The translations under genes were made by a program, and so were the position numbers. The notes below the pieces were generated by a model. It worked only from the letters and a program-made list of their open reading frames with translations. It did not search any database and was not told the origin of the DNA. This document shows, piece after piece, positions 1 to 47,978 of a stretch of DNA of 47,978 bases. The stretch comes from Solirubrobacterales bacterium (GTDB lineage: Bacteria > Actinomycetota > Thermoleophilia > Solirubrobacterales > 70-9). The stretch's first letter is position 1, and each line of letters opens with the position of its first letter. The stretch lies in the NCBI GenBank assembly GCA_035701465.1, contig DASSMU010000238.1, forward strand, positions 1 through 47,978. The letters run 5' to 3'.

Positions 1-179
1 CCCATCGGCCCACCCATGACCACCGCGCCGGCCACCTCGTCGTGGTCGGGCAGCGCCTGGCCGGCCAGCGGTTTGACGGTGTGCAGCGCGAGCGAGCCGC
101 AGGCGTCGAGGATGCGGTGCGGCGTCTCCCAGGGGACGTGCTGGATTGCCAACAGGGTCGGGCGGTCGTCCACGCTCAT
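1..179 (-). CDS. Class I glutamine amidotransferase-like protein, N-terminal fragment running off the window edge
   Basis: Below the ORF-track size cut-off. Minus-strand ATG at 179 reads MSVDDRPTLLAIQHVPWETPHRILDACGSLALHTVKPLAGQALPDHDEVAGAVVMGGPM, which resembles GATase1-type N-termini. Third codon positions are GC-rich. Confidence 0.4.
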   Translation of the reverse strand, partial: MSVDDRPTLLAIQHVPWETPHRILDACGSLALHTVKPLAGQALPDHDEVAGAVVMGGPM

Positions 180-213
180 GGCGATCCAGGCTAACCGCGC
201 TACGGTTGGGGCG

Positions 214-456
214 ATGCCGACGCGACGCGGAATCGCATTCTTCCGGCCCGAGGCACGGCCCGCCACCGCGGTCGGCGCGCTCGCCGTCGGCGCGGCCGCC
301 GTTGGCGGCTTCGCAATCGGCCGGCTCAGTGTCGGTCGCCTCGCGGTCGGCAAGGCCGCGGTGGGCAAGCTCAAGGTCGGCGAGCTGGAGATCGGGCGCC
401 TAGACGTGCGCGAGATGGGCACGCCGGGCGCGGGCGACGAGCGCATCCGACATTGA
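214..456 (+). CDS. Small protein built from nine tandem 5-residue x-(V/I)-G-x-(L/A/F) repeats
   Basis: In-frame ATG at 214 within ORF 16..456; the upstream part of that ORF overlaps the divergent amidotransferase gene. Sequence is AVGAL AVGAA AVGGF AIGRL SVGRL AVGKA AVGKL KVGEL EIGRL, visible as a 15-nt DNA periodicity. Confidence 0.5.
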   Translation: MPTRRGIAFFRPEARPATAVGALAVGAAAVGGFAIGRLSVGRLAVGKAAVGKLKVGELEIGRLDVREMGTPGAGDERIRH

Positions 457-1472
457 CCACACCTGAGGTGGGTCAAAGTCGGATACGACGAATCGCCGGC
501 GGCGGATTTGCAGCCCTGCTCATCATGGCGACCCTGCTCAACGCCGGGCAAAGCGCCGCGCTCGGCCCATACCCAGATCTCGGCGGCTGCCCGGTCTTCC
601 CCCAGCCGCCGGCCGACCTTCCAGCCAACGCGGCCTCTCTCCCCAACGAGGCCGCCTGGAACCAGGAAGTCTCCAAGGCGCCCGTAGCCGCCAACTCCGC
701 CGCGACCATCGCCTACATCGACTCCCACGGCGGCGACCACCTCCATCCCGACTTCGGCTCGCCGCGCGCCTATGGCTTCCCCTACGCGGTCGTCGGCGCC
801 GGCCAGCGGAGGCTGCCGATCCACTACACCGCCTACGGCGACGAGAGCGACCCGGGGCCGTTCCCGGTCCCCAAGGGGGCGCTGGTCGAGGGCGGCAACC
901 GCAGCGACGGAGACCGCCACGTGCTCGTCGTCGACCGCTCGAGCTGCACGCTGTACGAGCTCTACCGTGCCTTCTTCAAGCGCGGCGGCGCTCACTGGAA
1001 CGCCGACTCAGGCGCCCGTTGGGACCTGCGCTCCACCGCCCTGCGCCCCGACTCCTGGACCTCGGCCGACGCCGCCGGGCTGCCGATCTTCCCCGGACTC
1101 GTCCGCTACGACGAGGTCGCCGCCGGTCATCTCGACCACGCGATCCGGGTCACCTTCGACAGCACCCGCAACGCCTGGGTACACCCCGCCTCGCACTGCG
1201 CCGGCGACACCTCGGACCCGGCCGCGCCCGCGATGGGGACACGACTGCGGCTCAAGGCCGGCTACGGCCTCGGCGGCTACAGCGGCGGCGCCCGGGTCAT
1301 CGCCGAAGCGCTGAAGCACTACGGGATGATCGTCGCCGACAACGGCTCCAACTGGTTCTTTGGCGGCACCAGCGACCGCCGCTGGGACGACGAAAACCTC
1401 GATCAGCTGAAGCGAATCCCCGGCAGCGCCTTCGAGGTCGTCAAGAGCGCCGCCCGGCCGCACGCATGCTGA
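453..1472 (+). CDS. Secreted hypothetical protein
   Basis: ORF 453..1472. The N-terminus has a signal-like hydrophobic stretch (GGGFAALLIMATLLNAGQSAALG). Codon bias matches the genome. No family recognised; start codon uncertain. Confidence 0.7.
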   Translation: MTTPEVGQSRIRRIAGGGFAALLIMATLLNAGQSAALGPYPDLGGCPVFPQPPADLPANAASLPNEAAWNQEVSKAPVAANSAATIAYIDSHGGDHLHPDFGSPRAYGFPYAVVGAGQRRLPIHYTAYGDESDPGPFPVPKGALVEGGNRSDGDRHVLVVDRSSCTLYELYRAFFKRGGAHWNADSGARWDLRSTALRPDSWTSADAAGLPIFPGLVRYDEVAAGHLDHAIRVTFDSTRNAWVHPASHCAGDTSDPAAPAMGTRLRLKAGYGLGGYSGGARVIAEALKHYGMIVADNGSNWFFGGTSDRRWDDENLDQLKRIPGSAFEVVKSAARPHAC

Positions 1473-1491
1473 CCGCGGGCGCTCTTCGGCG

Positions 1492-1538
1492 TTCCGGTGC
1501 GCCTTTACCCCGCTATGGCGGGTAAAAGCGCACCGGAA
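1492..1538. terminator. Long imperfect hairpin between convergent genes (possible bidirectional terminator)
   Basis: TTCCGGTGCGCCTTTACCCCGC-tatg-GCGGGTAAAAGCGCACCGGAA. The stem is about 21 bp with one mismatch and one bulge, and lies between the stop at 1472 (+) and the stop at 1557 (-). Confidence 0.5.
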
Positions 1539-1556
1539 GCTGGGGACGTCTGGCCC

Positions 1557-2156
1557 CTACGCGTTCAGTTGCACGTGGTGGAAGTCCGCCTGTAGGCGGG
1601 AGCTCAGCTCGGTCGCGGCCTCGTCGCCGTCCTCCAACTCTCCGCTGACCAGCACCACCTCGGTCGCCGGATAGCTCTGCAGCTGGTCTTCGGTCGCCTG
1701 CACGACGTCCTCGTCGCCGACCCGCGCCTCGGCGGCGATGCCGGCCTTGGCCAGGGCCGCGACCGTCGCGACCAGGTGCTGCTGGGCGCGGTGACGTGCG
1801 CCCTCGACGTCGGAGGCCCAGCGGTCGAGGAAGCCGATCCGCGCCGGCACGAGCACCAGCACCTCGGCCTCGCCGTTCGCGCCGTCGAGGCCGGCCGCGG
1901 CCGCGATCCGTGCCACGTCGGCAGGATCCTCCACCGCGCCCGCGGCCACGAGGAGGACGTACCGGCGATCGTCCCACGCGGGCGCGGAGGCAATCGGTCC
2001 CCGAGAGCGCTCCCGCACCGCGATCGCAACCAGCGCGACCACTGCCAAAGCGCCGAGCGCCATGCCCAGGCCCGGGCCGGCGACGAGGAACCCGCCGACG
2101 ATCGGGACGACGAGGCCGGCGACGATCAGTGGCAGCTTCCAGGGAGCCATCGCCAA
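1557..2156 (-). CDS. Membrane-anchored protein with a USP-like (universal stress protein fold) cytoplasmic domain
   Basis: ORF 1557..2156. Two N-terminal hydrophobic segments are followed by a YVLLVAAG...VLVLVPA...VVLVSG pattern typical of USP-like alpha/beta domains. Confidence 0.65.
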   Translation of the reverse strand: MAMAPWKLPLIVAGLVVPIVGGFLVAGPGLGMALGALAVVALVAIAVRERSRGPIASAPAWDDRRYVLLVAAGAVEDPADVARIAAAAGLDGANGEAEVLVLVPARIGFLDRWASDVEGARHRAQQHLVATVAALAKAGIAAEARVGDEDVVQATEDQLQSYPATEVVLVSGELEDGDEAATELSSRLQADFHHVQLNA

Positions 2157-2218
2157 AGGCTGACATGCGTCGCGCCCGCCGGACGGCAGGGCCAGGGTCG
2201 CCCCGCCGCCCGTACGAG

Positions 2219-2353
2219 CTACGCGCGCCTCGCGCCGAGGCGCGGAAGCAGCAGCATCGCCAGCCCAACCAGGACGACGATGATTCCGAGTATGTAGTTG
2301 ACGAGGATCGCCAACACGATTCCGATGATTATCAGCAGTATCGATAGCTCCAT
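2219..2353 (-). CDS. Possible 44-aa hydrophobic peptide
   Basis: Not in the ORF track. Minus-strand ATG 2353 to TAG 2219 reads MELSILLIIIGIVLAILVNYILGIIVVLVGLAMLLLPRLGARRA. No convincing SD. Confidence 0.3.
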   Translation of the reverse strand: MELSILLIIIGIVLAILVNYILGIIVVLVGLAMLLLPRLGARRA

Positions 2354-2398
2354 ACCGACCGTTTACCCGGCGGCCGATAGAGAGAAACCTTCGTCTGC

Positions 2399-3250
2399 TC
2401 AGCCGCGCGTGCCGCCGCCGCTGCCGTCGGGCGACCAGCCCGGGCCGCGGAAGAGGTAGCTGAGCTTGTGCCGCCAGCTCGTCGCGGCGCGCACGTCGCG
2501 GGCGATGGCGGCGAACTCGTGGAAGGCGACCCGGGTCGGCCGGAAGGTGCGGATGTTCTGGGTCAGCCCGTAGCGCGGCTGCTCGGTCTCACCCTGGAAG
2601 GTGCCGAACATGCGGTCCCAGATGATCAGGATGCCACCGTAGTTGCGGTCGAGGTAGACGTCGTTGGAGCCGTGATGGACGCGGTGGTGCGAGGGCGTGT
2701 TGAAGAAGAACTCGATCGGCGCCGGCAGCTTCTTCACCCGCTCGGTGTGGATCCAGAACTGGTAGATCAGGCTGATCGAGATCTGCAGCAGGATCATCCA
2801 GGGGGCGAAGCCGAGCAGCGCCAACGGCGCCCAGAAGGGCAGGGCGGTCATCGGCGTCCAGGTCTGGCGCAGCGCGGTCGAGAGGTTGTAGTGCTGGGAG
2901 GAGTGGTGGACGACGTGGCTCGCCCAGAAGACCCGCATCTCGTGGTGGACGCGGTGGAACCAGTAGTAGGCGAGGTCGTCGGCGAAGAAGAGCAGGACGT
3001 AGGTCCACCACTTATCGGCCGGCATCCGCAGCGGGGTCAACTCGTAGAGCCCGGCGTAGACGACGAGGACGAACAGCTTCCAGATCCCATTGATCAGGAC
3101 GTTGCCGCCGCCCATCGCGAGGCTAGTGCGCGTGTCCTTGGACTCGTACCCGATCAGGTCGTCGTCGTCGCGCAGGTACTTGAACGAGAGCATCTCGGCG
3201 ACCAGCAACAGCACGAAAGCCGGAATCGCGTAATAGAGGACGACAGCCAC
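2399..3250 (-). CDS. Fatty acid hydroxylase / sterol desaturase family membrane protein
   Basis: Histidine boxes HRVHHEMRVFWASHVVHH and HHRVHHG lie in a polytopic protein, which is the hallmark of the di-iron FA_hydroxylase family. Confidence 0.85.
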   Translation of the reverse strand: MAVVLYYAIPAFVLLLVAEMLSFKYLRDDDDLIGYESKDTRTSLAMGGGNVLINGIWKLFVLVVYAGLYELTPLRMPADKWWTYVLLFFADDLAYYWFHRVHHEMRVFWASHVVHHSSQHYNLSTALRQTWTPMTALPFWAPLALLGFAPWMILLQISISLIYQFWIHTERVKKLPAPIEFFFNTPSHHRVHHGSNDVYLDRNYGGILIIWDRMFGTFQGETEQPRYGLTQNIRTFRPTRVAFHEFAAIARDVRAATSWRHKLSYLFRGPGWSPDGSGGGTRG

Positions 3251-3266
3251 AGGTCCAATTTAGCGC

Positions 3267-3359
3267 CTAGGCTGCCCTTCCGATCAAGACGATTCCCGCG
3301 ATGGAGATGCCGGCGAGGACCGCCAGCGCGATATCCGTTCGACGCTCGTTGTCTGTCAT
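3267..3359 (-). CDS. Possible 30-aa single-TM peptide
   Basis: Not in the ORF track. Reads MTDNERRTDIALAVLAGISIAGIVLIGRAA. It is preceded by a strong SD-like AAGAGGTG 2 nt upstream of the ATG at 3359. Confidence 0.35.
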   Translation of the reverse strand: MTDNERRTDIALAVLAGISIAGIVLIGRAA

Positions 3360-3461
3360 GGCACCTCTTAGAACACGGCTGCGAGCAGGGAGATGCTGTG
3401 GCCCGACGGCTCAAGGAGCACTGCGAAATCGCCGATAGAAATGAGTCTTGGGAGTGACCCG

Positions 3462-4907
3462 ATGACATCGACGCCACCGCCGGGCGGGGACTCCGGGCCG
3501 GACGGGAGCTGGAGCTACCAGGCGCCTGATCGAGGCTCAAGCCCCACCCCTGGGCGCACCGCGACCATCGACCCACTCTCCCAGCGCCTGCTCAAGGCCG
3601 CCGCCGGACTCTCGGCCCTGCTGATCCTCGTCATCGCCTTCGCCTGGCTCCACGGCAGCGACGAAGCCTCGCTCAACCCGATCGCCGAAGCGGCCGCGCG
3701 CACCCAGGAGCAACCGGGGTCGCGAATCGCCATGCGCGGCATCTACGCCATGCCCGCCGGCCACTCGATGACGATGCACGGCAGCGGCCTCTACAACGCG
3801 CGAACCGGGCGCAGCCGCCTGGCGATGGAGCTGACGATTCCCGGCCTGGCCTCCCCGCTTCGTTTCGATGCGGTCGCAGACAAGCAGACGATGTACATGC
3901 GCTCGAGGGTCTTCACGGCGGAACTGCCGCCGGGAGACAGATGGCTCGCCACCCAGATGGGGCTCGGCAATTCGGCCCAAACCTCCCTGGCGAGCAACTC
4001 CGGCTCCGAAGGCCAGCTCGAGATGCTGCGCGCCGCGGGCGGCAAGGTCGAAGACCTGGGCGAAGAGACAGTGCGCGGCGTCGCCACCACCCGCTACCGC
4101 GGCACCATCGACCTCAACCGCTACGCCGACCTGCTGCGCGAAGAAGGCAAGCCGACCGGCGCCCGCGAGTACGAACAGCTGGTGAAGTCGATGCCGGCGC
4201 CGGTCCCGGTCGAAGCCTGGCTCGACGACGGCGGCCTCGTCCGCCGGATGCGAATGGTCATGGACATTCCCACCTCTGCCGGCGCCCCGACGATGAAGAT
4301 GGACCTGACGATGGAGTTCTTCGACTTCGGGATCGCCCCGAAGGTCGACCTTCCCCCCGCGAACGAAACCTTCGACGCGACGCCGCTGGGGCGGGCTCAG
4401 CTGCACCTGCTCGACGGCAGCACGATGGGAGTCCCGGCACGCGTCTCGGATGGCCGGCCTCTCTCGCTCCCATCCTTCCGCAGGCAGGGGAACGCGATCT
4501 GCGGCCGGCTCAAACAGCGCGCGTCGCACCTGCTGAGCGCCAACAAGCCGGCGCTCGAGCGAATGAGAGAAGCGGATCGCCTCAGCAAGGCCGGAGAAGG
4601 CGACCGGCAGGCCGTCGCCAGGGCCATGCACGATTACGACGCGCGCATCCTCGAACCGATCGTCCGGCTCGGCGGGCGCACCCTTTCCGAAATCGCGAGC
4701 CTGGCCCCACCTCCAGCCTTGCGATCCAGCGTGCAGCGCTTCCTCCACTTCGGCGCGGTGACCCTGGAAATCGACACGGCGCGGAACCGTGCGCTCGAGG
4801 TCCACGCATCGAGGACGCTCGACGAACTGAAGGAGCAGTTCCATGCCGCGTCTCACAAGGCCGATCAAGCGGCGCGGCAGGCGAAGCTCGGGGCGTGCAC
4901 CAAATAG
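3462..4907 (+). CDS. Membrane-anchored hypothetical protein (one N-terminal TM; possible LolA/LppX-like beta domain plus helical C-terminus)
   Basis: ORF 3393..4907. The ATG at 3462 is preceded by GGGAG; alternative starts are at 3393 and 3441. The TM segment is LKAAAGLSALLILVIAFAWL. The domain guess is weak. Confidence 0.65.
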   Translation: MTSTPPPGGDSGPDGSWSYQAPDRGSSPTPGRTATIDPLSQRLLKAAAGLSALLILVIAFAWLHGSDEASLNPIAEAAARTQEQPGSRIAMRGIYAMPAGHSMTMHGSGLYNARTGRSRLAMELTIPGLASPLRFDAVADKQTMYMRSRVFTAELPPGDRWLATQMGLGNSAQTSLASNSGSEGQLEMLRAAGGKVEDLGEETVRGVATTRYRGTIDLNRYADLLREEGKPTGAREYEQLVKSMPAPVPVEAWLDDGGLVRRMRMVMDIPTSAGAPTMKMDLTMEFFDFGIAPKVDLPPANETFDATPLGRAQLHLLDGSTMGVPARVSDGRPLSLPSFRRQGNAICGRLKQRASHLLSANKPALERMREADRLSKAGEGDRQAVARAMHDYDARILEPIVRLGGRTLSEIASLAPPPALRSSVQRFLHFGAVTLEIDTARNRALEVHASRTLDELKEQFHAASHKADQAARQAKLGACTK

Positions 4908-4935
4908 TTGACTGATCGGGAGCCGGTGGGATATT
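4908..4935 (+). promoter_or_regulatory. Putative sigma-70-type promoter (TTGACT-16 nt-GATATT)
   Basis: TTGACT at 4908-4913 and GATATT at 4930-4935, about 30 nt upstream of the AAGGAG SD and the ATG at 4968. Confidence 0.3.
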
Positions 4936-4967
4936 GGGCGTATATATCCCGACTCAAAGGAGCTGAG

Positions 4968-5279
4968 ATGAAGTACTTAGTCAGCGCAACGCCCGGCCCG
5001 ATGCCTCCGACGCCAGAGCAGTTCGACGCGGCGATGGCCTGGCTCGAGGGCAAGATCGGCGACGGGACATTCGACTGCCTCTACGGGTTCGTCGAGGGCG
5101 GCGGCTTCAGCATCGCCAACGCCGGTTCCCACCGCGAGGTCCTCGACCTGATGGCCGATTACCCGCTGTTCGGTCTGGTCACCTGGGAGGTGCGCCCGTT
5201 GCTCGAATTCAAAGAGGGAATCGACACGGTGCGGGCCAAGCTGGCCGAGGCCCACGCGGCAATGGGCGGCGGCGCATAG
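4968..5279 (+). CDS. Small hypothetical protein (possible dimeric alpha+beta barrel)
   Basis: ATG at 4968 is preceded by AAGGAG. Reads MKYLVSATPGPMPPTPEQFDAAMAWLEG... Confidence 0.7.
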   Translation: MKYLVSATPGPMPPTPEQFDAAMAWLEGKIGDGTFDCLYGFVEGGGFSIANAGSHREVLDLMADYPLFGLVTWEVRPLLEFKEGIDTVRAKLAEAHAAMGGGA

Positions 5280-5326
5280 CGCTCGGCGCGCGAATCAGAC
5301 CTGGTCTCATCGCATGCCTGCTGGCG

Positions 5327-6130
5327 TTGGGGCTCTCCGCGCATGGTGCGATCGCAGACAGCGCCCATGCCGGAGATGGCCGCAGGCGCGATCAGCACGG
5401 TCGCTGGCACCCCAAAGCGACCACCGAGCCCTGGCAGTGGCAGCTGCAGGGGCCGATCGACACCTCTATCGCCGCGACCGTCTACGACGTCGACGGCTTC
5501 GAAACGTCCAGCGCGACCGTCAGCAAGCTGCACCGGCGGGGGCGGAAGGTCGTCTGCTATCTAGACGTCGGCAGCTGGGAGAGCTACCGGCCCGACAAGG
5601 GCGAGTTCCCGCGATCGGTGCTCGGCCGCCGCTACGCCGGCTTCCCCAATGAGCGCTGGCTGGACGTCGGCCGCTTCCACCTCTTCGAGCGGCCGCTGAA
5701 GCGCCGCTTCTCGATGTGCGCCCGCAAGGGCTTCGATGCGGTCGAGCCCGACAACCTCGCGGGCTGGGAAAGGGAAAACCACACCGGCTTCGAGATCACC
5801 CCCGCCGACCAGCTCCGCTTCAACCGCTGGGTCGCCCGCCAGGTGCACGAGCGCGGCATGGCGGTGGCGCTGAAGAACGACGGGCGCCAGGCTCGCCGCC
5901 TGATCCACGCCTTCGACTTCGCGATCGTCGAGCAGTGCTTCCAGTACGACGAATGCGGCTACTACCGTCCTTTTGTTCAGCAGGACAAGCCGGTATTCGA
6001 GGCCGAGTACGAACAGCAGCCGGCGCAGTACTGCGAAACCGCGCTGGCGATCGGCTTCAGCGCGATCCACAAGTCCTACGGCCTCTTCGCCAAACCCTGG
6101 CGCCCGTGCCGGTCTGTCGAATCGCCTTAG
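5327..6130 (+). CDS. Glycoside hydrolase family 114 (endo-alpha-1,4-polygalactosaminidase-like)
   Basis: Motifs KVVCYLDVGSWESYRPD, ERWLDV, GFDAVEPDNLAGW, ALKND and FAIVEQCFQYDEC match my memory of GH114. The true start is probably upstream of the TTG at 5327 (see findings). Confidence 0.8.
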   Translation: MGLSAHGAIADSAHAGDGRRRDQHGRWHPKATTEPWQWQLQGPIDTSIAATVYDVDGFETSSATVSKLHRRGRKVVCYLDVGSWESYRPDKGEFPRSVLGRRYAGFPNERWLDVGRFHLFERPLKRRFSMCARKGFDAVEPDNLAGWERENHTGFEITPADQLRFNRWVARQVHERGMAVALKNDGRQARRLIHAFDFAIVEQCFQYDECGYYRPFVQQDKPVFEAEYEQQPAQYCETALAIGFSAIHKSYGLFAKPWRPCRSVESP

Positions 6131-6214
6131 ATCGGGTTACCGGCAAGAGAGCGCAAGCAAGATGAGGTGCCGCTCTCATCCACGCTTAAGACGCACCCTG
6201 CACCCTGCGGCGCC

Positions 6215-7465
6215 ATGAGCTCTCTCGCGCAGGCGCCCCCCAAGCCCGTTCCCCCTTCTTCGGCCAAGTCTCTCGGCCGCACGATGCTCAACAAGGTCCC
6301 CGAGATCACCCTCTACTTCTGGGTGATCAAGGTTCTCTGCACCACCGTCGGCGAGACCTTCGCCGACAACCTCAACGAAAACCTCGGCCTCGGCCTCACC
6401 AACACCAGCTACATCATGGGCGCGCTGCTGATCGCCGTCCTCGTCTTCCAGTTCCGGGCGCGCAGGTACGTACCCGGCATCTACTGGCTGGCCGTGGTCC
6501 TGATCAGCGTCGTCGGCACGCTGGTCAGCGACAACCTGGTCGAAAACTACAGCGTCACCCTGCAGACCACGACAATCGCCTTCAGCGCGATCCTGATCGC
6601 AGTCTTCGCCGCCTGGTACGCGAGCGAGCGGACGCTCTCGGTCCACACGATCGTCACCACGAAACGGGAGGCCTTCTACTGGCTGGCGGTCCTCTTCACC
6701 TTCGCCCTCGGCACCTCCGCCGGCGACTTCCTCTCCGAGCAGCTCGAACTCGGCTATCTGCTGGCGCTCGGCATCTTCGCCGGGGCGATCGTGGTGATCG
6801 CGGTGCTGCACTTCGGCCTGCGGATGAACGCGATCCTCTCCTTCTGGCTCGCCTACATCCTCACCCGCCCGCTCGGCGCCTCGATCGGCGATTACCTCGC
6901 CTCGCCGAAGTCCGAAGGCGGCCTCGGGCTCGGCACCAACCTGACCAGCTTCCTCTTCCTCGGCACGATCCTGGCGCTTGTCGTCTACCTGGCGATCTCC
7001 AAGCGCGACGTGATCCCAACCGGAGGGGTCGCAGAAGCGGAGGGGCCGCCAACGGAGGGTGAGCCCCGAGTCCTCGTCGTCACCAACAAGACCGATGCCA
7101 CTCCGGCCGTGGTCGAGGCGGTGCGGGAACGGGCGATCGCCGGCCCGGCTAGCTTTTTCGTCCTCGTCCCCAATCCCTCGCACGTAGCATTCGACCGCAT
7201 CGGCGACGACACCATCCTGGGCGAGAAGGTCCTCGACCGGGCACTGCCCAAGCTGGAGGAGCCCGCCGGCGGAGAGGTCGCCGGGCGGGTGGCGGTGAGC
7301 CCCAACGCCTATGACGACATCGTCGAGGAGCTGAACCGGGTGAGCTATGACGAAATAATCCTCGAGACCTTCCCCAGCCATGTCTCGCATTGGCTGCACG
7401 TCGACCTCCCAGAGCGCGTCGCCGCACTCGGCTACCCGCTGAAGACGGTGACGGCGACTCACTGA
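6215..7465 (+). CDS. DUF347-repeat (COG4705) membrane protein fused to a C-terminal USP-like domain
   Basis: Four repeats of the (F/Y)W-x7-9-G-x3-(S/G)D type: LYFWVIKVLCTTVGETFADNL, IYWLAVVLISVVGTLVSDNL, AFYWLAVLFTFALGTSAGDFL, LSFWLAYILTRPLGASIGDYL. The C-terminus has VLVVTNKT...FFVLVPNP...IILETF. ATG at 6215. Confidence 0.8.
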   Translation: MSSLAQAPPKPVPPSSAKSLGRTMLNKVPEITLYFWVIKVLCTTVGETFADNLNENLGLGLTNTSYIMGALLIAVLVFQFRARRYVPGIYWLAVVLISVVGTLVSDNLVENYSVTLQTTTIAFSAILIAVFAAWYASERTLSVHTIVTTKREAFYWLAVLFTFALGTSAGDFLSEQLELGYLLALGIFAGAIVVIAVLHFGLRMNAILSFWLAYILTRPLGASIGDYLASPKSEGGLGLGTNLTSFLFLGTILALVVYLAISKRDVIPTGGVAEAEGPPTEGEPRVLVVTNKTDATPAVVEAVRERAIAGPASFFVLVPNPSHVAFDRIGDDTILGEKVLDRALPKLEEPAGGEVAGRVAVSPNAYDDIVEELNRVSYDEIILETFPSHVSHWLHVDLPERVAALGYPLKTVTATH

Positions 7466-7537
7466 CGACGGCGTACCGCAAAGCGGAAGATACAGGAGGC
7501 TGTTAGGGTACCCTAATTCCAACTGGAGGTAGGGCCC

Positions 7538-8386
7538 TTGTCATTCGCTCAAACCGCAGCGCTCGGAGCCCTCGCGGGCTTCACCATCTATCTCGGTCTT
7601 CCCTTCGGCCGCCTGCAACTGTTGGGCGACCGCAGCCGCGTGGCGCTGGCGATGTTCTCGGTCGGGGTGCTTGCTTTCATCTTCGTCGACGTCATGGAGC
7701 ACGCCTTCGGCATCGTCGAGGGCGCGGTGGAGGGCTTCAAGGCAGGTGACGGGACCCTGGGAAGCGCCCTCGGCCTGGCGGCGCTTCTCGGCGGTGGCTT
7801 CGGCCTCGGCCTGGCGGGCCTGGCGATGACCGAGCAGCGCCTGCGCTCGCTGCGCCCGCTGCCGCCGATCGCGGGCGGCGCGGTCGACGTCCTCAGCGCC
7901 GAGGAGCTGGCGCTGGAAGAGGCCGCGGCCCGTGCCCGGGCGCTGCGGACCGGCCTCACGATCGCGGTGGCGATCGGCCTGCACAACTTCGCCGAGGGCC
8001 TCGCCATCGGCGTATCGGCCAGCACCGGCGCGATCAGCCTGGCGACGGTGCTAATCATCGGCTTCGCCCTCCACAACGCAACCGAGGGGTTCGGCATCGT
8101 CGGCCCGCTCGGCGACGTGCGGCCATCTTGGGGCTGGCTCGGCCTCGTCGGTCTGATTGGCGGAGCGCCGACCTTCCTCGGCGCGATGCTCGGCTACAGC
8201 GTCACCTCCGAACCCCTGGAGCTCGCCTTCTACGCGGTCTCCGGCGGCGCGATCCTCTACGTGATCGGCGAGATATGGAACGCGATGCGCCGCTACGGGC
8301 ACCGCGAGCTGGGCCTCTGGCTGCTTTCCATCGGGTTCTTCGTCGGGGTGGCGACGGACCTGGTAGTCGCCTACGGCGGCGGCTGA
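7538..8386 (+). CDS. ZIP family divalent metal transporter
   Basis: Paired GLHNFAEGLAIG and ALHNATEGFGIVG motifs in a polytopic protein. TTG start. Confidence 0.85.
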   Translation: MSFAQTAALGALAGFTIYLGLPFGRLQLLGDRSRVALAMFSVGVLAFIFVDVMEHAFGIVEGAVEGFKAGDGTLGSALGLAALLGGGFGLGLAGLAMTEQRLRSLRPLPPIAGGAVDVLSAEELALEEAAARARALRTGLTIAVAIGLHNFAEGLAIGVSASTGAISLATVLIIGFALHNATEGFGIVGPLGDVRPSWGWLGLVGLIGGAPTFLGAMLGYSVTSEPLELAFYAVSGGAILYVIGEIWNAMRRYGHRELGLWLLSIGFFVGVATDLVVAYGGG

Positions 8387-9262
8387 CTACGGGGCCGCCC
8401 CGCCCCTCTGGAAGGAAACGAGCCGTAGCCGCTCGACCGGGCCCTTGACCGCGATCTCGCGAACGGTTCCGATCCCGCGAACGTAGTACTTGTTGTCAAG
8501 CACCTTGGGCTCGAGTGGCGTCCACTCCTTGGTCCGCAACGCATGGTGCGAGGAAACGAAGGGCACCGAGACATCGGCGTTCAGGTCGAGCACCTTGAAG
8601 TGATCTTCAGCCTGGCCCTTGGAGAACTCCTGACGGGCGGCCAGCCCGGCTTTCGGATGACCTGGGATCAGGACCCCGGCACGGGCGCCGTCAACGCCGG
8701 CTTGAAAGGAGCCTTCGGTGCTGGTGGTGTTGCCGTGGCTGTCGAGCTCCTTCGTGGCCTCACCGAAGTACCAGACGTTGCCGTGACGATCCTGGGCGTA
8801 ATAGTCGTCCGTCACCTCCTCAGGCCTGCCATTTACCGAAACGACGTCGTGGACCACCGTCGTCTCGACGCCGAGGATCCGCTTGGCTCTGTCGGTTACC
8901 TCGACGACGTCAACGGTCTTCGTCCGACCCTTCAAGCCCGTGTACCGGTATTCGCTCCCGGGCTGGAGAGGGAACCAGGGGTTGTCGACCCGGACGACGA
9001 AATCGCTCGGGCTCAGCGTCGCCGGCCATCCCGGCCCGGCGCCCGACTTGATCGGACCGGGTGCTTGGGGGCCGGCCTGAACGGCCGTGGCCGAGACACC
9101 TCCAATCAGCGCACAGGCCACGCCCAGCGCCAAGAGCGCCCTCGCTCTCCTCTGATGCGTGACGGTCTGGACACACCGGGTGGTCAACGTAATCGCCACA
9201 AGGGTACGACGGCCACATGAACAAGAGATGAGAGCGCAGCCGTGCGGGGCGCCTCGGTTCAC
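8387..9262 (-). CDS. Secreted hypothetical protein
   Basis: Signal-like RRARALLALGVACALIGGVSATAVQA. The start is uncertain; in-frame GTG at 9199 or TTG at 9187 are better placed than the ATG at 9262. The stop abuts the convergent ZIP gene stop. Confidence 0.65.
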   Translation of the reverse strand: MNRGAPHGCALISCSCGRRTLVAITLTTRCVQTVTHQRRARALLALGVACALIGGVSATAVQAGPQAPGPIKSGAGPGWPATLSPSDFVVRVDNPWFPLQPGSEYRYTGLKGRTKTVDVVEVTDRAKRILGVETTVVHDVVSVNGRPEEVTDDYYAQDRHGNVWYFGEATKELDSHGNTTSTEGSFQAGVDGARAGVLIPGHPKAGLAARQEFSKGQAEDHFKVLDLNADVSVPFVSSHHALRTKEWTPLEPKVLDNKYYVRGIGTVREIAVKGPVERLRLVSFQRGGAAP

Positions 9263-9383
9263 CCTGCTTCATCTACGGTCGACGGCCCTCTGCCACGGCG
9301 ATAGCGGAGTTCGATCCGACGGTCCATCCCGACGCTCACCTAGCTCTCATCTAAGGTTAATCTCGCCTGCCACCCTTTGTGCG

Positions 9384-10064
9384 ATGCACGTGCTGGTCGT
9401 CGAGGACGAGGTGAAGATGGCGGCGCTGATCCGGCGCGGCCTCACCGAGCAGGGCCTGGCGGTCGACGTCGCCCCGAGCGGCGAGGAGGCCCTCGTGATG
9501 GCCGGCTCCTCCGCCTATGACGCCGTGGTGCTCGACGTGATCCTGCCGGGGATCGACGGCTTCGAGGCCTGCCGGCGGATGCGAGAGGACGGCATCTGGG
9601 CGCCGGTGCTGATGCTGACCGCGCGGGGCGCGGTGGAGGACCGGGTCGCCGGCCTCGACGGTGGCGCCGACGACTACCTGACCAAGCCCTTCTCCTTCGC
9701 CGAGCTGCTGGCTCGGCTGCGGGCCCTGATCCGCCGCGGGGAGAACGAGCGACCTGCCGTCGTCGAAGTCGGAGACCTGCGCCTCGATCCCGCCACCCAC
9801 CAGGTCTGGCGCGGTGAGACCGAGATCACGCTCTCGGCCAAGGAGTTCGCCCTGCTCGAGGCGTTCATGCGCCGCCCCGGCCACGTTCTCACGCGGCTGC
9901 AGCTTCTGGAGCAGGCGTGGGAGTACGACTACGAGCACCGCTCCAACGTGATCGAGGTCTACGTCCGCTACCTGCGCCAGAAGATCGACGCGCCCTTCGG
10001 GACACACTCGATCGAGACCGTGCGCGGGGCCGGATACCGCCTGCGAAAAGACGGCGGATGCTGA
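9384..10064 (+). CDS. OmpR/PhoB-family response regulator
   Basis: MHVLVVEDE...DAVVLDVILPGIDG...LTAR...DDYLTKPF receiver domain plus a winged-helix C-terminus (LSAKEFALLEAFM...GAGYRL). The upstream part of ORF 9159..10064 was trimmed. Confidence 0.9.
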   Translation: MHVLVVEDEVKMAALIRRGLTEQGLAVDVAPSGEEALVMAGSSAYDAVVLDVILPGIDGFEACRRMREDGIWAPVLMLTARGAVEDRVAGLDGGADDYLTKPFSFAELLARLRALIRRGENERPAVVEVGDLRLDPATHQVWRGETEITLSAKEFALLEAFMRRPGHVLTRLQLLEQAWEYDYEHRSNVIEVYVRYLRQKIDAPFGTHSIETVRGAGYRLRKDGGC

Positions 10065-11509
10065 CCCGGTCGCCGATTCGCCTGCGCGTGACCTTGGCCT
10101 TCGTCTTGATGATGACCCTCGTCCTTGGCGCGATCGGCCTCTTCGTCTACCTGCGCTTCAAGGCGGAGCTCGACGCCACGATCAACGCCAGCCTGCGCTC
10201 CCGCGCCACCGACGTTGCCGCCCTGGTGAAGGAGGCGGACTCCGGCCTCAGCGAGCGGCGGGGGAATCTTGTCGGTCGCTCGGAGAGCTTTGCCGAGGTG
10301 CTCGACCCGAGGAGGCACGTGCTCGAATCGACCGCTTCGATCGGCGGACACATCCTGCTCACCGCGCCCGAGTTGCAGCGGGCCGAGCGTGGTCCGGTCT
10401 TCCTCGATCGTGGGCCGCTCCCTGGCCTGCAGGACGAGTCACGCCTGCTGGCGATTCCGGTCCTCGCCAACGACCAGCGGCACATCGTGGTTGTGGGAAC
10501 CTCGACCGAGGCCCGCAGGGAGTCTCTTGCCGACCTCCTCCAGTTGCTGCTGATCGGTGGGCCGCTCGCCCTCCTGCTTGCCTCGCTAGCCGCCTACGGG
10601 GTCGCGGGGGCGGCTCTGCGGCCGGTGGAGGCGATGCGCACCCGGGCGGCTGAGATCTCGAGCGCCGAGCCCGGCCAGCGCTTGCCCGTCCCTCCCACCG
10701 ACGACGAGATCGCGCGGCTCGGGACGACGCTCAACGCGATGCTCGAACGCCTGGGGGAAGCCCTGGAGCACGAGCGCGCCTTCGTCGCCGATGCCAGCCA
10801 CGAGTTGCGCACTCCGCTGGCGATCCTCAAGGCCGAGCTGGAGCTGGCCCTGCAGCGGGGACGCTCTCCCGAGGAGTTGCGGGCGGCGCTCGGATCGGCA
10901 GCCGAGGAGACCGACAGGCTCACGCAGCTGGCCGAGGATCTGTTGACGATTGCCCAGACCGATCGCGGGGAATTGCCCGTGCGACTGGCACGAATCGACG
11001 TCGCCGAGGTCCTGGGTGGCGTCGCCAACCGCTTCGCGCGGCGGGTCGAGGAAAGCGGCAAGGCGCTGGAGCGGAGCACGGAGCCGGGCCTGACGGTCGC
11101 CGCCGATCGCCAGCGCCTGGAGCAGGCGCTGGGAAACCTGCTCGACAACGCCCTTCGCTATGGAGAGGCCCCGTTGGAGCTCGCGGCAATCGCCCGCAAC
11201 GGCTCGGTCGAGCTTCACGTCCGCGACCGTGGGCCCGGCTTCCCCGAAGAGTTCCGCGGCCGCGCCTTCGAGCGCTTCAGCCGCGCCGACGCAAGCCAGA
11301 GAATCGACGGCAGCGGCCTCGGGCTCGCGATCGTCGAGGCAATCGCCCTGGCCCACCGGGGCGAGGCCCATGTCGAGAACCGCGACGGCGGCGGCGCCGA
11401 TGCGTGGTTGGCGCTGCCACTGATTCCCGACGATGGCCGCTCTCGCCCCGGCGAAGCTGCTGCTGATCCCGCCGGGTCCCTCGGCCGGCCAAGCGCGGCC
11501 GAGCCCTAA
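10058..11509 (+). CDS. Sensor histidine kinase (2 TM, HAMP, HisKA, HATPase_c)
   Basis: ATG at 10058 overlaps the regulator stop (ATGCTGA). H-box FVADASHELRTPL; N/G boxes LLDNALRY, DRGPGF, GSGLGLAIV. Confidence 0.9.
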   Translation: MLTRSPIRLRVTLAFVLMMTLVLGAIGLFVYLRFKAELDATINASLRSRATDVAALVKEADSGLSERRGNLVGRSESFAEVLDPRRHVLESTASIGGHILLTAPELQRAERGPVFLDRGPLPGLQDESRLLAIPVLANDQRHIVVVGTSTEARRESLADLLQLLLIGGPLALLLASLAAYGVAGAALRPVEAMRTRAAEISSAEPGQRLPVPPTDDEIARLGTTLNAMLERLGEALEHERAFVADASHELRTPLAILKAELELALQRGRSPEELRAALGSAAEETDRLTQLAEDLLTIAQTDRGELPVRLARIDVAEVLGGVANRFARRVEESGKALERSTEPGLTVAADRQRLEQALGNLLDNALRYGEAPLELAAIARNGSVELHVRDRGPGFPEEFRGRAFERFSRADASQRIDGSGLGLAIVEAIALAHRGEAHVENRDGGGADAWLALPLIPDDGRSRPGEAAADPAGSLGRPSAAEP

Positions 11510-12396
11510 GCCTCCTCCGGCGCCAGATCGGCCTCTGCGATCGCCCGCCCCGGCCGCGCATGCTCGCGGCGACGATGCGGAACGCGGGCCTCTTCGGGAG
11601 CGTCCTTGCCGGTGACGCTCAGGTAGGCGACGAAGCCGGCGATCATCGCCGCCAGGACGAAGCTGACCGGACCGGTCCCGATCCCCAGGCCGCCCCGTTC
11701 TGGCGAAACCGCGAGCCAGTCGGCGAAGGAGGCGCCGAGGGGGCGGGTGACGACGTAGGCGAACCAGAAGGCGAGGATCGAGTTCATCCCGTAGCGCCAG
11801 TAGCCGAGCGCCGGCACCGCGATCACCGCGGCGAAGAGCAGGCCGGAGGCGAAGAAGCCAAGGCCGAAGGTGACCGCGGTCAGGTCGCCCGCGGCCGTGC
11901 CCAGGGCGAAGGTGGCGAGGACTGCGGCCCAGTAGAACATCTCCCGGCGCGGGGTGCGGATGCTGTGGATCGAGAGCGTGCCCTCGCTCAGGTACCAGGC
12001 CCTGAAGACGACGGCGAGGACTACCGCGTAGAAGACGGTCGAGGCAATGTAAGGAACGCCGAGACCGACGTGGAGGACGTCGGCGGCCATCGTGCCGAAG
12101 ACGCCGACCATCGCCACCGCCAGCCAGTAGGCCCAGGGTACGTAGCGGTCCTTCGAGAACTGGATGTAGAGAGCTATGACGAAGGCGATGCCGCCGAGCA
12201 CCACCGCTATCTCGGGGACGAGCTTGTGGACCAGGAAGTCCGAGGTCGACTCCCCCATCCCGGTCGTCAGCGCCTTGACGATCCAGAAGTAGGCGGTCAC
12301 CTCAGGGACCTTCGAGAAGCTGCGTCCCAACGCGCGAGAAGACGCCTGGCCTTCTCCAGCGCCTGCTGACGAGGAGGTATCGAGCTGTGGATCCAT
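11506..12396 (-). CDS. DUF347-repeat (COG4705) membrane protein, paralog of 6215..7465 without the USP-like domain
   Basis: KVPEVTAYFWIVKALTTGMGESTSDFL, AYWLAVAMVGVFGTMAADVL, MFYWAAVLATFALGTAAGDL, LAFWFAYVVTRPLGASFADWL. The stop overlaps the kinase stop. Confidence 0.8.
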   Translation of the reverse strand: MDPQLDTSSSAGAGEGQASSRALGRSFSKVPEVTAYFWIVKALTTGMGESTSDFLVHKLVPEIAVVLGGIAFVIALYIQFSKDRYVPWAYWLAVAMVGVFGTMAADVLHVGLGVPYIASTVFYAVVLAVVFRAWYLSEGTLSIHSIRTPRREMFYWAAVLATFALGTAAGDLTAVTFGLGFFASGLLFAAVIAVPALGYWRYGMNSILAFWFAYVVTRPLGASFADWLAVSPERGGLGIGTGPVSFVLAAMIAGFVAYLSVTGKDAPEEARVPHRRREHARPGRAIAEADLAPEEA

Positions 12397-12512
12397 TAAT
12401 TAGTAGGTCACGGCGGTGGGACGGGCAGCGCGGCAAGCTAGATAGAAGGCCTAAACGCAAGATGAGAGACCGAAAGCGCCCCCGTAACCGCGGCCGATGG
12501 CCGGCCTGTGGC

Positions 12513-13430
12513 TCAGCCGGGGTCAGCGCTTTGGCGGACGCAGCCCAATTTGCGCAGGCAGTATTCAGATCCGAAGCTGGGACCGGCCAAGGGGATCGGG
12601 TCGAGGCCCGGGAACTGGACCGAGAGGTCGCCTTCCCAGGTGAAGACAGATTCAGGGGTGCGGGCGAAGGTGCCGGTGCCGCTCAACGGCGGGGGCGGCG
12701 AGACGGTCAGGTACCCGGGGTGAGGGTCGCTGAAGGTGGAGGCGGGAGCGGGGACCCTTACATGCCTGTAGACGACGAGGGGCACGCGCCCGGAAGCCGT
12801 TTCGTACCGAACCGCCGTTTCGGCCCAGTAGAGGACCTGGCCACCGCCTATCGTGCCTGGCCGGTATTTCCGTGCGAGGAATAGGGCCCCTACATCCTCG
12901 GCCGAGAACTTGCTGACCCATTCACGATCACGGAAGTTCGATTCGAATTTCGCTCCATACCGACACCGGCTCGTGGGCTTTTCCGTCGCCGCCTCGGCTT
13001 CGTGCACCTTTACCTGGGTGTATTCCCGCTCGCCGGCGAACCTGATCGTCCCGCGGACCACACCCGGCTGCACCGTTGGGGGTTTTTTACTTCCGCAGCC
13101 GAAAACCGAGGGGTGACGAACCGGCCCACGCGGGTGAAACCGCACCGAGATCGTGCCCAGCCCGAGCAGCTTCGCCTTCACCCGATCGGTCTCGGCAAGA
13201 ACGTCCCGAGCCATGTATTCGGCGGCATACCCTTCCTTGGTCACCTGCAGGAGCAGGCGCTGGCGTTGATTCACGCTGATGTGAATCGAGTAGCCGTTGG
13301 AGCCTTCGAGTTCGATGTCGATCCACATGGCCGGCGGCCCGCCGTGCCTGGCCTTGGCCCAGGCGCCCCCCGAAAAACAGAGGAGGCCGGCAAGCGCAAG
13401 CATCGCGATGGCGGCCCGTCGCATCCTCAT
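12513..13430 (-). CDS. Secreted hypothetical protein, tandem paralog B
   Basis: ATG at 13430 (MRMRRAAIAMLALAGLLCFSGGAWA) overlaps the TGA of paralog A (ATGA). It shares SVRFHPRGPVR, a GC..., PPPP and GP.F architecture with paralog A. Confidence 0.65.
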   Translation of the reverse strand: MRMRRAAIAMLALAGLLCFSGGAWAKARHGGPPAMWIDIELEGSNGYSIHISVNQRQRLLLQVTKEGYAAEYMARDVLAETDRVKAKLLGLGTISVRFHPRGPVRHPSVFGCGSKKPPTVQPGVVRGTIRFAGEREYTQVKVHEAEAATEKPTSRCRYGAKFESNFRDREWVSKFSAEDVGALFLARKYRPGTIGGGQVLYWAETAVRYETASGRVPLVVYRHVRVPAPASTFSDPHPGYLTVSPPPPLSGTGTFARTPESVFTWEGDLSVQFPGLDPIPLAGPSFGSEYCLRKLGCVRQSADPG

Positions 13431-14479
13431 CGCAGCCCCCGTTCCAGGCCTGCCGGCCGCTCGTCGGCCGGCGGCTCCACCTTGAAGAAGTTGCAGCCAT
13501 CTTTGTCTTTCAGCGGATTGACGACGCAGAGGTGGACGTGAAAGCCAGGTCCGGTCAGCGGCAGGCTCAACCCGGCGAGCTTGACGCCGAGGGTGCCGGT
13601 CCAGGCTTCGGACTCCTCCGAATAGGCGGCTTCCCCGTAGAACGGCGGCGGCGGCGCCAGCGTGGCCGTGGCGGGATGCGCTCCGGGGAGGCTGGTGAGC
13701 AGCGTCCCGGGAGGCCCGTTCAGGTAGAGGCCATGGCCGATCGCCATCCCATGCCTCGATTCGACGATCCCCAGTTGGACGTCCGCCCCAGGCGAGGAGT
13801 CTTCCGGATGCATGGCGGTGATCCCGACGTAGCGCCCGTGGCTGCGAGCGGACGCGTAGAGGAGGGCGATGCTGTTTTCGTCGAAGAACACAGGGGTGGA
13901 TGCGACGTACTTCCGCAGCGATCTCGGGGGAGATTCCAGCGCCTGCCCCTTCTCGCACCTGAGGCGGGGCGAGTGGGCGATGTAGGCCTCGCCCTTGGCG
14001 GAAGAGACGTGGAAGTAGTTGCCCTCGCTGTGGAAGCTGAGGTGGCCGGCGAACCTGCCCTCTTCGGCGATTTCAGACCCCCCTTCGCACCCTGGCTGCG
14101 GATCGCGCCTGCGCACCCGCCCGCCTGGCCGGAACCGCAGGGACACCCGGCCGATCGAGCCGAACCGCGCCCGCACCACGCCGTGCTCCAAGTCCCCCAG
14201 ATTACGTGCGGCGTAGAGGCTGTACCTGACATTGAAGGAATCACCCTTCAACTTTTCGTTACGGACCGCATAGAAGATGACGACTCGATCGTTGGGCATG
14301 TAGAGGGCGATCTTGTAGCCCCTCTCGTTCCCAAGAGGCAAGAAGCCGACAGTGTCTGCCCGCTGGACTTCGACCTTTCCGGCGCGCCGCGGCCTCGCCT
14401 GGCCGGTTCCGATCGCGGTAAACAGCGTGGCCATGGTCATGAGGCCAACCGCAACCAAAGATAGGCGCCCTCTCCCCAT
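13427..14479 (-). CDS. Secreted hypothetical protein, tandem paralog A
   Basis: Signal peptide MGRGRLSLVAVGLMTMATLFTAIGTGQA. Contains SLRFRPGGRVRR, PPPPFYGEA and LAGLSLPLTGPGF. Confidence 0.65.
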   Translation of the reverse strand: MGRGRLSLVAVGLMTMATLFTAIGTGQARPRRAGKVEVQRADTVGFLPLGNERGYKIALYMPNDRVVIFYAVRNEKLKGDSFNVRYSLYAARNLGDLEHGVVRARFGSIGRVSLRFRPGGRVRRRDPQPGCEGGSEIAEEGRFAGHLSFHSEGNYFHVSSAKGEAYIAHSPRLRCEKGQALESPPRSLRKYVASTPVFFDENSIALLYASARSHGRYVGITAMHPEDSSPGADVQLGIVESRHGMAIGHGLYLNGPPGTLLTSLPGAHPATATLAPPPPFYGEAAYSEESEAWTGTLGVKLAGLSLPLTGPGFHVHLCVVNPLKDKDGCNFFKVEPPADERPAGLERGLR

Positions 14480-14546
14480 GCGCGAAGACTATCCCGTACC
14501 CAACAACGAATAGAGCCGGCGGGCGGCGCATGCCAGGGGGCCCCAG

Positions 14547-14619
14547 CGCCCCCGGTTGGATTCGAACCAACGACCATCGGCTTAGAAGGCCGGTGCTCTG
14601 TCCACTGAGCTACGGGGGC
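14547..14619 (-). tRNA. tRNA-Arg (anticodon UCU)
   Basis: Hand-folded cloverleaf: GCCCCCG TA GCTC AGTGGACA GAGC A CCGGC CTTCTAA GCCGA TGGTC GTTGG TTCGAAT CCAAC CGGGGGC G. There is one C-A mismatch in the anticodon stem. No encoded CCA. Confidence 0.85.
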
Positions 14620-14672
14620 GGGTGGGCCTAGATTAGGCCCTGGGAAGCCCTTTGGCGTAGCATCCCGCAACG

Positions 14673-15473
14673 ATGCCGAGCGTCGATGCAGCGGGGACGG
14701 AACTGCACTACCTGCGCGCCGGGGAGGGCGAGCCGCTGCTGCTGATCCAGGGAATGAGCGCCACTCACCTGACCTGGGGGCGGCCGTTCCTAAACGAGCT
14801 CGAGCGAAGCTTCGACTGCATCGTCTTCGACAACCGCGGCATGGGGCTCTCGGGCCAGGCCGAGCTGCCGTTCACGATCGCCGACATGGCAGCCGATACG
14901 GCGGCGCTGCTTGACGCGCTGGAGATCGAGACCGCGCACGTGGTCGGGATCTCGATGGGTGGGATGATCGCCCAGGAGCTGGCGCTCGCCCATCCGGAGC
15001 GGATCCGCACCCTGACGATCGGCGCCAGCTACTGCGGCGGCCCCAACGGGACGCTGATGGCGCCCGAGGATCTGCAGATGCTCGGCGCCGCCTACGCCTC
15101 CGGCGAGCCCGAGCAGGTCTTCCGCGCGATGTGGGAGATCAACCTCTCCCCCACGTTCCGCGAGGACGACTCGCGCTTCGCCGCCTTCGTCGAGATGGGA
15201 TCGGCGCTGCCGGCTCCCCAGCCCGTGGTCCTGCAGCAGATGCGGGCCTGCGGCGCCCACGACACGCACGAGCATCTCGGCCAGATCTCGCTTCCCACCC
15301 TGGTCATCCACGGCGATGCCGACCGCATGCTCGGACACGGCAACGGGCGCGAGATCGCCGCGCGGATCCCCGCCCGCCTGGAGACGCTCGAGGGCGTCGG
15401 CCACATGTTCTGGTGGGAGCAGCCGCAGCGCTCGGCGGAACTGATCCGCGAGCACGCCCTGGCACCGGTCTGA
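14673..15473 (+). CDS. Alpha/beta-fold hydrolase
   Basis: Nucleophile elbow GISMGG, an HG-type N-terminal region, and a C-terminal His (GVGHMFWWEQP). Confidence 0.85.
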   Translation: MPSVDAAGTELHYLRAGEGEPLLLIQGMSATHLTWGRPFLNELERSFDCIVFDNRGMGLSGQAELPFTIADMAADTAALLDALEIETAHVVGISMGGMIAQELALAHPERIRTLTIGASYCGGPNGTLMAPEDLQMLGAAYASGEPEQVFRAMWEINLSPTFREDDSRFAAFVEMGSALPAPQPVVLQQMRACGAHDTHEHLGQISLPTLVIHGDADRMLGHGNGREIAARIPARLETLEGVGHMFWWEQPQRSAELIREHALAPV

Positions 15474-15528
15474 ACCCGACCCGCCGTCGACGGGACCCGG
15501 AGCGGAGATATCGATCGCTTGGGGCTCG

Positions 15529-17703
15529 TCAGCCTTTGCCGAGCCCGGCGCAACCGGCCGGGTCGAGCTTGCCCTTGACCTTGAAGACGTAGTCGGGCTC
15601 GGGCGTGATGTTGGGCTCTTCGATGATCTGTTCCAGGTTCGGGTCGGTCTTGATCCAGGCGTAGATCGGGTACCAGTATTCCGCCTCGTGGGAGTCCTGA
15701 GTGAACTGGCTGACGATCAGGAAGTCGTATTCGCCGGCGTTGATCCGGCGGCGGAACTGGGCGCAGCTGGTGGCGAGGCGGTAGGCGCCGTCCGGCCCCG
15801 GTACCCCGATGAACTGGACGTAGTTGTCGAGGTTGGCGCCGTAGAAGCCGTACTGGCCGAAGAAGATCTCCCCTGAGCCGGCGATCCCGATCCGCTTGTC
15901 GTGCTGCTTGCGGGCGAAGGCGTAGGCCTGCTTCGGCCCGCCATCCTGGAGGAAGTGGTCCGTTTCCGTGTAGTGGTGGTCGTAGTACTGCACCTCCTGG
16001 GCGCGGCCGAGGACCACGGCCAGCAGCAGGACCGCGCCCGCGGCGCCGGCGACGACGACGCGGCTCGCGTTCCACCGCGTGCGGGCCAGCCCCAGGCCCG
16101 CCGGCGCCCAGACCAGGGCCAGAGTGAGGAAGACGGTGCCGACGATGTAGCCGGGGTACCAGCGCGGCGTCGTCAGCACCGTGATCGCGTAGACGGCGAG
16201 GAGGAAGAACAGCGTCTGCCGGGCGCGGCTGTCGGGCGCCCGCAGCGGCCGCGCGATCGGCAGCAGGACCAACGCCAGGACCAGGCCGGGGATCAGGTAG
16301 CGGGTATTGGTGAAGAAGCCGGTCGGCGAGCCCTCCTGCCCGGCGGCGGTGAGCGGCGTGAAGATGTAGACGACCGCGGTCGCCAGCGCCCCCACGGCGA
16401 TCACCCGCAGGATCTTGTTGCGGGAACGGACCGCAACGTAGACCGCCGCGGCCACGGCGACGATCAAGATCAGCGGCCAGAGCGGCCCGAGCGCGTTGTC
16501 GAGCTGGGGGAAGAACCAGCGGCGGTAGATCGTCGGCTGGGTCAGGTAGTGGGCGACGGCGAAGCGCGGCCGCGGGTCGAGCGGCATCTGGTCGGGACGC
16601 GGCAGGTGCAACGGTCCGAAGCCGATCTGCGGGAGCGGATTGCCGCCCGTCTTGACCGCCGCCCGCACGTACCAGTAGCCGCCAACCAGGAAGGTCGAGA
16701 GGCCGAGCACCCAGGCGGTGGTGAGGCGTCGCCCGCGGCCGCTGAAGACGATCACGCCAAGCCCGATCGCGACGACCGGGATCAAGAAGGTGAGCTTGAC
16801 CGAGGCGGCGAGCCCTGCCGCGATCCCGGCGATCACCAGCGGCCCCTTGTCGAGCAGCGGCGCATCCTGCTCCGGCGCATCCTGGACCGCCCCCGAATCG
16901 GGAGCTCGTCGCTGGTGCGCGTTGATCAGGAAGGCGGCGAAGGCGATCAGGAAGGCGAGCCCCATGATGTCGTTTCGTCCCTCGCCCGGCTGGGTCTCGA
17001 TCATCACCCCCGAGTCGAGCACGATCGCCGCCGCGACCAGCGTCGCCGGGCCGACCTTGTAGGGGCGCCCGACGCACCAGGCGGCGAGCAGCGCGATCGC
17101 CAGCCAGACCAGGTTGATCAGCGGCGAGAGCCAGTCGGTCTTGAAGAGGACGATCGCGGTGCCGTGGATCAGCTCCGAGCTCTGCGGGTAAAACCAGGCG
17201 ACGAGGCGCAGCGGGTCGGTGAAGTGCAGGTGGACGGTCGAGTGTTCCTGGGCGAACCGCGCCGCGAAGGGCATGTGGTACCAGGTCGTGTCGCCGCCGA
17301 ACATCCCCTGGTCGAGGCTGAGCTGGGAGGGGAAGGTCCACTCGGCGACCGTGAAGGAGGCGACCGCGAGGGCGATCAGCAGGGCGAACGTCTGCACCTG
17401 GGGGGCGCTGATCTCCCCGCCGGAGGCGGGCGCCATGTGCCAGCCGAGCAGGGCGGCGAGGAGGCCGATCGCGATGCAGACGACGATCGTCCAGCCGACC
17501 GTGAGGATGCTGAGGCTGCCGAGCAACTCGAGCGAGACGACCAGCAGCGCGACGGCGATCGTGGCGTCGGCGAGCCGCGCCAGCGCGCCGGAGAATTCGG
17601 GCACGATCCAGCGCCGCAGCCAGTAGCCGCCGAGGCCGACCGCGCTGACGATGCCGATCACGGCGAAGCAGCCGCCGAGGTAGGAGCCGAAGGAGGGAGT
17701 CAC
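15529..17703 (-). CDS. Large polytopic membrane protein with a C-terminal soluble domain (possible GT-C-type glycosyltransferase)
   Basis: ORF 15529..17703 has at least 12 hydrophobic segments followed by a hydrophilic tail of about 170 aa. Two longer ORFs overlapping it are R/P/G-rich shadows. The functional guess is weak. Confidence 0.55.
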   Translation of the reverse strand: MTPSFGSYLGGCFAVIGIVSAVGLGGYWLRRWIVPEFSGALARLADATIAVALLVVSLELLGSLSILTVGWTIVVCIAIGLLAALLGWHMAPASGGEISAPQVQTFALLIALAVASFTVAEWTFPSQLSLDQGMFGGDTTWYHMPFAARFAQEHSTVHLHFTDPLRLVAWFYPQSSELIHGTAIVLFKTDWLSPLINLVWLAIALLAAWCVGRPYKVGPATLVAAAIVLDSGVMIETQPGEGRNDIMGLAFLIAFAAFLINAHQRRAPDSGAVQDAPEQDAPLLDKGPLVIAGIAAGLAASVKLTFLIPVVAIGLGVIVFSGRGRRLTTAWVLGLSTFLVGGYWYVRAAVKTGGNPLPQIGFGPLHLPRPDQMPLDPRPRFAVAHYLTQPTIYRRWFFPQLDNALGPLWPLILIVAVAAAVYVAVRSRNKILRVIAVGALATAVVYIFTPLTAAGQEGSPTGFFTNTRYLIPGLVLALVLLPIARPLRAPDSRARQTLFFLLAVYAITVLTTPRWYPGYIVGTVFLTLALVWAPAGLGLARTRWNASRVVVAGAAGAVLLLAVVLGRAQEVQYYDHHYTETDHFLQDGGPKQAYAFARKQHDKRIGIAGSGEIFFGQYGFYGANLDNYVQFIGVPGPDGAYRLATSCAQFRRRINAGEYDFLIVSQFTQDSHEAEYWYPIYAWIKTDPNLEQIIEEPNITPEPDYVFKVKGKLDPAGCAGLGKG

Positions 17704-17742
17704 CGGCGCGGGATGCTATTCGCCGGGCCGGGCGGCGGGGCG

Positions 17743-18393
17743 CTAGGAGGCCGCGGCCGGGATGCGACAGGAGACGCCGGTGCCGGCGAGGCCGCAGTAG
17801 CCGTTCGGGACCTTGTGCAGGTACTGCTGGTGGTAGTCCTCAGCGTAGTAGAAGGGGCCGGCCGGCTCGACCTCGGTGGTGACCGGCTCGTGCCCGGCGG
17901 CGCGCAGGTCCGCGTCGTAGGCGCCGCGCGCCATCTCGGCCGTCTCCTTCTGGGCGTCGCCGGTGAAGTAGATCCCCGAGCGGTACTGGGTGCCGACGTC
18001 GTTGCCCTGGCGCATCCCCTGGGTCGGGTCGTGCTCCTCGAAGAAGACCTTGAGCAGGTCGCCGTAGGAGACCCTGGCCGGGTCGAAGGCGACGAGCACC
18101 GCCTCCGCGTGGCCGGTCTTGCCGGTGCAGACCTCCTCGTAGGTCGGGTTCGGCGTCGTCCCGTTCATGTAGCCGACCGCGGTCGTGTAAACGCCGTCGA
18201 TTCCCCAGAAGAGGCGCTCCGCCCCCCAGAAACAGCCTAGGGCGAAGTAGGCGGTCTCGATCCCGTCCGGGAAAGGCGGCTGCAACGGCGCCCCCAGCAC
18301 CGCGTGGCGCTCGGGCACGTCGAAGGCGGGCTCGCTGCGCCCCGGCAAGGCGTCCTCCGCCGAGGGCATTCGCGTCTTCTTCGAAAACAGCAT
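17743..18393 (-). CDS. msrA: Peptide-methionine (S)-S-oxide reductase
   Basis: GCFWGAE active site. The N-terminus [19 protein letters not shown] parallels E. coli MsrA MSLFDKKHLVSPADALPGR, which sets the start at 18393. Confidence 0.9.
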
Positions 18394-18408
18394 GCCCCCC
18401 AGCTTACG

Positions 18409-18469
18409 CCCCCCGAACTGCATCAACTTCTAGGTCCACCAGGCCGAAAAGTTGATGCAGTTCGGGGGG
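18409..18469. repeat. Perfect 21-bp inverted repeat with a 19-nt spacer in the msrA divergent intergenic region
   Basis: CCCCCCGAACTGCATCAACTT (18409-18429) and AAGTTGATGCAGTTCGGGGGG (18449-18469). Confidence 0.9.
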
Positions 18470-18766
18470 CAAACGGGTAGCGTTTGCTGCATCGGCTGCC
18501 TCGTCGTCCTTTTCGCCTTGATCTCCCCCAGGCTGGCGCTGTTCCTGCTCTGGCTGTTCACCGACCTGCTCAGCCGCGCCTTCGAGAGCTGGTTCGTCCC
18601 CTTCCTCGGCTTCTTCCTGCTGCCTTGGACGACGCTGGCCTACGCGGCGATGTGGAGTTCCTCGGACCGCGTCTCCGGCTTCGAGTGGTTCATCGTCATC
18701 CTCGCCTTCGTGATCGACCTCGGCTCCTACGCGCAGAGCGGGCGGCGCCGGGCGAGAACCGCTTAG
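18452..18766 (+). CDS. Small integral membrane protein (3 predicted TM)
   Basis: ORF 18452..18766 is hydrophobic (CIGCLVVLFALISPRLALFLLWLF, FVPFLGFFLLPW, FEWFIVILAFVIDL). The start (TTG 18452 or ATG 18455) lies inside the inverted repeat. Confidence 0.55.
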   Translation: MMQFGGQTGSVCCIGCLVVLFALISPRLALFLLWLFTDLLSRAFESWFVPFLGFFLLPWTTLAYAAMWSSSDRVSGFEWFIVILAFVIDLGSYAQSGRRRARTA

Positions 18767-19035
18767 CGAGCAACCGCGGTGACGGGGAAAGCGAGCCTGA
18801 TGTGGGCCTTGGAGAGGACCATGAACTCGCGCCGCTCCACCTCGCCCCCCTCCAGCGGTGAGACCTCGACGTCGACCAGCGGGATGAAGGAGATGTCGAT
18901 CCGGTTGAACGAGTCCGAAAGCCGGCTCTGGTAGCCCTGCGCAGGCAGGGTCATGTCGCCGACGATCCAGTGCCGGTCGGTTTCGAACCGCACCCGTTCG
19001 ACCCGCCGTTCGCTCTGGCTCAGATCCTCGCTCAT
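18763..19035 (-). CDS. Hypothetical protein (90 aa)
   Basis: ATG at 19035 (MSEDLSQSERRVERVRFETDRHWIVGD...). No family recognised. Confidence 0.5.
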   Translation of the reverse strand: MSEDLSQSERRVERVRFETDRHWIVGDMTLPAQGYQSRLSDSFNRIDISFIPLVDVEVSPLEGGEVERREFMVLSKAHIRLAFPVTAVAR

Positions 19036-19158
19036 CGTGCGCCTATCGGCAGGGAAGCCGCATCTCGCGAGTGGACAATCGTCCAAACCGCCTTGCGCAG
19101 CAGCCGGCGCTTTGCGCTCGTCGGCCCTGGTCCATCATCTATGCCGGATTATAGCTAC

Positions 19159-19164
19159 TATAAT
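19159..19164 (+). promoter_or_regulatory. TATAAT -10 box 6 nt upstream of the antitoxin ATG (possible leaderless transcript)
   Basis: Exact TATAAT at 19159-19164; ATG at 19171. No good -35. Confidence 0.3.
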
Positions 19165-19170
19165 GACCAT

Positions 19171-19398
19171 ATGTCCAAACAAGTGACCGCAACCGACGCG
19201 AAGGCGACGATTCTTCGCCTCTTGGACGATGCCGCGGCAGGCGAAGAGATCGAGATCACCCGTCACGGCCGTCCAGTCGCCCGCCTCGTGCCGGCAGCCG
19301 GTGCGCGCTCCCTGAAGGGCTCGTTCGAGGGCGTGGCCTCGACGGCGGTCGACGAGGAACAGCTGTTCTCGACCGGCGAGCGCTGGGACGCCGCTTAG
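19171..19398 (+). CDS. Phd/YefM-type antitoxin
   Basis: MSKQVTATDAKATILRLLDDAAAGEEIEITRHGRPVARLVP is the typical Phd/YefM N-terminal fold signature. It sits 2 nt upstream of the PIN gene. Confidence 0.8.
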   Translation: MSKQVTATDAKATILRLLDDAAAGEEIEITRHGRPVARLVPAAGARSLKGSFEGVASTAVDEEQLFSTGERWDAA

Positions 19399-19400
19399 GC

Positions 19401-19793
19401 GTGAGCGCGATCCTGCTCGACACCCACGTCGTGCACTGGTGGTCGGCGGAGCCGAAGCGAGTCAGCGCCTCTGCCCGCAAAGTGCTCGAGAGCGCGGATG
19501 AGCTCGTCGTCGCGGCGGTCTCCTGGTACGAGTTGGCATGGCTGGCGAGACACGAGCGGATCGTCGTCAACGTCCCAATCCGGACCTGGCTGCAGGGCCT
19601 CGCCGCGCAGCTTCGGACGATCGGCGTGACCCCGGCCATCGCGGACACGGCCGTCGGCCTGCCATCCTCGTTCCCGGGCGACCCCGCCGACCGCATGATC
19701 TACGCAACCGCGATTGAGCACGGACTCAAACTCGTGACCAAGGATCGGGCGATCCGCGATCACGCGCATCCTCAGTCAGTGGTTGTCTGGTAG
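19401..19793 (+). CDS. vapC: PIN-domain ribonuclease toxin
   Basis: GTG start. ILLDTHVVHWW N-terminus, and the acidic residues D...E...D...D are spaced as in PIN domains. Confidence 0.85.
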   Translation: MSAILLDTHVVHWWSAEPKRVSASARKVLESADELVVAAVSWYELAWLARHERIVVNVPIRTWLQGLAAQLRTIGVTPAIADTAVGLPSSFPGDPADRMIYATAIEHGLKLVTKDRAIRDHAHPQSVVVW

Positions 19794-19937
19794 CCCCGGG
19801 AAGCATCGACCGTTGAACATCGGGGCGATCGGATTGATTCGCCCCCCGAGCGGGGTTCATGATGGCCCCGCATCACGATTGCATCACTCTCGTGTATGGA
19901 TCGATGTGGATCTGCTCGTCGACTGTGACTCGGGCCG

Positions 19938-20255
19938 TCAAAGACCGAGCACCAGGGCAAGGGCATCGTCCACGGCGCGAAGCTCATCGGCGTCGAGACG
20001 TCCAGCCGAGCGTCCGAGGCGCTGTGGATCTACCACCGTGCTTTGCTCGACGAGGACCTGCGTCTCGTTCCCCTCCAGGGTGATCACGGGACGGAAGGTG
20101 GCCGGATGGGCACTCGTCGAGGTGGGTGAGACCAGGGTCGTGCTCAGCCCCATGAACTCGTCGGCCTGAACGACCACCGCGTAGCGGGCACCGCGCTGCT
20201 CGCGGCCACGCACACCTCGCGGGGAAGGCAGTCGAAAGACCTCGCCGCGGACCAC
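19938..20255 (-). CDS. mazF: MazF/PemK-family mRNA interferase toxin
   Basis: The GTG at 20255 gives VVRGEVFRLPSP...RYAVVVQAD...TLVSPTST...VLVEQSTVVDPQRL, the typical PemK/MazF pattern. It starts 1 nt after the antitoxin stop. Confidence 0.8.
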   Translation of the reverse strand: MVRGEVFRLPSPRGVRGREQRGARYAVVVQADEFMGLSTTLVSPTSTSAHPATFRPVITLEGNETQVLVEQSTVVDPQRLGRSAGRLDADELRAVDDALALVLGL

Positions 20256-20256
20256 G

Positions 20257-20502
20257 TCAGTCGAGCACTTCGGGTGCCAGTTCCGACATCTGCTCCCGAA
20301 CGACCTGCATCTCAGTTCGATCTGCCTCATCGGCAGCCAGTCGCTCGACCTCTTCGGCAATAGAAGATCGTGATCGGCGCCTCGCTGCCGCCTCCTGGAG
20401 CGCAGTGCGGACAGCCTCTGAGTCACTACTCGCATCGCCCCGCACCACTCTCAGCGCGGCAGCTGAACTGTCGTCCAGGCGAACGTGAAGCGATCGGCTC
20501 AC
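20257..20502 (-). CDS. Ribbon-helix-helix antitoxin (MazE-like)
   Basis: The GTG at 20502 gives VSRSLHVRLDDSSAAALRVV..., an RHH beta-strand motif. The upstream part of ORF 20257..20574 is antisense translation of tRNA-Pro and was trimmed. Confidence 0.65.
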   Translation of the reverse strand: MSRSLHVRLDDSSAAALRVVRGDASSDSEAVRTALQEAAARRRSRSSIAEEVERLAADEADRTEMQVVREQMSELAPEVLD

Positions 20503-20537
20503 AACAGGGAGTGTAGCACATATCGTGCTACAAATAA

Positions 20538-20611
20538 TCGGGGCGCCCGGATTCGAACCGGGGACCTCGGCCACCCAAAGGCCGCGCGCTACCAGGCTGC
20601 GCCACGCCCCG
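20538..20611 (-). tRNA. tRNA-Pro (anticodon UGG)
   Basis: Hand-folded: CGGGGCG TG GCGC AGCCTGGTA GCGC G CGGCC TTTGGGT GGCCG AGGTC CCCGG TTCGAAT CCGGG CGCCCCG A. All stems are perfect. Confidence 0.9.
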
Positions 20612-20683
20612 CTGCGCCCAGTGTAGAGCCGCCCTGCGGACCGGGCGGGGTCGGCCGCGGGGCAACCGCTAGGTTTCGCTGCG

Positions 20684-21973
20684 ATGGCCGACGTCCAGCC
20701 CCTCCACGCCCTGCATTACGACCTCGACGCGGTCGGGTCGCTGCAGGACGTCGTCGCGCCGCCCTATGACGTGATCGACACGGCGACGCGGGCCGAGTTG
20801 ATCGCGCGCTCGCCCTACAACGCCGTCGCGATCGATCTGCCGAAGCCCTACGGGGAGACCGGGCCGCAGGCGGCCGAGGGCGATCCGTACGAGCGGGCGG
20901 CCAGAGAAATCGACGCCTGGCAGAAGGCGGGCGCTCTGGTCAAGGACGCCGAGCCGACGATCTGGGCGATGGAGCAGGAGTACACCGGCCCGGACGGCTC
21001 CGAGCACGTCCGCCACGCGATCCTCGCCCGCGTCCGGGTCGAGGACTTCGAGACCGGCCAGGTCCTGCCCCACGAGCGCACCCTGCCAGGGCCCAAGCAG
21101 GACCGCCTGGAACTGATGCGGGCAACCCGCTGCAACCTCTCGCCGATCTTCTCGCTGAGCACGCGGGACCCGTGGCCGCTGGTGGAGCAGGAGATCGAGC
21201 TCGAGTTCGACGAGCCCTGGGGAGAAGCGACGGACGCCGCCGGCACGGTGACGAGGCTCTGGCGAATCGAGGAACCCGGCGTCCTGGAAGAAGTCACCGA
21301 GCTGCTCTCCGAGGCGCAGCTGCTGATCGCCGACGGCCACCACCGTTACGAGACCGCGATCGCCTACCGCGACGAGATCGGCGGCGAGGGCCTCCACAAC
21401 TACACGCTGATGGCGCTGACCGGGCTCGAGGACCCGGGCCTCTCGGTCTACCCCACCCACCGGCTGCTCTCCGGCTTCGCCGAGGACCCGGAGCGCCAGC
21501 GCCGCCTCGGCGAGGGACTGCGCGAGCTCTTCGACGTGACCGAGGTCGAGACCGACCGGATCGACCCGCTCGGCGAGGAGGGGGTCGGCGTCTTCGGCCT
21601 CTACGACTCCCACCACAAGCGCGCCTTCCGGCTGCGACTGAAGGACACGGCCGAGCTCGACCGCCTGCTCGAGGGCCAGCCCGAGGCCTACCGCCGCCTC
21701 GACGCGGCGATCCTCGAGACCTTGGTCCTGAAGGGAATCGCCGGGCTGAGCGAGGACGACATCCTCGCCAAGCGTGGCCTCGGCTACGCGAAGAGCGTCG
21801 AGGACTCGCTGCGCCTGCTCGACGAGGGCCCCTACGACGTCGCCTTCATCCTGCGCCCGATCCCGGTCGACCAGACCCGCGAAATCTGCGAAAGCGACGC
21901 CAACATGCCGCCGAAGTCGACCTACTTCTACCCGAAGGTGCTGACCGGGCTGGTCTTCAACCCGCTGTCCTGA
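20684..21973 (+). CDS. DUF1015 domain protein
   Basis: LIADGHHRYETA motif, with overall length and layout typical of DUF1015. Confidence 0.8.
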   Translation: MADVQPLHALHYDLDAVGSLQDVVAPPYDVIDTATRAELIARSPYNAVAIDLPKPYGETGPQAAEGDPYERAAREIDAWQKAGALVKDAEPTIWAMEQEYTGPDGSEHVRHAILARVRVEDFETGQVLPHERTLPGPKQDRLELMRATRCNLSPIFSLSTRDPWPLVEQEIELEFDEPWGEATDAAGTVTRLWRIEEPGVLEEVTELLSEAQLLIADGHHRYETAIAYRDEIGGEGLHNYTLMALTGLEDPGLSVYPTHRLLSGFAEDPERQRRLGEGLRELFDVTEVETDRIDPLGEEGVGVFGLYDSHHKRAFRLRLKDTAELDRLLEGQPEAYRRLDAAILETLVLKGIAGLSEDDILAKRGLGYAKSVEDSLRLLDEGPYDVAFILRPIPVDQTREICESDANMPPKSTYFYPKVLTGLVFNPLS

Positions 21974-21996
21974 AGGCCGCGGCGTAGGATCACGCC

Positions 21997-22563
21997 ATGG
22001 TCAAGATCTACACCAAGAAGGGCGACGATGGGACGACCTCGCTCTGGTACGGCGGGCGGGTGCCGAAGCACCACGGTCGCACCGAGGCTTACGGGTCCCT
22101 TGACGAGGCCTGCTCGCAACTGGGCGTCGCCCGCGCCCTCTGCGACGCCGGCAGCGCCGAGCTCGCCGCGGACATCCTCAGCCTCCAGGACGCCCTCTTC
22201 GTCGCCGGTGCCGAGCTGGCGACCGCGCCGGAGGCGGCCGAGCGGCTCGAAGACGGCGTCAGCCGCACCACCGAGGCGATGGTCGCCGAGCTCGAGCGGC
22301 AGATCGACCGCTACATGAGCGAGGTCGAGCTGCCGCCGCAGTTCGTCATCCCCGGCGGCAACCTGCTCTCCGCCCAGCTCGACGTCGCCCGCACGGCGAT
22401 CCGTCGCGCCGAGCGGGCAATCGCCGCCCTCGCCGAGGCCGGCGAGCTGGCGAGCGAGACCGTGATCCACTTCGTCAACCGCGCCTCCGACCTCGCCTAC
22501 GCGATGGCCCGCTTCGCCGACGTCGACGACCCGGCGCTCTTCGAGGGTCGCGGCAAGAGCTAG
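21997..22563 (+). CDS. PduO-type ATP:cob(I)alamin adenosyltransferase
   Basis: The N-terminus MVKIYTKKGDDGTTSL is diagnostic; the rest is a helical bundle. Confidence 0.85.
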   Translation: MVKIYTKKGDDGTTSLWYGGRVPKHHGRTEAYGSLDEACSQLGVARALCDAGSAELAADILSLQDALFVAGAELATAPEAAERLEDGVSRTTEAMVAELERQIDRYMSEVELPPQFVIPGGNLLSAQLDVARTAIRRAERAIAALAEAGELASETVIHFVNRASDLAYAMARFADVDDPALFEGRGKS

Positions 22564-22983
22564 ATGAAGGTCGTCGCCCGCCGGAAGGTGAGTGGAGCGA
22601 ACCGGATCCCGGGGTTCGCCCACGACGTCGAGATCGAGGGCGGCCACACGATCCGCGTCGACGAGCCCCTCGGAGCCGGCGGCAGCGACACCGGCCCCTC
22701 CCCCACCCGCCTGGTCGCCGCCGGCCTCGCCGGCTGCATCGCGGTGACGGTCGAGATATACGCAGAGCGGAAGGAATGGGACGTCGGCGCGGTCGAGGTG
22801 GACGTCGACGTCGAGTACGACGACTTCAGGCCGCTTTCGTTCACCGTGACGCTGAAGCTGCCGGCGGAGCTGAGCGACGAGCAGCGCGAGCGACTGCTGG
22901 CCATCGCCGCCAAGTGCCCGGTGCACCAGCTGCTCGCCGGCGAAACCCACGTCGTCATCTCCGGCCGGGTCGAGTCGCTCTGA
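22564..22983 (+). CDS. OsmC/Ohr family protein
   Basis: GAGGSDTGPSPTRLVAAGLAGC and AAKCPVHQ carry the two conserved Cys positions of OsmC. Confidence 0.85.
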   Translation: MKVVARRKVSGANRIPGFAHDVEIEGGHTIRVDEPLGAGGSDTGPSPTRLVAAGLAGCIAVTVEIYAERKEWDVGAVEVDVDVEYDDFRPLSFTVTLKLPAELSDEQRERLLAIAAKCPVHQLLAGETHVVISGRVESL

Positions 22984-23795
22984 TGGACCTCGGGCTGAAG
23001 GGACGCGCCTGCGTCGTCACCGGCGCCAGCCGCGGGATCGGGGCCGAGACCACGCGACTGCTCTGTGCCGAGGGCGCAGGTGTGCTCCTGGTCGGCCGCC
23101 ACGAGGAGCGCCTGGCGGCCGCCGCGGGGGAAGCGGCCGCCGCGGGGGCGGAGGGCGGAGGCCGCGTCGAGACGCTCGTCCTCGACGTCACCGGCGAGGA
23201 CGCAGGCGAGCGCATGCTCTCGGCGGCCGAGGAGCACTTCGGCGCGCTCGACGTGCTGGTCAACAACGCCGGCACCGCCCGTTGGCGCGACCTCGACGAC
23301 ATCCCCGACGAGGACTGGCGCGCCCAGTACGAGCTCAACGTGATGGCCCCTCTGCGAGCGATGCGGGCCGCGATCCCACCGATGGCCGAGCGCGGCTGGG
23401 GGCGCGTGGTCAACGTCTGCTCGACCGCCGGCAAGCGGCCCTCGGCGGCGATGCCCGAGTACTCGGTGGCGAAGGCGGCCGAGCTCTCGCTCTCGCGGCT
23501 CTTCGCCGACCGCTACGCGAAAAGCGGCGTTCTCGTCAACGCGATCTGCCCCGGCCCGGTCGAATCGGAGATGTGGATGGAGCCGGGCGGCCTGCTCGAC
23601 CAGTCCCACAGGATGTCGGGGGCAGCGAGCCGCGAGGAGGCCCTGGCGACGGCCGGCTCGAAGCGGCCGATTGGACGCCTGGCCGAGGCAGGCGAGATCG
23701 CCGCGGCGATCGTCTTCCTCTGCTCCGAGCGCGCCTCCTACGTGGCGGGCGCCGCCTGGTCCGTGGACGGCGGCACCGTCCAAGTAATCATCTGA
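22983..23795 (+). CDS. Short-chain dehydrogenase/reductase (SDR)
   Basis: The ATG overlaps the OsmC TGA. Contains TGASRGIG, NNAG and YSVAKAA (YxxxK). Confidence 0.85.
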   Translation: MDLGLKGRACVVTGASRGIGAETTRLLCAEGAGVLLVGRHEERLAAAAGEAAAAGAEGGGRVETLVLDVTGEDAGERMLSAAEEHFGALDVLVNNAGTARWRDLDDIPDEDWRAQYELNVMAPLRAMRAAIPPMAERGWGRVVNVCSTAGKRPSAAMPEYSVAKAAELSLSRLFADRYAKSGVLVNAICPGPVESEMWMEPGGLLDQSHRMSGAASREEALATAGSKRPIGRLAEAGEIAAAIVFLCSERASYVAGAAWSVDGGTVQVII

Positions 23796-24394
23796 TGGGC
23801 CGGCGGGCCGAAAATACGCCTATACGGCGTGAAATCGGCCCATCGGCGGAGTTGTCGGGGTTGCTGCTCTCGCCGGAGGAGGCGTTTGCGATGGACGCGC
23901 GCGGGGGGACCGACGCAGCCGTGCTGGTGCCGCTGCACGACTGGCCCGACGAACCGGGCCTGATCTTCACGGAGCGACCCGCCGACATGCGGCGCCACGC
24001 CGGTGAGATTTCCTTCCCCGGCGGCCGCAGGGACGAGGGCGATCCCGACCTGACGGCGACCGCGCTGCGCGAGGCAGAGGAGGAGATCGGCCTCCCACCT
24101 GCGCAGGTCGAACTCTGCGGCGCCCTGCCGCCGGCCTCGACCTTCGTCACCGGCTACCGCATCCACCCCTACGTCGGCCTCATCGCCGACCCGGCAGAGC
24201 TCAACCTCAAACCAAACCCGGCGGAGGTGGAGACGGTCCTGGCTTTTTCGCTAGAAGGGCTGCGCAAGGGCTACGCGATGCGCCGCCTGGTCCGCCGCGG
24301 CGTGCCCATACACACGCCTACCTATGAGGTCGACGGCCACCTGATCTGGGGCGCGACCGCCCGGATCCTCGGCGATCTTCTTTCTCTGATCTGA
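23795..24394 (+). CDS. Nudix hydrolase, CoA pyrophosphatase type
   Basis: The ATG overlaps the SDR TGA. FTERPADMRRHAGEISFPGG is followed by the Nudix box REAEEEIGL. Confidence 0.8.
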   Translation: MGRRAENTPIRREIGPSAELSGLLLSPEEAFAMDARGGTDAAVLVPLHDWPDEPGLIFTERPADMRRHAGEISFPGGRRDEGDPDLTATALREAEEEIGLPPAQVELCGALPPASTFVTGYRIHPYVGLIADPAELNLKPNPAEVETVLAFSLEGLRKGYAMRRLVRRGVPIHTPTYEVDGHLIWGATARILGDLLSLI

Positions 24395-24487
24395 GGCGAC
24401 GAAGTCAAGCGTGGCTAGGACGCAGGGAGCGCCGCGTGCTCTGCACGCAAGCGACTGAGGACAACGCCACGCGCCGGCTTCGTCGCC

Positions 24488-25330
24488 TCAGACGTCCTTC
24501 TCTACTGGGACGCCTACGAGATTCCCCCACTCGGTCCAGGAGCCGTCGTAGTTCTTCACGTCGCCCTGGCCGAGCAGCTCGTGCAGGACGAACCAGGTGT
24601 GGGCCGAGCGCTCGCCGATCCGGCAGTAGGCGATGATCGGCTCGTCGCCGTCGATCACGCCTTTCGACGTGTACAGCTCGCGCAGTTCCTCGGCGGACTT
24701 GAAGGTGCCGTCCTCGTTGACAGCCTGGGCCCACGGCACCGAGGCGGCGCCGGGGATATGGCCCGCGCGCTGGGCGCCCTCCTGCTCGTATCCCGGCATC
24801 GCGATCAGCTCGCCCGAGTACTCCTGCGGGCTGCGCACATCGACCAGGTTGGCCGCGCCGTCGATCGCGCCGAGGACCTCTTCGCGGAAGGCGCGGATCG
24901 AGTTGTCGCCCGGCTGGGCGGTGAAGGTCGCCGGCGCGTAGCCGGGGGGCTCCGTGCTGCTCTCGCGGCCCTCGGCGATCCACTTCTCGCGCGGGCCGTT
25001 GACGAGCTTCACCTTGTCGTGCCCGTAGTAGCGGAAGTACCAGAAGGTGTAGGCAGCGAACCAGTTGTTGCGGTCGCCGTAGAGGACGACGGTGTGGTCG
25101 TTGGAGATGCCGCGGATACCCATCAGGGCGCCGAAGTCCTCCGGGCCAAGGAAGTCTCGCCTGACCTGGTCCTGAAGGTCGACGCGCCAGTCGAAGCCGA
25201 TCGCGCCCGGGATGTGGGACTCGGCGTAGAGAGCCGGATTCTCGTCGACCTCGACGATGCGGATCGAGTCGTCGTCGAGGTGCTGCGCGACCCAATCGGT
25301 CTCGACAAGAACATCCTTGGCGTAGCTCAC
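24488..25330 (-). CDS. Thiosulfate/3-mercaptopyruvate sulfurtransferase (tandem rhodanese)
   Basis: The GTG at 25330 is preceded by GGAGG. Active-site loop CRIGERS. The 116-codon N-terminal extension in the track is R/S-rich and was trimmed. Confidence 0.85.
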   Translation of the reverse strand: MSYAKDVLVETDWVAQHLDDDSIRIVEVDENPALYAESHIPGAIGFDWRVDLQDQVRRDFLGPEDFGALMGIRGISNDHTVVLYGDRNNWFAAYTFWYFRYYGHDKVKLVNGPREKWIAEGRESSTEPPGYAPATFTAQPGDNSIRAFREEVLGAIDGAANLVDVRSPQEYSGELIAMPGYEQEGAQRAGHIPGAASVPWAQAVNEDGTFKSAEELRELYTSKGVIDGDEPIIAYCRIGERSAHTWFVLHELLGQGDVKNYDGSWTEWGNLVGVPVEKDV

Positions 25331-25361
25331 CCACAACCTCCGCTCTCGAAATCGGGGACTC

Positions 25362-25823
25362 CTACCGCAGCTTAGAGAGGTCGATCGGCCGGTCGGCCGC
25401 CTCTCCCACGAACTCGACCGGGATCCGCCAGGTCTCAGAGGCGGCTTCCACCGCCGAGCGGCCCCGGGCCAGGAGCGCCGCGTCGACGGAGCCGCCGGCC
25501 TCGTAGACGAACCGGCGCACCGGCGTTTCGACCAGGCGTTCGAGGAAGCGCTCGAGCCGCGAGCCGTGGATCGCCTCGAGGTCCTCGGCGGGCCCAACCG
25601 CCGAGCCCAGGAGCCAGTACACCGCGGCGACGTCGCCGACGAGTTCGAGCAGAGTCCCCGGCTGCTCGGGGTCGGCAAGGGCCGCCTCCAACCCCGCGGA
25701 CTCGATCGCCGCCAACCCCTCCCGGCGCCTACTCGTCCCTCGCACCGCCCAACCCTCGTCGCGCAGTCTCTGGCCGAGCTCCCGCCCGCGACACCCGCAA
25801 CCCACGATCAGCGCCCGGGCCAC
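25362..25823 (-). CDS. Small NAD(P)-binding Rossmann-fold protein
   Basis: The GTG at 25823 gives VARALIVGCGCRGRELGQRL (GxGxxG). Confidence 0.55.
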   Translation of the reverse strand: MARALIVGCGCRGRELGQRLRDEGWAVRGTSRRREGLAAIESAGLEAALADPEQPGTLLELVGDVAAVYWLLGSAVGPAEDLEAIHGSRLERFLERLVETPVRRFVYEAGGSVDAALLARGRSAVEAASETWRIPVEFVGEAADRPIDLSKLR

Positions 25824-25831
25824 GCAGTCGC

Positions 25832-26125
25832 CTAGATCGCCCGGAAGCCTTTGCGCTGGCGCAGCCTCTCCATCTCCTCGGCCGCCACCTCGTCGCGCAG
25901 CTCCTGCTCGCTGCGCTCGGCCGCACCGCGCCGGCGTCGCATCTCGTTCTGGGCCTCGAGCATCTGCTGCACGTCGTCGATCTCGTTCTGCACCTCGACC
26001 TCGGGCGCGCGGGTCGGCTTCCAGTCGAGCAGTTCGGCGTTGTCGCCGGTGTAGAAATGCTCCATCAAGAACAGGACGCCGACCAGCAACAGCACCATCG
26101 CAACCGTGCCAAGGACGAAGTACAC
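25832..26125 (-). CDS. Small membrane-anchored coiled-coil protein
   Basis: MYFVLGTVAMVLLLVGVLFLM TM segment followed by a charged helical region. Confidence 0.55.
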   Translation of the reverse strand: MYFVLGTVAMVLLLVGVLFLMEHFYTGDNAELLDWKPTRAPEVEVQNEIDDVQQMLEAQNEMRRRRGAAERSEQELRDEVAAEEMERLRQRKGFRAI

Positions 26126-26170
26126 AGGCCAAGGATACGCCGAGCCCGCGCGTCGACTTAAATGCCCCGG

Positions 26171-27373
<1,203 letters not shown>

Positions 27374-27395
27374 CTCGCCAGCAAGTCCGCTTGAT

Positions 27396-28208
27396 TTAGG
27401 ACCCCGAGTCGTCGCCCCACTGCAACTCAAACCCCTGAAAAGGCAAAACCTCTCCAAGGAATGCAAACTCAATTTCACGCCCTTCACTAGTTGACCTATC
27501 CTTCATGTCATCAGAAACCTCGGCGCGCCGATGGTGATTGATCTTGACACTAGCCTTCCCCTCCTCACGTCGATCAAGAATTCGGACTGAAAAGTCGCTG
27601 GAAATATGCTCGACGGTCCAAATCAATCGATCGCGTCGGCGAAAATGGCCAAACGTCTCCACCTCAAAATGAGAGGGCTTACTAGGATGGAACTTGTACA
27701 CCTTGCTGAACTCGACCTTGCCTTCATCTTTCGATATATATAAATCTAGTTCTTTCCCGGTAAGTTCGTTACCGTCGGGCTCCAGGATCGAGAAAAACCC
27801 TCCTCCAGAACCCCATCTCGCGGCGTCCGTATAGAGACTGAACTGGCGGCGCCGATGAACCTTCGCTGACCCAAATACATCGAAGCGGTGTTGGGCTGCG
27901 ACATGCACCTGATCGCCAATGCGCTTTAGCGTGATCTCAAGCGTCTGATTTGCCCGGGTGAGAGAGCTCGCACCTCGGAGTGCCTCAATCGCGTCGCCTA
28001 CGTCGATACCGAATACCTGCCTAGCAATCAGCCAGGATACAAGCGCACTTGCAATAACTGATCCGCCGATTCCTATAAGGATTATGCCTCCAACACTTAC
28101 ACCATGCCGCACAGCACCGTGGGGCGATTCGGAATCAACAACGGCTAGCAGTGAGCCGACTACTAGGATGCCGACACCGGCGAGAAAAACGCGCTGCCAT
28201 GACCGCAT
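27396..28208 (-). CDS. Hypothetical 2-TM membrane protein with a beta-rich soluble domain (low-GC islet)
   Basis: TM segments VFLAGVGILVVGSLLAVV and VGGIILIGIGGSVIASALVSWLIA. No family recognised. A counted line gave about 48% G+C. Confidence 0.6.
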   Translation of the reverse strand: MRSWQRVFLAGVGILVVGSLLAVVDSESPHGAVRHGVSVGGIILIGIGGSVIASALVSWLIARQVFGIDVGDAIEALRGASSLTRANQTLEITLKRIGDQVHVAAQHRFDVFGSAKVHRRRQFSLYTDAARWGSGGGFFSILEPDGNELTGKELDLYISKDEGKVEFSKVYKFHPSKPSHFEVETFGHFRRRDRLIWTVEHISSDFSVRILDRREEGKASVKINHHRRAEVSDDMKDRSTSEGREIEFAFLGEVLPFQGFELQWGDDSGS

Positions 28209-28211
28209 GTG

Positions 28212-28697
28212 CTAGACCTCGAAGTTGCCAAGAGTAATGTGCTTGGCTCGCAGTAGGATAAGCGGGTCAAATACGACGTATTCATTTGAAGTTCCCGCGT
28301 TCGTTGATACCCAAGGTAGAAAGAGCACTTGATGAGTGATGAGGTGAACACCACCCCAGAAAGCAGGATGAAATGGATGCAAGGTGCCTGGAGTAACACC
28401 CATCTGGCGCAATAAGTCTGGGCTCGTCAGCTTCGCCTCGCGGAGGGCGAGCGCATCCTTGACATCACGCAACGATAGGTGTCGATCACCTCTGATATGC
28501 GCAAGAGCGCGCCCCTGATCACAGTCGATCAAAAGGCTCTTGAGCTCGTGTTCCAGCGGGATGCGCTTCGCCGCAGCCGCGCTCTGGCAGGAGATAACGG
28601 GTTTCTCCAATTGGAATCGCAGAAGCCACGAGCTGGGATTTTCTAGCGCGGTGGTCAAATCTCGTCGCCCAATCAGGCAAGCGTATCCGCTGTTCAA
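28212..28697 (-). CDS. YbaK/ProX-like aminoacyl-tRNA deacylase-domain protein (low-GC islet)
   Basis: ELKSLLIDCD...HLSLRDVKDAL...GVTPGTLHPF...STNAGTSNEYVVFDP parallels E. coli YbaK YKTLLVAV...LDLKKVAKAL...GYLVGGISPLG...VSGGKRGLDIEL (from memory). TTG start. It is 3 nt upstream of the 2-TM gene. Confidence 0.5.
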   Translation of the reverse strand: MNSGYACLIGRRDLTTALENPSSWLLRFQLEKPVISCQSAAAAKRIPLEHELKSLLIDCDQGRALAHIRGDRHLSLRDVKDALALREAKLTSPDLLRQMGVTPGTLHPFHPAFWGGVHLITHQVLFLPWVSTNAGTSNEYVVFDPLILLRAKHITLGNFEV

Positions 28698-28814
28698 TGC
28701 TCATGCCGCATGGGTTTCGTGAGTTACGCTCTCGTTTCTCCGACCCTGCCGCTCTTGACGTGCTCCTACCGGCAGTACACGCAGACGCGCTTCACGAGGT
28801 AGCCTCGCGAGCCC

Positions 28815-29606
28815 ATGGAGACGAGACTTCGGGAGTTGGCAAGCGTGGACGGGCGGATCTCGGCCACCTCCGCAGCGGTGGTGCCGCTGCAGGACGACGG
28901 GCTCTACCGGGGCGACGGAGCCTTCGAGGTGATCCGACTCTACGAAGGAAGGCCATTCGCGCTCGACGACCATCTGGACCGGCTGGCGAAATCGACGGCG
29001 ACGATCGAGTTGGAGTTCGACCGAGACGCGTTCGAAAACGAGATCGACGCGCTGCTCGCCGAGTTCGGCCCCATCGACGGGCAGTTGCGGCTGATCGTCA
29101 CCCGCGGCGGCCGGCGGCTGGCGATGACCGAGCCGATCCCGCAGCATCTGGAGAAGATCAGGCTCGCCACCGTCACCTACTGTCCGAGCGTCATCCTCAA
29201 CGGAGTCAAGTCGCTCTCCTACGCGGCCAACATGCAGGCGATCCGGCTCGCTAAAGCCAGCGGCGCCGACGAGGCTGTTCTCGTTCAGCCGGACGGCACC
29301 GTGCTCGAGCCGCCCACCTCATCGATCTTCTGGGTCTCGCCGGAAGGCGGCCTGCGCACGCCGGCGCTCGACAACGGCGTGCTCGAGTCGATCACCCGCG
29401 ACCGCCTGATCAAGACGCTGCACGTCGAAACCGGCACCTGGCCCGTCACTGACCTGCGTGCCACCAGCGAGGCGTTCATAACTTCATCGACCAGAGAGAT
29501 ACAGCCAGTTTCAGCAATCGACGGCGCCGAGCTGCCCTCGCCGCCCGGCCCCCGTACCCGCGAAGCGCAGGAAGCGTTCGCGGAAACGCTCGGAAAGGAG
29601 CTTTGA
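28815..29606 (+). CDS. Class IV aminotransferase (branched-chain/D-amino-acid aminotransferase or aminodeoxychorismate lyase family)
   Basis: LYRGDGAFEVIRLYEGRPFALDDHLDRL and the downstream fold pattern are typical of PLP fold type IV. Confidence 0.8.
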   Translation: METRLRELASVDGRISATSAAVVPLQDDGLYRGDGAFEVIRLYEGRPFALDDHLDRLAKSTATIELEFDRDAFENEIDALLAEFGPIDGQLRLIVTRGGRRLAMTEPIPQHLEKIRLATVTYCPSVILNGVKSLSYAANMQAIRLAKASGADEAVLVQPDGTVLEPPTSSIFWVSPEGGLRTPALDNGVLESITRDRLIKTLHVETGTWPVTDLRATSEAFITSSTREIQPVSAIDGAELPSPPGPRTREAQEAFAETLGKEL

Positions 29607-29607
29607 C

Positions 29608-30768
29608 TTGGACTTCCAGTTGACCGACGAGCAGAGGCTGATCTCCGAAACGGCGCGGGAATTCGCCGACAAGGAGATCACGCCGCGAGTGCGCGAGAAC
29701 GACCGTGCCGGCCGCTTCGACCGCGAGCTGGCGAGCAAGCTGGGCGAGGTCGGCTACCTCGGCGCGCCCGTCTCTGAGACCTACGGCGGCCGCGGCCTCG
29801 ACTACATCGGCTACGGCCTGATCGTCGAACAGGTCGGCCGCGCCGACTCCTCCGCCCTCACCGTCGTCTCGGTGCAGACCTCGCTGGTCGCGGGATCGAT
29901 CGAGAGGTGGGGAACCGAGGAGCAGAAGCAGAAGTGGCTGCCGCGGATGTGCACGGGCGAGGCGCTCGGCTGCTTCGGCCTGACCGAGCCCGACACCGGC
30001 TCCGACGCCGCCAACCTGCGCACCCGCGCGACCAAGACCGACTCCGGCTGGTCGATCAGCGGCCAGAAGATGTGGATCTCGTTGGCCAACTTCTCCGAGG
30101 TGGCGCTGATCTTCGCCCAGACCGACCCGGAGAAGAAGCACAAGGGGCTCGCCTGCTTCCTCGTCCCCACCGACAGCGAGGGCTTCACCACACAGGAGAT
30201 CCACGGCAAGCTCGGCCTGCGCTCCTCCGACACCGGCGAGATCTCGCTCGACAACGTCGGGGTCGGCGAGGACGCGATGCTCGGCGAGATCGGCGACGGC
30301 TTCAAGGTTGCGATGAGCGCCCTCGACAACGGCCGCTACAGCGTCGCCGCCGGCTGCGTCGGCATCTGCGAAGGCTGCGTCGAAGCCTCGGTCGCCTACG
30401 CCAAGGAGCGCAAGCAGTTCGGCGTCCCGCTCGCCCGCTTCCAGCTGGTGCAGGAGATGATCGCCGACATGATCCTCAAGCGCGACGCCTCGCGGATGCT
30501 GGTCTACCGCGCCGGCGTGCTCAAGGACGAAGGCAAGCCGAACACGCTGGAGACCTCGGTGGCGAAGCTCTACGCAACCGAGTCCGCGGTCGAATGCGCC
30601 AACCTGGCGATCCAGGTCCACGGCGGCTCCGGCTACGTCGACGACTACCCGGTCGAGCGCTACTTGCGCGACGCCCGCGTCACCACGCTCTACGAGGGGA
30701 CGTCGCAGATCCAGAAGCTGATCATCGGCCGCGCCGCGACCGGGATCAACGCGATGACGCCCCTATGA
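29608..30768 (+). CDS. Acyl-CoA dehydrogenase
   Basis: GCFGLTEPDTGSDA, QKMWISLA, and C-terminal YEGTSQIQKLIIGR. Confidence 0.9.
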   Translation: MDFQLTDEQRLISETAREFADKEITPRVRENDRAGRFDRELASKLGEVGYLGAPVSETYGGRGLDYIGYGLIVEQVGRADSSALTVVSVQTSLVAGSIERWGTEEQKQKWLPRMCTGEALGCFGLTEPDTGSDAANLRTRATKTDSGWSISGQKMWISLANFSEVALIFAQTDPEKKHKGLACFLVPTDSEGFTTQEIHGKLGLRSSDTGEISLDNVGVGEDAMLGEIGDGFKVAMSALDNGRYSVAAGCVGICEGCVEASVAYAKERKQFGVPLARFQLVQEMIADMILKRDASRMLVYRAGVLKDEGKPNTLETSVAKLYATESAVECANLAIQVHGGSGYVDDYPVERYLRDARVTTLYEGTSQIQKLIIGRAATGINAMTPL

Positions 30769-30837
30769 GCCGAGCGAGCAAGCGTGCATATCTGATTCTT
30801 CGCGCCGCGAGCGAGGCGAATGCTTGATGGGGACGCG

Positions 30838-31608
30838 ATGACCGATCTGGTTCAGGTCTCTAGCGACGGCCACGTCGCCCTGCTCCGGCTCAACCGGCCG
30901 GAGGCGCGCAACGCGCTCTCGCCGGAGCTGATGGAGGATCTGGCAAGCGAGCTGGAGCGCCTCGACCCCGACCCCGAGGTGCGCTGCGTCGTCATCGCCG
31001 GCTCCGAGAAGGTCTTCGCCGCCGGTGCCGACATCAAGGCGATGGCCGAGCGTAGCTTCGCCGAGGCGCTGCGCCACCCGGCTGCGTCCTTCTGGCGACG
31101 CCTTGCGGCGATCAAGACGCCGATGGTCGCTGCCGTCTCCGGCTACGCCCTCGGCGGGGGCTGCGAGCTGGCGCTCGCCTGCGACATGATCGTCGCCGCC
31201 GAGGGGGCCAAGTTCGGCCAGCCCGAGATCAACCTCGGGATCATCCCCGGCGGCGGTGGCACACAGCGGCTGGCCCGGGTACTCGGCAAGCAGCGGGCGA
31301 TGGAGCTGGTGCTGACCGGCCGGCGCTTCGATGCCGAGGAGGCACAGGAGATGGGTCTGGTCAACAAGGTCGTCGCCGACGACGCCTGGCTGGACGAGGC
31401 GATGGCGCTCGCCCGAGCCGTCGCCGAGCAACCCCCGATCGCCTCGCGGCTCGCCAAGCAGGCCGTGCTCGTCGCCGAGGAGACCGCCCTCTCCCCCGGC
31501 ATCGAGAACGAGCGTCGCCTCTACGAGCTGGCGATGGCAACCGAGGACCGCATAGAGGGCATGAACGCCTTCCTCGAGAAGCGCGAACCGAATTTCGAGG
31601 GCAAATGA
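30838..31608 (+). CDS. Enoyl-CoA hydratase (crotonase family)
   Basis: LNRPEARNAL, GADIKAM, AVSGYALGGGCELALACD, GQPEINLGIIPGGGGTQRL. Confidence 0.9.
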   Translation: MTDLVQVSSDGHVALLRLNRPEARNALSPELMEDLASELERLDPDPEVRCVVIAGSEKVFAAGADIKAMAERSFAEALRHPAASFWRRLAAIKTPMVAAVSGYALGGGCELALACDMIVAAEGAKFGQPEINLGIIPGGGGTQRLARVLGKQRAMELVLTGRRFDAEEAQEMGLVNKVVADDAWLDEAMALARAVAEQPPIASRLAKQAVLVAEETALSPGIENERRLYELAMATEDRIEGMNAFLEKREPNFEGK

Positions 31609-32849
31609 CCGCCGACGGGACGAAATCCGCACCTATAGGGGGTGATTTCGGCCCATCGACCCCGGTCTTGCGGGTTGGTGTGGTGGGGGCGGGAACGATG
31701 GGGGCTGGGATCGCCCAGGTCGCTGCGCTCGGGGGCTATGAGACGCGGCTGCACGATCCCGTGCCCGAGGCGCTCGAAGCAGCCAACGACCGGCTGCACC
31801 GAGCGCTCGCCAAGGGCGCGGCGAAGGGACTCTGGAGCGAAGAGGAAGCCGATGCCGCGGGAGCCCGCGTCGGCGCCGCCGCCAGCCTCGCCGACCTGGG
31901 CGAATGCGACCTCGTGGTCGAGGCGGCGCCCGAGGACCTGAGTCTGAAGCGCGACCTCTTCGCCGCTCTCGCCGACGCCTGCGGCCCGCAAGCGATCCTC
32001 GCCAGCAACACCTCCTCGCTGCCGGTGACGGCGATCGCCGAAGGGGTTCCGCACCCCGAGCGGGTCGTCGGCATGCACTTCTTCAACCCGCCGGCGCTGA
32101 TGAAGCTGGTCGAGGTGGTTGCCACCGCCGAGTCCTCCTCGGCGGCGCTCGAGGCGACGACCGAGGTCGGCGTGCGCATGGGCCGCACGCCGATCCGGGC
32201 CAAGGACAGCCCCGGCTTCATCGCCAACCGCCTCGCCCGGCCCTTCACCCTGGAGTCGCTGCGGATGCTCGCCGACGGGGTCGCCGACGCCGACACGATC
32301 GACCGCATCTGCAGGATCGGCGGTGGCTTCAAGATGGGCCCGTTCGAGTTGATCGACCTGATCGGCCTCGACGTCAACCTCAGCGTCGCCCGCTCCTTCT
32401 ACGCACAGGGCGGCGAGCCGGAGCGCTGGCGGCCGAGCGCGATCCAGGAAGAGCTGGTTGCCGCGGGGCGGCTCGGACGCAAGGGCGGCCATGGCTTCTA
32501 CGAGTACGGCGAGGGCGCCCACCGCGAGCGCGACCCGAATCTCGGGATCGAGGCGCCAACCGTCGACCCGGATGAGCTGGCGAAGATCGACCCCGCCGCG
32601 CCCGAGGTCCTCCCCCGCTTGCTGGCCCAGATCGCCAACGAGGCCGCCTTCGCGCTCGAAGAGGAGGTCGGCTCGCCCGCGGACATGGACACCGCGATGC
32701 GCCTCGGCTTCAACTGGCCGCGGGGGCCGCTGGAGCTCACCGAGCTGATCGGCCCCGGCCGGGCAGCGACGTTGCTCGAGAAACTGCGGGGAGAGCACGG
32801 CGACGCCTACCTCCCCGCCCCGACACTCGCCGCAGCTTCGAAGCGATAG
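31605..32849 (+). CDS. 3-hydroxyacyl-CoA dehydrogenase
   Basis: VGVVGAGTMGAGIA Rossmann motif, SNTSSL, HFFNPP and PGFIANRL. The ATG overlaps the crotonase TGA. Confidence 0.9.
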   Translation: MTADGTKSAPIGGDFGPSTPVLRVGVVGAGTMGAGIAQVAALGGYETRLHDPVPEALEAANDRLHRALAKGAAKGLWSEEEADAAGARVGAAASLADLGECDLVVEAAPEDLSLKRDLFAALADACGPQAILASNTSSLPVTAIAEGVPHPERVVGMHFFNPPALMKLVEVVATAESSSAALEATTEVGVRMGRTPIRAKDSPGFIANRLARPFTLESLRMLADGVADADTIDRICRIGGGFKMGPFELIDLIGLDVNLSVARSFYAQGGEPERWRPSAIQEELVAAGRLGRKGGHGFYEYGEGAHRERDPNLGIEAPTVDPDELAKIDPAAPEVLPRLLAQIANEAAFALEEEVGSPADMDTAMRLGFNWPRGPLELTELIGPGRAATLLEKLRGEHGDAYLPAPTLAAASKR

Positions 32850-34133
32850 CTACAGACGGCTCGTCTCGCCGCCGGGCGGAAGCGTCTCCCGCACACGATG
32901 GGCCAGCGCAACCGCCATCGCCCCATCGCCGACCGCGCCGCCGACGCGGCGAGGGGCTCCGTAGCGCACGTCGCCAGCGGCAAAGAGGCCGGGGATGCTT
33001 GTCTCCAGCGCCAGCGGATCGCGCTCGAGCGGCCACTCCTCGGGGCGCGTGCCTTCGTGGATCAGGTCGGGACCGGTGAGGATGAACCCGGCCGGTCCGA
33101 CCCGGACGCCGGTCTCCTCCGCCCAGCCGGTGCAGGGCCGGCCACCGATGCAGAGGAAGAGTGCCTTTGTGGAGAGGCGCTCGACCGTGCCGTCGGCGTC
33201 GCGAACGTGCACCGAGGCGAGCAGGCCGTCCTCGTCGGCTTCGACCGCGGCGACCTCGCTGCGCAGGCGCACGGAAATGCCAGGGTGGGCCTCGATCCGC
33301 TCGACCAGGTACGCGGACATCGACTTGGCCAGCGAGCTGCCTCGAACCAGCATCGTCACCCGGGCGCCGGAGTCGCCCAGGTTCATCACCGCCTGCCCGG
33401 CCGAGTTGCCGGCGCCGACGACGATCACGTCGTCTCCCCCGCACTGCGTCGCCTCGCTGCGCCCCGCCCCGTAGTAGACGCCGCGACCGAGCAGGTCGTG
33501 CACTCCGTCCACCTCCAGCCGCCGCCACTCCATGCCCGGCGCGACGATCACCAGCGGCGCCTCGACCCGGTGGCCGCCCTCGACCTCCAGCTCGAAGCAG
33601 CCGGCGCCGTCATGGCGGCTGTTCGCGAGTCCGCGCAGGAGGACCAGCTCGGCGCCGAAACGTTCGGCCTGACGGCCGGCCCGGCGCGCCAGCTCGGCGC
33701 CGCCGATCCCGTCGGGAAAGCCGAAGAAGTTCTCGATCATCGAGGTGTGCGAGGCCTGGCCCCCGGGGACCTCGCGCTCCAAGACCACCGTGGAGAGGCC
33801 GTCGGAGGCCGCGTACACGGCGGCGGCGAGACCGGCCGGGCCGGCGCCGACGATCGCGATGTCGTAGGAGGACTGCGACGGCGGCGCTCCCTCGCCCCAC
33901 GACGCGGCGACGTTGGCGACGGTTGCGGGCGCGATCACGACCTCGCCGTCGACCAGAACCGGCAACTCGGCGCCGGCGGCGCCATGCGCGGCCAGCAACT
34001 CGTCGGCCTCCGGCGCACCCGCCTCGAACCACTCGAAGGGCTGCGCAGCGCGGGTGAGGAAGTCGCGCAGATTGTGATCGGCGCTCTCCAGGCGCCGGCC
34101 GACGACCTTGACATCGGGTCGAACCGGGCTCAT
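32850..34133 (-). CDS. Thioredoxin-reductase-like flavoprotein lacking the redox CxxC, with an N-terminal thioredoxin-fold-like extension
   Basis: IVGAGPAGLAAAVYA and VVGAGNSAGQA dinucleotide motifs. The region equivalent to CATC reads GRSEATQCGG, with a single Cys. The ATG at 34133 overlaps the upstream TGA. Confidence 0.75.
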   Translation of the reverse strand: MSPVRPDVKVVGRRLESADHNLRDFLTRAAQPFEWFEAGAPEADELLAAHGAAGAELPVLVDGEVVIAPATVANVAASWGEGAPPSQSSYDIAIVGAGPAGLAAAVYAASDGLSTVVLEREVPGGQASHTSMIENFFGFPDGIGGAELARRAGRQAERFGAELVLLRGLANSRHDGAGCFELEVEGGHRVEAPLVIVAPGMEWRRLEVDGVHDLLGRGVYYGAGRSEATQCGGDDVIVVGAGNSAGQAVMNLGDSGARVTMLVRGSSLAKSMSAYLVERIEAHPGISVRLRSEVAAVEADEDGLLASVHVRDADGTVERLSTKALFLCIGGRPCTGWAEETGVRVGPAGFILTGPDLIHEGTRPEEWPLERDPLALETSIPGLFAAGDVRYGAPRRVGGAVGDGAMAVALAHRVRETLPPGGETSRL

Positions 34134-34318
34134 CAGCGGGCGAGGCGGAACATCAGCTGGTCCTCGTAGCACCAGCTCCAGTCCTCGCCAGGCTCGACCG
34201 AGCGGATCACCGGGTGGCCGGTCTCGGCGTTGTGGGCAGTGGCGTGCTTGCCCTCGGAGTTGTCGCAGCAGCCGATGTGACCGCAGTCCTGGCACATGCG
34301 CAGGTGCACCCAGCTCAT
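34133..34318 (-). CDS. UBP-type zinc-finger protein (true 5' end probably upstream, at or before 34408)
   Basis: WVHLRMCQDCGHIGCCDNSEGKHATAHNAETGHPV matches zf-UBP. The first CxxC of the domain (GCEEC) is encoded in frame upstream of the first ATG. Confidence 0.7.
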   Translation of the reverse strand: MSWVHLRMCQDCGHIGCCDNSEGKHATAHNAETGHPVIRSVEPGEDWSWCYEDQLMFRLAR

Positions 34319-34456
34319 CCCCAGCTTCAGGCACTCCTCGCAGCCGGCGATCTCAACCGGGGGGTCGAAGATCTGGATCGAGCGGATGTGCGAGCAGGAC
34401 GGGGCCGTGCGCCCACCTTAGCTCAAGCAATCGCGCCTCTCGGCCGATGCGAAAGC

Positions 34457-36478
34457 ATGAACCAGCCGCTCTCCCGCCGGCTGACCCCCGTAGTTGTCGC
34501 CTGGCTCGGCGCCCTCGCGGTGCTCCTCGCCGCCTACGCCGCGGTGATCCTCGGCCCGATCGGCGGCTCCTCGGTTCAGGACGCGTTCGGGCGCTGGGCC
34601 TACGACGTCGTCGTGCTCGGCGCCGCGGCGGCGGTGCTCGTCAGAGCCGCATGCCTTCCCGGCGAGCGACTCGCCTGGCTCAGCCTCGGAGTCGGGCTGC
34701 TGCTCTGGGCACTAGGGCAGACCTACTACTCGGTCGCCCTCTACTACGCCAGCCCGGCCCCGTTCCCCTCGCCGTCCGACGCCCTCTTCCTCGCCTTCTA
34801 CCCGGCGACCTTCCTCGCCCTTGTCCTGCTGCTGCGCAGCCGCTCGGCGCGGGTCGACTCGTTCGCCTGGGTCGACGGCCTGATCGGGGCGCTCGCCGTC
34901 GCCGCCGTCACCGCGGCGCTGATCTTCCCGCCGGTGCTGGATGCGCTCGGCGGCGACACCCTGGGCGTCGCGGTCAGCCTCGCCTACCCCTGCGCGGACC
35001 TGGTCCTCCTGGGACTTGTCGCCGGCGCCCTGACCACCTCCCGCTGGCGCGTCCACAGCGCCTGGGGACTGATCGCCGCGGCGCTGATCCTCTTCGGCGC
35101 CGCGGACGTCGTCTACCTCTCCGTCGCCGGGCAGTCGACCGAGGCGCTCAACCTGGCCAGCATCGGCTGGCCCCTGGCCTTCCTCCTGCTCGCCGGCGCT
35201 GCTTGGCTGCCCCACGCCACGGTGGAACCAACGCGGAAGCGCAGCGGACGCTCGATCGTCCTTCCGATCCTGCTCGCCGCCAGCGTGATCTGCCTCCTGG
35301 CCGTGGGCAACCTGACGCCGATCGGCGCCGTCGCTGTCGCGCTCGGCATCGCCTCGCTGCTGGCCGTGCTCGCCCGCCTCGCCGCCACCTTCTTCCTCAA
35401 CATGAGGATGCTCGCCGCGACCGAGCGGGAGGCGGTCACCGATTCCCTCACCGGCCTGCGCAACCGTCGCAGCCTCGTCGCCGACCTGGACCGGGTACTC
35501 GCCCGCCGGGGCGGGACGGCTCACGTCCTGGCCCTCTTCGACCTCGACGGCTTCAAGTCGTACAACGACAGCTTCGGTCACACGGCGGGCGACGAACTGC
35601 TCAAGCGCCTCGGCGCCAGCCTGGCCGCCGCAACGGAGCCCTGGGGCAAGGCCTATCGCCTCGGCGGCGACGAGTTCTGCATCCTCGCCCCGATCGGCGA
35701 GGCAAAAGCAGACGTGATCGTCAAGGCTGCCGAGGGAGCCCTCTCCGACCGCGGCCCCAGCTTCTCGATCAGAGCCTCGTGGGGCAAGGTCGAGTTGCCC
35801 CGAGAAGCCGAGACGGCGGCCGATGCCCTGCGGATCGCCGACCGCCGCATGTACACGCAGAAGGGACAGCGCAGCGACTCCGCCCTGAGTCAGACCCGCG
35901 GCGTGCTGCTCGGCCTGCTGCGCGAGCGCGAACCGGGGCTCGACCGCCATCTCGGCAACGTGGCGAGCCTCGCCGCCCAGATAGGCCGCGCGCTGGCGCT
36001 GGAAGCCGAGGACATCGACGTCCTGATCAGGGCTGCGGAGATGCACGACGTCGGCAAGGTCGCCGTCCCCGACGAGATCCTCCACAAGAGCGGCCCGCTC
36101 ACCGAAGCGGAGCGGGACCTAATGCAGAAGCACACGCTGGTTGGGGAGCGCGTGCTGGCCGCCGCTCCGGCGCTGCTGCAGGTTTCGAAGGTCGTTCGCT
36201 CCAGCCACGAGCACTGGGACGGCAGCGGCTACCCGGACGGCCTCGCCGGGACCGCGATCCCGCTCGGGTCGCGCATCATCCTGATCTGCGACGCGTACAG
36301 CGCGATGACCGGACCGCGGCCATACGGCCCGCAGATGACCCCAGCCGAAGTGATCGAGGAGATTCGGCGCTCGGCGGGGCGGCAGTTCGATCCCGACCTG
36401 GTGGAGCTCTTCGTCGCGAAGGTCGCGCCGGGCGCCGCCGGGGCGCAGGCAGGCGAGGAGACGAGGGTCTCCACGTAG
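34457..36478 (+). CDS. Membrane sensor protein with GGDEF and HD-GYP domains (c-di-GMP turnover)
   Basis: About 9-10 N-terminal TM segments. Contains RLGGDEFCIL, HDVGKVAVP and HHEHWDGSGYPDGL. The ATG at 34457 is in frame within ORF 34214..36478. Confidence 0.85.
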   Translation: MNQPLSRRLTPVVVAWLGALAVLLAAYAAVILGPIGGSSVQDAFGRWAYDVVVLGAAAAVLVRAACLPGERLAWLSLGVGLLLWALGQTYYSVALYYASPAPFPSPSDALFLAFYPATFLALVLLLRSRSARVDSFAWVDGLIGALAVAAVTAALIFPPVLDALGGDTLGVAVSLAYPCADLVLLGLVAGALTTSRWRVHSAWGLIAAALILFGAADVVYLSVAGQSTEALNLASIGWPLAFLLLAGAAWLPHATVEPTRKRSGRSIVLPILLAASVICLLAVGNLTPIGAVAVALGIASLLAVLARLAATFFLNMRMLAATEREAVTDSLTGLRNRRSLVADLDRVLARRGGTAHVLALFDLDGFKSYNDSFGHTAGDELLKRLGASLAAATEPWGKAYRLGGDEFCILAPIGEAKADVIVKAAEGALSDRGPSFSIRASWGKVELPREAETAADALRIADRRMYTQKGQRSDSALSQTRGVLLGLLREREPGLDRHLGNVASLAAQIGRALALEAEDIDVLIRAAEMHDVGKVAVPDEILHKSGPLTEAERDLMQKHTLVGERVLAAAPALLQVSKVVRSSHEHWDGSGYPDGLAGTAIPLGSRIILICDAYSAMTGPRPYGPQMTPAEVIEEIRRSAGRQFDPDLVELFVAKVAPGAAGAQAGEETRVST

Positions 36479-36531
36479 CCGTCCGGGTTCTTCGCCCAAC
36501 CGGGCCGGCATCTGTGCAAGGGTGAGGCCCG

Positions 36532-37020
36532 ATGGAGGGGGCCGAGAACACCGGAATCGGGGAGGCGATCACCGAAGAGGGCATCGTCGCCCTGCGCGAG
36601 GAAATCGAGCAGCTCGAAGGCCCGACCCGGACCAAGATGGCGGCGCGGATCAAGGTCGCGCGCGAGGAAGGCGACCTTAAGGAGAACGCCGAGTACCACA
36701 TCGCCAAGGAAGACCAGGCGCACCTCGAGACCAAGATCAAGCGCCTGCGCGAGCGCCTGCGCACCGCCGTCGTGGTCGAGGTCGACGGCAATGCCGACGC
36801 CTTCGCCTTCGGCCGTACCGCCGAGGTGCTGGACGAAGCCAAAGGCGAGGTCAACACCTGGACCCTGGTCGGCTCGACCGAGGCCAACCTCGCCGAGGGC
36901 CGCCTATCCGCCGAGTCCCCAATCGGCCGAGCCCTGCGCGACGCCAAGGTGGGCAAGCCGATCGAGATCGAAACTCCAAAAGGCTCCCGCACCTTCGTAG
37001 TCCAGAAGCTCCTCGGCTGA
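36532..37020 (+). CDS. greA: Transcription elongation factor GreA
   Basis: REEGDLKENAEYHIAKEDQAHLETKIKRL and C-terminal SAESPIGRAL. Confidence 0.9.
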   Translation: MEGAENTGIGEAITEEGIVALREEIEQLEGPTRTKMAARIKVAREEGDLKENAEYHIAKEDQAHLETKIKRLRERLRTAVVVEVDGNADAFAFGRTAEVLDEAKGEVNTWTLVGSTEANLAEGRLSAESPIGRALRDAKVGKPIEIETPKGSRTFVVQKLLG

Positions 37021-37034
37021 GCCGGCCGGCTCAG
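37017..37034. terminator. 18-nt perfect palindrome spanning both convergent stop codons
   Basis: CTGAGCCGGCCGGCTCAG contains the greA TGA and the minus-strand TGA of 37031..37303. Confidence 0.35.
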
Positions 37035-37303
37035 AGAACGATTTCCCGGTCGGGAGACGAGAGGGCCGCACCTGCGGCCGCAATCAGCGCATCCGCGTCC
37101 AGGTCATACTTCCTCGCGGCGTCTCGTAGGGACCTGGCGGTGTCCCCATTGGTACCTATCACGTCGATTCGCACCGGCCTGCCGTCGAGGATGCCGACGA
37201 CCAACCAGTCATCGACCTCGTCATCGCCGTAGTCGACCCCCTCCACCCGATCGATGAGATCGATCTGGATCGTGTCGCCCTTGCTGTCGTAATCGGCTCT
37301 CAT
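37031..37303 (-). CDS. DUF2283-like small protein (putative antitoxin partner)
   Basis: The MRADYDSKGDTIQIDL N-terminus resembles DUF2283 (xYDxExDxLxIxL). The ATG overlaps the upstream TGA (ATGA). Confidence 0.55.
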   Translation of the reverse strand: MRADYDSKGDTIQIDLIDRVEGVDYGDDEVDDWLVVGILDGRPVRIDVIGTNGDTARSLRDAARKYDLDADALIAAAGAALSSPDREIVL

Positions 37304-37512
37304 CTTCGCCTCCGATGAATTGTGACGATCGGCTCGGGGTCGTCAAGCGCGACGACGACTCGCACCCGCTCTCCCCGGATGCGCCCGATGTATGTCCACT
37401 TCCCGTTTCGGCCGAGCTCGATGCGCTCCGGCGCGGCCACGAGCCTTTCGGCATCGGCAATCGTCGCTCCGATCTCCCGCGCCCGGTTCTTCGCGTGTCG
37501 GGTGAAGCGCAC
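37300..37512 (-). CDS. DUF4258-like small protein (putative toxin partner)
   Basis: The MRFTRHAKNRAREIG N-terminus resembles DUF4258 (xFTxHAxxRxxERGI). Confidence 0.5.
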   Translation of the reverse strand: MRFTRHAKNRAREIGATIADAERLVAAPERIELGRNGKWTYIGRIRGERVRVVVALDDPEPIVTIHRRRR

Positions 37513-37649
37513 ACGTGTCTAAGCCCCGGGCGCGCGAATCTCTCCCCTGAGAATCTCACGTCGGGAGCGGCTGATCGAGGCTTGACTCACGGCCCGGGCG
37601 GGTGTAAACCGAGACGAGGCCGCAACCCGAATCCGATTGGAGAGTCGAT

Positions 37650-37874
37650 ATGAGCAGAGTCATGGCCGACTGTCGCCGCTTCGAGAGCGAAAGCAACTGC
37701 ACCCTGACGATCATCGGCGAGGAGGACGAGGTGGTCAACGCCGCCGCGGAGCACGCTGCTTCCGTCCACGGGCATGAGGACACACCGGAGCTGCGCGAGC
37801 AACTCCGAGGCATGCTCGAGCCCGAGACCGCCTACGCCCCCGGCGAGCGCCAGGCCGAAGCCTTCCCAGGCTGA
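37650..37874 (+). CDS. DUF1059-like small protein
   Basis: CRRFESESNCTLTIIGEEDEVVNAAAEHAASVHGHEDT matches my memory of DUF1059. It is followed by an imperfect hairpin at 37888-37929. Confidence 0.6.
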   Translation: MSRVMADCRRFESESNCTLTIIGEEDEVVNAAAEHAASVHGHEDTPELREQLRGMLEPETAYAPGERQAEAFPG

Positions 37875-37965
37875 AAGCCTCACCTTCGTTGAAGGGTTTT
37901 CCGGCCTATAGCGCCGAAAATCCTTCAACGAGCGCTTGTCGGGTTGTAATGCTACGCTGTCGCAC

Positions 37966-38208
37966 ATGGAGATCGGCGTACGTGATCTGCGCAACCGCAC
38001 GGCCAGCGTCATCGACGCGGTCAAGGCCGGTGAGCGAGTTGTGCTGACGGTCAACGGTGACCCACTGGCGGACATCGTCCCCCACGGCCAGCGCACCCGC
38101 TGGCTCGGGGGCGCCCAACTACGCGAGCAACTCCGCGACCGTGCTGCCGATCCGGCACTGCGACAAGAGCTCGACGACCTCGCCGGCCAGACCCTCGACG
38201 AGCTTTGA
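37966..38208 (+). CDS. vapB: Phd/YefM-type antitoxin
   Basis: MEIGVRDLRNRTASVIDAVKAGERVVLTVNGDPLADIVP. The stop overlaps the PIN gene start. Confidence 0.75.
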   Translation: MEIGVRDLRNRTASVIDAVKAGERVVLTVNGDPLADIVPHGQRTRWLGGAQLREQLRDRAADPALRQELDDLAGQTLDEL

Positions 38209-38612
38209 CCGAGCAAACCGCCGGCCTGCTCGACACCTCGGTTTTCATCGCCCGAGAGACCGGTCGGCCCCTCGGCGAATTGCCAGATCGGGTCGCCGTC
38301 TCGGTAGTCACCATCGGCGAGCTTCAACTCGGCGTCCTGAACGCGGCCGACGACGCCACCCGCGCACGTCGCGCCGACACTCTCGCCCTGGCCAGGTCAG
38401 CCGATCCGATCCCGATCAGCGAGGCGGTGATGACCAGCTGGGCCCGCCTGGTCGCAGACTGCAAGACAGCCGGCATCCACCGCGCCATCAAGCTCACCGA
38501 CACCCTTATCGCTGCCACTGCCGTAGAGCATGGCCTCCCAGTCATTACTCAAGACGAAGACTTCGCCACGATTGCCAGTGCACATACGGCGCTCGCGGCG
38601 CTAAGAGTCTAG
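38205..38612 (+). CDS. vapC: PIN-domain ribonuclease toxin
   Basis: The TTG start overlaps the antitoxin TGA. GLLDTSVFIARE N-terminus and C-terminal VITQDEDF. Confidence 0.85.
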   Translation: MTEQTAGLLDTSVFIARETGRPLGELPDRVAVSVVTIGELQLGVLNAADDATRARRADTLALARSADPIPISEAVMTSWARLVADCKTAGIHRAIKLTDTLIAATAVEHGLPVITQDEDFATIASAHTALAALRV

Positions 38613-38662
38613 ATGGGCTCCGAAAACGACACTCGGATCCAAAAAACGATTGCGTCTTCGTC

Positions 38663-39700
38663 CTAAATATCGTTTTGTAGTTTAAAACCAAGCGTTGTTG
38701 CGAGCTCAGAGTCAAAGAGCAACTCTGGAAACTGTTTTGTAAGAACTTCCTGATTCTCTACCCAGATCAAGCAAATACAGACAACGGTATGGGAGAGTTG
38801 TTGCGTGGTGGTACCGATTGCGCCTGCATGTTTTTTGAGCAGCCGTTGAACCTCTCGCCCCTTCAAAGCCTTCTCGAGCTGACCGCGGGTTCGAATACCG
38901 ACCATGCCGAGGGCGTCTCGCAGAAGCTTCTCAATATGACTCGCCGTACCTCCAATAGGTGAAACGGTTCCACGAAAAGCCGCACCTTCTGGCAGCAAGG
39001 ATTCCAGGCAACCGACGAGCCGGGCCGCATCAAAGCTGACATCGTGGTCCTTGTCCGCCTCATATGTAGATCGATAGTGATCGATCAGGTTCTGCCCACT
39101 TTCCCTGATCCCCAAGAAGGCATAGTCAAGGGTCTCGAGACTGCCCGCCACCGCTGCCAACCGCCGACCCAGCTCGGGCGGGAAATCCACACCCGACTTA
39201 TACTGAACCTCATGCTCGATAGTTGCCCAGGCATCCTGCAGAAGACTCCTAATCTGAATTTCGAACCACTGCGACCCTAGGTGCTTTCTCACCGCAGCCT
39301 CATGCTCGGGTAGGTGGACAACCAAGTGCACAGACCGATAACCGAAAACGTCAGCGCCAAGCAAATCCAGCCGGTCGTAGGACTCGTCGTCGTCCACAGT
39401 CAGAAGTGGACGCAGATGCTCGGCCGCACTCTCTACTCGGTCTGGATAGTTGGTTACCACCCGGACCCCAATTAGATCCTTGATTTCAACGGCCGGATCT
39501 GTGTACTCCTTCTGCCTCAGCTTGTCGAGCAGAGAGTACGGATCCTTGGCACGCGCCGTGACCGCCTGGATGCCCGCACCAGTCCCCTCAAGAGCAAGCG
39601 ATACGACCGCGCGAGCTTCAGCTGCCGCGCCCTCGTAGGAGGAAAACTGCGCCTGATAATCCTCAAAGAACTGAAGAGTCGTCTGTGGTAGGAGCGACAC
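38663..39700 (-). CDS. RelA/SpoT-domain nucleotide pyrophosphokinase (small-alarmone-synthetase-like) with an unassigned C-terminal region of about 170 aa
   Basis: Synthetase motifs ARAKDPYSLLDKL, IKDLIGVRVV, FGYRSVHLVV and EIQIRSLLQDAWATIEHEVQYK. No HD hydrolase, TGS or ACT region. GTG start 10 nt after the upstream stop. Counted lines of the islet (both within the adjacent DUF262 gene) gave about 48-57% G+C. Confidence 0.8.
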   Translation of the reverse strand: MSLLPQTTLQFFEDYQAQFSSYEGAAAEARAVVSLALEGTGAGIQAVTARAKDPYSLLDKLRQKEYTDPAVEIKDLIGVRVVTNYPDRVESAAEHLRPLLTVDDDESYDRLDLLGADVFGYRSVHLVVHLPEHEAAVRKHLGSQWFEIQIRSLLQDAWATIEHEVQYKSGVDFPPELGRRLAAVAGSLETLDYAFLGIRESGQNLIDHYRSTYEADKDHDVSFDAARLVGCLESLLPEGAAFRGTVSPIGGTASHIEKLLRDALGMVGIRTRGQLEKALKGREVQRLLKKHAGAIGTTTQQLSHTVVCICLIWVENQEVLTKQFPELLFDSELATTLGFKLQNDI

Positions 39701-39710
39701 CTTATGCGCA

Positions 39711-40718
39711 TTAATCGGAATCGACCACGTGGACGAGTGTGTTGATTCGCGTCAGGCGTGGCCGTATGTTGTCAGTTTGCCTACTCGCCGCCAGTAGATA
39801 GCGACTCGCCATCCGGGGCGGACGCTTTCGGTTAAGCAGTCGTTCGAATTCCTGAAGTTTCTTCCCAGCAACGTCCCAATCAACTGAAAGCACACCTGTA
39901 GAAGATGCCAGACGGTCCAACGCACCGATCAGCGCATAGAGGTCGACTGGTTTGCGAAAACGACTTTCACTAAAGTCGGGGAGAGCTTCCTGAATCCAGT
40001 TCAGATACCTCTTCAAACGCTGTTCCGCTTTGCGCCCGCCTGGAAACCTCAGCTGATAGAGACCGTAGTACAAATCGAGGGCGGCCTTCTTGTCTTGAGG
40101 TCCCTCAATTAGAAGAATCGCTAGCTCTCCGGAGAACTCTACCGCGCGCATTCGTTTAAGCTGGGTAGGGGTAAAGATCCGGGCCTCCTGCCATATGTCC
40201 CACCGCCCCAGACGCTCGACGAAGTCGTAGAACGCGCCTTCCTCCCGGGCATGGCGCAGCTCCTGTGGTGAGAGGCGTACTACGTATTTATTCATCCGAA
40301 CGAAAAGGTCCCGTACATCACTGTCCGAATATCCAGACAGCTCCTCGACTACGAAGTCATAACTCAATATTCGGCTACGGAGTCGTTCGGGGAGCTGCGA
40401 GAATTTCTGCCCTTTCAGGGAACTATTGGTGGTTTGAGTTAGTCCAAACCGATTGTCGATAAATTCGAACACGGCGGTCAAGCGTTGCTGCCCGTCGATG
40501 ACCTTGTACGAGGGCCGTCCGGTCTGCGCAGACGTGTACCGCTGGAGAAAGAGTTGGGGTATAGGCCTATTCTCAACGATTGTGTCGAGCAAGTACGCCT
40601 TTGCCGCACGGGGCCAAACGCTATTGCGCTGAAACTCCGCTGCTAGCTCGAGTTGGCCATCGTCATAAAGCTGTCGCAGGAGGGCGACATCCTTGGTGGT
40701 CGTACGCCGATCAGGCAT
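39711..40718 (-). CDS. DUF262 (ParB/Srx-fold, GmrSD N-terminal-like) protein without a DUF1524/HNH nuclease half
   Basis: FQRNSVW and VIDGQQRLTAVFEF motifs. It is 335 aa, with no HNH-like motif visible in the C-terminal half. Confidence 0.8.
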   Translation of the reverse strand: MPDRRTTTKDVALLRQLYDDGQLELAAEFQRNSVWPRAAKAYLLDTIVENRPIPQLFLQRYTSAQTGRPSYKVIDGQQRLTAVFEFIDNRFGLTQTTNSSLKGQKFSQLPERLRSRILSYDFVVEELSGYSDSDVRDLFVRMNKYVVRLSPQELRHAREEGAFYDFVERLGRWDIWQEARIFTPTQLKRMRAVEFSGELAILLIEGPQDKKAALDLYYGLYQLRFPGGRKAEQRLKRYLNWIQEALPDFSESRFRKPVDLYALIGALDRLASSTGVLSVDWDVAGKKLQEFERLLNRKRPPRMASRYLLAASRQTDNIRPRLTRINTLVHVVDSD

Positions 40719-40767
40719 GCGGAAACCTTAATCGTTCCCAAGGACGACTCCAAGTGTTTGAAACCCG

Positions 40768-41778
40768 CTACGACCCAGGAGTCGGGGCGATCTCGGCGGG
40801 CTCGCCGCCTGGGGCCCAGTGAGCCTCGGGCGAGGGCGGAGTGTCGCGTAGGTACCACTCGGCGTCGAGGGCGCCCATGCAGCCGGTGCCGGCGGCGGTG
40901 ACCGCCTGGCGGTAGGTGTGGTCGACGACGTCGCCGACGGCGAAGACGCCGGCCAGGTTGGTCTTGGTCGAGCCGGGCTGGGTGAGGATGTAGCCCTCGG
41001 CGTCGGTGTCGACCTGGCCCTCTACGACCTCCGAGCGGGGGATGTGGCCGATCGCGACGAAGGCGCCGTCGGTGTCGAAGTCCTCGGTCTCGTTCGTCTC
41101 GACGTTGCGCAGGCGCACGTGGTCGAGCCGGCCCTTGTCGCTGGCGACGAACTCCTCGGCGACGTAGGGGGTCTTGAACTCGATGTTGCCCTGCTCGCGC
41201 GCCCGCTCCTGCATGATCTTGGAGGCGCGGAACTCGGCGCGGCGGTTGACCACGGTCAGCTCGCTGGCGTACTTGGAGATGAAGATCGAGTCCTCCATCG
41301 CCGAGTCGCCGCCGCCGATCACGATCACCTTCTGGTCTTTGAAGAAGGCGCCGTCGCAGACGCCGCAGGTCGAGACGCCGCAGCCGCTCAGCTCGATCTC
41401 GCCGGGGATGCCGAGTCGGCGCGGCTCCGCCCCCATCGCCAGGATCACGGTCTTGGCCAGGTGCTCCTCGTCGCCGAGGTAGACCTTCTGCACGCCGCCG
41501 TCGGAGAGCTCAACCCGGTCGACGTCGTCGGTGACGAAGCGCGTGCCGAAGCGCTCTGCCTGGGCCCGGAACTGGGTCATCATCTCCGGTCCCATGATCC
41601 CCTCGGGGTAGCCGGGGTAGTTCTCGACGTCGGTGGTGTTCTGCAGCTGCCCGCCCCACTGGAAGCCCTCGAAGACGAGCGGCTCGAGGTTGGCGCGCGC
41701 GGTGTAGAGCGCGGCGGTGTAGCCGGCGGGGCCGCCGCCGACGATGATCGTGTTCTCGACTTTCCTGGCCTCTGTCAT
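40768..41778 (-). CDS. trxB: Thioredoxin-disulfide reductase
   Basis: IVGGGPAGYTAALY, redox CGVCDG, GGGDSAMEDS and FAVGDV. The ATG overlaps the upstream TGA (ATGA). Confidence 0.9.
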   Translation of the reverse strand: MTEARKVENTIIVGGGPAGYTAALYTARANLEPLVFEGFQWGGQLQNTTDVENYPGYPEGIMGPEMMTQFRAQAERFGTRFVTDDVDRVELSDGGVQKVYLGDEEHLAKTVILAMGAEPRRLGIPGEIELSGCGVSTCGVCDGAFFKDQKVIVIGGGDSAMEDSIFISKYASELTVVNRRAEFRASKIMQERAREQGNIEFKTPYVAEEFVASDKGRLDHVRLRNVETNETEDFDTDGAFVAIGHIPRSEVVEGQVDTDAEGYILTQPGSTKTNLAGVFAVGDVVDHTYRQAVTAAGTGCMGALDAEWYLRDTPPSPEAHWAPGGEPAEIAPTPGS

Positions 41779-42911
41779 GTCCGTCCTGAGTCTAGTGGCG
41801 TTGCCAATACTTCACTTTGTATAGTAGCGCCGCGGTCAATCGGCAATCCCTCCGTTTCCCACGTCTGGACCCTGGTGCGGAGCTGGAAGAAAGCCGCGAC
41901 TCCGAAGGGGATCGGCATCCAGAAGGCGATCAGGCGGTAGATCAGGATCGCCGGGAAGACCGTGTCCTCGGGGATGCCGAAGAGGACGAAGGCGCCGATC
42001 ATCCCCGCGTCAACCGCCCCGACCCCGGCCGGGGCGAAGGGGATCAGGTTGGCGACCATGCCGAGGAAAAAACCCTGGACGACCACGGCTAGGGGGACGT
42101 GGACGCCGAGGGCGTGAAAGCAGGCCCAGAGGATGCCGATATTCGCCGCCCAGAAGCCGGCGGCGCCGAGGACCGCGAGCCCACCCTCCCGGGGGTGCGT
42201 GAAGAGGCTGATCGCGAAGCGAAACCCCTCGGCGAAGACCGCGGGGACTTTGGCGATGTTCCTGGCGATCGCCTGGCCACGCTCGCCGTGGACGAAGCGC
42301 GCGACCTTCGGGCCGAGGTCAGGCGGGATCAGCGCAAACAGCAGCCCGAGAACCAGCAGCACGCCGGCAATACCGGCCGGCACGATCGTCAACTCCACCG
42401 ATGCCTTGCCGTGCAGCACGCCGGTCCGCAACAGGACACCGAAGAGGATCAGCGCCAGCGGGTAGAAGGCGTAGTGCAGGGTGAGGAAGGCGACCATCCG
42501 GCGGGCGACGTCGTGGCGGCGCATGCCGGCCTTGCGCAGGGCCCAGAAGGTGAGCACGATGCCGCCGGCGCCTCCGGCCGAGAAGAGCAGCGTCGCCGCC
42601 AGGCCGGCCATGTTGATCTCGTAGGTCTCGACCCAGCTGAGGCGCAGCGCATTGCCGCCGACGACGGCCTTGAAGAGGGCGATGTAGGTGGCGAAGGCAA
42701 CGAGGTTGAAGCCCACCGCGACCGCGATCCAGATCGGGTCGGCTTCGTCGAGCTTGCCCAGCGCGTTACCCAGCCCGACCAGCTTCGGGAAGAGGAAGTA
42801 GATCCCGACCAACAGGGCAACGACGAGGGCGCCCGTCTGGATCAGCCGCCGGCGAGTGAAGATCGGCAGCTCGGCGGCTTCGCCGCCTTTCGCCGGATCC
42901 TCGGGAGACAC
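41775..42911 (-). CDS. Polytopic membrane protein, lysyl-phosphatidylglycerol-synthase TM-region-like (UPF0104)
   Basis: About 8 TM segments. The N-terminal pattern RRRLIQTGALVVALLVGIYFLFPKL resembles PF03706-type proteins. Assignment is from memory only. Confidence 0.55.
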   Translation of the reverse strand: MSPEDPAKGGEAAELPIFTRRRLIQTGALVVALLVGIYFLFPKLVGLGNALGKLDEADPIWIAVAVGFNLVAFATYIALFKAVVGGNALRLSWVETYEINMAGLAATLLFSAGGAGGIVLTFWALRKAGMRRHDVARRMVAFLTLHYAFYPLALILFGVLLRTGVLHGKASVELTIVPAGIAGVLLVLGLLFALIPPDLGPKVARFVHGERGQAIARNIAKVPAVFAEGFRFAISLFTHPREGGLAVLGAAGFWAANIGILWACFHALGVHVPLAVVVQGFFLGMVANLIPFAPAGVGAVDAGMIGAFVLFGIPEDTVFPAILIYRLIAFWMPIPFGVAAFFQLRTRVQTWETEGLPIDRGATIQSEVLATPLDSGRT

Positions 42912-42921
42912 TCCAGGGAAA

Positions 42922-43977
42922 CTACCCGCCGGCGAGGCGCTCCAAGCGGCGCAAGCCCCGATTTACGCGCAAAACCGCCGGCTCGGCCAGGGGCTCGCCC
43001 TGCCGCACGGCGGCGACGAGACCTGCCCCGGCGACCAGGTCGGTGACGTAGTGCTCGCCCAGGTAGACCAGGGCGAAGCCGAGCGTCAGCGCGTAGCTCC
43101 AACCTAGAGCGCCCTCGACCCGCCCCGCTTCGGAGAGCGAGATCGCCGCCATGGTTGAGGTGGCGAAGTGCAGCGAGGGCATTGCCGCCCAGGGGTTGCC
43201 ACCCAGCGCCCCGTACATCGCCGGCCAGGCCGAGCGCCAGGTCTCCTCGCCGACGCCGACCATGATCCGCCGCACCTCCTCCTCGGTCAGCCCCTGCTCC
43301 GACGCCCACCACGGCGGCGCGGTCGGCACGGCGAAGTAACCGGCGCAGCCAATATCGAAGACCGCGGCGAGTTGGCGGGCGGCGCGCGGGAAGCGCTCCG
43401 GGTGGCGCAGCAGGATCCAGATCAAGGCGAGGTAGGGCTCGAAAAACCAGAGCCAGTGGACCCAGGTGAGGAAGCGGTCGACCGTGACGACGCGGGGCAG
43501 GCGCGCGAGTGCCCGCTGGAGGCGGGCGTTGGGCAGGCGGCCGAGGCCGATCGCGCGGTCGGCGACGATCGGGTAGCGCGTGCGCAGGCGCCGCTGCAGG
43601 CGCTCCGGGTCGTCATAAGGAAGCTCGTGAACCATCGTGAATGCCCACATCTGCATCGCGTAGAGGGCGACGTCGCGTTTACGCGAGCGCGGGAAGAGCA
43701 CGGCGACCGCGAGCGGCCCCGCCGCGCAGGCGACGACGGTCACCGGTGCCGGCACCCGCAGGCGGCGGCGCAGCAGGGGAACGGCCACCGCGGCGGCGAC
43801 TGCGCCCGCCGCTCCGGCCCGTACCGCCAGGCGAAGCGCCGGAGATGGCCGCGAGCGCTTCCTCATCAGGTCGGCGAGTATAGGTCGGCGGTCGGGACAC
43901 GAGCCCGGCGGCGCGCCGCCTGAATGACTGCCTTCGTGATTAGAATGGCCGCGCTTTGGCGCCCAAGGACTCATCAC
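42922..43977 (-). CDS. PAP2-superfamily membrane protein
   Basis: MPSLHFATS and YLGEHYVTDLVAG resemble PAP2 motifs C2/C3. The likely start is the ATG at 43866 (MRKRSRPSPA...) rather than 43977. Confidence 0.55.
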   Translation of the reverse strand: MMSPWAPKRGHSNHEGSHSGGAPPGSCPDRRPILADLMRKRSRPSPALRLAVRAGAAGAVAAAVAVPLLRRRLRVPAPVTVVACAAGPLAVAVLFPRSRKRDVALYAMQMWAFTMVHELPYDDPERLQRRLRTRYPIVADRAIGLGRLPNARLQRALARLPRVVTVDRFLTWVHWLWFFEPYLALIWILLRHPERFPRAARQLAAVFDIGCAGYFAVPTAPPWWASEQGLTEEEVRRIMVGVGEETWRSAWPAMYGALGGNPWAAMPSLHFATSTMAAISLSEAGRVEGALGWSYALTLGFALVYLGEHYVTDLVAGAGLVAAVRQGEPLAEPAVLRVNRGLRRLERLAGG

Positions 43978-44116
43978 GATGCCCCGCGTGTGCGACTGGC
44001 GAGCGCCGGACCAAGCGGGGCAAGGACGCAGGGAGGCCGAATAGCAGCGCTATTTGGCCGACTGAGGACGCGGCAACGCGCCGGTCCGCCGCCGCCAGTC
44101 GTGCGCGGGGGGCCTC

Positions 44117-44818
44117 GTGATGAGTCCCCATTCTCCTGGCACCGACCAGATCGACACGCTGCTTTGGATCGGCTTCGTCGCCGCGACGATCGTCATCGTC
44201 GCGATCAACGGCGCCCTGATCTACGCCGTGCGCCGCTACCGCGGCGGCCGCGGGTCCGAGCCACGCCAGGTTCGCGGCGGGCGCCGCACTCAGTTCCGGG
44301 CCGCCGCCGGGCTCACCGTCTTCGCCGCGGCGATCCTCGTCGTCAGCCTCGTCTATACCGGCAAGGCGCGCGAGACGCCCGCCACTGGCCCCGCCGGCCT
44401 CGCCTCGGCCCGCTCCCAGCCGCTGAAGATCGAAACGACCGGCCAGCAGTGGCTGTGGCGCTACGAATATCCCAACGAAGCCTTCTCCTACTACAAGCTC
44501 GTCGTCCCGGTCGACACCACGGTCGAACTCGACCTGGTCTCCACCGACGTGATCCACACCTGGGACGTGCCGCAACTCGCCGGCAAGCGCGACGCCGTTC
44601 CCGGCAAGACCAACCACGTCGTCTTCCGCGCCGATGAAGTCGGCGTCTACCGCGGACAGTCGGCGACTTTCTCGGGCCAGGCATACGGCGCGATGCGGAC
44701 CGAGGTCGACGTGGTCTCCCCTCAGGAATACGAAGAATTCGTCAAACGCCAGAAGGCTGACATCCAGGCCGCCCAGGACCGCGTCGTGGGCCTGATCGAA
44801 AACGGAGAAGTGCCATGA
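44117..44818 (+). CDS. Heme-copper oxidase subunit II-like protein lacking CuA cysteines
   Basis: QQWLWRYEYP and STDVIHTWDVPQLAGKRDAVPG follow the COX2 layout, but the CuA loop reads GQSATFSGQAYGAM. Confidence 0.75.
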   Translation: MMSPHSPGTDQIDTLLWIGFVAATIVIVAINGALIYAVRRYRGGRGSEPRQVRGGRRTQFRAAAGLTVFAAAILVVSLVYTGKARETPATGPAGLASARSQPLKIETTGQQWLWRYEYPNEAFSYYKLVVPVDTTVELDLVSTDVIHTWDVPQLAGKRDAVPGKTNHVVFRADEVGVYRGQSATFSGQAYGAMRTEVDVVSPQEYEEFVKRQKADIQAAQDRVVGLIENGEVP

Positions 44819-46491
44819 GCGCTGCGCCCGAGGTAGTCGTCGACGGCTTCCCCCGCCGCCGGCCGCGCTGGATCGAGATCGCCACCAGCGCCGACCACAA
44901 GGACGTCGGCCGGGTGATGATCGTCGGCGCGCTCGGCTTTCTCTTCATCGCGGTGGTCGAGTTGCTGCTGATGCGCCTGCAACTGGCGGTGCCGGAAAAC
45001 TCGCTGCTCACCCCGGTCACCTTCAACCGCATGCTCTCACTCTACGGAGCGACGGCGATCTTCCTCTTTGCGATCCCGCTGGTGCTCGGCCTCTTCTACT
45101 ACCTGGCACCGCTGCAGGTGGGCGCGCAGGGCACGGCGCTGCCGCGGCTCGGCCAGATCGGCCTCTGGCTCTACATCGCCGGGGCGACCGTGCTCTACGC
45201 CGGCTTCCTCTTCACCCCGTCGGAGGCCGGCGTCAACCCCCTGGCCCCCCTCTCCGGGCTCGCCTTTCTGCCCAACAACGGCGTCGACGCCTGGGCGGCC
45301 TCCAGCGGCCTGGCCACCCTTGGCTTCGTCCTCGTCGCGATCAACCTCGTCGCCACGCTGCGACGCATGCGCGCTCCCGGGATGGCCTGGCGCCGGGTTC
45401 CCGTCTTCGCCTGGGCAGCGGCGATCTGCTCTTGGCTGATGCTGGTGATCGGCCCGGTGATGCTGGCGGCGATCTCGATGCTGCTGATCGACCGCAACTT
45501 CGACGGCATCTTCTTCGCCGACGGCTCCGGCGGCGCGCCGCTGCTCTGGGAGCACCTGAGCTGGATCTTCTTCACCGGCACCTACATGCTGATCCTGATC
45601 GCCGCCCTCGGCGCGATCGCCGAGATCGTCCCGGTCTTCTCGCGCAAGCCGCTCTTCAACCGCGGCGCCGTGACCGGCTCCATGGTCGCGATCGCCGTGA
45701 TCGGCACCCTCGCCTGGATGCAGAACATGCTGACCTCGCCGATCGGAATCGGCTGGATGTACTTCGCGATGACGATGTCGCTGGCGCTGATCGTCCCCTT
45801 CGGCCTCGTCATCTTCAACCTGATCGCGACGATGATCGGCGGCGCCCTGCGGATGCGCGCGCCGCTGCTCTTCTCCCTCGGCGCGATCTCGGCGATCTCG
45901 ATCGGCCTCGGCTCCGAGATCTCTCACTCGATGGTCGCGGTCGCCTGGCGCCTGCACAACACCACCGACGCCACCGCGGCGACCCACTTCGCCTTGATCG
46001 GAGGCAGCGTCTTCGGCGGCTTCGCCGCCCTTTACTACTGGTTCCCGAAGCTGACCGGCCGAACCATGGGCGAGACGCTGGCGCGCTTCTCCTTCTGGAC
46101 GATGGCGATCGGCATCCTGGTCGCCTTCGTACCGCTCTTCCTCGCCGGCACCGACCACGGCCAGGTCGTCGACGCCTACAAGTTCTTCGCCGGCACCGGC
46201 GTCAGCGCCGAGAACCTGATCTCGACGATCGGCGCCTTCGTCCTCGCGATCGGGATCCTGCTGACCCTGGTCAACGCGATCGCCAGCCGGACCAACGGGG
46301 CGCGGGCCGGGCACGACCAGTGGGGCGGCGACTCGCTCGAGTGGTTCGCGCTCTCGCCGCCCGAGCCGCACAACTTCGACCTGCCGCCAGACGTGCGCAG
46401 CGACCGGCCGATGCGCGACATCCGCGAGGCGATCGCCAACCGCACCCGCCGCGATGAAGAGGCGGCCCGCGAAACACAGCCGGTAGCCTGA
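44815..46491 (+). CDS. Heme-copper oxidase subunit I-like protein with most cofactor and proton-channel residues substituted
   Basis: Conserved blocks MRAPGM, PVFSRKP, YWFPKLTGR, GDSLEW and PPEPHNF identify COX1. Ligand positions are altered (details in findings). Confidence 0.8.
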   Translation: MSAAPEVVVDGFPRRRPRWIEIATSADHKDVGRVMIVGALGFLFIAVVELLLMRLQLAVPENSLLTPVTFNRMLSLYGATAIFLFAIPLVLGLFYYLAPLQVGAQGTALPRLGQIGLWLYIAGATVLYAGFLFTPSEAGVNPLAPLSGLAFLPNNGVDAWAASSGLATLGFVLVAINLVATLRRMRAPGMAWRRVPVFAWAAAICSWLMLVIGPVMLAAISMLLIDRNFDGIFFADGSGGAPLLWEHLSWIFFTGTYMLILIAALGAIAEIVPVFSRKPLFNRGAVTGSMVAIAVIGTLAWMQNMLTSPIGIGWMYFAMTMSLALIVPFGLVIFNLIATMIGGALRMRAPLLFSLGAISAISIGLGSEISHSMVAVAWRLHNTTDATAATHFALIGGSVFGGFAALYYWFPKLTGRTMGETLARFSFWTMAIGILVAFVPLFLAGTDHGQVVDAYKFFAGTGVSAENLISTIGAFVLAIGILLTLVNAIASRTNGARAGHDQWGGDSLEWFALSPPEPHNFDLPPDVRSDRPMRDIREAIANRTRRDEEAARETQPVA

Positions 46492-46496
46492 CGCCC

Positions 46497-47396
46497 GTGA
46501 GCGGCGCCGAAACCGCTGTAGTCGCACAGCGCACCCCCGCCTTCGTCGCGGTCCTCCGCGACTACGTCACCCTGACCAAGCCGAAGGTGCAGTCGCTGCT
46601 GCTGCTGACCACGATCACGACGATGTACGTGGCCGGCGACCCCTCGGTCGTACTCGTCTTCCTCGTCTGCCTCGGCGGAGCGCTCTCGGCGGGCGGCGCC
46701 GGGGCGATCAACCACGCGATCGACCGCGACATCGACCGGATCATGGCCCGCACCGCCGACCGGCCCGTGGCCAGCGGCCGGGTCTCCCCCCGGGCCGCCG
46801 TCGCCTTCGGCGCCCTGCTCGGCTGCACGTCCTTCACCCTGCTGGCGCTCGCGGTCAACCCTCTGGCCGCGGCGCTCTCGATCTCCGGCCTGTTCGGCTA
46901 CGTCTTCGTCTACACGCTCTGGCTCAAGCGGACGACGCCCCAGAACATCGTGATCGGCGGCGCCGCCGGCGCCGTGCCGCCGCTGGTCGCCTGGGCGGCG
47001 GTGACGGGCGGAGTCAGCGGCACGGCCCTCTTCCTCTTCGCGATCGTCTTCTTCTGGACGCCGCCGCACTTCTGGGCGCTGTCGCTGCTGATGGAGGACG
47101 AGTACGCGAGGGCCGAAATCCCGATGCTCCCGGTGGTGAGAGGGGCCGCGGAGACGAGACGCCAGATCCTCCTCTACACGATCCTGCTCTACGCGGTGAC
47201 GCAGTTGCCCTTCTGCGCCGGCGGCTTCGGGGTCGAGTACCTGATCGCCTCGATGACACTCGGCGCCGGCTTCATCTACTGCGCCGTGCGCCTGCTGCGA
47301 AGCGCCGACCGCCGCTGGGCGCTGCGCACCTACCTCTTCTCGCTCGCCTACCTGGCGCTGCTCTTCGTCTCGATGCCGCTCGACCGGTTGTTCTAG
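46497..47396 (+). CDS. ctaB: Protoheme IX farnesyltransferase (heme O synthase)
   Basis: INHAIDRDIDRIMARTADRPVASG, YTLWLKRTTPQNIVIGG and FFWTPPHFWAL. Confidence 0.9.
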   Translation: MSGAETAVVAQRTPAFVAVLRDYVTLTKPKVQSLLLLTTITTMYVAGDPSVVLVFLVCLGGALSAGGAGAINHAIDRDIDRIMARTADRPVASGRVSPRAAVAFGALLGCTSFTLLALAVNPLAAALSISGLFGYVFVYTLWLKRTTPQNIVIGGAAGAVPPLVAWAAVTGGVSGTALFLFAIVFFWTPPHFWALSLLMEDEYARAEIPMLPVVRGAAETRRQILLYTILLYAVTQLPFCAGGFGVEYLIASMTLGAGFIYCAVRLLRSADRRWALRTYLFSLAYLALLFVSMPLDRLF

Positions 47397-47436
47397 TAGA
47401 AATCCGGGCGTGGATCGCGAGGCCGCAAGAGCGAAC

Positions 47437-47523
47437 ATGGCCGCCGGGCTGACCGCCGGCGGCATCGCCGCGGCCGTCTTCGCGCTCTGCTTCGTGGCGG
47501 CGATGCTCTACATCGCCTCGTGA
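47437..47523 (+). CDS. Possible 28-aa hydrophobic peptide
   Basis: Not in the ORF track. Reads MAAGLTAGGIAAAVFALCFVAAMLYIAS. Its TGA overlaps the GTG of the next ORF. Confidence 0.3.
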   Translation: MAAGLTAGGIAAAVFALCFVAAMLYIAS

Positions 47524-47813
47524 GCGCGGAACACCGCCACATCCCCGAGCCGGGAGAGCTCGTCTACCTACCGCGCTCCTCCTGGGCACCCGTGGTCTTC
47601 GGCTTCGCCCTGGCCCTGACCGTCTGCGGCATCTTCGCCGAGGGATTCATGGTCCGCGGCTGGATCTACTCGATCATCGGCGGCGTAGTAGCCCTCTTCG
47701 CCATGCGCTCAATGATCAAGGACGCGGTTCGCAGCTACTACAAGCTCCCGCGCAAGCAGAACGTCCGCGGAGCTGTGCTGCCGGTCGAACAGATCTCTCC
47801 GCCGCAGCCCTGA
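47520..47813 (+). CDS. Small 2-TM membrane protein downstream of ctaB
   Basis: ORF 47520..47813. TM segments WAPVVFGFALALTVCGIF and WIYSIIGGVVALFAM. No family recognised. Confidence 0.5.
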   Translation: MSAEHRHIPEPGELVYLPRSSWAPVVFGFALALTVCGIFAEGFMVRGWIYSIIGGVVALFAMRSMIKDAVRSYYKLPRKQNVRGAVLPVEQISPPQP

Positions 47814-47978
47814 GAGCCCATCCCGGCAGGGGTTCCGCTTAACTTTTTGGGTCTTGCGAAATAACCGGGGAATGAGACCCGGATAGAAGACATCCGCTGC
47901 CCTCAGAAGGCTCTGCGTGGTTCTAAAACGCGGAGTCAGGAGGAACAGCGGATGCAAGATCACGTTAGCCGCCTCGTC

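Follow-up and report, generated by a model that had tools for sequence, protein, structure and literature searches.

A nuclease-less DUF262 protein strictly paired with a RelQ-like alarmone synthetase: a candidate mobile conflict module in bacteria

Analysis of the 47,978-nt contig DASSMU010000238.1 of a Solirubrobacterales bacterium (assembly GCA_035701465.1; the whole stretch is called the window below) revealed a compact pair of genes, one for a DUF262 protein and one for a RelA/SpoT homologue (RSH), which is described in no catalogue or searchable paper. Our reading, to which we give a probability of about 0.5, is that the pair is a mobile conflict module that most likely acts against phages, by abortive infection or growth arrest. 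The gene structure, the domain folds and motifs, the strict pairing of the two genes, their co-divergence, their foreign base composition and the swapping of effectors among DUF262 relatives are established here.

The DUF262/ParB-like gene (39711-40718, minus strand; 335 aa), proposed to encode a sensor or regulator, and the RSH gene (38663-39700, minus strand; 345 aa), proposed to encode the effector, were recognized from their ORFs and from matches to the Pfam families GmrSD_N and RelA_SpoT, respectively. They are separated by the 10-nt spacer tgcgcataag (39701-39710, minus strand): the junction reads ...GAT TCC GAT TAA tgcgcataag GTG TCG CTC, with TAA at 39713-39711 and GTG at 39700, in agreement with the original prediction of two minus-strand genes 10 nt apart. 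Such an arrangement implies a probable translational coupling. RSH homologues likewise start with M/V-SLLP, which is consistent with GTG as the start codon of the RSH gene. Homology searches gave 89 matches for the RSH (best non-self E = 1e-133) and 896 for the DUF262 protein (best non-self 2e-161), and thus both ORFs are genuine genes rather than products of chance. The two genes alone occupy a low-GC islet (38613-40767), going from the stop codon of a PIN gene to that of trxB: G+C, calculated in 500-nt windows, is 0.52-0.57 over 38500-40750 and 0.64-0.73 in the flanks. The low G+C of the pair had been correctly foreseen, but trxB stands at 0.68-0.70 rather than at the 0.65 or so estimated at first. 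Past the trxB stop lies a 49-nt spacer (40719-40767, minus strand), with AAGG 8 nt ahead of the DUF262 ATG. Scans of the locus for promoters and terminators gave nothing above shuffled expectation; the pair has no convincing promoter of its own and transcription by read-through from trxB is possible. After the RSH stop, a 4-bp stem (ACGA/TCGT) followed by T6 (38641-38661, minus strand) makes a weak terminator-like element which, read by eye and under the scan threshold, is only suggestive of a terminator. Three toxin-antitoxin (TA)-like neighbours had been proposed: Phd/YefM + PIN (37936-38612) is a clear TA module adjoining the pair, DUF4258 (37300-37512) together with a 90-aa ORF is a plausible one, but the third consists of a DUF1059 ORF on its own.

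The sole Pfam family found in the DUF262 protein was GmrSD_N (PF03235, 1.8e-19, aa 16-157), and the same search gave no match to DUF1524 (PF07510); the DUF262 motifs that had been quoted for a nuclease-less protein are indeed present in the translation. Foldseek comparison of the AF2 model (pLDDT 85) had BrxU (best) and ParB CTPase domains as top matches. Residues 1-160 (40239-40718, minus strand) form a ParB/Srx-like NTP-binding domain with three invariant motifs, E28-F-Q-R-N32..W35, D75-G-Q-Q-R79 and F139-x-R141-x-N143. The C-terminal half (aa 161-335; 39714-40238, minus strand), all-helical in the model, has its own set of invariant residues (E205-x-P-Q-D-K-K211, Y217-Y218, R253, Q314-T-D-N317, P320-R321 and R324), among which the family alignment reveals no His. 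This half, which has no DUF1524 match, is not a nuclease; it is probably DNA-binding, in the manner of ParBDB. Both halves are basic, with a pI of about 9.4 for the first and 9.7 for the second. The best PADLOC match of the protein was NsnA (3e-34), followed by PD-T4-2_A (3.5e-17); both are partial, and the latter, spanning positions 42-231 of the 363-position profile, is restricted to the ParB-like half.

The RSH contains a RelA_SpoT domain (PF04607, 5.8e-20, aa 50-170) and, as predicted from the motifs that it was found to carry, neither an HD hydrolase nor a TGS/ACT domain was detected by the Pfam search. Its AF2 model (pLDDT 92, pTM 0.85) consists of a core (aa 1-170), a helix (175-214) and a helical C-terminal domain (225-337). 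The RelQ/RelP-like synthetase core (aa 1-172; 39185-39700, minus strand) was defined by three types of evidence: the family profile searched against the PDB (RelQ, 4.7e-25; RelP, 1e-19 to 2e-17; CapRel, 7e-4), Foldseek superposition on RelQ/RelP (TM 0.75-0.81) and the invariant residues R50, K52, S56, K60, D75, R80, Y121, E147, Q149, H163, Y167 and K168. On this evidence, which is that of sequence and predicted structure, the RSH is a RelQ-like small alarmone synthetase (SAS) with all catalytic residues intact, and its core resembles RelQ/RelP far more than CapRel-type toxSAS. The NCBIfam YjbM equivalog scored 69.5, below its cut-off of 320. Assignment of the RSH to the PADLOC candidate PDC-S33, a single-gene model, was rejected because the match (1.8e-13) is not full-length: it covers profile positions 67-176 of 349, mainly the synthetase core, extends up to about 49-219 in related RSH proteins, and is core-limited in family members as well as in other RSH families. 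The partial, domain-level matches to NsnA, PD-T4-2_A and PDC-S33 being all that PADLOC returned, the pair is absent from the catalogued systems, as had been supposed.

Downstream of the core, a long alpha-helical linker (about aa 173-216; 39053-39184, minus strand) leads to an all-helical, family-specific C-terminal domain (aa 217-345; 38666-39052, minus strand) with a proposed partner-binding or regulatory function. The first part of the linker helix can be aligned with RelQ's C-terminal helix and the RelQ-like fold extends to residue 205-214 or so; therefore, an unassigned domain exists as predicted, but it amounts to about 130 aa and not 170. It had no match in Pfam or, by profile and Foldseek searches, in the PDB. 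Among 1.84 billion (1.84e9) representatives it was found in 192 clusters, all of the DUF262-linked RSH architecture; it was found in no other architecture, apart from fragments and one deletion fusion, and its HMM gave nothing significant against the C-terminal regions of the other RSH families of about 350 aa that were sampled. This domain is the fastest-evolving part of the RSH (mean p-distance 0.70), and its co-divergence with the DUF262 protein (r = 0.70-0.72) is equal to or higher than that of the catalytic core.

The RSH gene is immediately downstream of the DUF262 gene in all of the 36 reference-genome loci whose DUF262 protein is at least 40% identical; the hosts of these loci belong to at least 12 phyla or classes. 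The metagenome loci, wherever informative, also have the pair. Conservation of the pairing across genomes had been set beforehand as a check on the original prediction, and the prediction came through it, as it did through the other computational checks named with it, on the HMM domain calls and on the catalogued systems. The intergenic distance varies from -14 to +14 nt among 40 intact pairs, and divergence is correlated between the two proteins (Mantel r = 0.72, a value reached in 0 of 2000 permutations). In 46 out of 46 loci the A+T content of the pair exceeds that of the flanks, the mean GC deficit being -9 points. The distribution is patchy, and the identity between DUF262 proteins is 55-60% irrespective of phylum. 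No conserved flanking family or third gene was found among the ORFs flanking 39 loci, and the trxB-greA site is common to just one other genome, also from Solirubrobacterales. Between these two syntenic genomes, identity is 84% for TrxB, 82% for GreA, 73% for DUF262 and 55% for the RSH, which thus diverges far faster than the neighbouring housekeeping genes. Of 139 flanking ORFs, few match defence or mobility families and housekeeping genes dominate, so that the association of the pair with defence islands is weak. Searches of viral contigs and of curated phage and plasmid records revealed no close relatives of the pair; the plasmid RSH matches that were inspected had uninformative contexts. 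The pair is a rare, self-contained and horizontally moving module, present in more than a dozen bacterial lineages. Its carriers are mostly uncultured soil and freshwater lineages, a restriction that accounts for its having escaped functional screens in E. coli pangenomes; the one cultured carrier is Asanoa sp. NPDC049573.

Several known systems share parts of this organization. Like GmrSD, BrxU and SspE, the first protein has an N-terminal DUF262 NTPase domain with a DGQQR motif, but the DUF1524 His-Me finger nuclease of those proteins is missing and the effector is a separate protein. The ParB-DUF262 and helical C-terminal layout is also that of Menshen NsnA (PMC12065111); in contrast to Menshen (NsnABC), there is neither an NsnB ABC-ATPase nor an NsnC inPIN-nuclease gene, only the RSH gene following. 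In PD-T4-2, a validated two-gene defence system of DUF262 + HEPN type (Vassallo et al. 2022, PMC9519451; PMC10952713, PMC12065111), the first gene likewise encodes a DUF262 protein (about 350 aa) that has no nuclease, whereas here the partner is an RSH pyrophosphokinase and no HEPN match is found downstream. In the nearest out-group DUF262 proteins, which adjoin SspD, a Ser/Thr kinase comes next instead of an RSH. The kinase partners of these distant relatives and the HEPN of PD-T4-2 (PMC10952713) point to DUF262 as a sensor with swappable effectors, and support the earlier proposal that a nuclease effector has been replaced by a pyrophosphokinase. All characterised DUF262 proteins function in defence (PMC10952713, PMC12065111). 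In the searchable literature, no paper mentions DUF262 together with an alarmone synthetase.

The closest functional analogue is PANGU type I, a pair made of Pag1A (a YejK/NdpA-like nucleoid-associated protein) and Pag1B (a GRel toxSAS), in which the DNA-clamping partner activates the toxSAS to produce pppGpp and neither gene is toxic alone (bioRxiv 10.64898/2026.04.06.716658, a 2026 preprint). The PANGU sensor scaffold is reported with varied effectors and the pairs co-evolve; the preprint nowhere mentions DUF262 (bioRxiv 10.64898/2026.04.06.716658). In both cases the operon is bicistronic and the gene of the DNA-binding protein precedes that of the alarmone synthetase, the two products have a similar length of about 340-355 aa and co-evolve, and the effector has an N-terminal synthetase, an alpha-helical linker and a C-terminal domain. 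The sensor differs, as here it has a ParB/DUF262 fold with an intact NTP-binding site and is not of the NdpA/YejK type: Pfam found no NA37 domain (IPR007358, YejK/NdpA) in the DUF262 protein, whose fold matches BrxU and ParB. To place the effector relative to GRel/Pag1B, NdpA/YejK neighbours were sought beside related RSH genes from metagenomes; the upstream ORFs that were sampled are mutually unrelated and have no NA37/NdpA match. The C-terminal domain of the effector is not uniformly acidic: its net charge ranges from -15 to +10 across 51 family members, being -6 to -12 in the Solirubrobacterales relatives and 0 in the window protein. On this net-charge test, the 'DNA-mimic' mechanism of PANGU is not directly transferable.

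For an anti-phage module of this kind we infer a role in defence, control by activation and not by neutralisation, a sensed signal and a product, along the following lines. The DUF262 protein would monitor DNA, by detecting foreign or modified molecules or by following the state of the chromosome, and would control the RSH via the C-terminal domain of the latter, much as Pag1A does with Pag1B in PANGU type I. The activated RSH would pyrophosphorylate a nucleotide acceptor with ATP as the donor, and the resulting (p)ppGpp- or (p)ppApp-type alarmones would shut down growth. Certain features go against a defence function: the weak defence-island association, the lack of relatives among phage, plasmid and viral records, and a sensor more conserved than the effector, the opposite of many immune sensors. 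A more specific version, which appears rather improbable to us, is that the ParB-fold NTPase is an allosteric switch of the alarmone synthetase; stringent-response chemistry would be tied to DNA surveillance in an immune signalling circuit with an origin separate from that of the YejK-based PANGU. The DUF262 protein would then load on DNA in an NTP-dependent way, like ParB clamps; on foreign, modified or degraded DNA it would engage the RSH C-terminal domain and thereby activate a RelQ-like oligomer that is otherwise inert. The alarmone made by the enzyme might in turn act on the nucleotide pocket of the ParB-type fold.

Other explanations have to be weighed against a DNA-monitoring anti-phage module. 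One of them, unlikely but to be taken seriously, is a classical TA module, in which the RSH would be a constitutively active toxSAS and the DUF262 protein its antitoxin, acting either by binding (type II) or in a type IV-like manner, its ParB-type NTPase site hydrolysing the toxic nucleotide as the SAH antitoxin ATfaRel does. Like the toxSAS FaRel, FaRel2, PhRel, PhRel2 and CapRel, the RSH is a stand-alone, hydrolase-less enzyme encoded in a conserved two-gene operon, and the putative neutraliser gene coming first, the (near-)overlapping ORFs and the strict co-occurrence reproduce the toxSAS TA operon pattern (PMC7229694). TA modules also adjoin the pair in the window, and all three deletion remnants lack the RSH catalytic N-terminus as well as DUF262 sequence. 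However, the known toxSAS antitoxins are small antitoxins or SAH proteins, which the DUF262 protein, a basic and highly conserved NTPase of 335 aa with two domains, does not resemble; the core is nearest to RelQ/RelP, whose overexpression is not toxic (PMC7229694); and in the analogous PANGU type I neither gene is toxic alone. Two loci have a frameshifted DUF262 gene with an intact RSH, which speaks against an antitoxin, but both are in long-read MAGs where sequencing errors are likely. Gene-decay counts are symmetric between the two genes and, being confounded by such long-read frameshifts, do not separate an activator from an antitoxin.

Quite improbable, in our opinion, is a CapRel-like mechanism, the RSH being a tRNA 3'-CCA pyrophosphokinase whose own C-terminal domain would serve as autoinhibitory antitoxin and phage-protein sensor, with DUF262 as an accessory or second sensor. 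The architecture is similar (a synthetase and a C-terminal domain of about 130-150 aa), this domain evolves fastest, as expected of a phage-sensing surface, and CapRel is among the Foldseek matches. But the superposition on CapRel (7ztb/9erv) is poor (rmsd 11-20 A, TM 0.33-0.42), the profile match (7e-4, as compared with some 1e-25 for RelQ) concerns the synthetase core only, and CapRel has an unrelated C-terminal domain, contrary to the resemblance to its antitoxin domain considered initially. Moreover, the catalytic core is strongly acidic, with a net charge of -12 in the window protein, which is unfavourable to tRNA binding, and of -6 to -12 when its close relatives are included, and the obligatory DUF262 partner and its co-divergence with the C-terminal domain are left unexplained. 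The least probable of the readings is one without conflict, namely a niche stress-signalling module joining an SAS to a DNA-binding NTPase of ParB type, for instance to connect (p)ppGpp with chromosome or nucleoid state. The RelQ-like synthetase, the mostly housekeeping flanking genes, the trxB-greA position kept in two Solirubrobacterales genomes and the failure to find phage or plasmid copies would fit it, and the fold and catalytic residues are those of the housekeeping RelQ/RelP enzymes. Yet these are single-domain proteins of about 210-230 aa, whereas the RSH has an extra C-terminal domain, an obligatory DUF262 partner, a foreign base composition at every locus and a patchy distribution with the same DUF262 identity whatever the phylum. 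The rarity of the family, the existence of decayed copies, an effector diverging far faster than the adjoining housekeeping genes and the defensive function of characterised DUF262 proteins go in the same direction.

If our preferred reading, that of an anti-phage conflict module, is true, the pair would bring a new class of effector to the DUF262 sensor family, so far associated with nucleases and HEPN, and would constitute a second, independently evolved, DNA-bound sentinel controlling an alarmone synthetase. Immune systems would then seem to have linked (p)ppNpp synthesis to the surveillance of DNA repeatedly and not just once. The pair would also be a clean system for two questions, what is sensed by DUF262 proteins that lack a nuclease and how a partner can switch enzymes of RelQ type, and, as a compact module of two genes and 2.1 kb, it can easily be synthesised and tested.

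The two minus-strand ORFs lie exactly where the original prediction placed them, the DUF262 gene at 39711-40718 (335 aa) and the gene for the RelA/SpoT homologue (RSH) at 38663-39700 (345 aa). Their junction reads GAT TCC GAT TAA / tgcgcataag / GTG TCG CTC, and the GTG start of RSH matches its homologues, which likewise begin M/V-SLLP. Both domain calls were borne out in Pfam (GmrSD_N/DUF262, 1.8e-19, aa 16-157; RelA_SpoT, 5.8e-20, aa 50-170), as were the absence of a nuclease half, there being no DUF1524 match in the DUF262 protein, and that of HD hydrolase or regulatory domains in RSH. The low-GC islet reported around the pair is also real: G+C is 0.52-0.57 over ~38500-40750 against 0.64-0.73 on either side, and the islet holds these two genes only, between the stop codons of trxB (40768) and a convergent PIN gene (38612). 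The claim of three toxin-antitoxin (TA)-like modules beside it holds in part: there is one clear Phd/YefM antitoxin-PIN (VapC) pair (37936-38612, plus strand) and one plausible pair, a DUF4258 ORF with an overlapping 90-aa partner (37031-37512, minus strand), while the third is a lone DUF1059 ORF (37650-37874, plus strand). All of these lie between the RSH gene and greA and are absent from the syntenic site in the Solirubrobacterales locus L001; this spot in the window therefore accumulates small accessory modules. A 754-aa ORF adjoining greA (34214-36478, plus strand) is, judged from its translation, probably a c-di-GMP turnover protein: a multi-pass membrane region is followed by a GGDEF motif (RLGGDEFCIL) and by one resembling HD-GYP (HEHWDGSGYP).

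The pairing of the two genes is strictly conserved. In 185,579 species-representative genomes the DUF262 alignment retrieved 46 loci, and an RSH homologue lies directly downstream on the same strand in 36 of the 36 where DUF262 identity is at least 40%. Among the hosts are Solirubrobacterales, Acidimicrobiia, Asanoa, Galbitalea, Terriglobia, Bryobacterales, Binataceae, Ahniellaceae, Methylovirgula, Variovorax, Thermomicrobiales, Chthoniobacterales, Sericytochromatia, Latescibacterota, Archangium and Rokuibacteriota. In the opposite direction, a metagenome scan with the RSH alignment found DUF262 upstream of every match that covers the C-terminal domain and whose contig extends far enough; the sole apparent exception, at L060 (1427-2263), is a decayed copy without DUF262, in which the RSH remnant is 5'-truncated and lacks the RxK motif. 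Among 40 intact pairs, the DUF262 ORFs are of 331-370 aa (apart from one longest-ORF call of 462 aa), the RSH ORFs of 331-371 aa, and the two genes are -14 to +14 nt apart. Divergence is correlated between the two proteins (pairwise distance matrices, Mantel r = 0.72, 0/2000 permutations), and r is 0.74 when the close Solirubrobacterales clade is left out.

In all 46 loci the G+C content of the pair is below that of its flanks, by 9 points on average. The flanks are not conserved and mostly contain housekeeping genes (ThiC, RNR, enolase, GlnA and others); genes for defence or mobility turn up only sporadically (a single DRT reverse transcriptase, a few MTases, PglX, TrwC, DUF4917). There is thus no conserved third gene, and linkage to defence islands is weak. 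The trxB-greA site is occupied by the pair in a single further genome, a Solirubrobacterales MAG (L001/L002), with which the window shares 84% identity in TrxB, 82% in GreA and 73% in DUF262 but only 55% in RSH; the effector is thus evolving much faster than its neighbour genes. Carriers are uncultured MAGs almost throughout, and searches of curated phage and plasmid records and of 2.9 million viral contigs gave no close relatives. Besides L060, decayed copies comprise L027 (6001-7507), where an internal deletion took the DUF262 C-terminus together with RSH residues 1-118, and P0228, a 168-aa deletion fusion in which DUF262 residues 1-60 are joined to the C-terminal domain of RSH. In four otherwise intact pairs a single frameshift splits either DUF262 (L035:6001-6998; L037:6001-7003) or RSH (L033:7018-8021; L065:3197-4206); those in L033, L035 and L037 may be sequencing errors rather than pseudogenes, because they come from long-read (MFD) MAGs.

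The DUF262 protein is highly conserved: the listed homologues, drawn from many phyla, are 57-75% identical to the window copy. Its ParB-type motifs (EFQRN..W, DGQQR, FxRxN) are invariant, and the C-terminal half has an invariant polar cluster of its own (E-x-PQDKK, YY, R253, QTDN, PR) and lacks an invariant histidine. The model (pLDDT 85) combines a ParB/Srx-like N-domain with an all-helical C-half, structurally it is closest to BrxU and ParB CTPase domains, and both halves are basic (pI 9.4-9.7). PADLOC gives partial matches over the N-terminal part (aa 5-198) to NsnA, the Menshen DUF262 protein (3e-34), and to PD-T4-2_A (3.5e-17), consistent with the layout of ParB-DUF262 plus a 'ParBDB' DNA-binding part described for NsnA, DndB, GmrSD and SspE (PMC12065111). 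The same two models match a 350-aa DUF262 protein of Escherichia phage vB_EcoM-689R6 (L128:2941-4652; NsnA 8.5e-32, PD-T4-2_A 9.5e-14), which is followed by a 216-aa protein without PADLOC match; this pair, directly downstream of a prophage integrase, may be PD-T4-2-like with an unrecognised effector.

A profile built from 51 RSH family members matches RelQ best (4.7e-25, profile positions 7-205), then RelP (1e-19 to 2e-17), against only 7e-4 for CapRel and ~1e-3 for the long Rel enzymes. In the confident model (pLDDT 92, pTM 0.85) a long helix (175-214) lies between the synthetase core and a C-terminal domain (225-337) that is helical throughout. In Foldseek the first ~200 residues superpose on RelQ/RelP (TM 0.75-0.81), and residues R50, K52, S56, K60, D75, R80, Y121, E147, Q149, H163, Y167 and K168, invariant in the family, align with the conserved catalytic and substrate-binding motifs of RelQ. 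As the RelQ-like fold runs to ~205-214, the unassigned C-terminal part that had been estimated at ~170 aa exists but measures ~130 aa. Foldseek returned no PDB match for this domain, and the suggested comparison with CapRel gave a poor alignment. A profile search for it among 1.84 billion representatives produced 192 clusters, whose full-length matches are all proteins of 326-399 aa with the domain at ~205-345; across this set it is exclusive to the present architecture. No other part of the pair has diverged as far as this domain (mean p-distance 0.70, versus 0.58 for the RSH core and 0.46 for DUF262), yet its divergence follows that of DUF262 no less closely than the divergence of the core (r 0.70-0.72 versus 0.63-0.65). 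The metagenomes further contain many other RSH proteins of ~350-390 aa (L064, L067-L127) with RelQ-like cores ~28-41% identical to the window core. In those compared by HMM the C-terminal regions are unrelated, and those tested in PADLOC all match its candidate model PDC-S33, mainly in the core; most of the genes have no adjacent same-strand ORF, and some are preceded by different genes, such as DUF6119 (L081) or an AAA_15/AAA_21 ATPase (L111). With such varied C-terminal regions on RelQ-like cores, 'synthetase plus variable C-terminal domain' looks like a broad and largely unexplored class.

We commit to a sensor-effector reading of the pair, with a probable role in defence or growth arrest. 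The DUF262 protein would survey DNA in an NTP-dependent manner and control the RelQ-like synthetase through the private C-terminal domain of RSH; the activated RSH would then make (p)ppGpp- or (p)ppApp-type nucleotides, leading to growth arrest. We favour a nucleotide over tRNA as the substrate, on the soft arguments that the core is RelQ/RelP-like and strongly acidic in the window protein and its close relatives (net charge -6 to -12). The chief alternative is a classical TA pair in which DUF262 is the antitoxin, possibly an enzymatic one, and with this the gene order and the joint-deletion remnants agree; the counts of single-gene frameshifts, confounded by long-read errors, are symmetric between the two genes. 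The closest functional precedent is PANGU type I, in which a YejK-like nucleoid-associated protein, Pag1A, is paired with Pag1B, a toxSAS of the GRel subfamily built of synthetase, helical linker and C-terminal domain (10.64898/2026.04.06.716658, April 2026 preprint). In the preprint's account, Pag1B forms an inert homotetramer and neither gene is toxic by itself; when phage nucleases degrade the chromosome, the freed Pag1A binds the Pag1B C-terminal domain, and the 2:1 complex makes pppGpp. The window RSH shares the Pag1B layout, and its partner is also basic, of DNA-binding type and of the same size. However, the partner has a ParB/DUF262 fold with an intact NTP pocket instead of a YejK-like one, and the 'DNA-mimic' acidity is not consistent in the C-terminal domain of the RSH family, whose net charge varies between -15 and +10, with 0 for the window protein. 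The preprint does not mention DUF262.

The original prediction knew of no named system for this pairing, and PADLOC 2.0 indeed has no model for it. No paper was found that mentions DUF262 together with toxSAS, RelA_SpoT, alarmone synthetase or GTP pyrophosphokinase, in a search confined to openly accessible papers and to part of the supplements; the Menshen survey names GmrSD, PD-T4-2, Dazbog, SspE and Menshen among DUF262 systems and does not mention RelA/SpoT. Both parts of the pair are nevertheless of known kinds, and effector swapping is already an established theme. The nearest out-group DUF262 proteins (L038-L047, e.g. L039:5986-8106; L129:3986-6132), from Rhizobium, Mesorhizobium, Sphingomonas, Psychrobacter, Pedobacter and an Asticcacaulis plasmid, are 29-33% identical to the window protein, most of them aligned over almost the full length. 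In the loci examined (L038, L039, L046, L129) the next gene encodes a Ser/Thr protein kinase of ~290-330 aa; in the others a same-strand ORF of similar size lies downstream. Several of these loci also carry an SspD-like gene (SspD in PADLOC, 1e-132, in L129; PAPS_reduct in L039) together with genes for an ATP-binding protein of ~1100 aa and an FtsK-like protein of 1819 aa; the DUF262-kinase set may serve the Ssp phosphorothioate system as an alternative restriction partner. In PD-T4-2, validated experimentally, a nuclease-less DUF262 protein is paired with a HEPN protein (PMC10952713, PMC9519451). Taken with the kinase-linked relatives, this means that the DUF262 scaffold recurs with interchangeable effectors, which supports the proposal that here a separate effector has taken the place of the nuclease.

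Follow-up and report, generated by a model that had tools for sequence, protein, structure and literature searches.

Heme-copper oxidases (HCOs) are defined by six histidines. A recent survey of the HCO superfamily states that they are conserved throughout it, with the exception of one histidine in gNOR (PMC11214002). The window analyzed here, a 47,978-nucleotide stretch of DNA from a Solirubrobacterales bacterium, carries a subunit II-like gene and a subunit I-like gene, called psII and psI below. The closest working relatives of psI are A1-type CtaD proteins from cultured Solirubrobacterales, those of Baekduia (Baekduia soli P0431), Paraconexibacter (P0426), and the P0373 family, which are 39–42% identical to it. 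A1 CtaD/CtaC and psI/psII share the motifs PLQ.GAR..A.PRL..LSYWLYLAG, NG.DAW, and TLEWF..SPPPPHNFD...EP.R.IRE, the same fold, and a 4-bp overlap between the two genes. The A1 enzymes of Baekduia and Paraconexibacter keep all of their ligands (HPEVY, WAHHMF, GVK, AHFHF, and GMPRR; CuA H/C/E/C/H/M), whereas psI and psII have lost these. The Baekduia and Paraconexibacter ctaCD genes also sit in unrelated neighborhoods with no ctaB, while psI adjoins ctaB; with gene context this different, same-slot orthology with Baekduia ctaCD is not supported.

In relatives, a canonical oxidase of another type is found close to the locus. Some 6 kb downstream of psI, these genomes carry an A2-type oxidase cluster (cox2–cox1–u291–cox3) together with ctaA and the gene for a di-heme cytochrome c, a position that falls just past the end of this window. 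The initial annotation of this DNA, which suggested a search for a canonical oxidase elsewhere in the genome, could not have seen this cluster. Like psI, the A2 cluster belongs to the HCO superfamily and to the same respiratory island, but its ligands are intact (STHAV, DMAFPRLN, YSHPAVY, WAHHMF, GIK, and AHIHF). An origin of psI by recent duplication of this neighboring oxidase was rejected because A2 cox1 and psI are only 30–33% identical. No third copy of an HCO subunit I was found in the 1.66 Mb of loci searched.

All of the genes of the locus are read on the forward strand. The psII gene (44117–44818) encodes 233 amino acids that form two N-terminal transmembrane (TM) helices and a cupredoxin domain with a destroyed CuA site, and psI (44815–46491) encodes a 558-amino-acid protein with 12 TM helices and a Pfam COX1 match. 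As the initial annotation had it, both reading frames are full-length and intact across 44117–46491 and are coupled, with the psII stop and psI start overlapping as ATGA (44815–44818). The ctaB gene for heme O synthase (46497–47396) starts 5 nt past the psI stop and is therefore in the same transcription unit. Its apparently normal state was also borne out: it passes the heme O synthase (CtaB/CyoE) equivalog cutoffs of NCBIfam (352 bits against 246 for NF003349 and 333 against 210 for TIGR01473), it matches Pfam UbiA (E = 4.6e-64), and its translation contains the motifs NxxxDxxxD and PHFWAL...DY..A.IPMLP.

Two small genes follow. The 37-amino-acid mini-ORF (47410–47523) has a GTG start and encodes a conserved single-TM protein, MDREAARANMAAGLTAGGIAAAVFALCFVAAMLYIAS, for which a family search gave no match. 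Its stop overlaps (GTGA) the start of sm97 (47520–47813), which encodes 97 amino acids with two TM helices and is a possible oxidase accessory subunit. A faint match to Pfam Cyt_c_ox_IV (E = 0.03) was seen for sm97, and in a profile search against the PDB all nine matches, each below threshold, were to oxidase subunit IV (E = 0.069) or the COX3 N terminus (E = 1.4). These matches suggest that sm97 may be related to CtaF (subunit IV), in its C-terminal half, or to TM1–2 of COX3; with all of the support below threshold, a COX3 N-terminal or CtaF-like identity is no more than a hint. A promoter and terminator scan of the operon returned nothing exceeding shuffled expectation.

The arrangement is stable across the group. 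The psII–psI–ctaB operon occurs in 81 of 81 loci, with psI and ctaB adjacent in every one and usually separated by 4–16 nt; sm97 is present in 79 of 81 loci, and the mini-ORF is present in 75 of 79 with a near-identical sequence. The full order of psII, psI, ctaB, the 37-amino-acid ORF, and the 97-amino-acid ORF persists in L081 and L082, relatives at about 43–52% identity, and in L081 a 37-amino-acid gene was called at the position matching the mini-ORF. Synteny across the clade takes in the entire island, with its unrelated lipid genes.

The psII and psI products are confirmed as genuine A-family HCO homologues. psI matches Pfam COX1 (PF00115) at E = 5.8e-89 with 299 bits against a gathering threshold of 34.8, covering 436 of 436 profile positions. 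The AF2 model of psI (pLDDT 87, pTM 0.89) has 12 TM helices and a TM-score of 0.91 to actinobacterial CtaD chains (Foldseek), so that both profile and fold place it among the subunit I proteins of the superfamily. psI nonetheless scores below every NCBIfam subunit I cutoff (388 against 670.75 for TIGR02891 and 340 against 880 for NF050116), falls short of the trusted cutoff for functional CtaD/CoxA equivalogs, and does no better with the quinol oxidase models QoxB (352 against 1015) and CyoB (314 against 1020). psII has the CoxB/CtaC architecture of two TM helices and a cupredoxin domain. It matches Pfam COX2 (E = 1.5e-18, 67 bits against 22), is borderline for TIGR02866 (CoxB; 147.8 bits against a cutoff of 147.7), and aligns over residues 16–217 to subunit II of Thermus caa3 (2yev_B, E = 2e-24). 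Descent from a quinol oxidase, with a CuA-less subunit II and a cyoABCDE-like gene order, is not favored, as psII scores higher with CoxB than with CyoA or QoxA. Automated pipelines label psI homologues "cytochrome c oxidase subunit I" or "cbb3-type ...".

The cofactor ligands are where psI departs from its relatives. The protein was aligned to mycobacterial CtaD (phmmer against the PDB) and to the neighboring canonical cox1 (BLASTP), and MAFFT was also used. In helix II the heme a His is Tyr77, and the canonical Met four residues past this His is lost. Helix VI has Thr254 for the CuB His, Thr256 for the Glu, and Met258 for the cross-linked Tyr; the His–His pair of helix VII is Gln303–Asn304; and in helix X the heme a3 His is Ala389, while the second heme a ligand is retained as His391. 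Five of the six His ligands of a functional CtaD/CoxA are thus replaced, with only H391 left. The D-channel Asp and Asn are Gly106 and Gly113, and the K-channel Lys is Val332; counting T256, neither the D-channel residues (Asp, Asn, Glu, or the YS motif) nor the K-channel Lys is present. In the wider clade, the columns of G106, G113, T256, and V332 hold, in turn, Gly; Asn, His, or Gly; Ala or Thr; and Leu, Ile, or Val. The phmmer and BLASTP alignments reproduced every subunit I substitution named in the initial annotation, including the single His kept in helix X. Misalignment as the cause of the missing ligands was rejected because the His columns come out the same with phmmer, BLASTP, and MAFFT. 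The register of helix VI is uncertain by one residue: M258 stands in place of the cross-linked Tyr of HPEVY in the ungapped HMMER alignment, and the gapped MAFFT alignment puts Tyr257 there. The CuB His is lost under either register, and the His partner of Tyr257 is Thr.

The losses extend beyond the ligands themselves and beyond those given in the initial annotation. The heme-propionate Arg pair of GMPRR is gone in psI, which reads GQ(V)VD with Arg replaced by Val and Arg by Asp, and the Mg/Mn-site Asp is Asn. Among relatives, the Arg to Val change is found in 101 of 120 and the Arg to Asp change in 113 of 120, and the Mg-site Asp is mostly Asn. In TM9, canonical enzymes have two invariant glycines packed against heme a3, where psI has Leu365 and Glu368. 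The count of strongly polar residues inside the TM helices is unchanged (42 versus 43).

psII shows the same kind of loss. Compared with subunit II of Thermus caa3, the CuA site has Ser182 for Cys, Thr184 for Glu, Ser186 for Cys, and Tyr190 for His. Only H147, the first CuA His, and M193, the Met, persist, and the ligand pattern H...CxExCxxxHxxM is broken. Across 79 psII orthologues, the first Cys is Ser or Ala, the second is Ser in 78, and the second His is Tyr in 78. The initial reading of this loop was right about both Cys to Ser changes and the His to Tyr change; the leading H of the motif it had used is not a ligand column.

These substitutions are shared and old. The replacement residues of psI are invariant in 120 of 120 of the closest relatives listed. 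Of the divergent relatives, 119 of 120 are without a ligand His at most or all six positions, and in most members of the wider clade every one of the six ligand columns lacks His. The a3-His column (389) holds Asp in 92 of 120 relatives and Ala in the lineage of this window. Other psI residues are conserved specifically within the clade, namely T254, Y257, Q303, N304, L365, E368, T390, and D453. Tyr77 and His391 co-occur, with Tyr in 14 of 15 His-bearing sequences (Fisher p = 7e-14, ignoring phylogeny); about 100 of 120 members of the clade have neither, carrying Ala/Ser and Leu there. The close group alone includes at least 139 GTDB species genomes, with a deeper radiation in addition, and it is well supported that the clade as a whole is a large and deep group of uncultured soil Solirubrobacterales with a canonical A2 oxidase a few kilobases off. 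Identities across the deep divergence are 44–52% for psI, 55–59% for ctaB, and 55% for cox2. Ligand loss predates a deep radiation within the Solirubrobacterales, and the very recent and unusually clean loss of function that the initial annotation offered as one option is therefore rejected, with the ligand-less operon shared at 43–52% identity. The two outcomes it had set as able to overturn its reading did not appear: aligning the ligand columns restored no His or Cys, and the orthologues carry the same substitutions and no canonical ligands.

psII/psI is very probably a pseudoenzyme maintained by purifying selection and not a pseudogene. In a sample of 81 species-level Solirubrobacterales genomes or loci, intact copies were found for psI in 80 of 81, for psII in 79 of 79, and for ctaB in 81 of 81, and synonymous sites are heavily diverged among the species carrying them. 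The dN/dS of psI is 0.16–0.18 for the closest pairs, where psII gives 0.14–0.19 and ctaB 0.11–0.13; the psI median is 0.32, next to values of 0.13 (canonical cox1), 0.20 (ctaB), and 0.29 (cytochrome c). Together with the invariant replacements and the distant relatives that share the same state, these values sustain the earlier suggestion that the genes are kept under selection.

The substitutions argue that psII/psI very probably descends from the II/I pair of an A1-type aa3 oxidase, is catalytically dead and free of cofactors, and has been kept under purifying selection. With the same high confidence, the two proteins would be unable to bind heme a3, CuB, CuA, or Mg and would have no D or K proton channel, and binding of heme a has almost certainly been lost as well. 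Every ligand and channel column tested bears out the earlier judgment that the pair is no working oxidase. What the proteins do is a more tentative matter. A non-redox membrane scaffold or assembly partner is a plausible role, though one we put forward with clear reservation; the dead oxidase combined with such a role is the best explanation overall, held at somewhat less than even confidence. A single operon would yield psI and psII as a I/II heterodimer, in stoichiometric amounts with heme O synthase and the two small oxidase-type membrane proteins. Side chains would back-fill what were once the cofactor pockets (Leu365 and Glu368, each for Gly, and Tyr257 for Val), as suggested by the change of invariant heme-packing glycines to Leu and Glu and of Val to Tyr, by the co-occurrence of Tyr77 and His391, and by the unchanged count of polar residues in the TM helices. 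A polar network of E368, Q303, N304, and T254 would complete the filling, and the Tyr77–His391 pair would take the place of the His–Fe–His bridge between helices II and X. The complex could then stabilize or organize the small subunits and CtaB/CtaA, or it could bind to the working oxidase, with no role as an enzyme. The neighborhood is a weak functional argument because synteny covers the whole island, lipid genes included, and the ctaB linkage may be inherited from an ancestral working cta operon.

Not all conserved residues are obviously needed by a pure scaffold. Judged from the alignments, the 93–98% conserved buried Glu, Gln, and Asn and the common Asp389 would fit a binding site at least as well. 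The pocket of the binuclear center may have been rebuilt as a non-heme site for a cation or small polar ligand, with a role in transport, sensing, or catalysis, an alternative that we consider unlikely but worth weighing. Candidate site residues are E368, Q303, N304/S, T254, Y257, and T390, joined in most members by D389 and in the lineage of this window by Y77/H391, and with D453 and Q450 toward the periplasm. They are clade-specific and 81–98% conserved where canonical enzymes have invariant His or Gly; E368 and D389 are buried carboxylates in most members with no gained basic partner in the same helices; and the Arg to Asp charge reversal at 453 is 95% conserved. However, the D- and K-channel residues that would link the pocket to the cytoplasm have been replaced by Gly, Ala, Leu, Val, or Ile, the site is not uniform (D389 is Ala in this lineage and E368 is Lys in a few members), and buried polar networks can be purely structural. 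A single residual heme on Tyr77/His391 at the old low-spin site, which would make the pair a carrier, chaperone, or sensor for heme O/A that acts together with the co-transcribed heme O synthase, is improbable. In its favor, His/Tyr ligation is typical of heme-transfer proteins, His391 is a retained heme a ligand, Tyr77 occupies the other axial column, both are invariant in 120 of 120 of the closest relatives listed and co-occur across the clade, and the operon includes ctaB. Against this, the heme-propionate Arg pair is now Val–Asp, a charge reversal, and the canonical Met of helix II is lost. About 100 of 120 members of the clade are without both residues, yet keep the operon and the constraint, and heme binding therefore cannot be the conserved function of the family.

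Two further explanations question the premise of a conserved dead oxidase. A decaying pseudogene or very recent loss, with reading frames intact by chance or for the expression of ctaB in cis, is very improbable and already effectively refuted. In its favor, the dN rate of psI is about three times that of canonical cox1, the A2 protein evolving three times more slowly, and one copy of 81 (L073, the sole broken psI) has an internal stop, which lies in a garbled stretch. The intact copies in nearly all genomes despite heavy synonymous divergence, a dN/dS well below 1, and the conservation of the substituted residues themselves all speak against decay, as does a ligand-less state common to lineages only 43% identical. 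GC3 in psI is 0.95, typical of expressed genes here, and a cis-only role would not constrain 790 codons at the amino acid level. It is scarcely credible that the pair works as an oxidase or NO reductase through migrated or otherwise unconventional ligands overlooked by the alignments. Ligand migration has a precedent in the C-family oxidases, where the cross-linked Tyr is on a different helix (Murali et al. 2024, PMC11214002), but all three alignment methods concur on every His column, and in most of the clade each of these columns is without His. Only three His residues in psI are invariant or nearly so. Two of them, H28 and H247, are also conserved in canonical enzymes, where they bind no cofactor, and the third, H500, is in the C-terminal tail. 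The Mg site has gone as well, along with the Arg pair and both CuA Cys residues.

The dead-oxidase reading of psI/psII has consequences beyond this locus. The clade numbers species in the hundreds, no fewer than 139 GTDB species genomes in the close group alone, and throughout it the whole I/II architecture has been kept under selection after every redox center was discarded. On this reading, psI is in effect a natural "apo" oxidase that shows a 12-helix bundle stabilized without hemes, and the pair is a candidate for a new non-redox function on a much-studied membrane-protein fold. HCO gene counts in soil Actinomycetota MAGs will overcount terminal oxidases. It is possible, if doubtful, that the oxidase scaffold was converted into the first known functional cofactor-free HCO family, in which the pocket would be a polar/acidic site for a cation or small ligand serving transport, sensing, or assembly control in Solirubrobacterales that are abundant in soil. 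No earlier description of ligand-less HCO homologues was found in the literature searched, an absence that is no proof of novelty.

Known systems provide partial parallels. A cupredoxin subunit II without CuA has precedent in CyoA/QoxA and in gNOR subunit II (PMC11214002), and psII aligns to CyoA/QoxA. However, in the quinol oxidases and gNOR, subunit I is fully active and the role of CuA is taken by quinol oxidation, whereas the partner of psII is without redox centers. The HCO members gNOR, eNOR, sNOR, nNOR, and NOD have altered active sites with no cross-linked Tyr; the psI clade, by comparison, has replacements at five to six of the six His ligands and has lost its heme-binding determinants too. 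The "core" proteins of the bc1 complex are derived from the mitochondrial processing peptidase, a dead homologue kept for structure. They offer the model for a scaffold reading of psI/psII, with the difference that membership of psI/psII in a larger complex is only putative.

The subunit II-like and subunit I-like genes, psII (44117–44818) and psI (44815–46491), lie on the forward strand, encode proteins of 233 and 558 amino acids, and overlap at an ATGA that holds the psII stop and the psI start. Pfam places them in COX2 (E=1.5e-18) and COX1 (E=5.8e-89, with the profile covered over its full length). The adjoining heme O synthase gene, ctaB (46497–47396, forward strand; UbiA, E=4.6e-64), starts 5 nt past the psI stop, and the pair, which is located beside a working oxidase, is predicted to be cotranscribed with it. 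Both ORFs of the pair are real; GC3 is 0.86 in psII, 0.95 in psI, and 0.96 in ctaB in a genome of ~68% GC, the GC3-rich codon usage expected of true genes here. Against the NCBIfam models, ctaB exceeds the heme o synthase equivalog cut-off (352 versus 246 bits), psI falls well short of the CtaD cut-off (388 versus 670.75 bits) and far under those for QoxB, CyoB, and the actinobacterial aa3 enzymes, and psII sits right on the CoxB threshold (147.8 versus 147.7 bits). The family is captured by none of these models, and database names for psI relatives are generic (cytochrome c oxidase or cbb3-type subunit I).

As read from its sequence, the pair lacks the determinants for all cofactors and both proton channels. 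End-to-end alignment of psI with the mycobacterial CtaD 8hcr_F (phmmer against the PDB, E=1e-84) and BLASTP alignment with the canonical cox1 of a related genome both recovered every substitution listed for it in the initial annotation. The helix II heme a His is Tyr77, the D-channel Asp is Gly106 and Asn is Gly113, and the K-channel Lys is Val332. At the CuB site, His is replaced by Thr254, the His-His pair by Gln303-Asn304, the gating Glu by Thr256, and the cross-link Tyr by Met258. The heme a3 His is Ala389, and the helix X heme a His is kept as His391; the helix X register first proposed, with a single His retained, is correct by residue count. In helix VI the register may shift by one residue, since a gapped MAFFT alignment sets Tyr257 under the cross-link Tyr; CuB is not rescued by this alternative. 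Further losses extend the original list: the heme-propionate pair GMPRR reads GQ(V)VD, with Val and Asp for the two Arg; Asn takes the place of the Mg-site Asp; and two invariant TM9 glycines that provide space for heme a3 in canonical enzymes are Leu365 and Glu368. In psII, alignment with Thermus caa3 subunit II (2yev_B, E=2e-24) puts Ser182 and Ser186 at the two Cys columns, Thr184 at the Glu, and Tyr190 at the His, in agreement with the early claim that both CuA Cys are Ser and the His is Tyr; psII retains the first CuA His and the Met.

Purifying selection acts on the psII–psI pair, which is ancient and broadly distributed. More than 120 distinct protein-database clusters reach ≥85% identity to psI, every one from Solirubrobacterales MAGs, and Y77, G113, T254, Q303, N304, and H391 are invariant in all 120 close relatives listed at this identity. 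With one genome scanned per GTDB species, a relative turned up in 139 genomes, and 80 loci (74–94% identity) were taken, including 15 complete chromosomes of 2.45–2.99 Mb. Together with the window, psII, psI, and ctaB are contiguous in 81/81 sequences, with uninterrupted reading frames in 80/81 copies of psI, 79/79 of psII, and 81/81 of ctaB. The lone interrupted psI (locus L073, ~10300) has a TGA within a short garbled or divergent stretch (APSASSTT, then the stop), a pattern that suggests an error of long-read assembly or a compensated frameshift, not real decay. Nei–Gojobori dN/dS for the window against two related loci, L001 and L002, was 0.18 and 0.16 for psI, 0.14 and 0.19 for psII, 0.13 and 0.11 for ctaB, and 0.11 and 0.08 for an LPG-synthase-like gene, with all-pair medians of 0.32, 0.34, 0.20, and 0.29, respectively, and of 0.13, 0.20, and 0.29 for canonical cox1, ctaA, and cytochrome c, which are absent from the window; because extreme GC3 bias compresses dS, the absolute ratios are inflated and reliable for between-gene comparison only. 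Across 741 matched genome pairs, dN was 0.133 for psI versus 0.045 for cox1 and 0.12 for ctaA. The suggestion that the pair is kept under selection is thus borne out by the intact copies, dN/dS below 1, and invariant replacement residues, and orthologues carry the same substitutions, not canonical ligands. Pseudogene decay is effectively excluded.

An exhaustive search over 50%-identity clusters, followed by a homology search seeded with the subunit I representative P0124 (44% identical), found a far broader radiation lacking the ligands, once more among MAGs of Solirubrobacterales and Actinomycetota. Among the 120 P0124 relatives listed, ligand histidines are absent at most or all six positions in 119. 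The helix II His column is most commonly Ala or Ser; the D-channel Asp is Gly (110/120); the three CuB His columns hold Thr, Ala, or Ser, then Gln (115/120), then Asn or Ser; the K-channel Lys is Leu, Ile, or Val; the heme a3 His is Asp (92/120); and the heme a His is Leu (80/120) or His (16/120). Two distant members keep the same island and gene order, with LPG_synthase_TM, PAP2, COX2-like, COX1-like, UbiA, and small ORFs, continuing with CBS, cytochrome c, and farther on COX3, an unassigned gene, COX1, and COX2. Between the core clade and distant branches, identity is 44–52% for psI, 55–59% for ctaB, 55% for cox2, 45–52% for cytochrome c, 57% for PAP2, 81% for canonical cox1, and 78% for cox3. 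Because its identity over deep branches resembles that of ctaB and cox2, psI behaves as an ordinary constrained protein, not a neutral remnant. The other possibility raised initially, a very recent and unusually clean loss of function, does not survive a ligand-less state common to such distant relatives.

Downstream of ctaB lie a 37-aa single-TM mini-ORF (47410–47523, forward strand), whose length kept it off the ORF list, and a 97-aa ORF whose start overlaps the mini-ORF stop (GTGA). Near-identical copies of the mini-ORF occur in 75/79 related loci; a search for a family match to it returned none. The 97-aa two-TM protein resembles oxidase accessory subunits only faintly: it has a weak Pfam match to Cyt_c_ox_IV (E=0.03), and a profile search against the PDB gave nine sub-threshold matches, all to subunit IV (E=0.069) or the COX3 N terminus (E=1.4). 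With subunits II and I, heme O synthase, and small ORFs, the unit resembles a once-complete cta operon in which the catalytic pair alone seems to have lost its chemistry.

The window ends at 47978, just past these small ORFs. The next genes in relatives encode a CBS protein, a di-heme cytochrome c (two CxxCH), and heme A synthase (ctaA), followed on the opposite strand by a 216-aa protein, five-helix cox3, a 291-aa protein, a 634-aa cox1, and cox2. This canonical A2-type operon (15579–20457, reverse strand, in locus L003) has equivalents in most loci. Its cox1 is complete (STHAV, DMAFPRLN, WFYSHPAVY, WAHHMF, GIKIF, AHIHF) and its cox2 carries the full CuA set; therefore, with ctaA, a working oxidase and a heme A pathway lie next door to the pair. 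Searches found no other oxidase or qcr genes in window positions 1–44 kb and no third subunit I copy in 1.66 Mb of related loci. The A2 cox1 also bears an N-terminal extension of ~100 aa, and the conserved 291-aa and 216-aa proteins, between cox1 and cox3 and after cox3, lack Pfam matches.

Upstream, an LPG_synthase_TM-domain protein and a PAP2_3 phosphatase (41775–43977, reverse strand) diverge from psII across a 140-bp gap. Almost every relative preserves this adjacency, loci as distant as L081 and L082 among them, and the two genes may be functionally linked to the pseudo-oxidase. Elsewhere in the window, a low-GC patch at 37000–40718 (GC 0.58 versus ~0.68 elsewhere) is probably a horizontally acquired defense islet; it ends in a GmrSD_N gene (DUF262-type restriction endonuclease; 39711–40718, reverse strand) beside a 345-aa ORF (38663–39700, reverse strand), and no adjacent tRNA was found. 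Two DUF347-repeat membrane proteins (6167–7465, forward, and 11506–12396, reverse; span 6167–12396) flank a ZIP-like transporter (7538–8386) and a HAMP/HisKA/HATPase sensor kinase (9917–11509). Two ORFs with strong coding signatures, of 724 aa (15529–17703, reverse; GC3 0.95) and 504 aa (3393–4907, forward; GC3 0.85), have no Pfam match at E≤0.001, and a PIN-domain (VapC-like) toxin gene lies at 19401–19793 (forward).

The pair are oxidase subunit I and II homologues with the fold intact. Structure prediction, one of the checks proposed initially, yielded an AlphaFold2 model of psI (81-sequence alignment) with twelve TM helices (pLDDT 87, pTM 0.89) that keeps the CtaD fold; Foldseek matched it to actinobacterial CtaD of bcc-aa3 supercomplexes (TM 0.91). 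Canonical enzymes and the psI clade share 81 positions at ≥90% conservation, mostly in loops and helix ends, including the blocks MRAPGM, DR...FF...GG.P..H, FSRKP, YWFPK.TGR, and LEW...PP..HNF; another 89 conserved positions are clade specific. The old heme a3/CuB pocket holds T254 (81%), G255, Q303 (98%), N304 (84%), T384, T390, and D/A389, with Y257 (89%) for canonical Val and L365 (94%) and E368 (93%) for canonical Gly. The region of the Arg pair has D453 (95%) and Q450 instead, and the total of strongly polar residues within TM helices is unchanged (42 versus 43).

Such features are in keeping with back-filled pockets and would suit a new polar binding site just as well. psI and psII would form a non-redox I/II membrane complex, and our preference, held tentatively, is that it assists heme O/A synthesis or the working oxidase as a scaffold or assembly partner. 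The main rival, a site rebuilt to bind an ion or ligand, is credible but rather doubtful. A hidden working oxidase is effectively excluded. Retention of a single heme between Tyr77 and His391 in the window's lineage draws on their co-occurrence, with Tyr in 14/15 His-bearing sequences (Fisher p=7e-14, phylogeny uncorrected), a pattern also consistent with a Tyr–His contact linking helices II and X where a His-Fe-His bridge once did. Such a heme, while possible, is unlikely: the charge of the propionate anchors is reversed, and both residues are missing from most of the clade.

psI is only 30–33% identical to the neighboring A2 cox1 and 39–42% identical to the canonical A1-type CtaD family of Baekduia soli, Paraconexibacter, and Solirubrobacteraceae (P0373), with which it shares long lineage-typical motifs. 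In a neighbor-joining distance tree, where long-branch effects are possible, all ligand-less sequences form one monophyletic group borne on a long stem. Together, these similarities and the tree indicate descent from a Solirubrobacterales-type aa3 oxidase, as either a paralogue or a displaced orthologue. The working Baekduia ctaC–ctaD has the same 4-bp overlap as psII–psI but an unrelated neighborhood without ctaB. The representative search also returned subunit I proteins outside the clade with partial or extensive ligand-His loss (P0128, P0149, P0160, P0181, and P0210; ligand columns such as HGSHALLRL.. and HRATLANEL...). These partly degenerate lineages are apparently independent, and cofactor loss in the heme-copper oxidase superfamily may therefore have occurred more than once. 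A full-text literature search for ligand-less homologues found no description. The gNOR enzymes were presented as the first family members with even one active-site His replaced, the set being otherwise completely conserved (Murali et al. 2024, PMC11214002); the psII–psI clade is best classed as a pseudoenzyme offshoot of the A-family oxidases.
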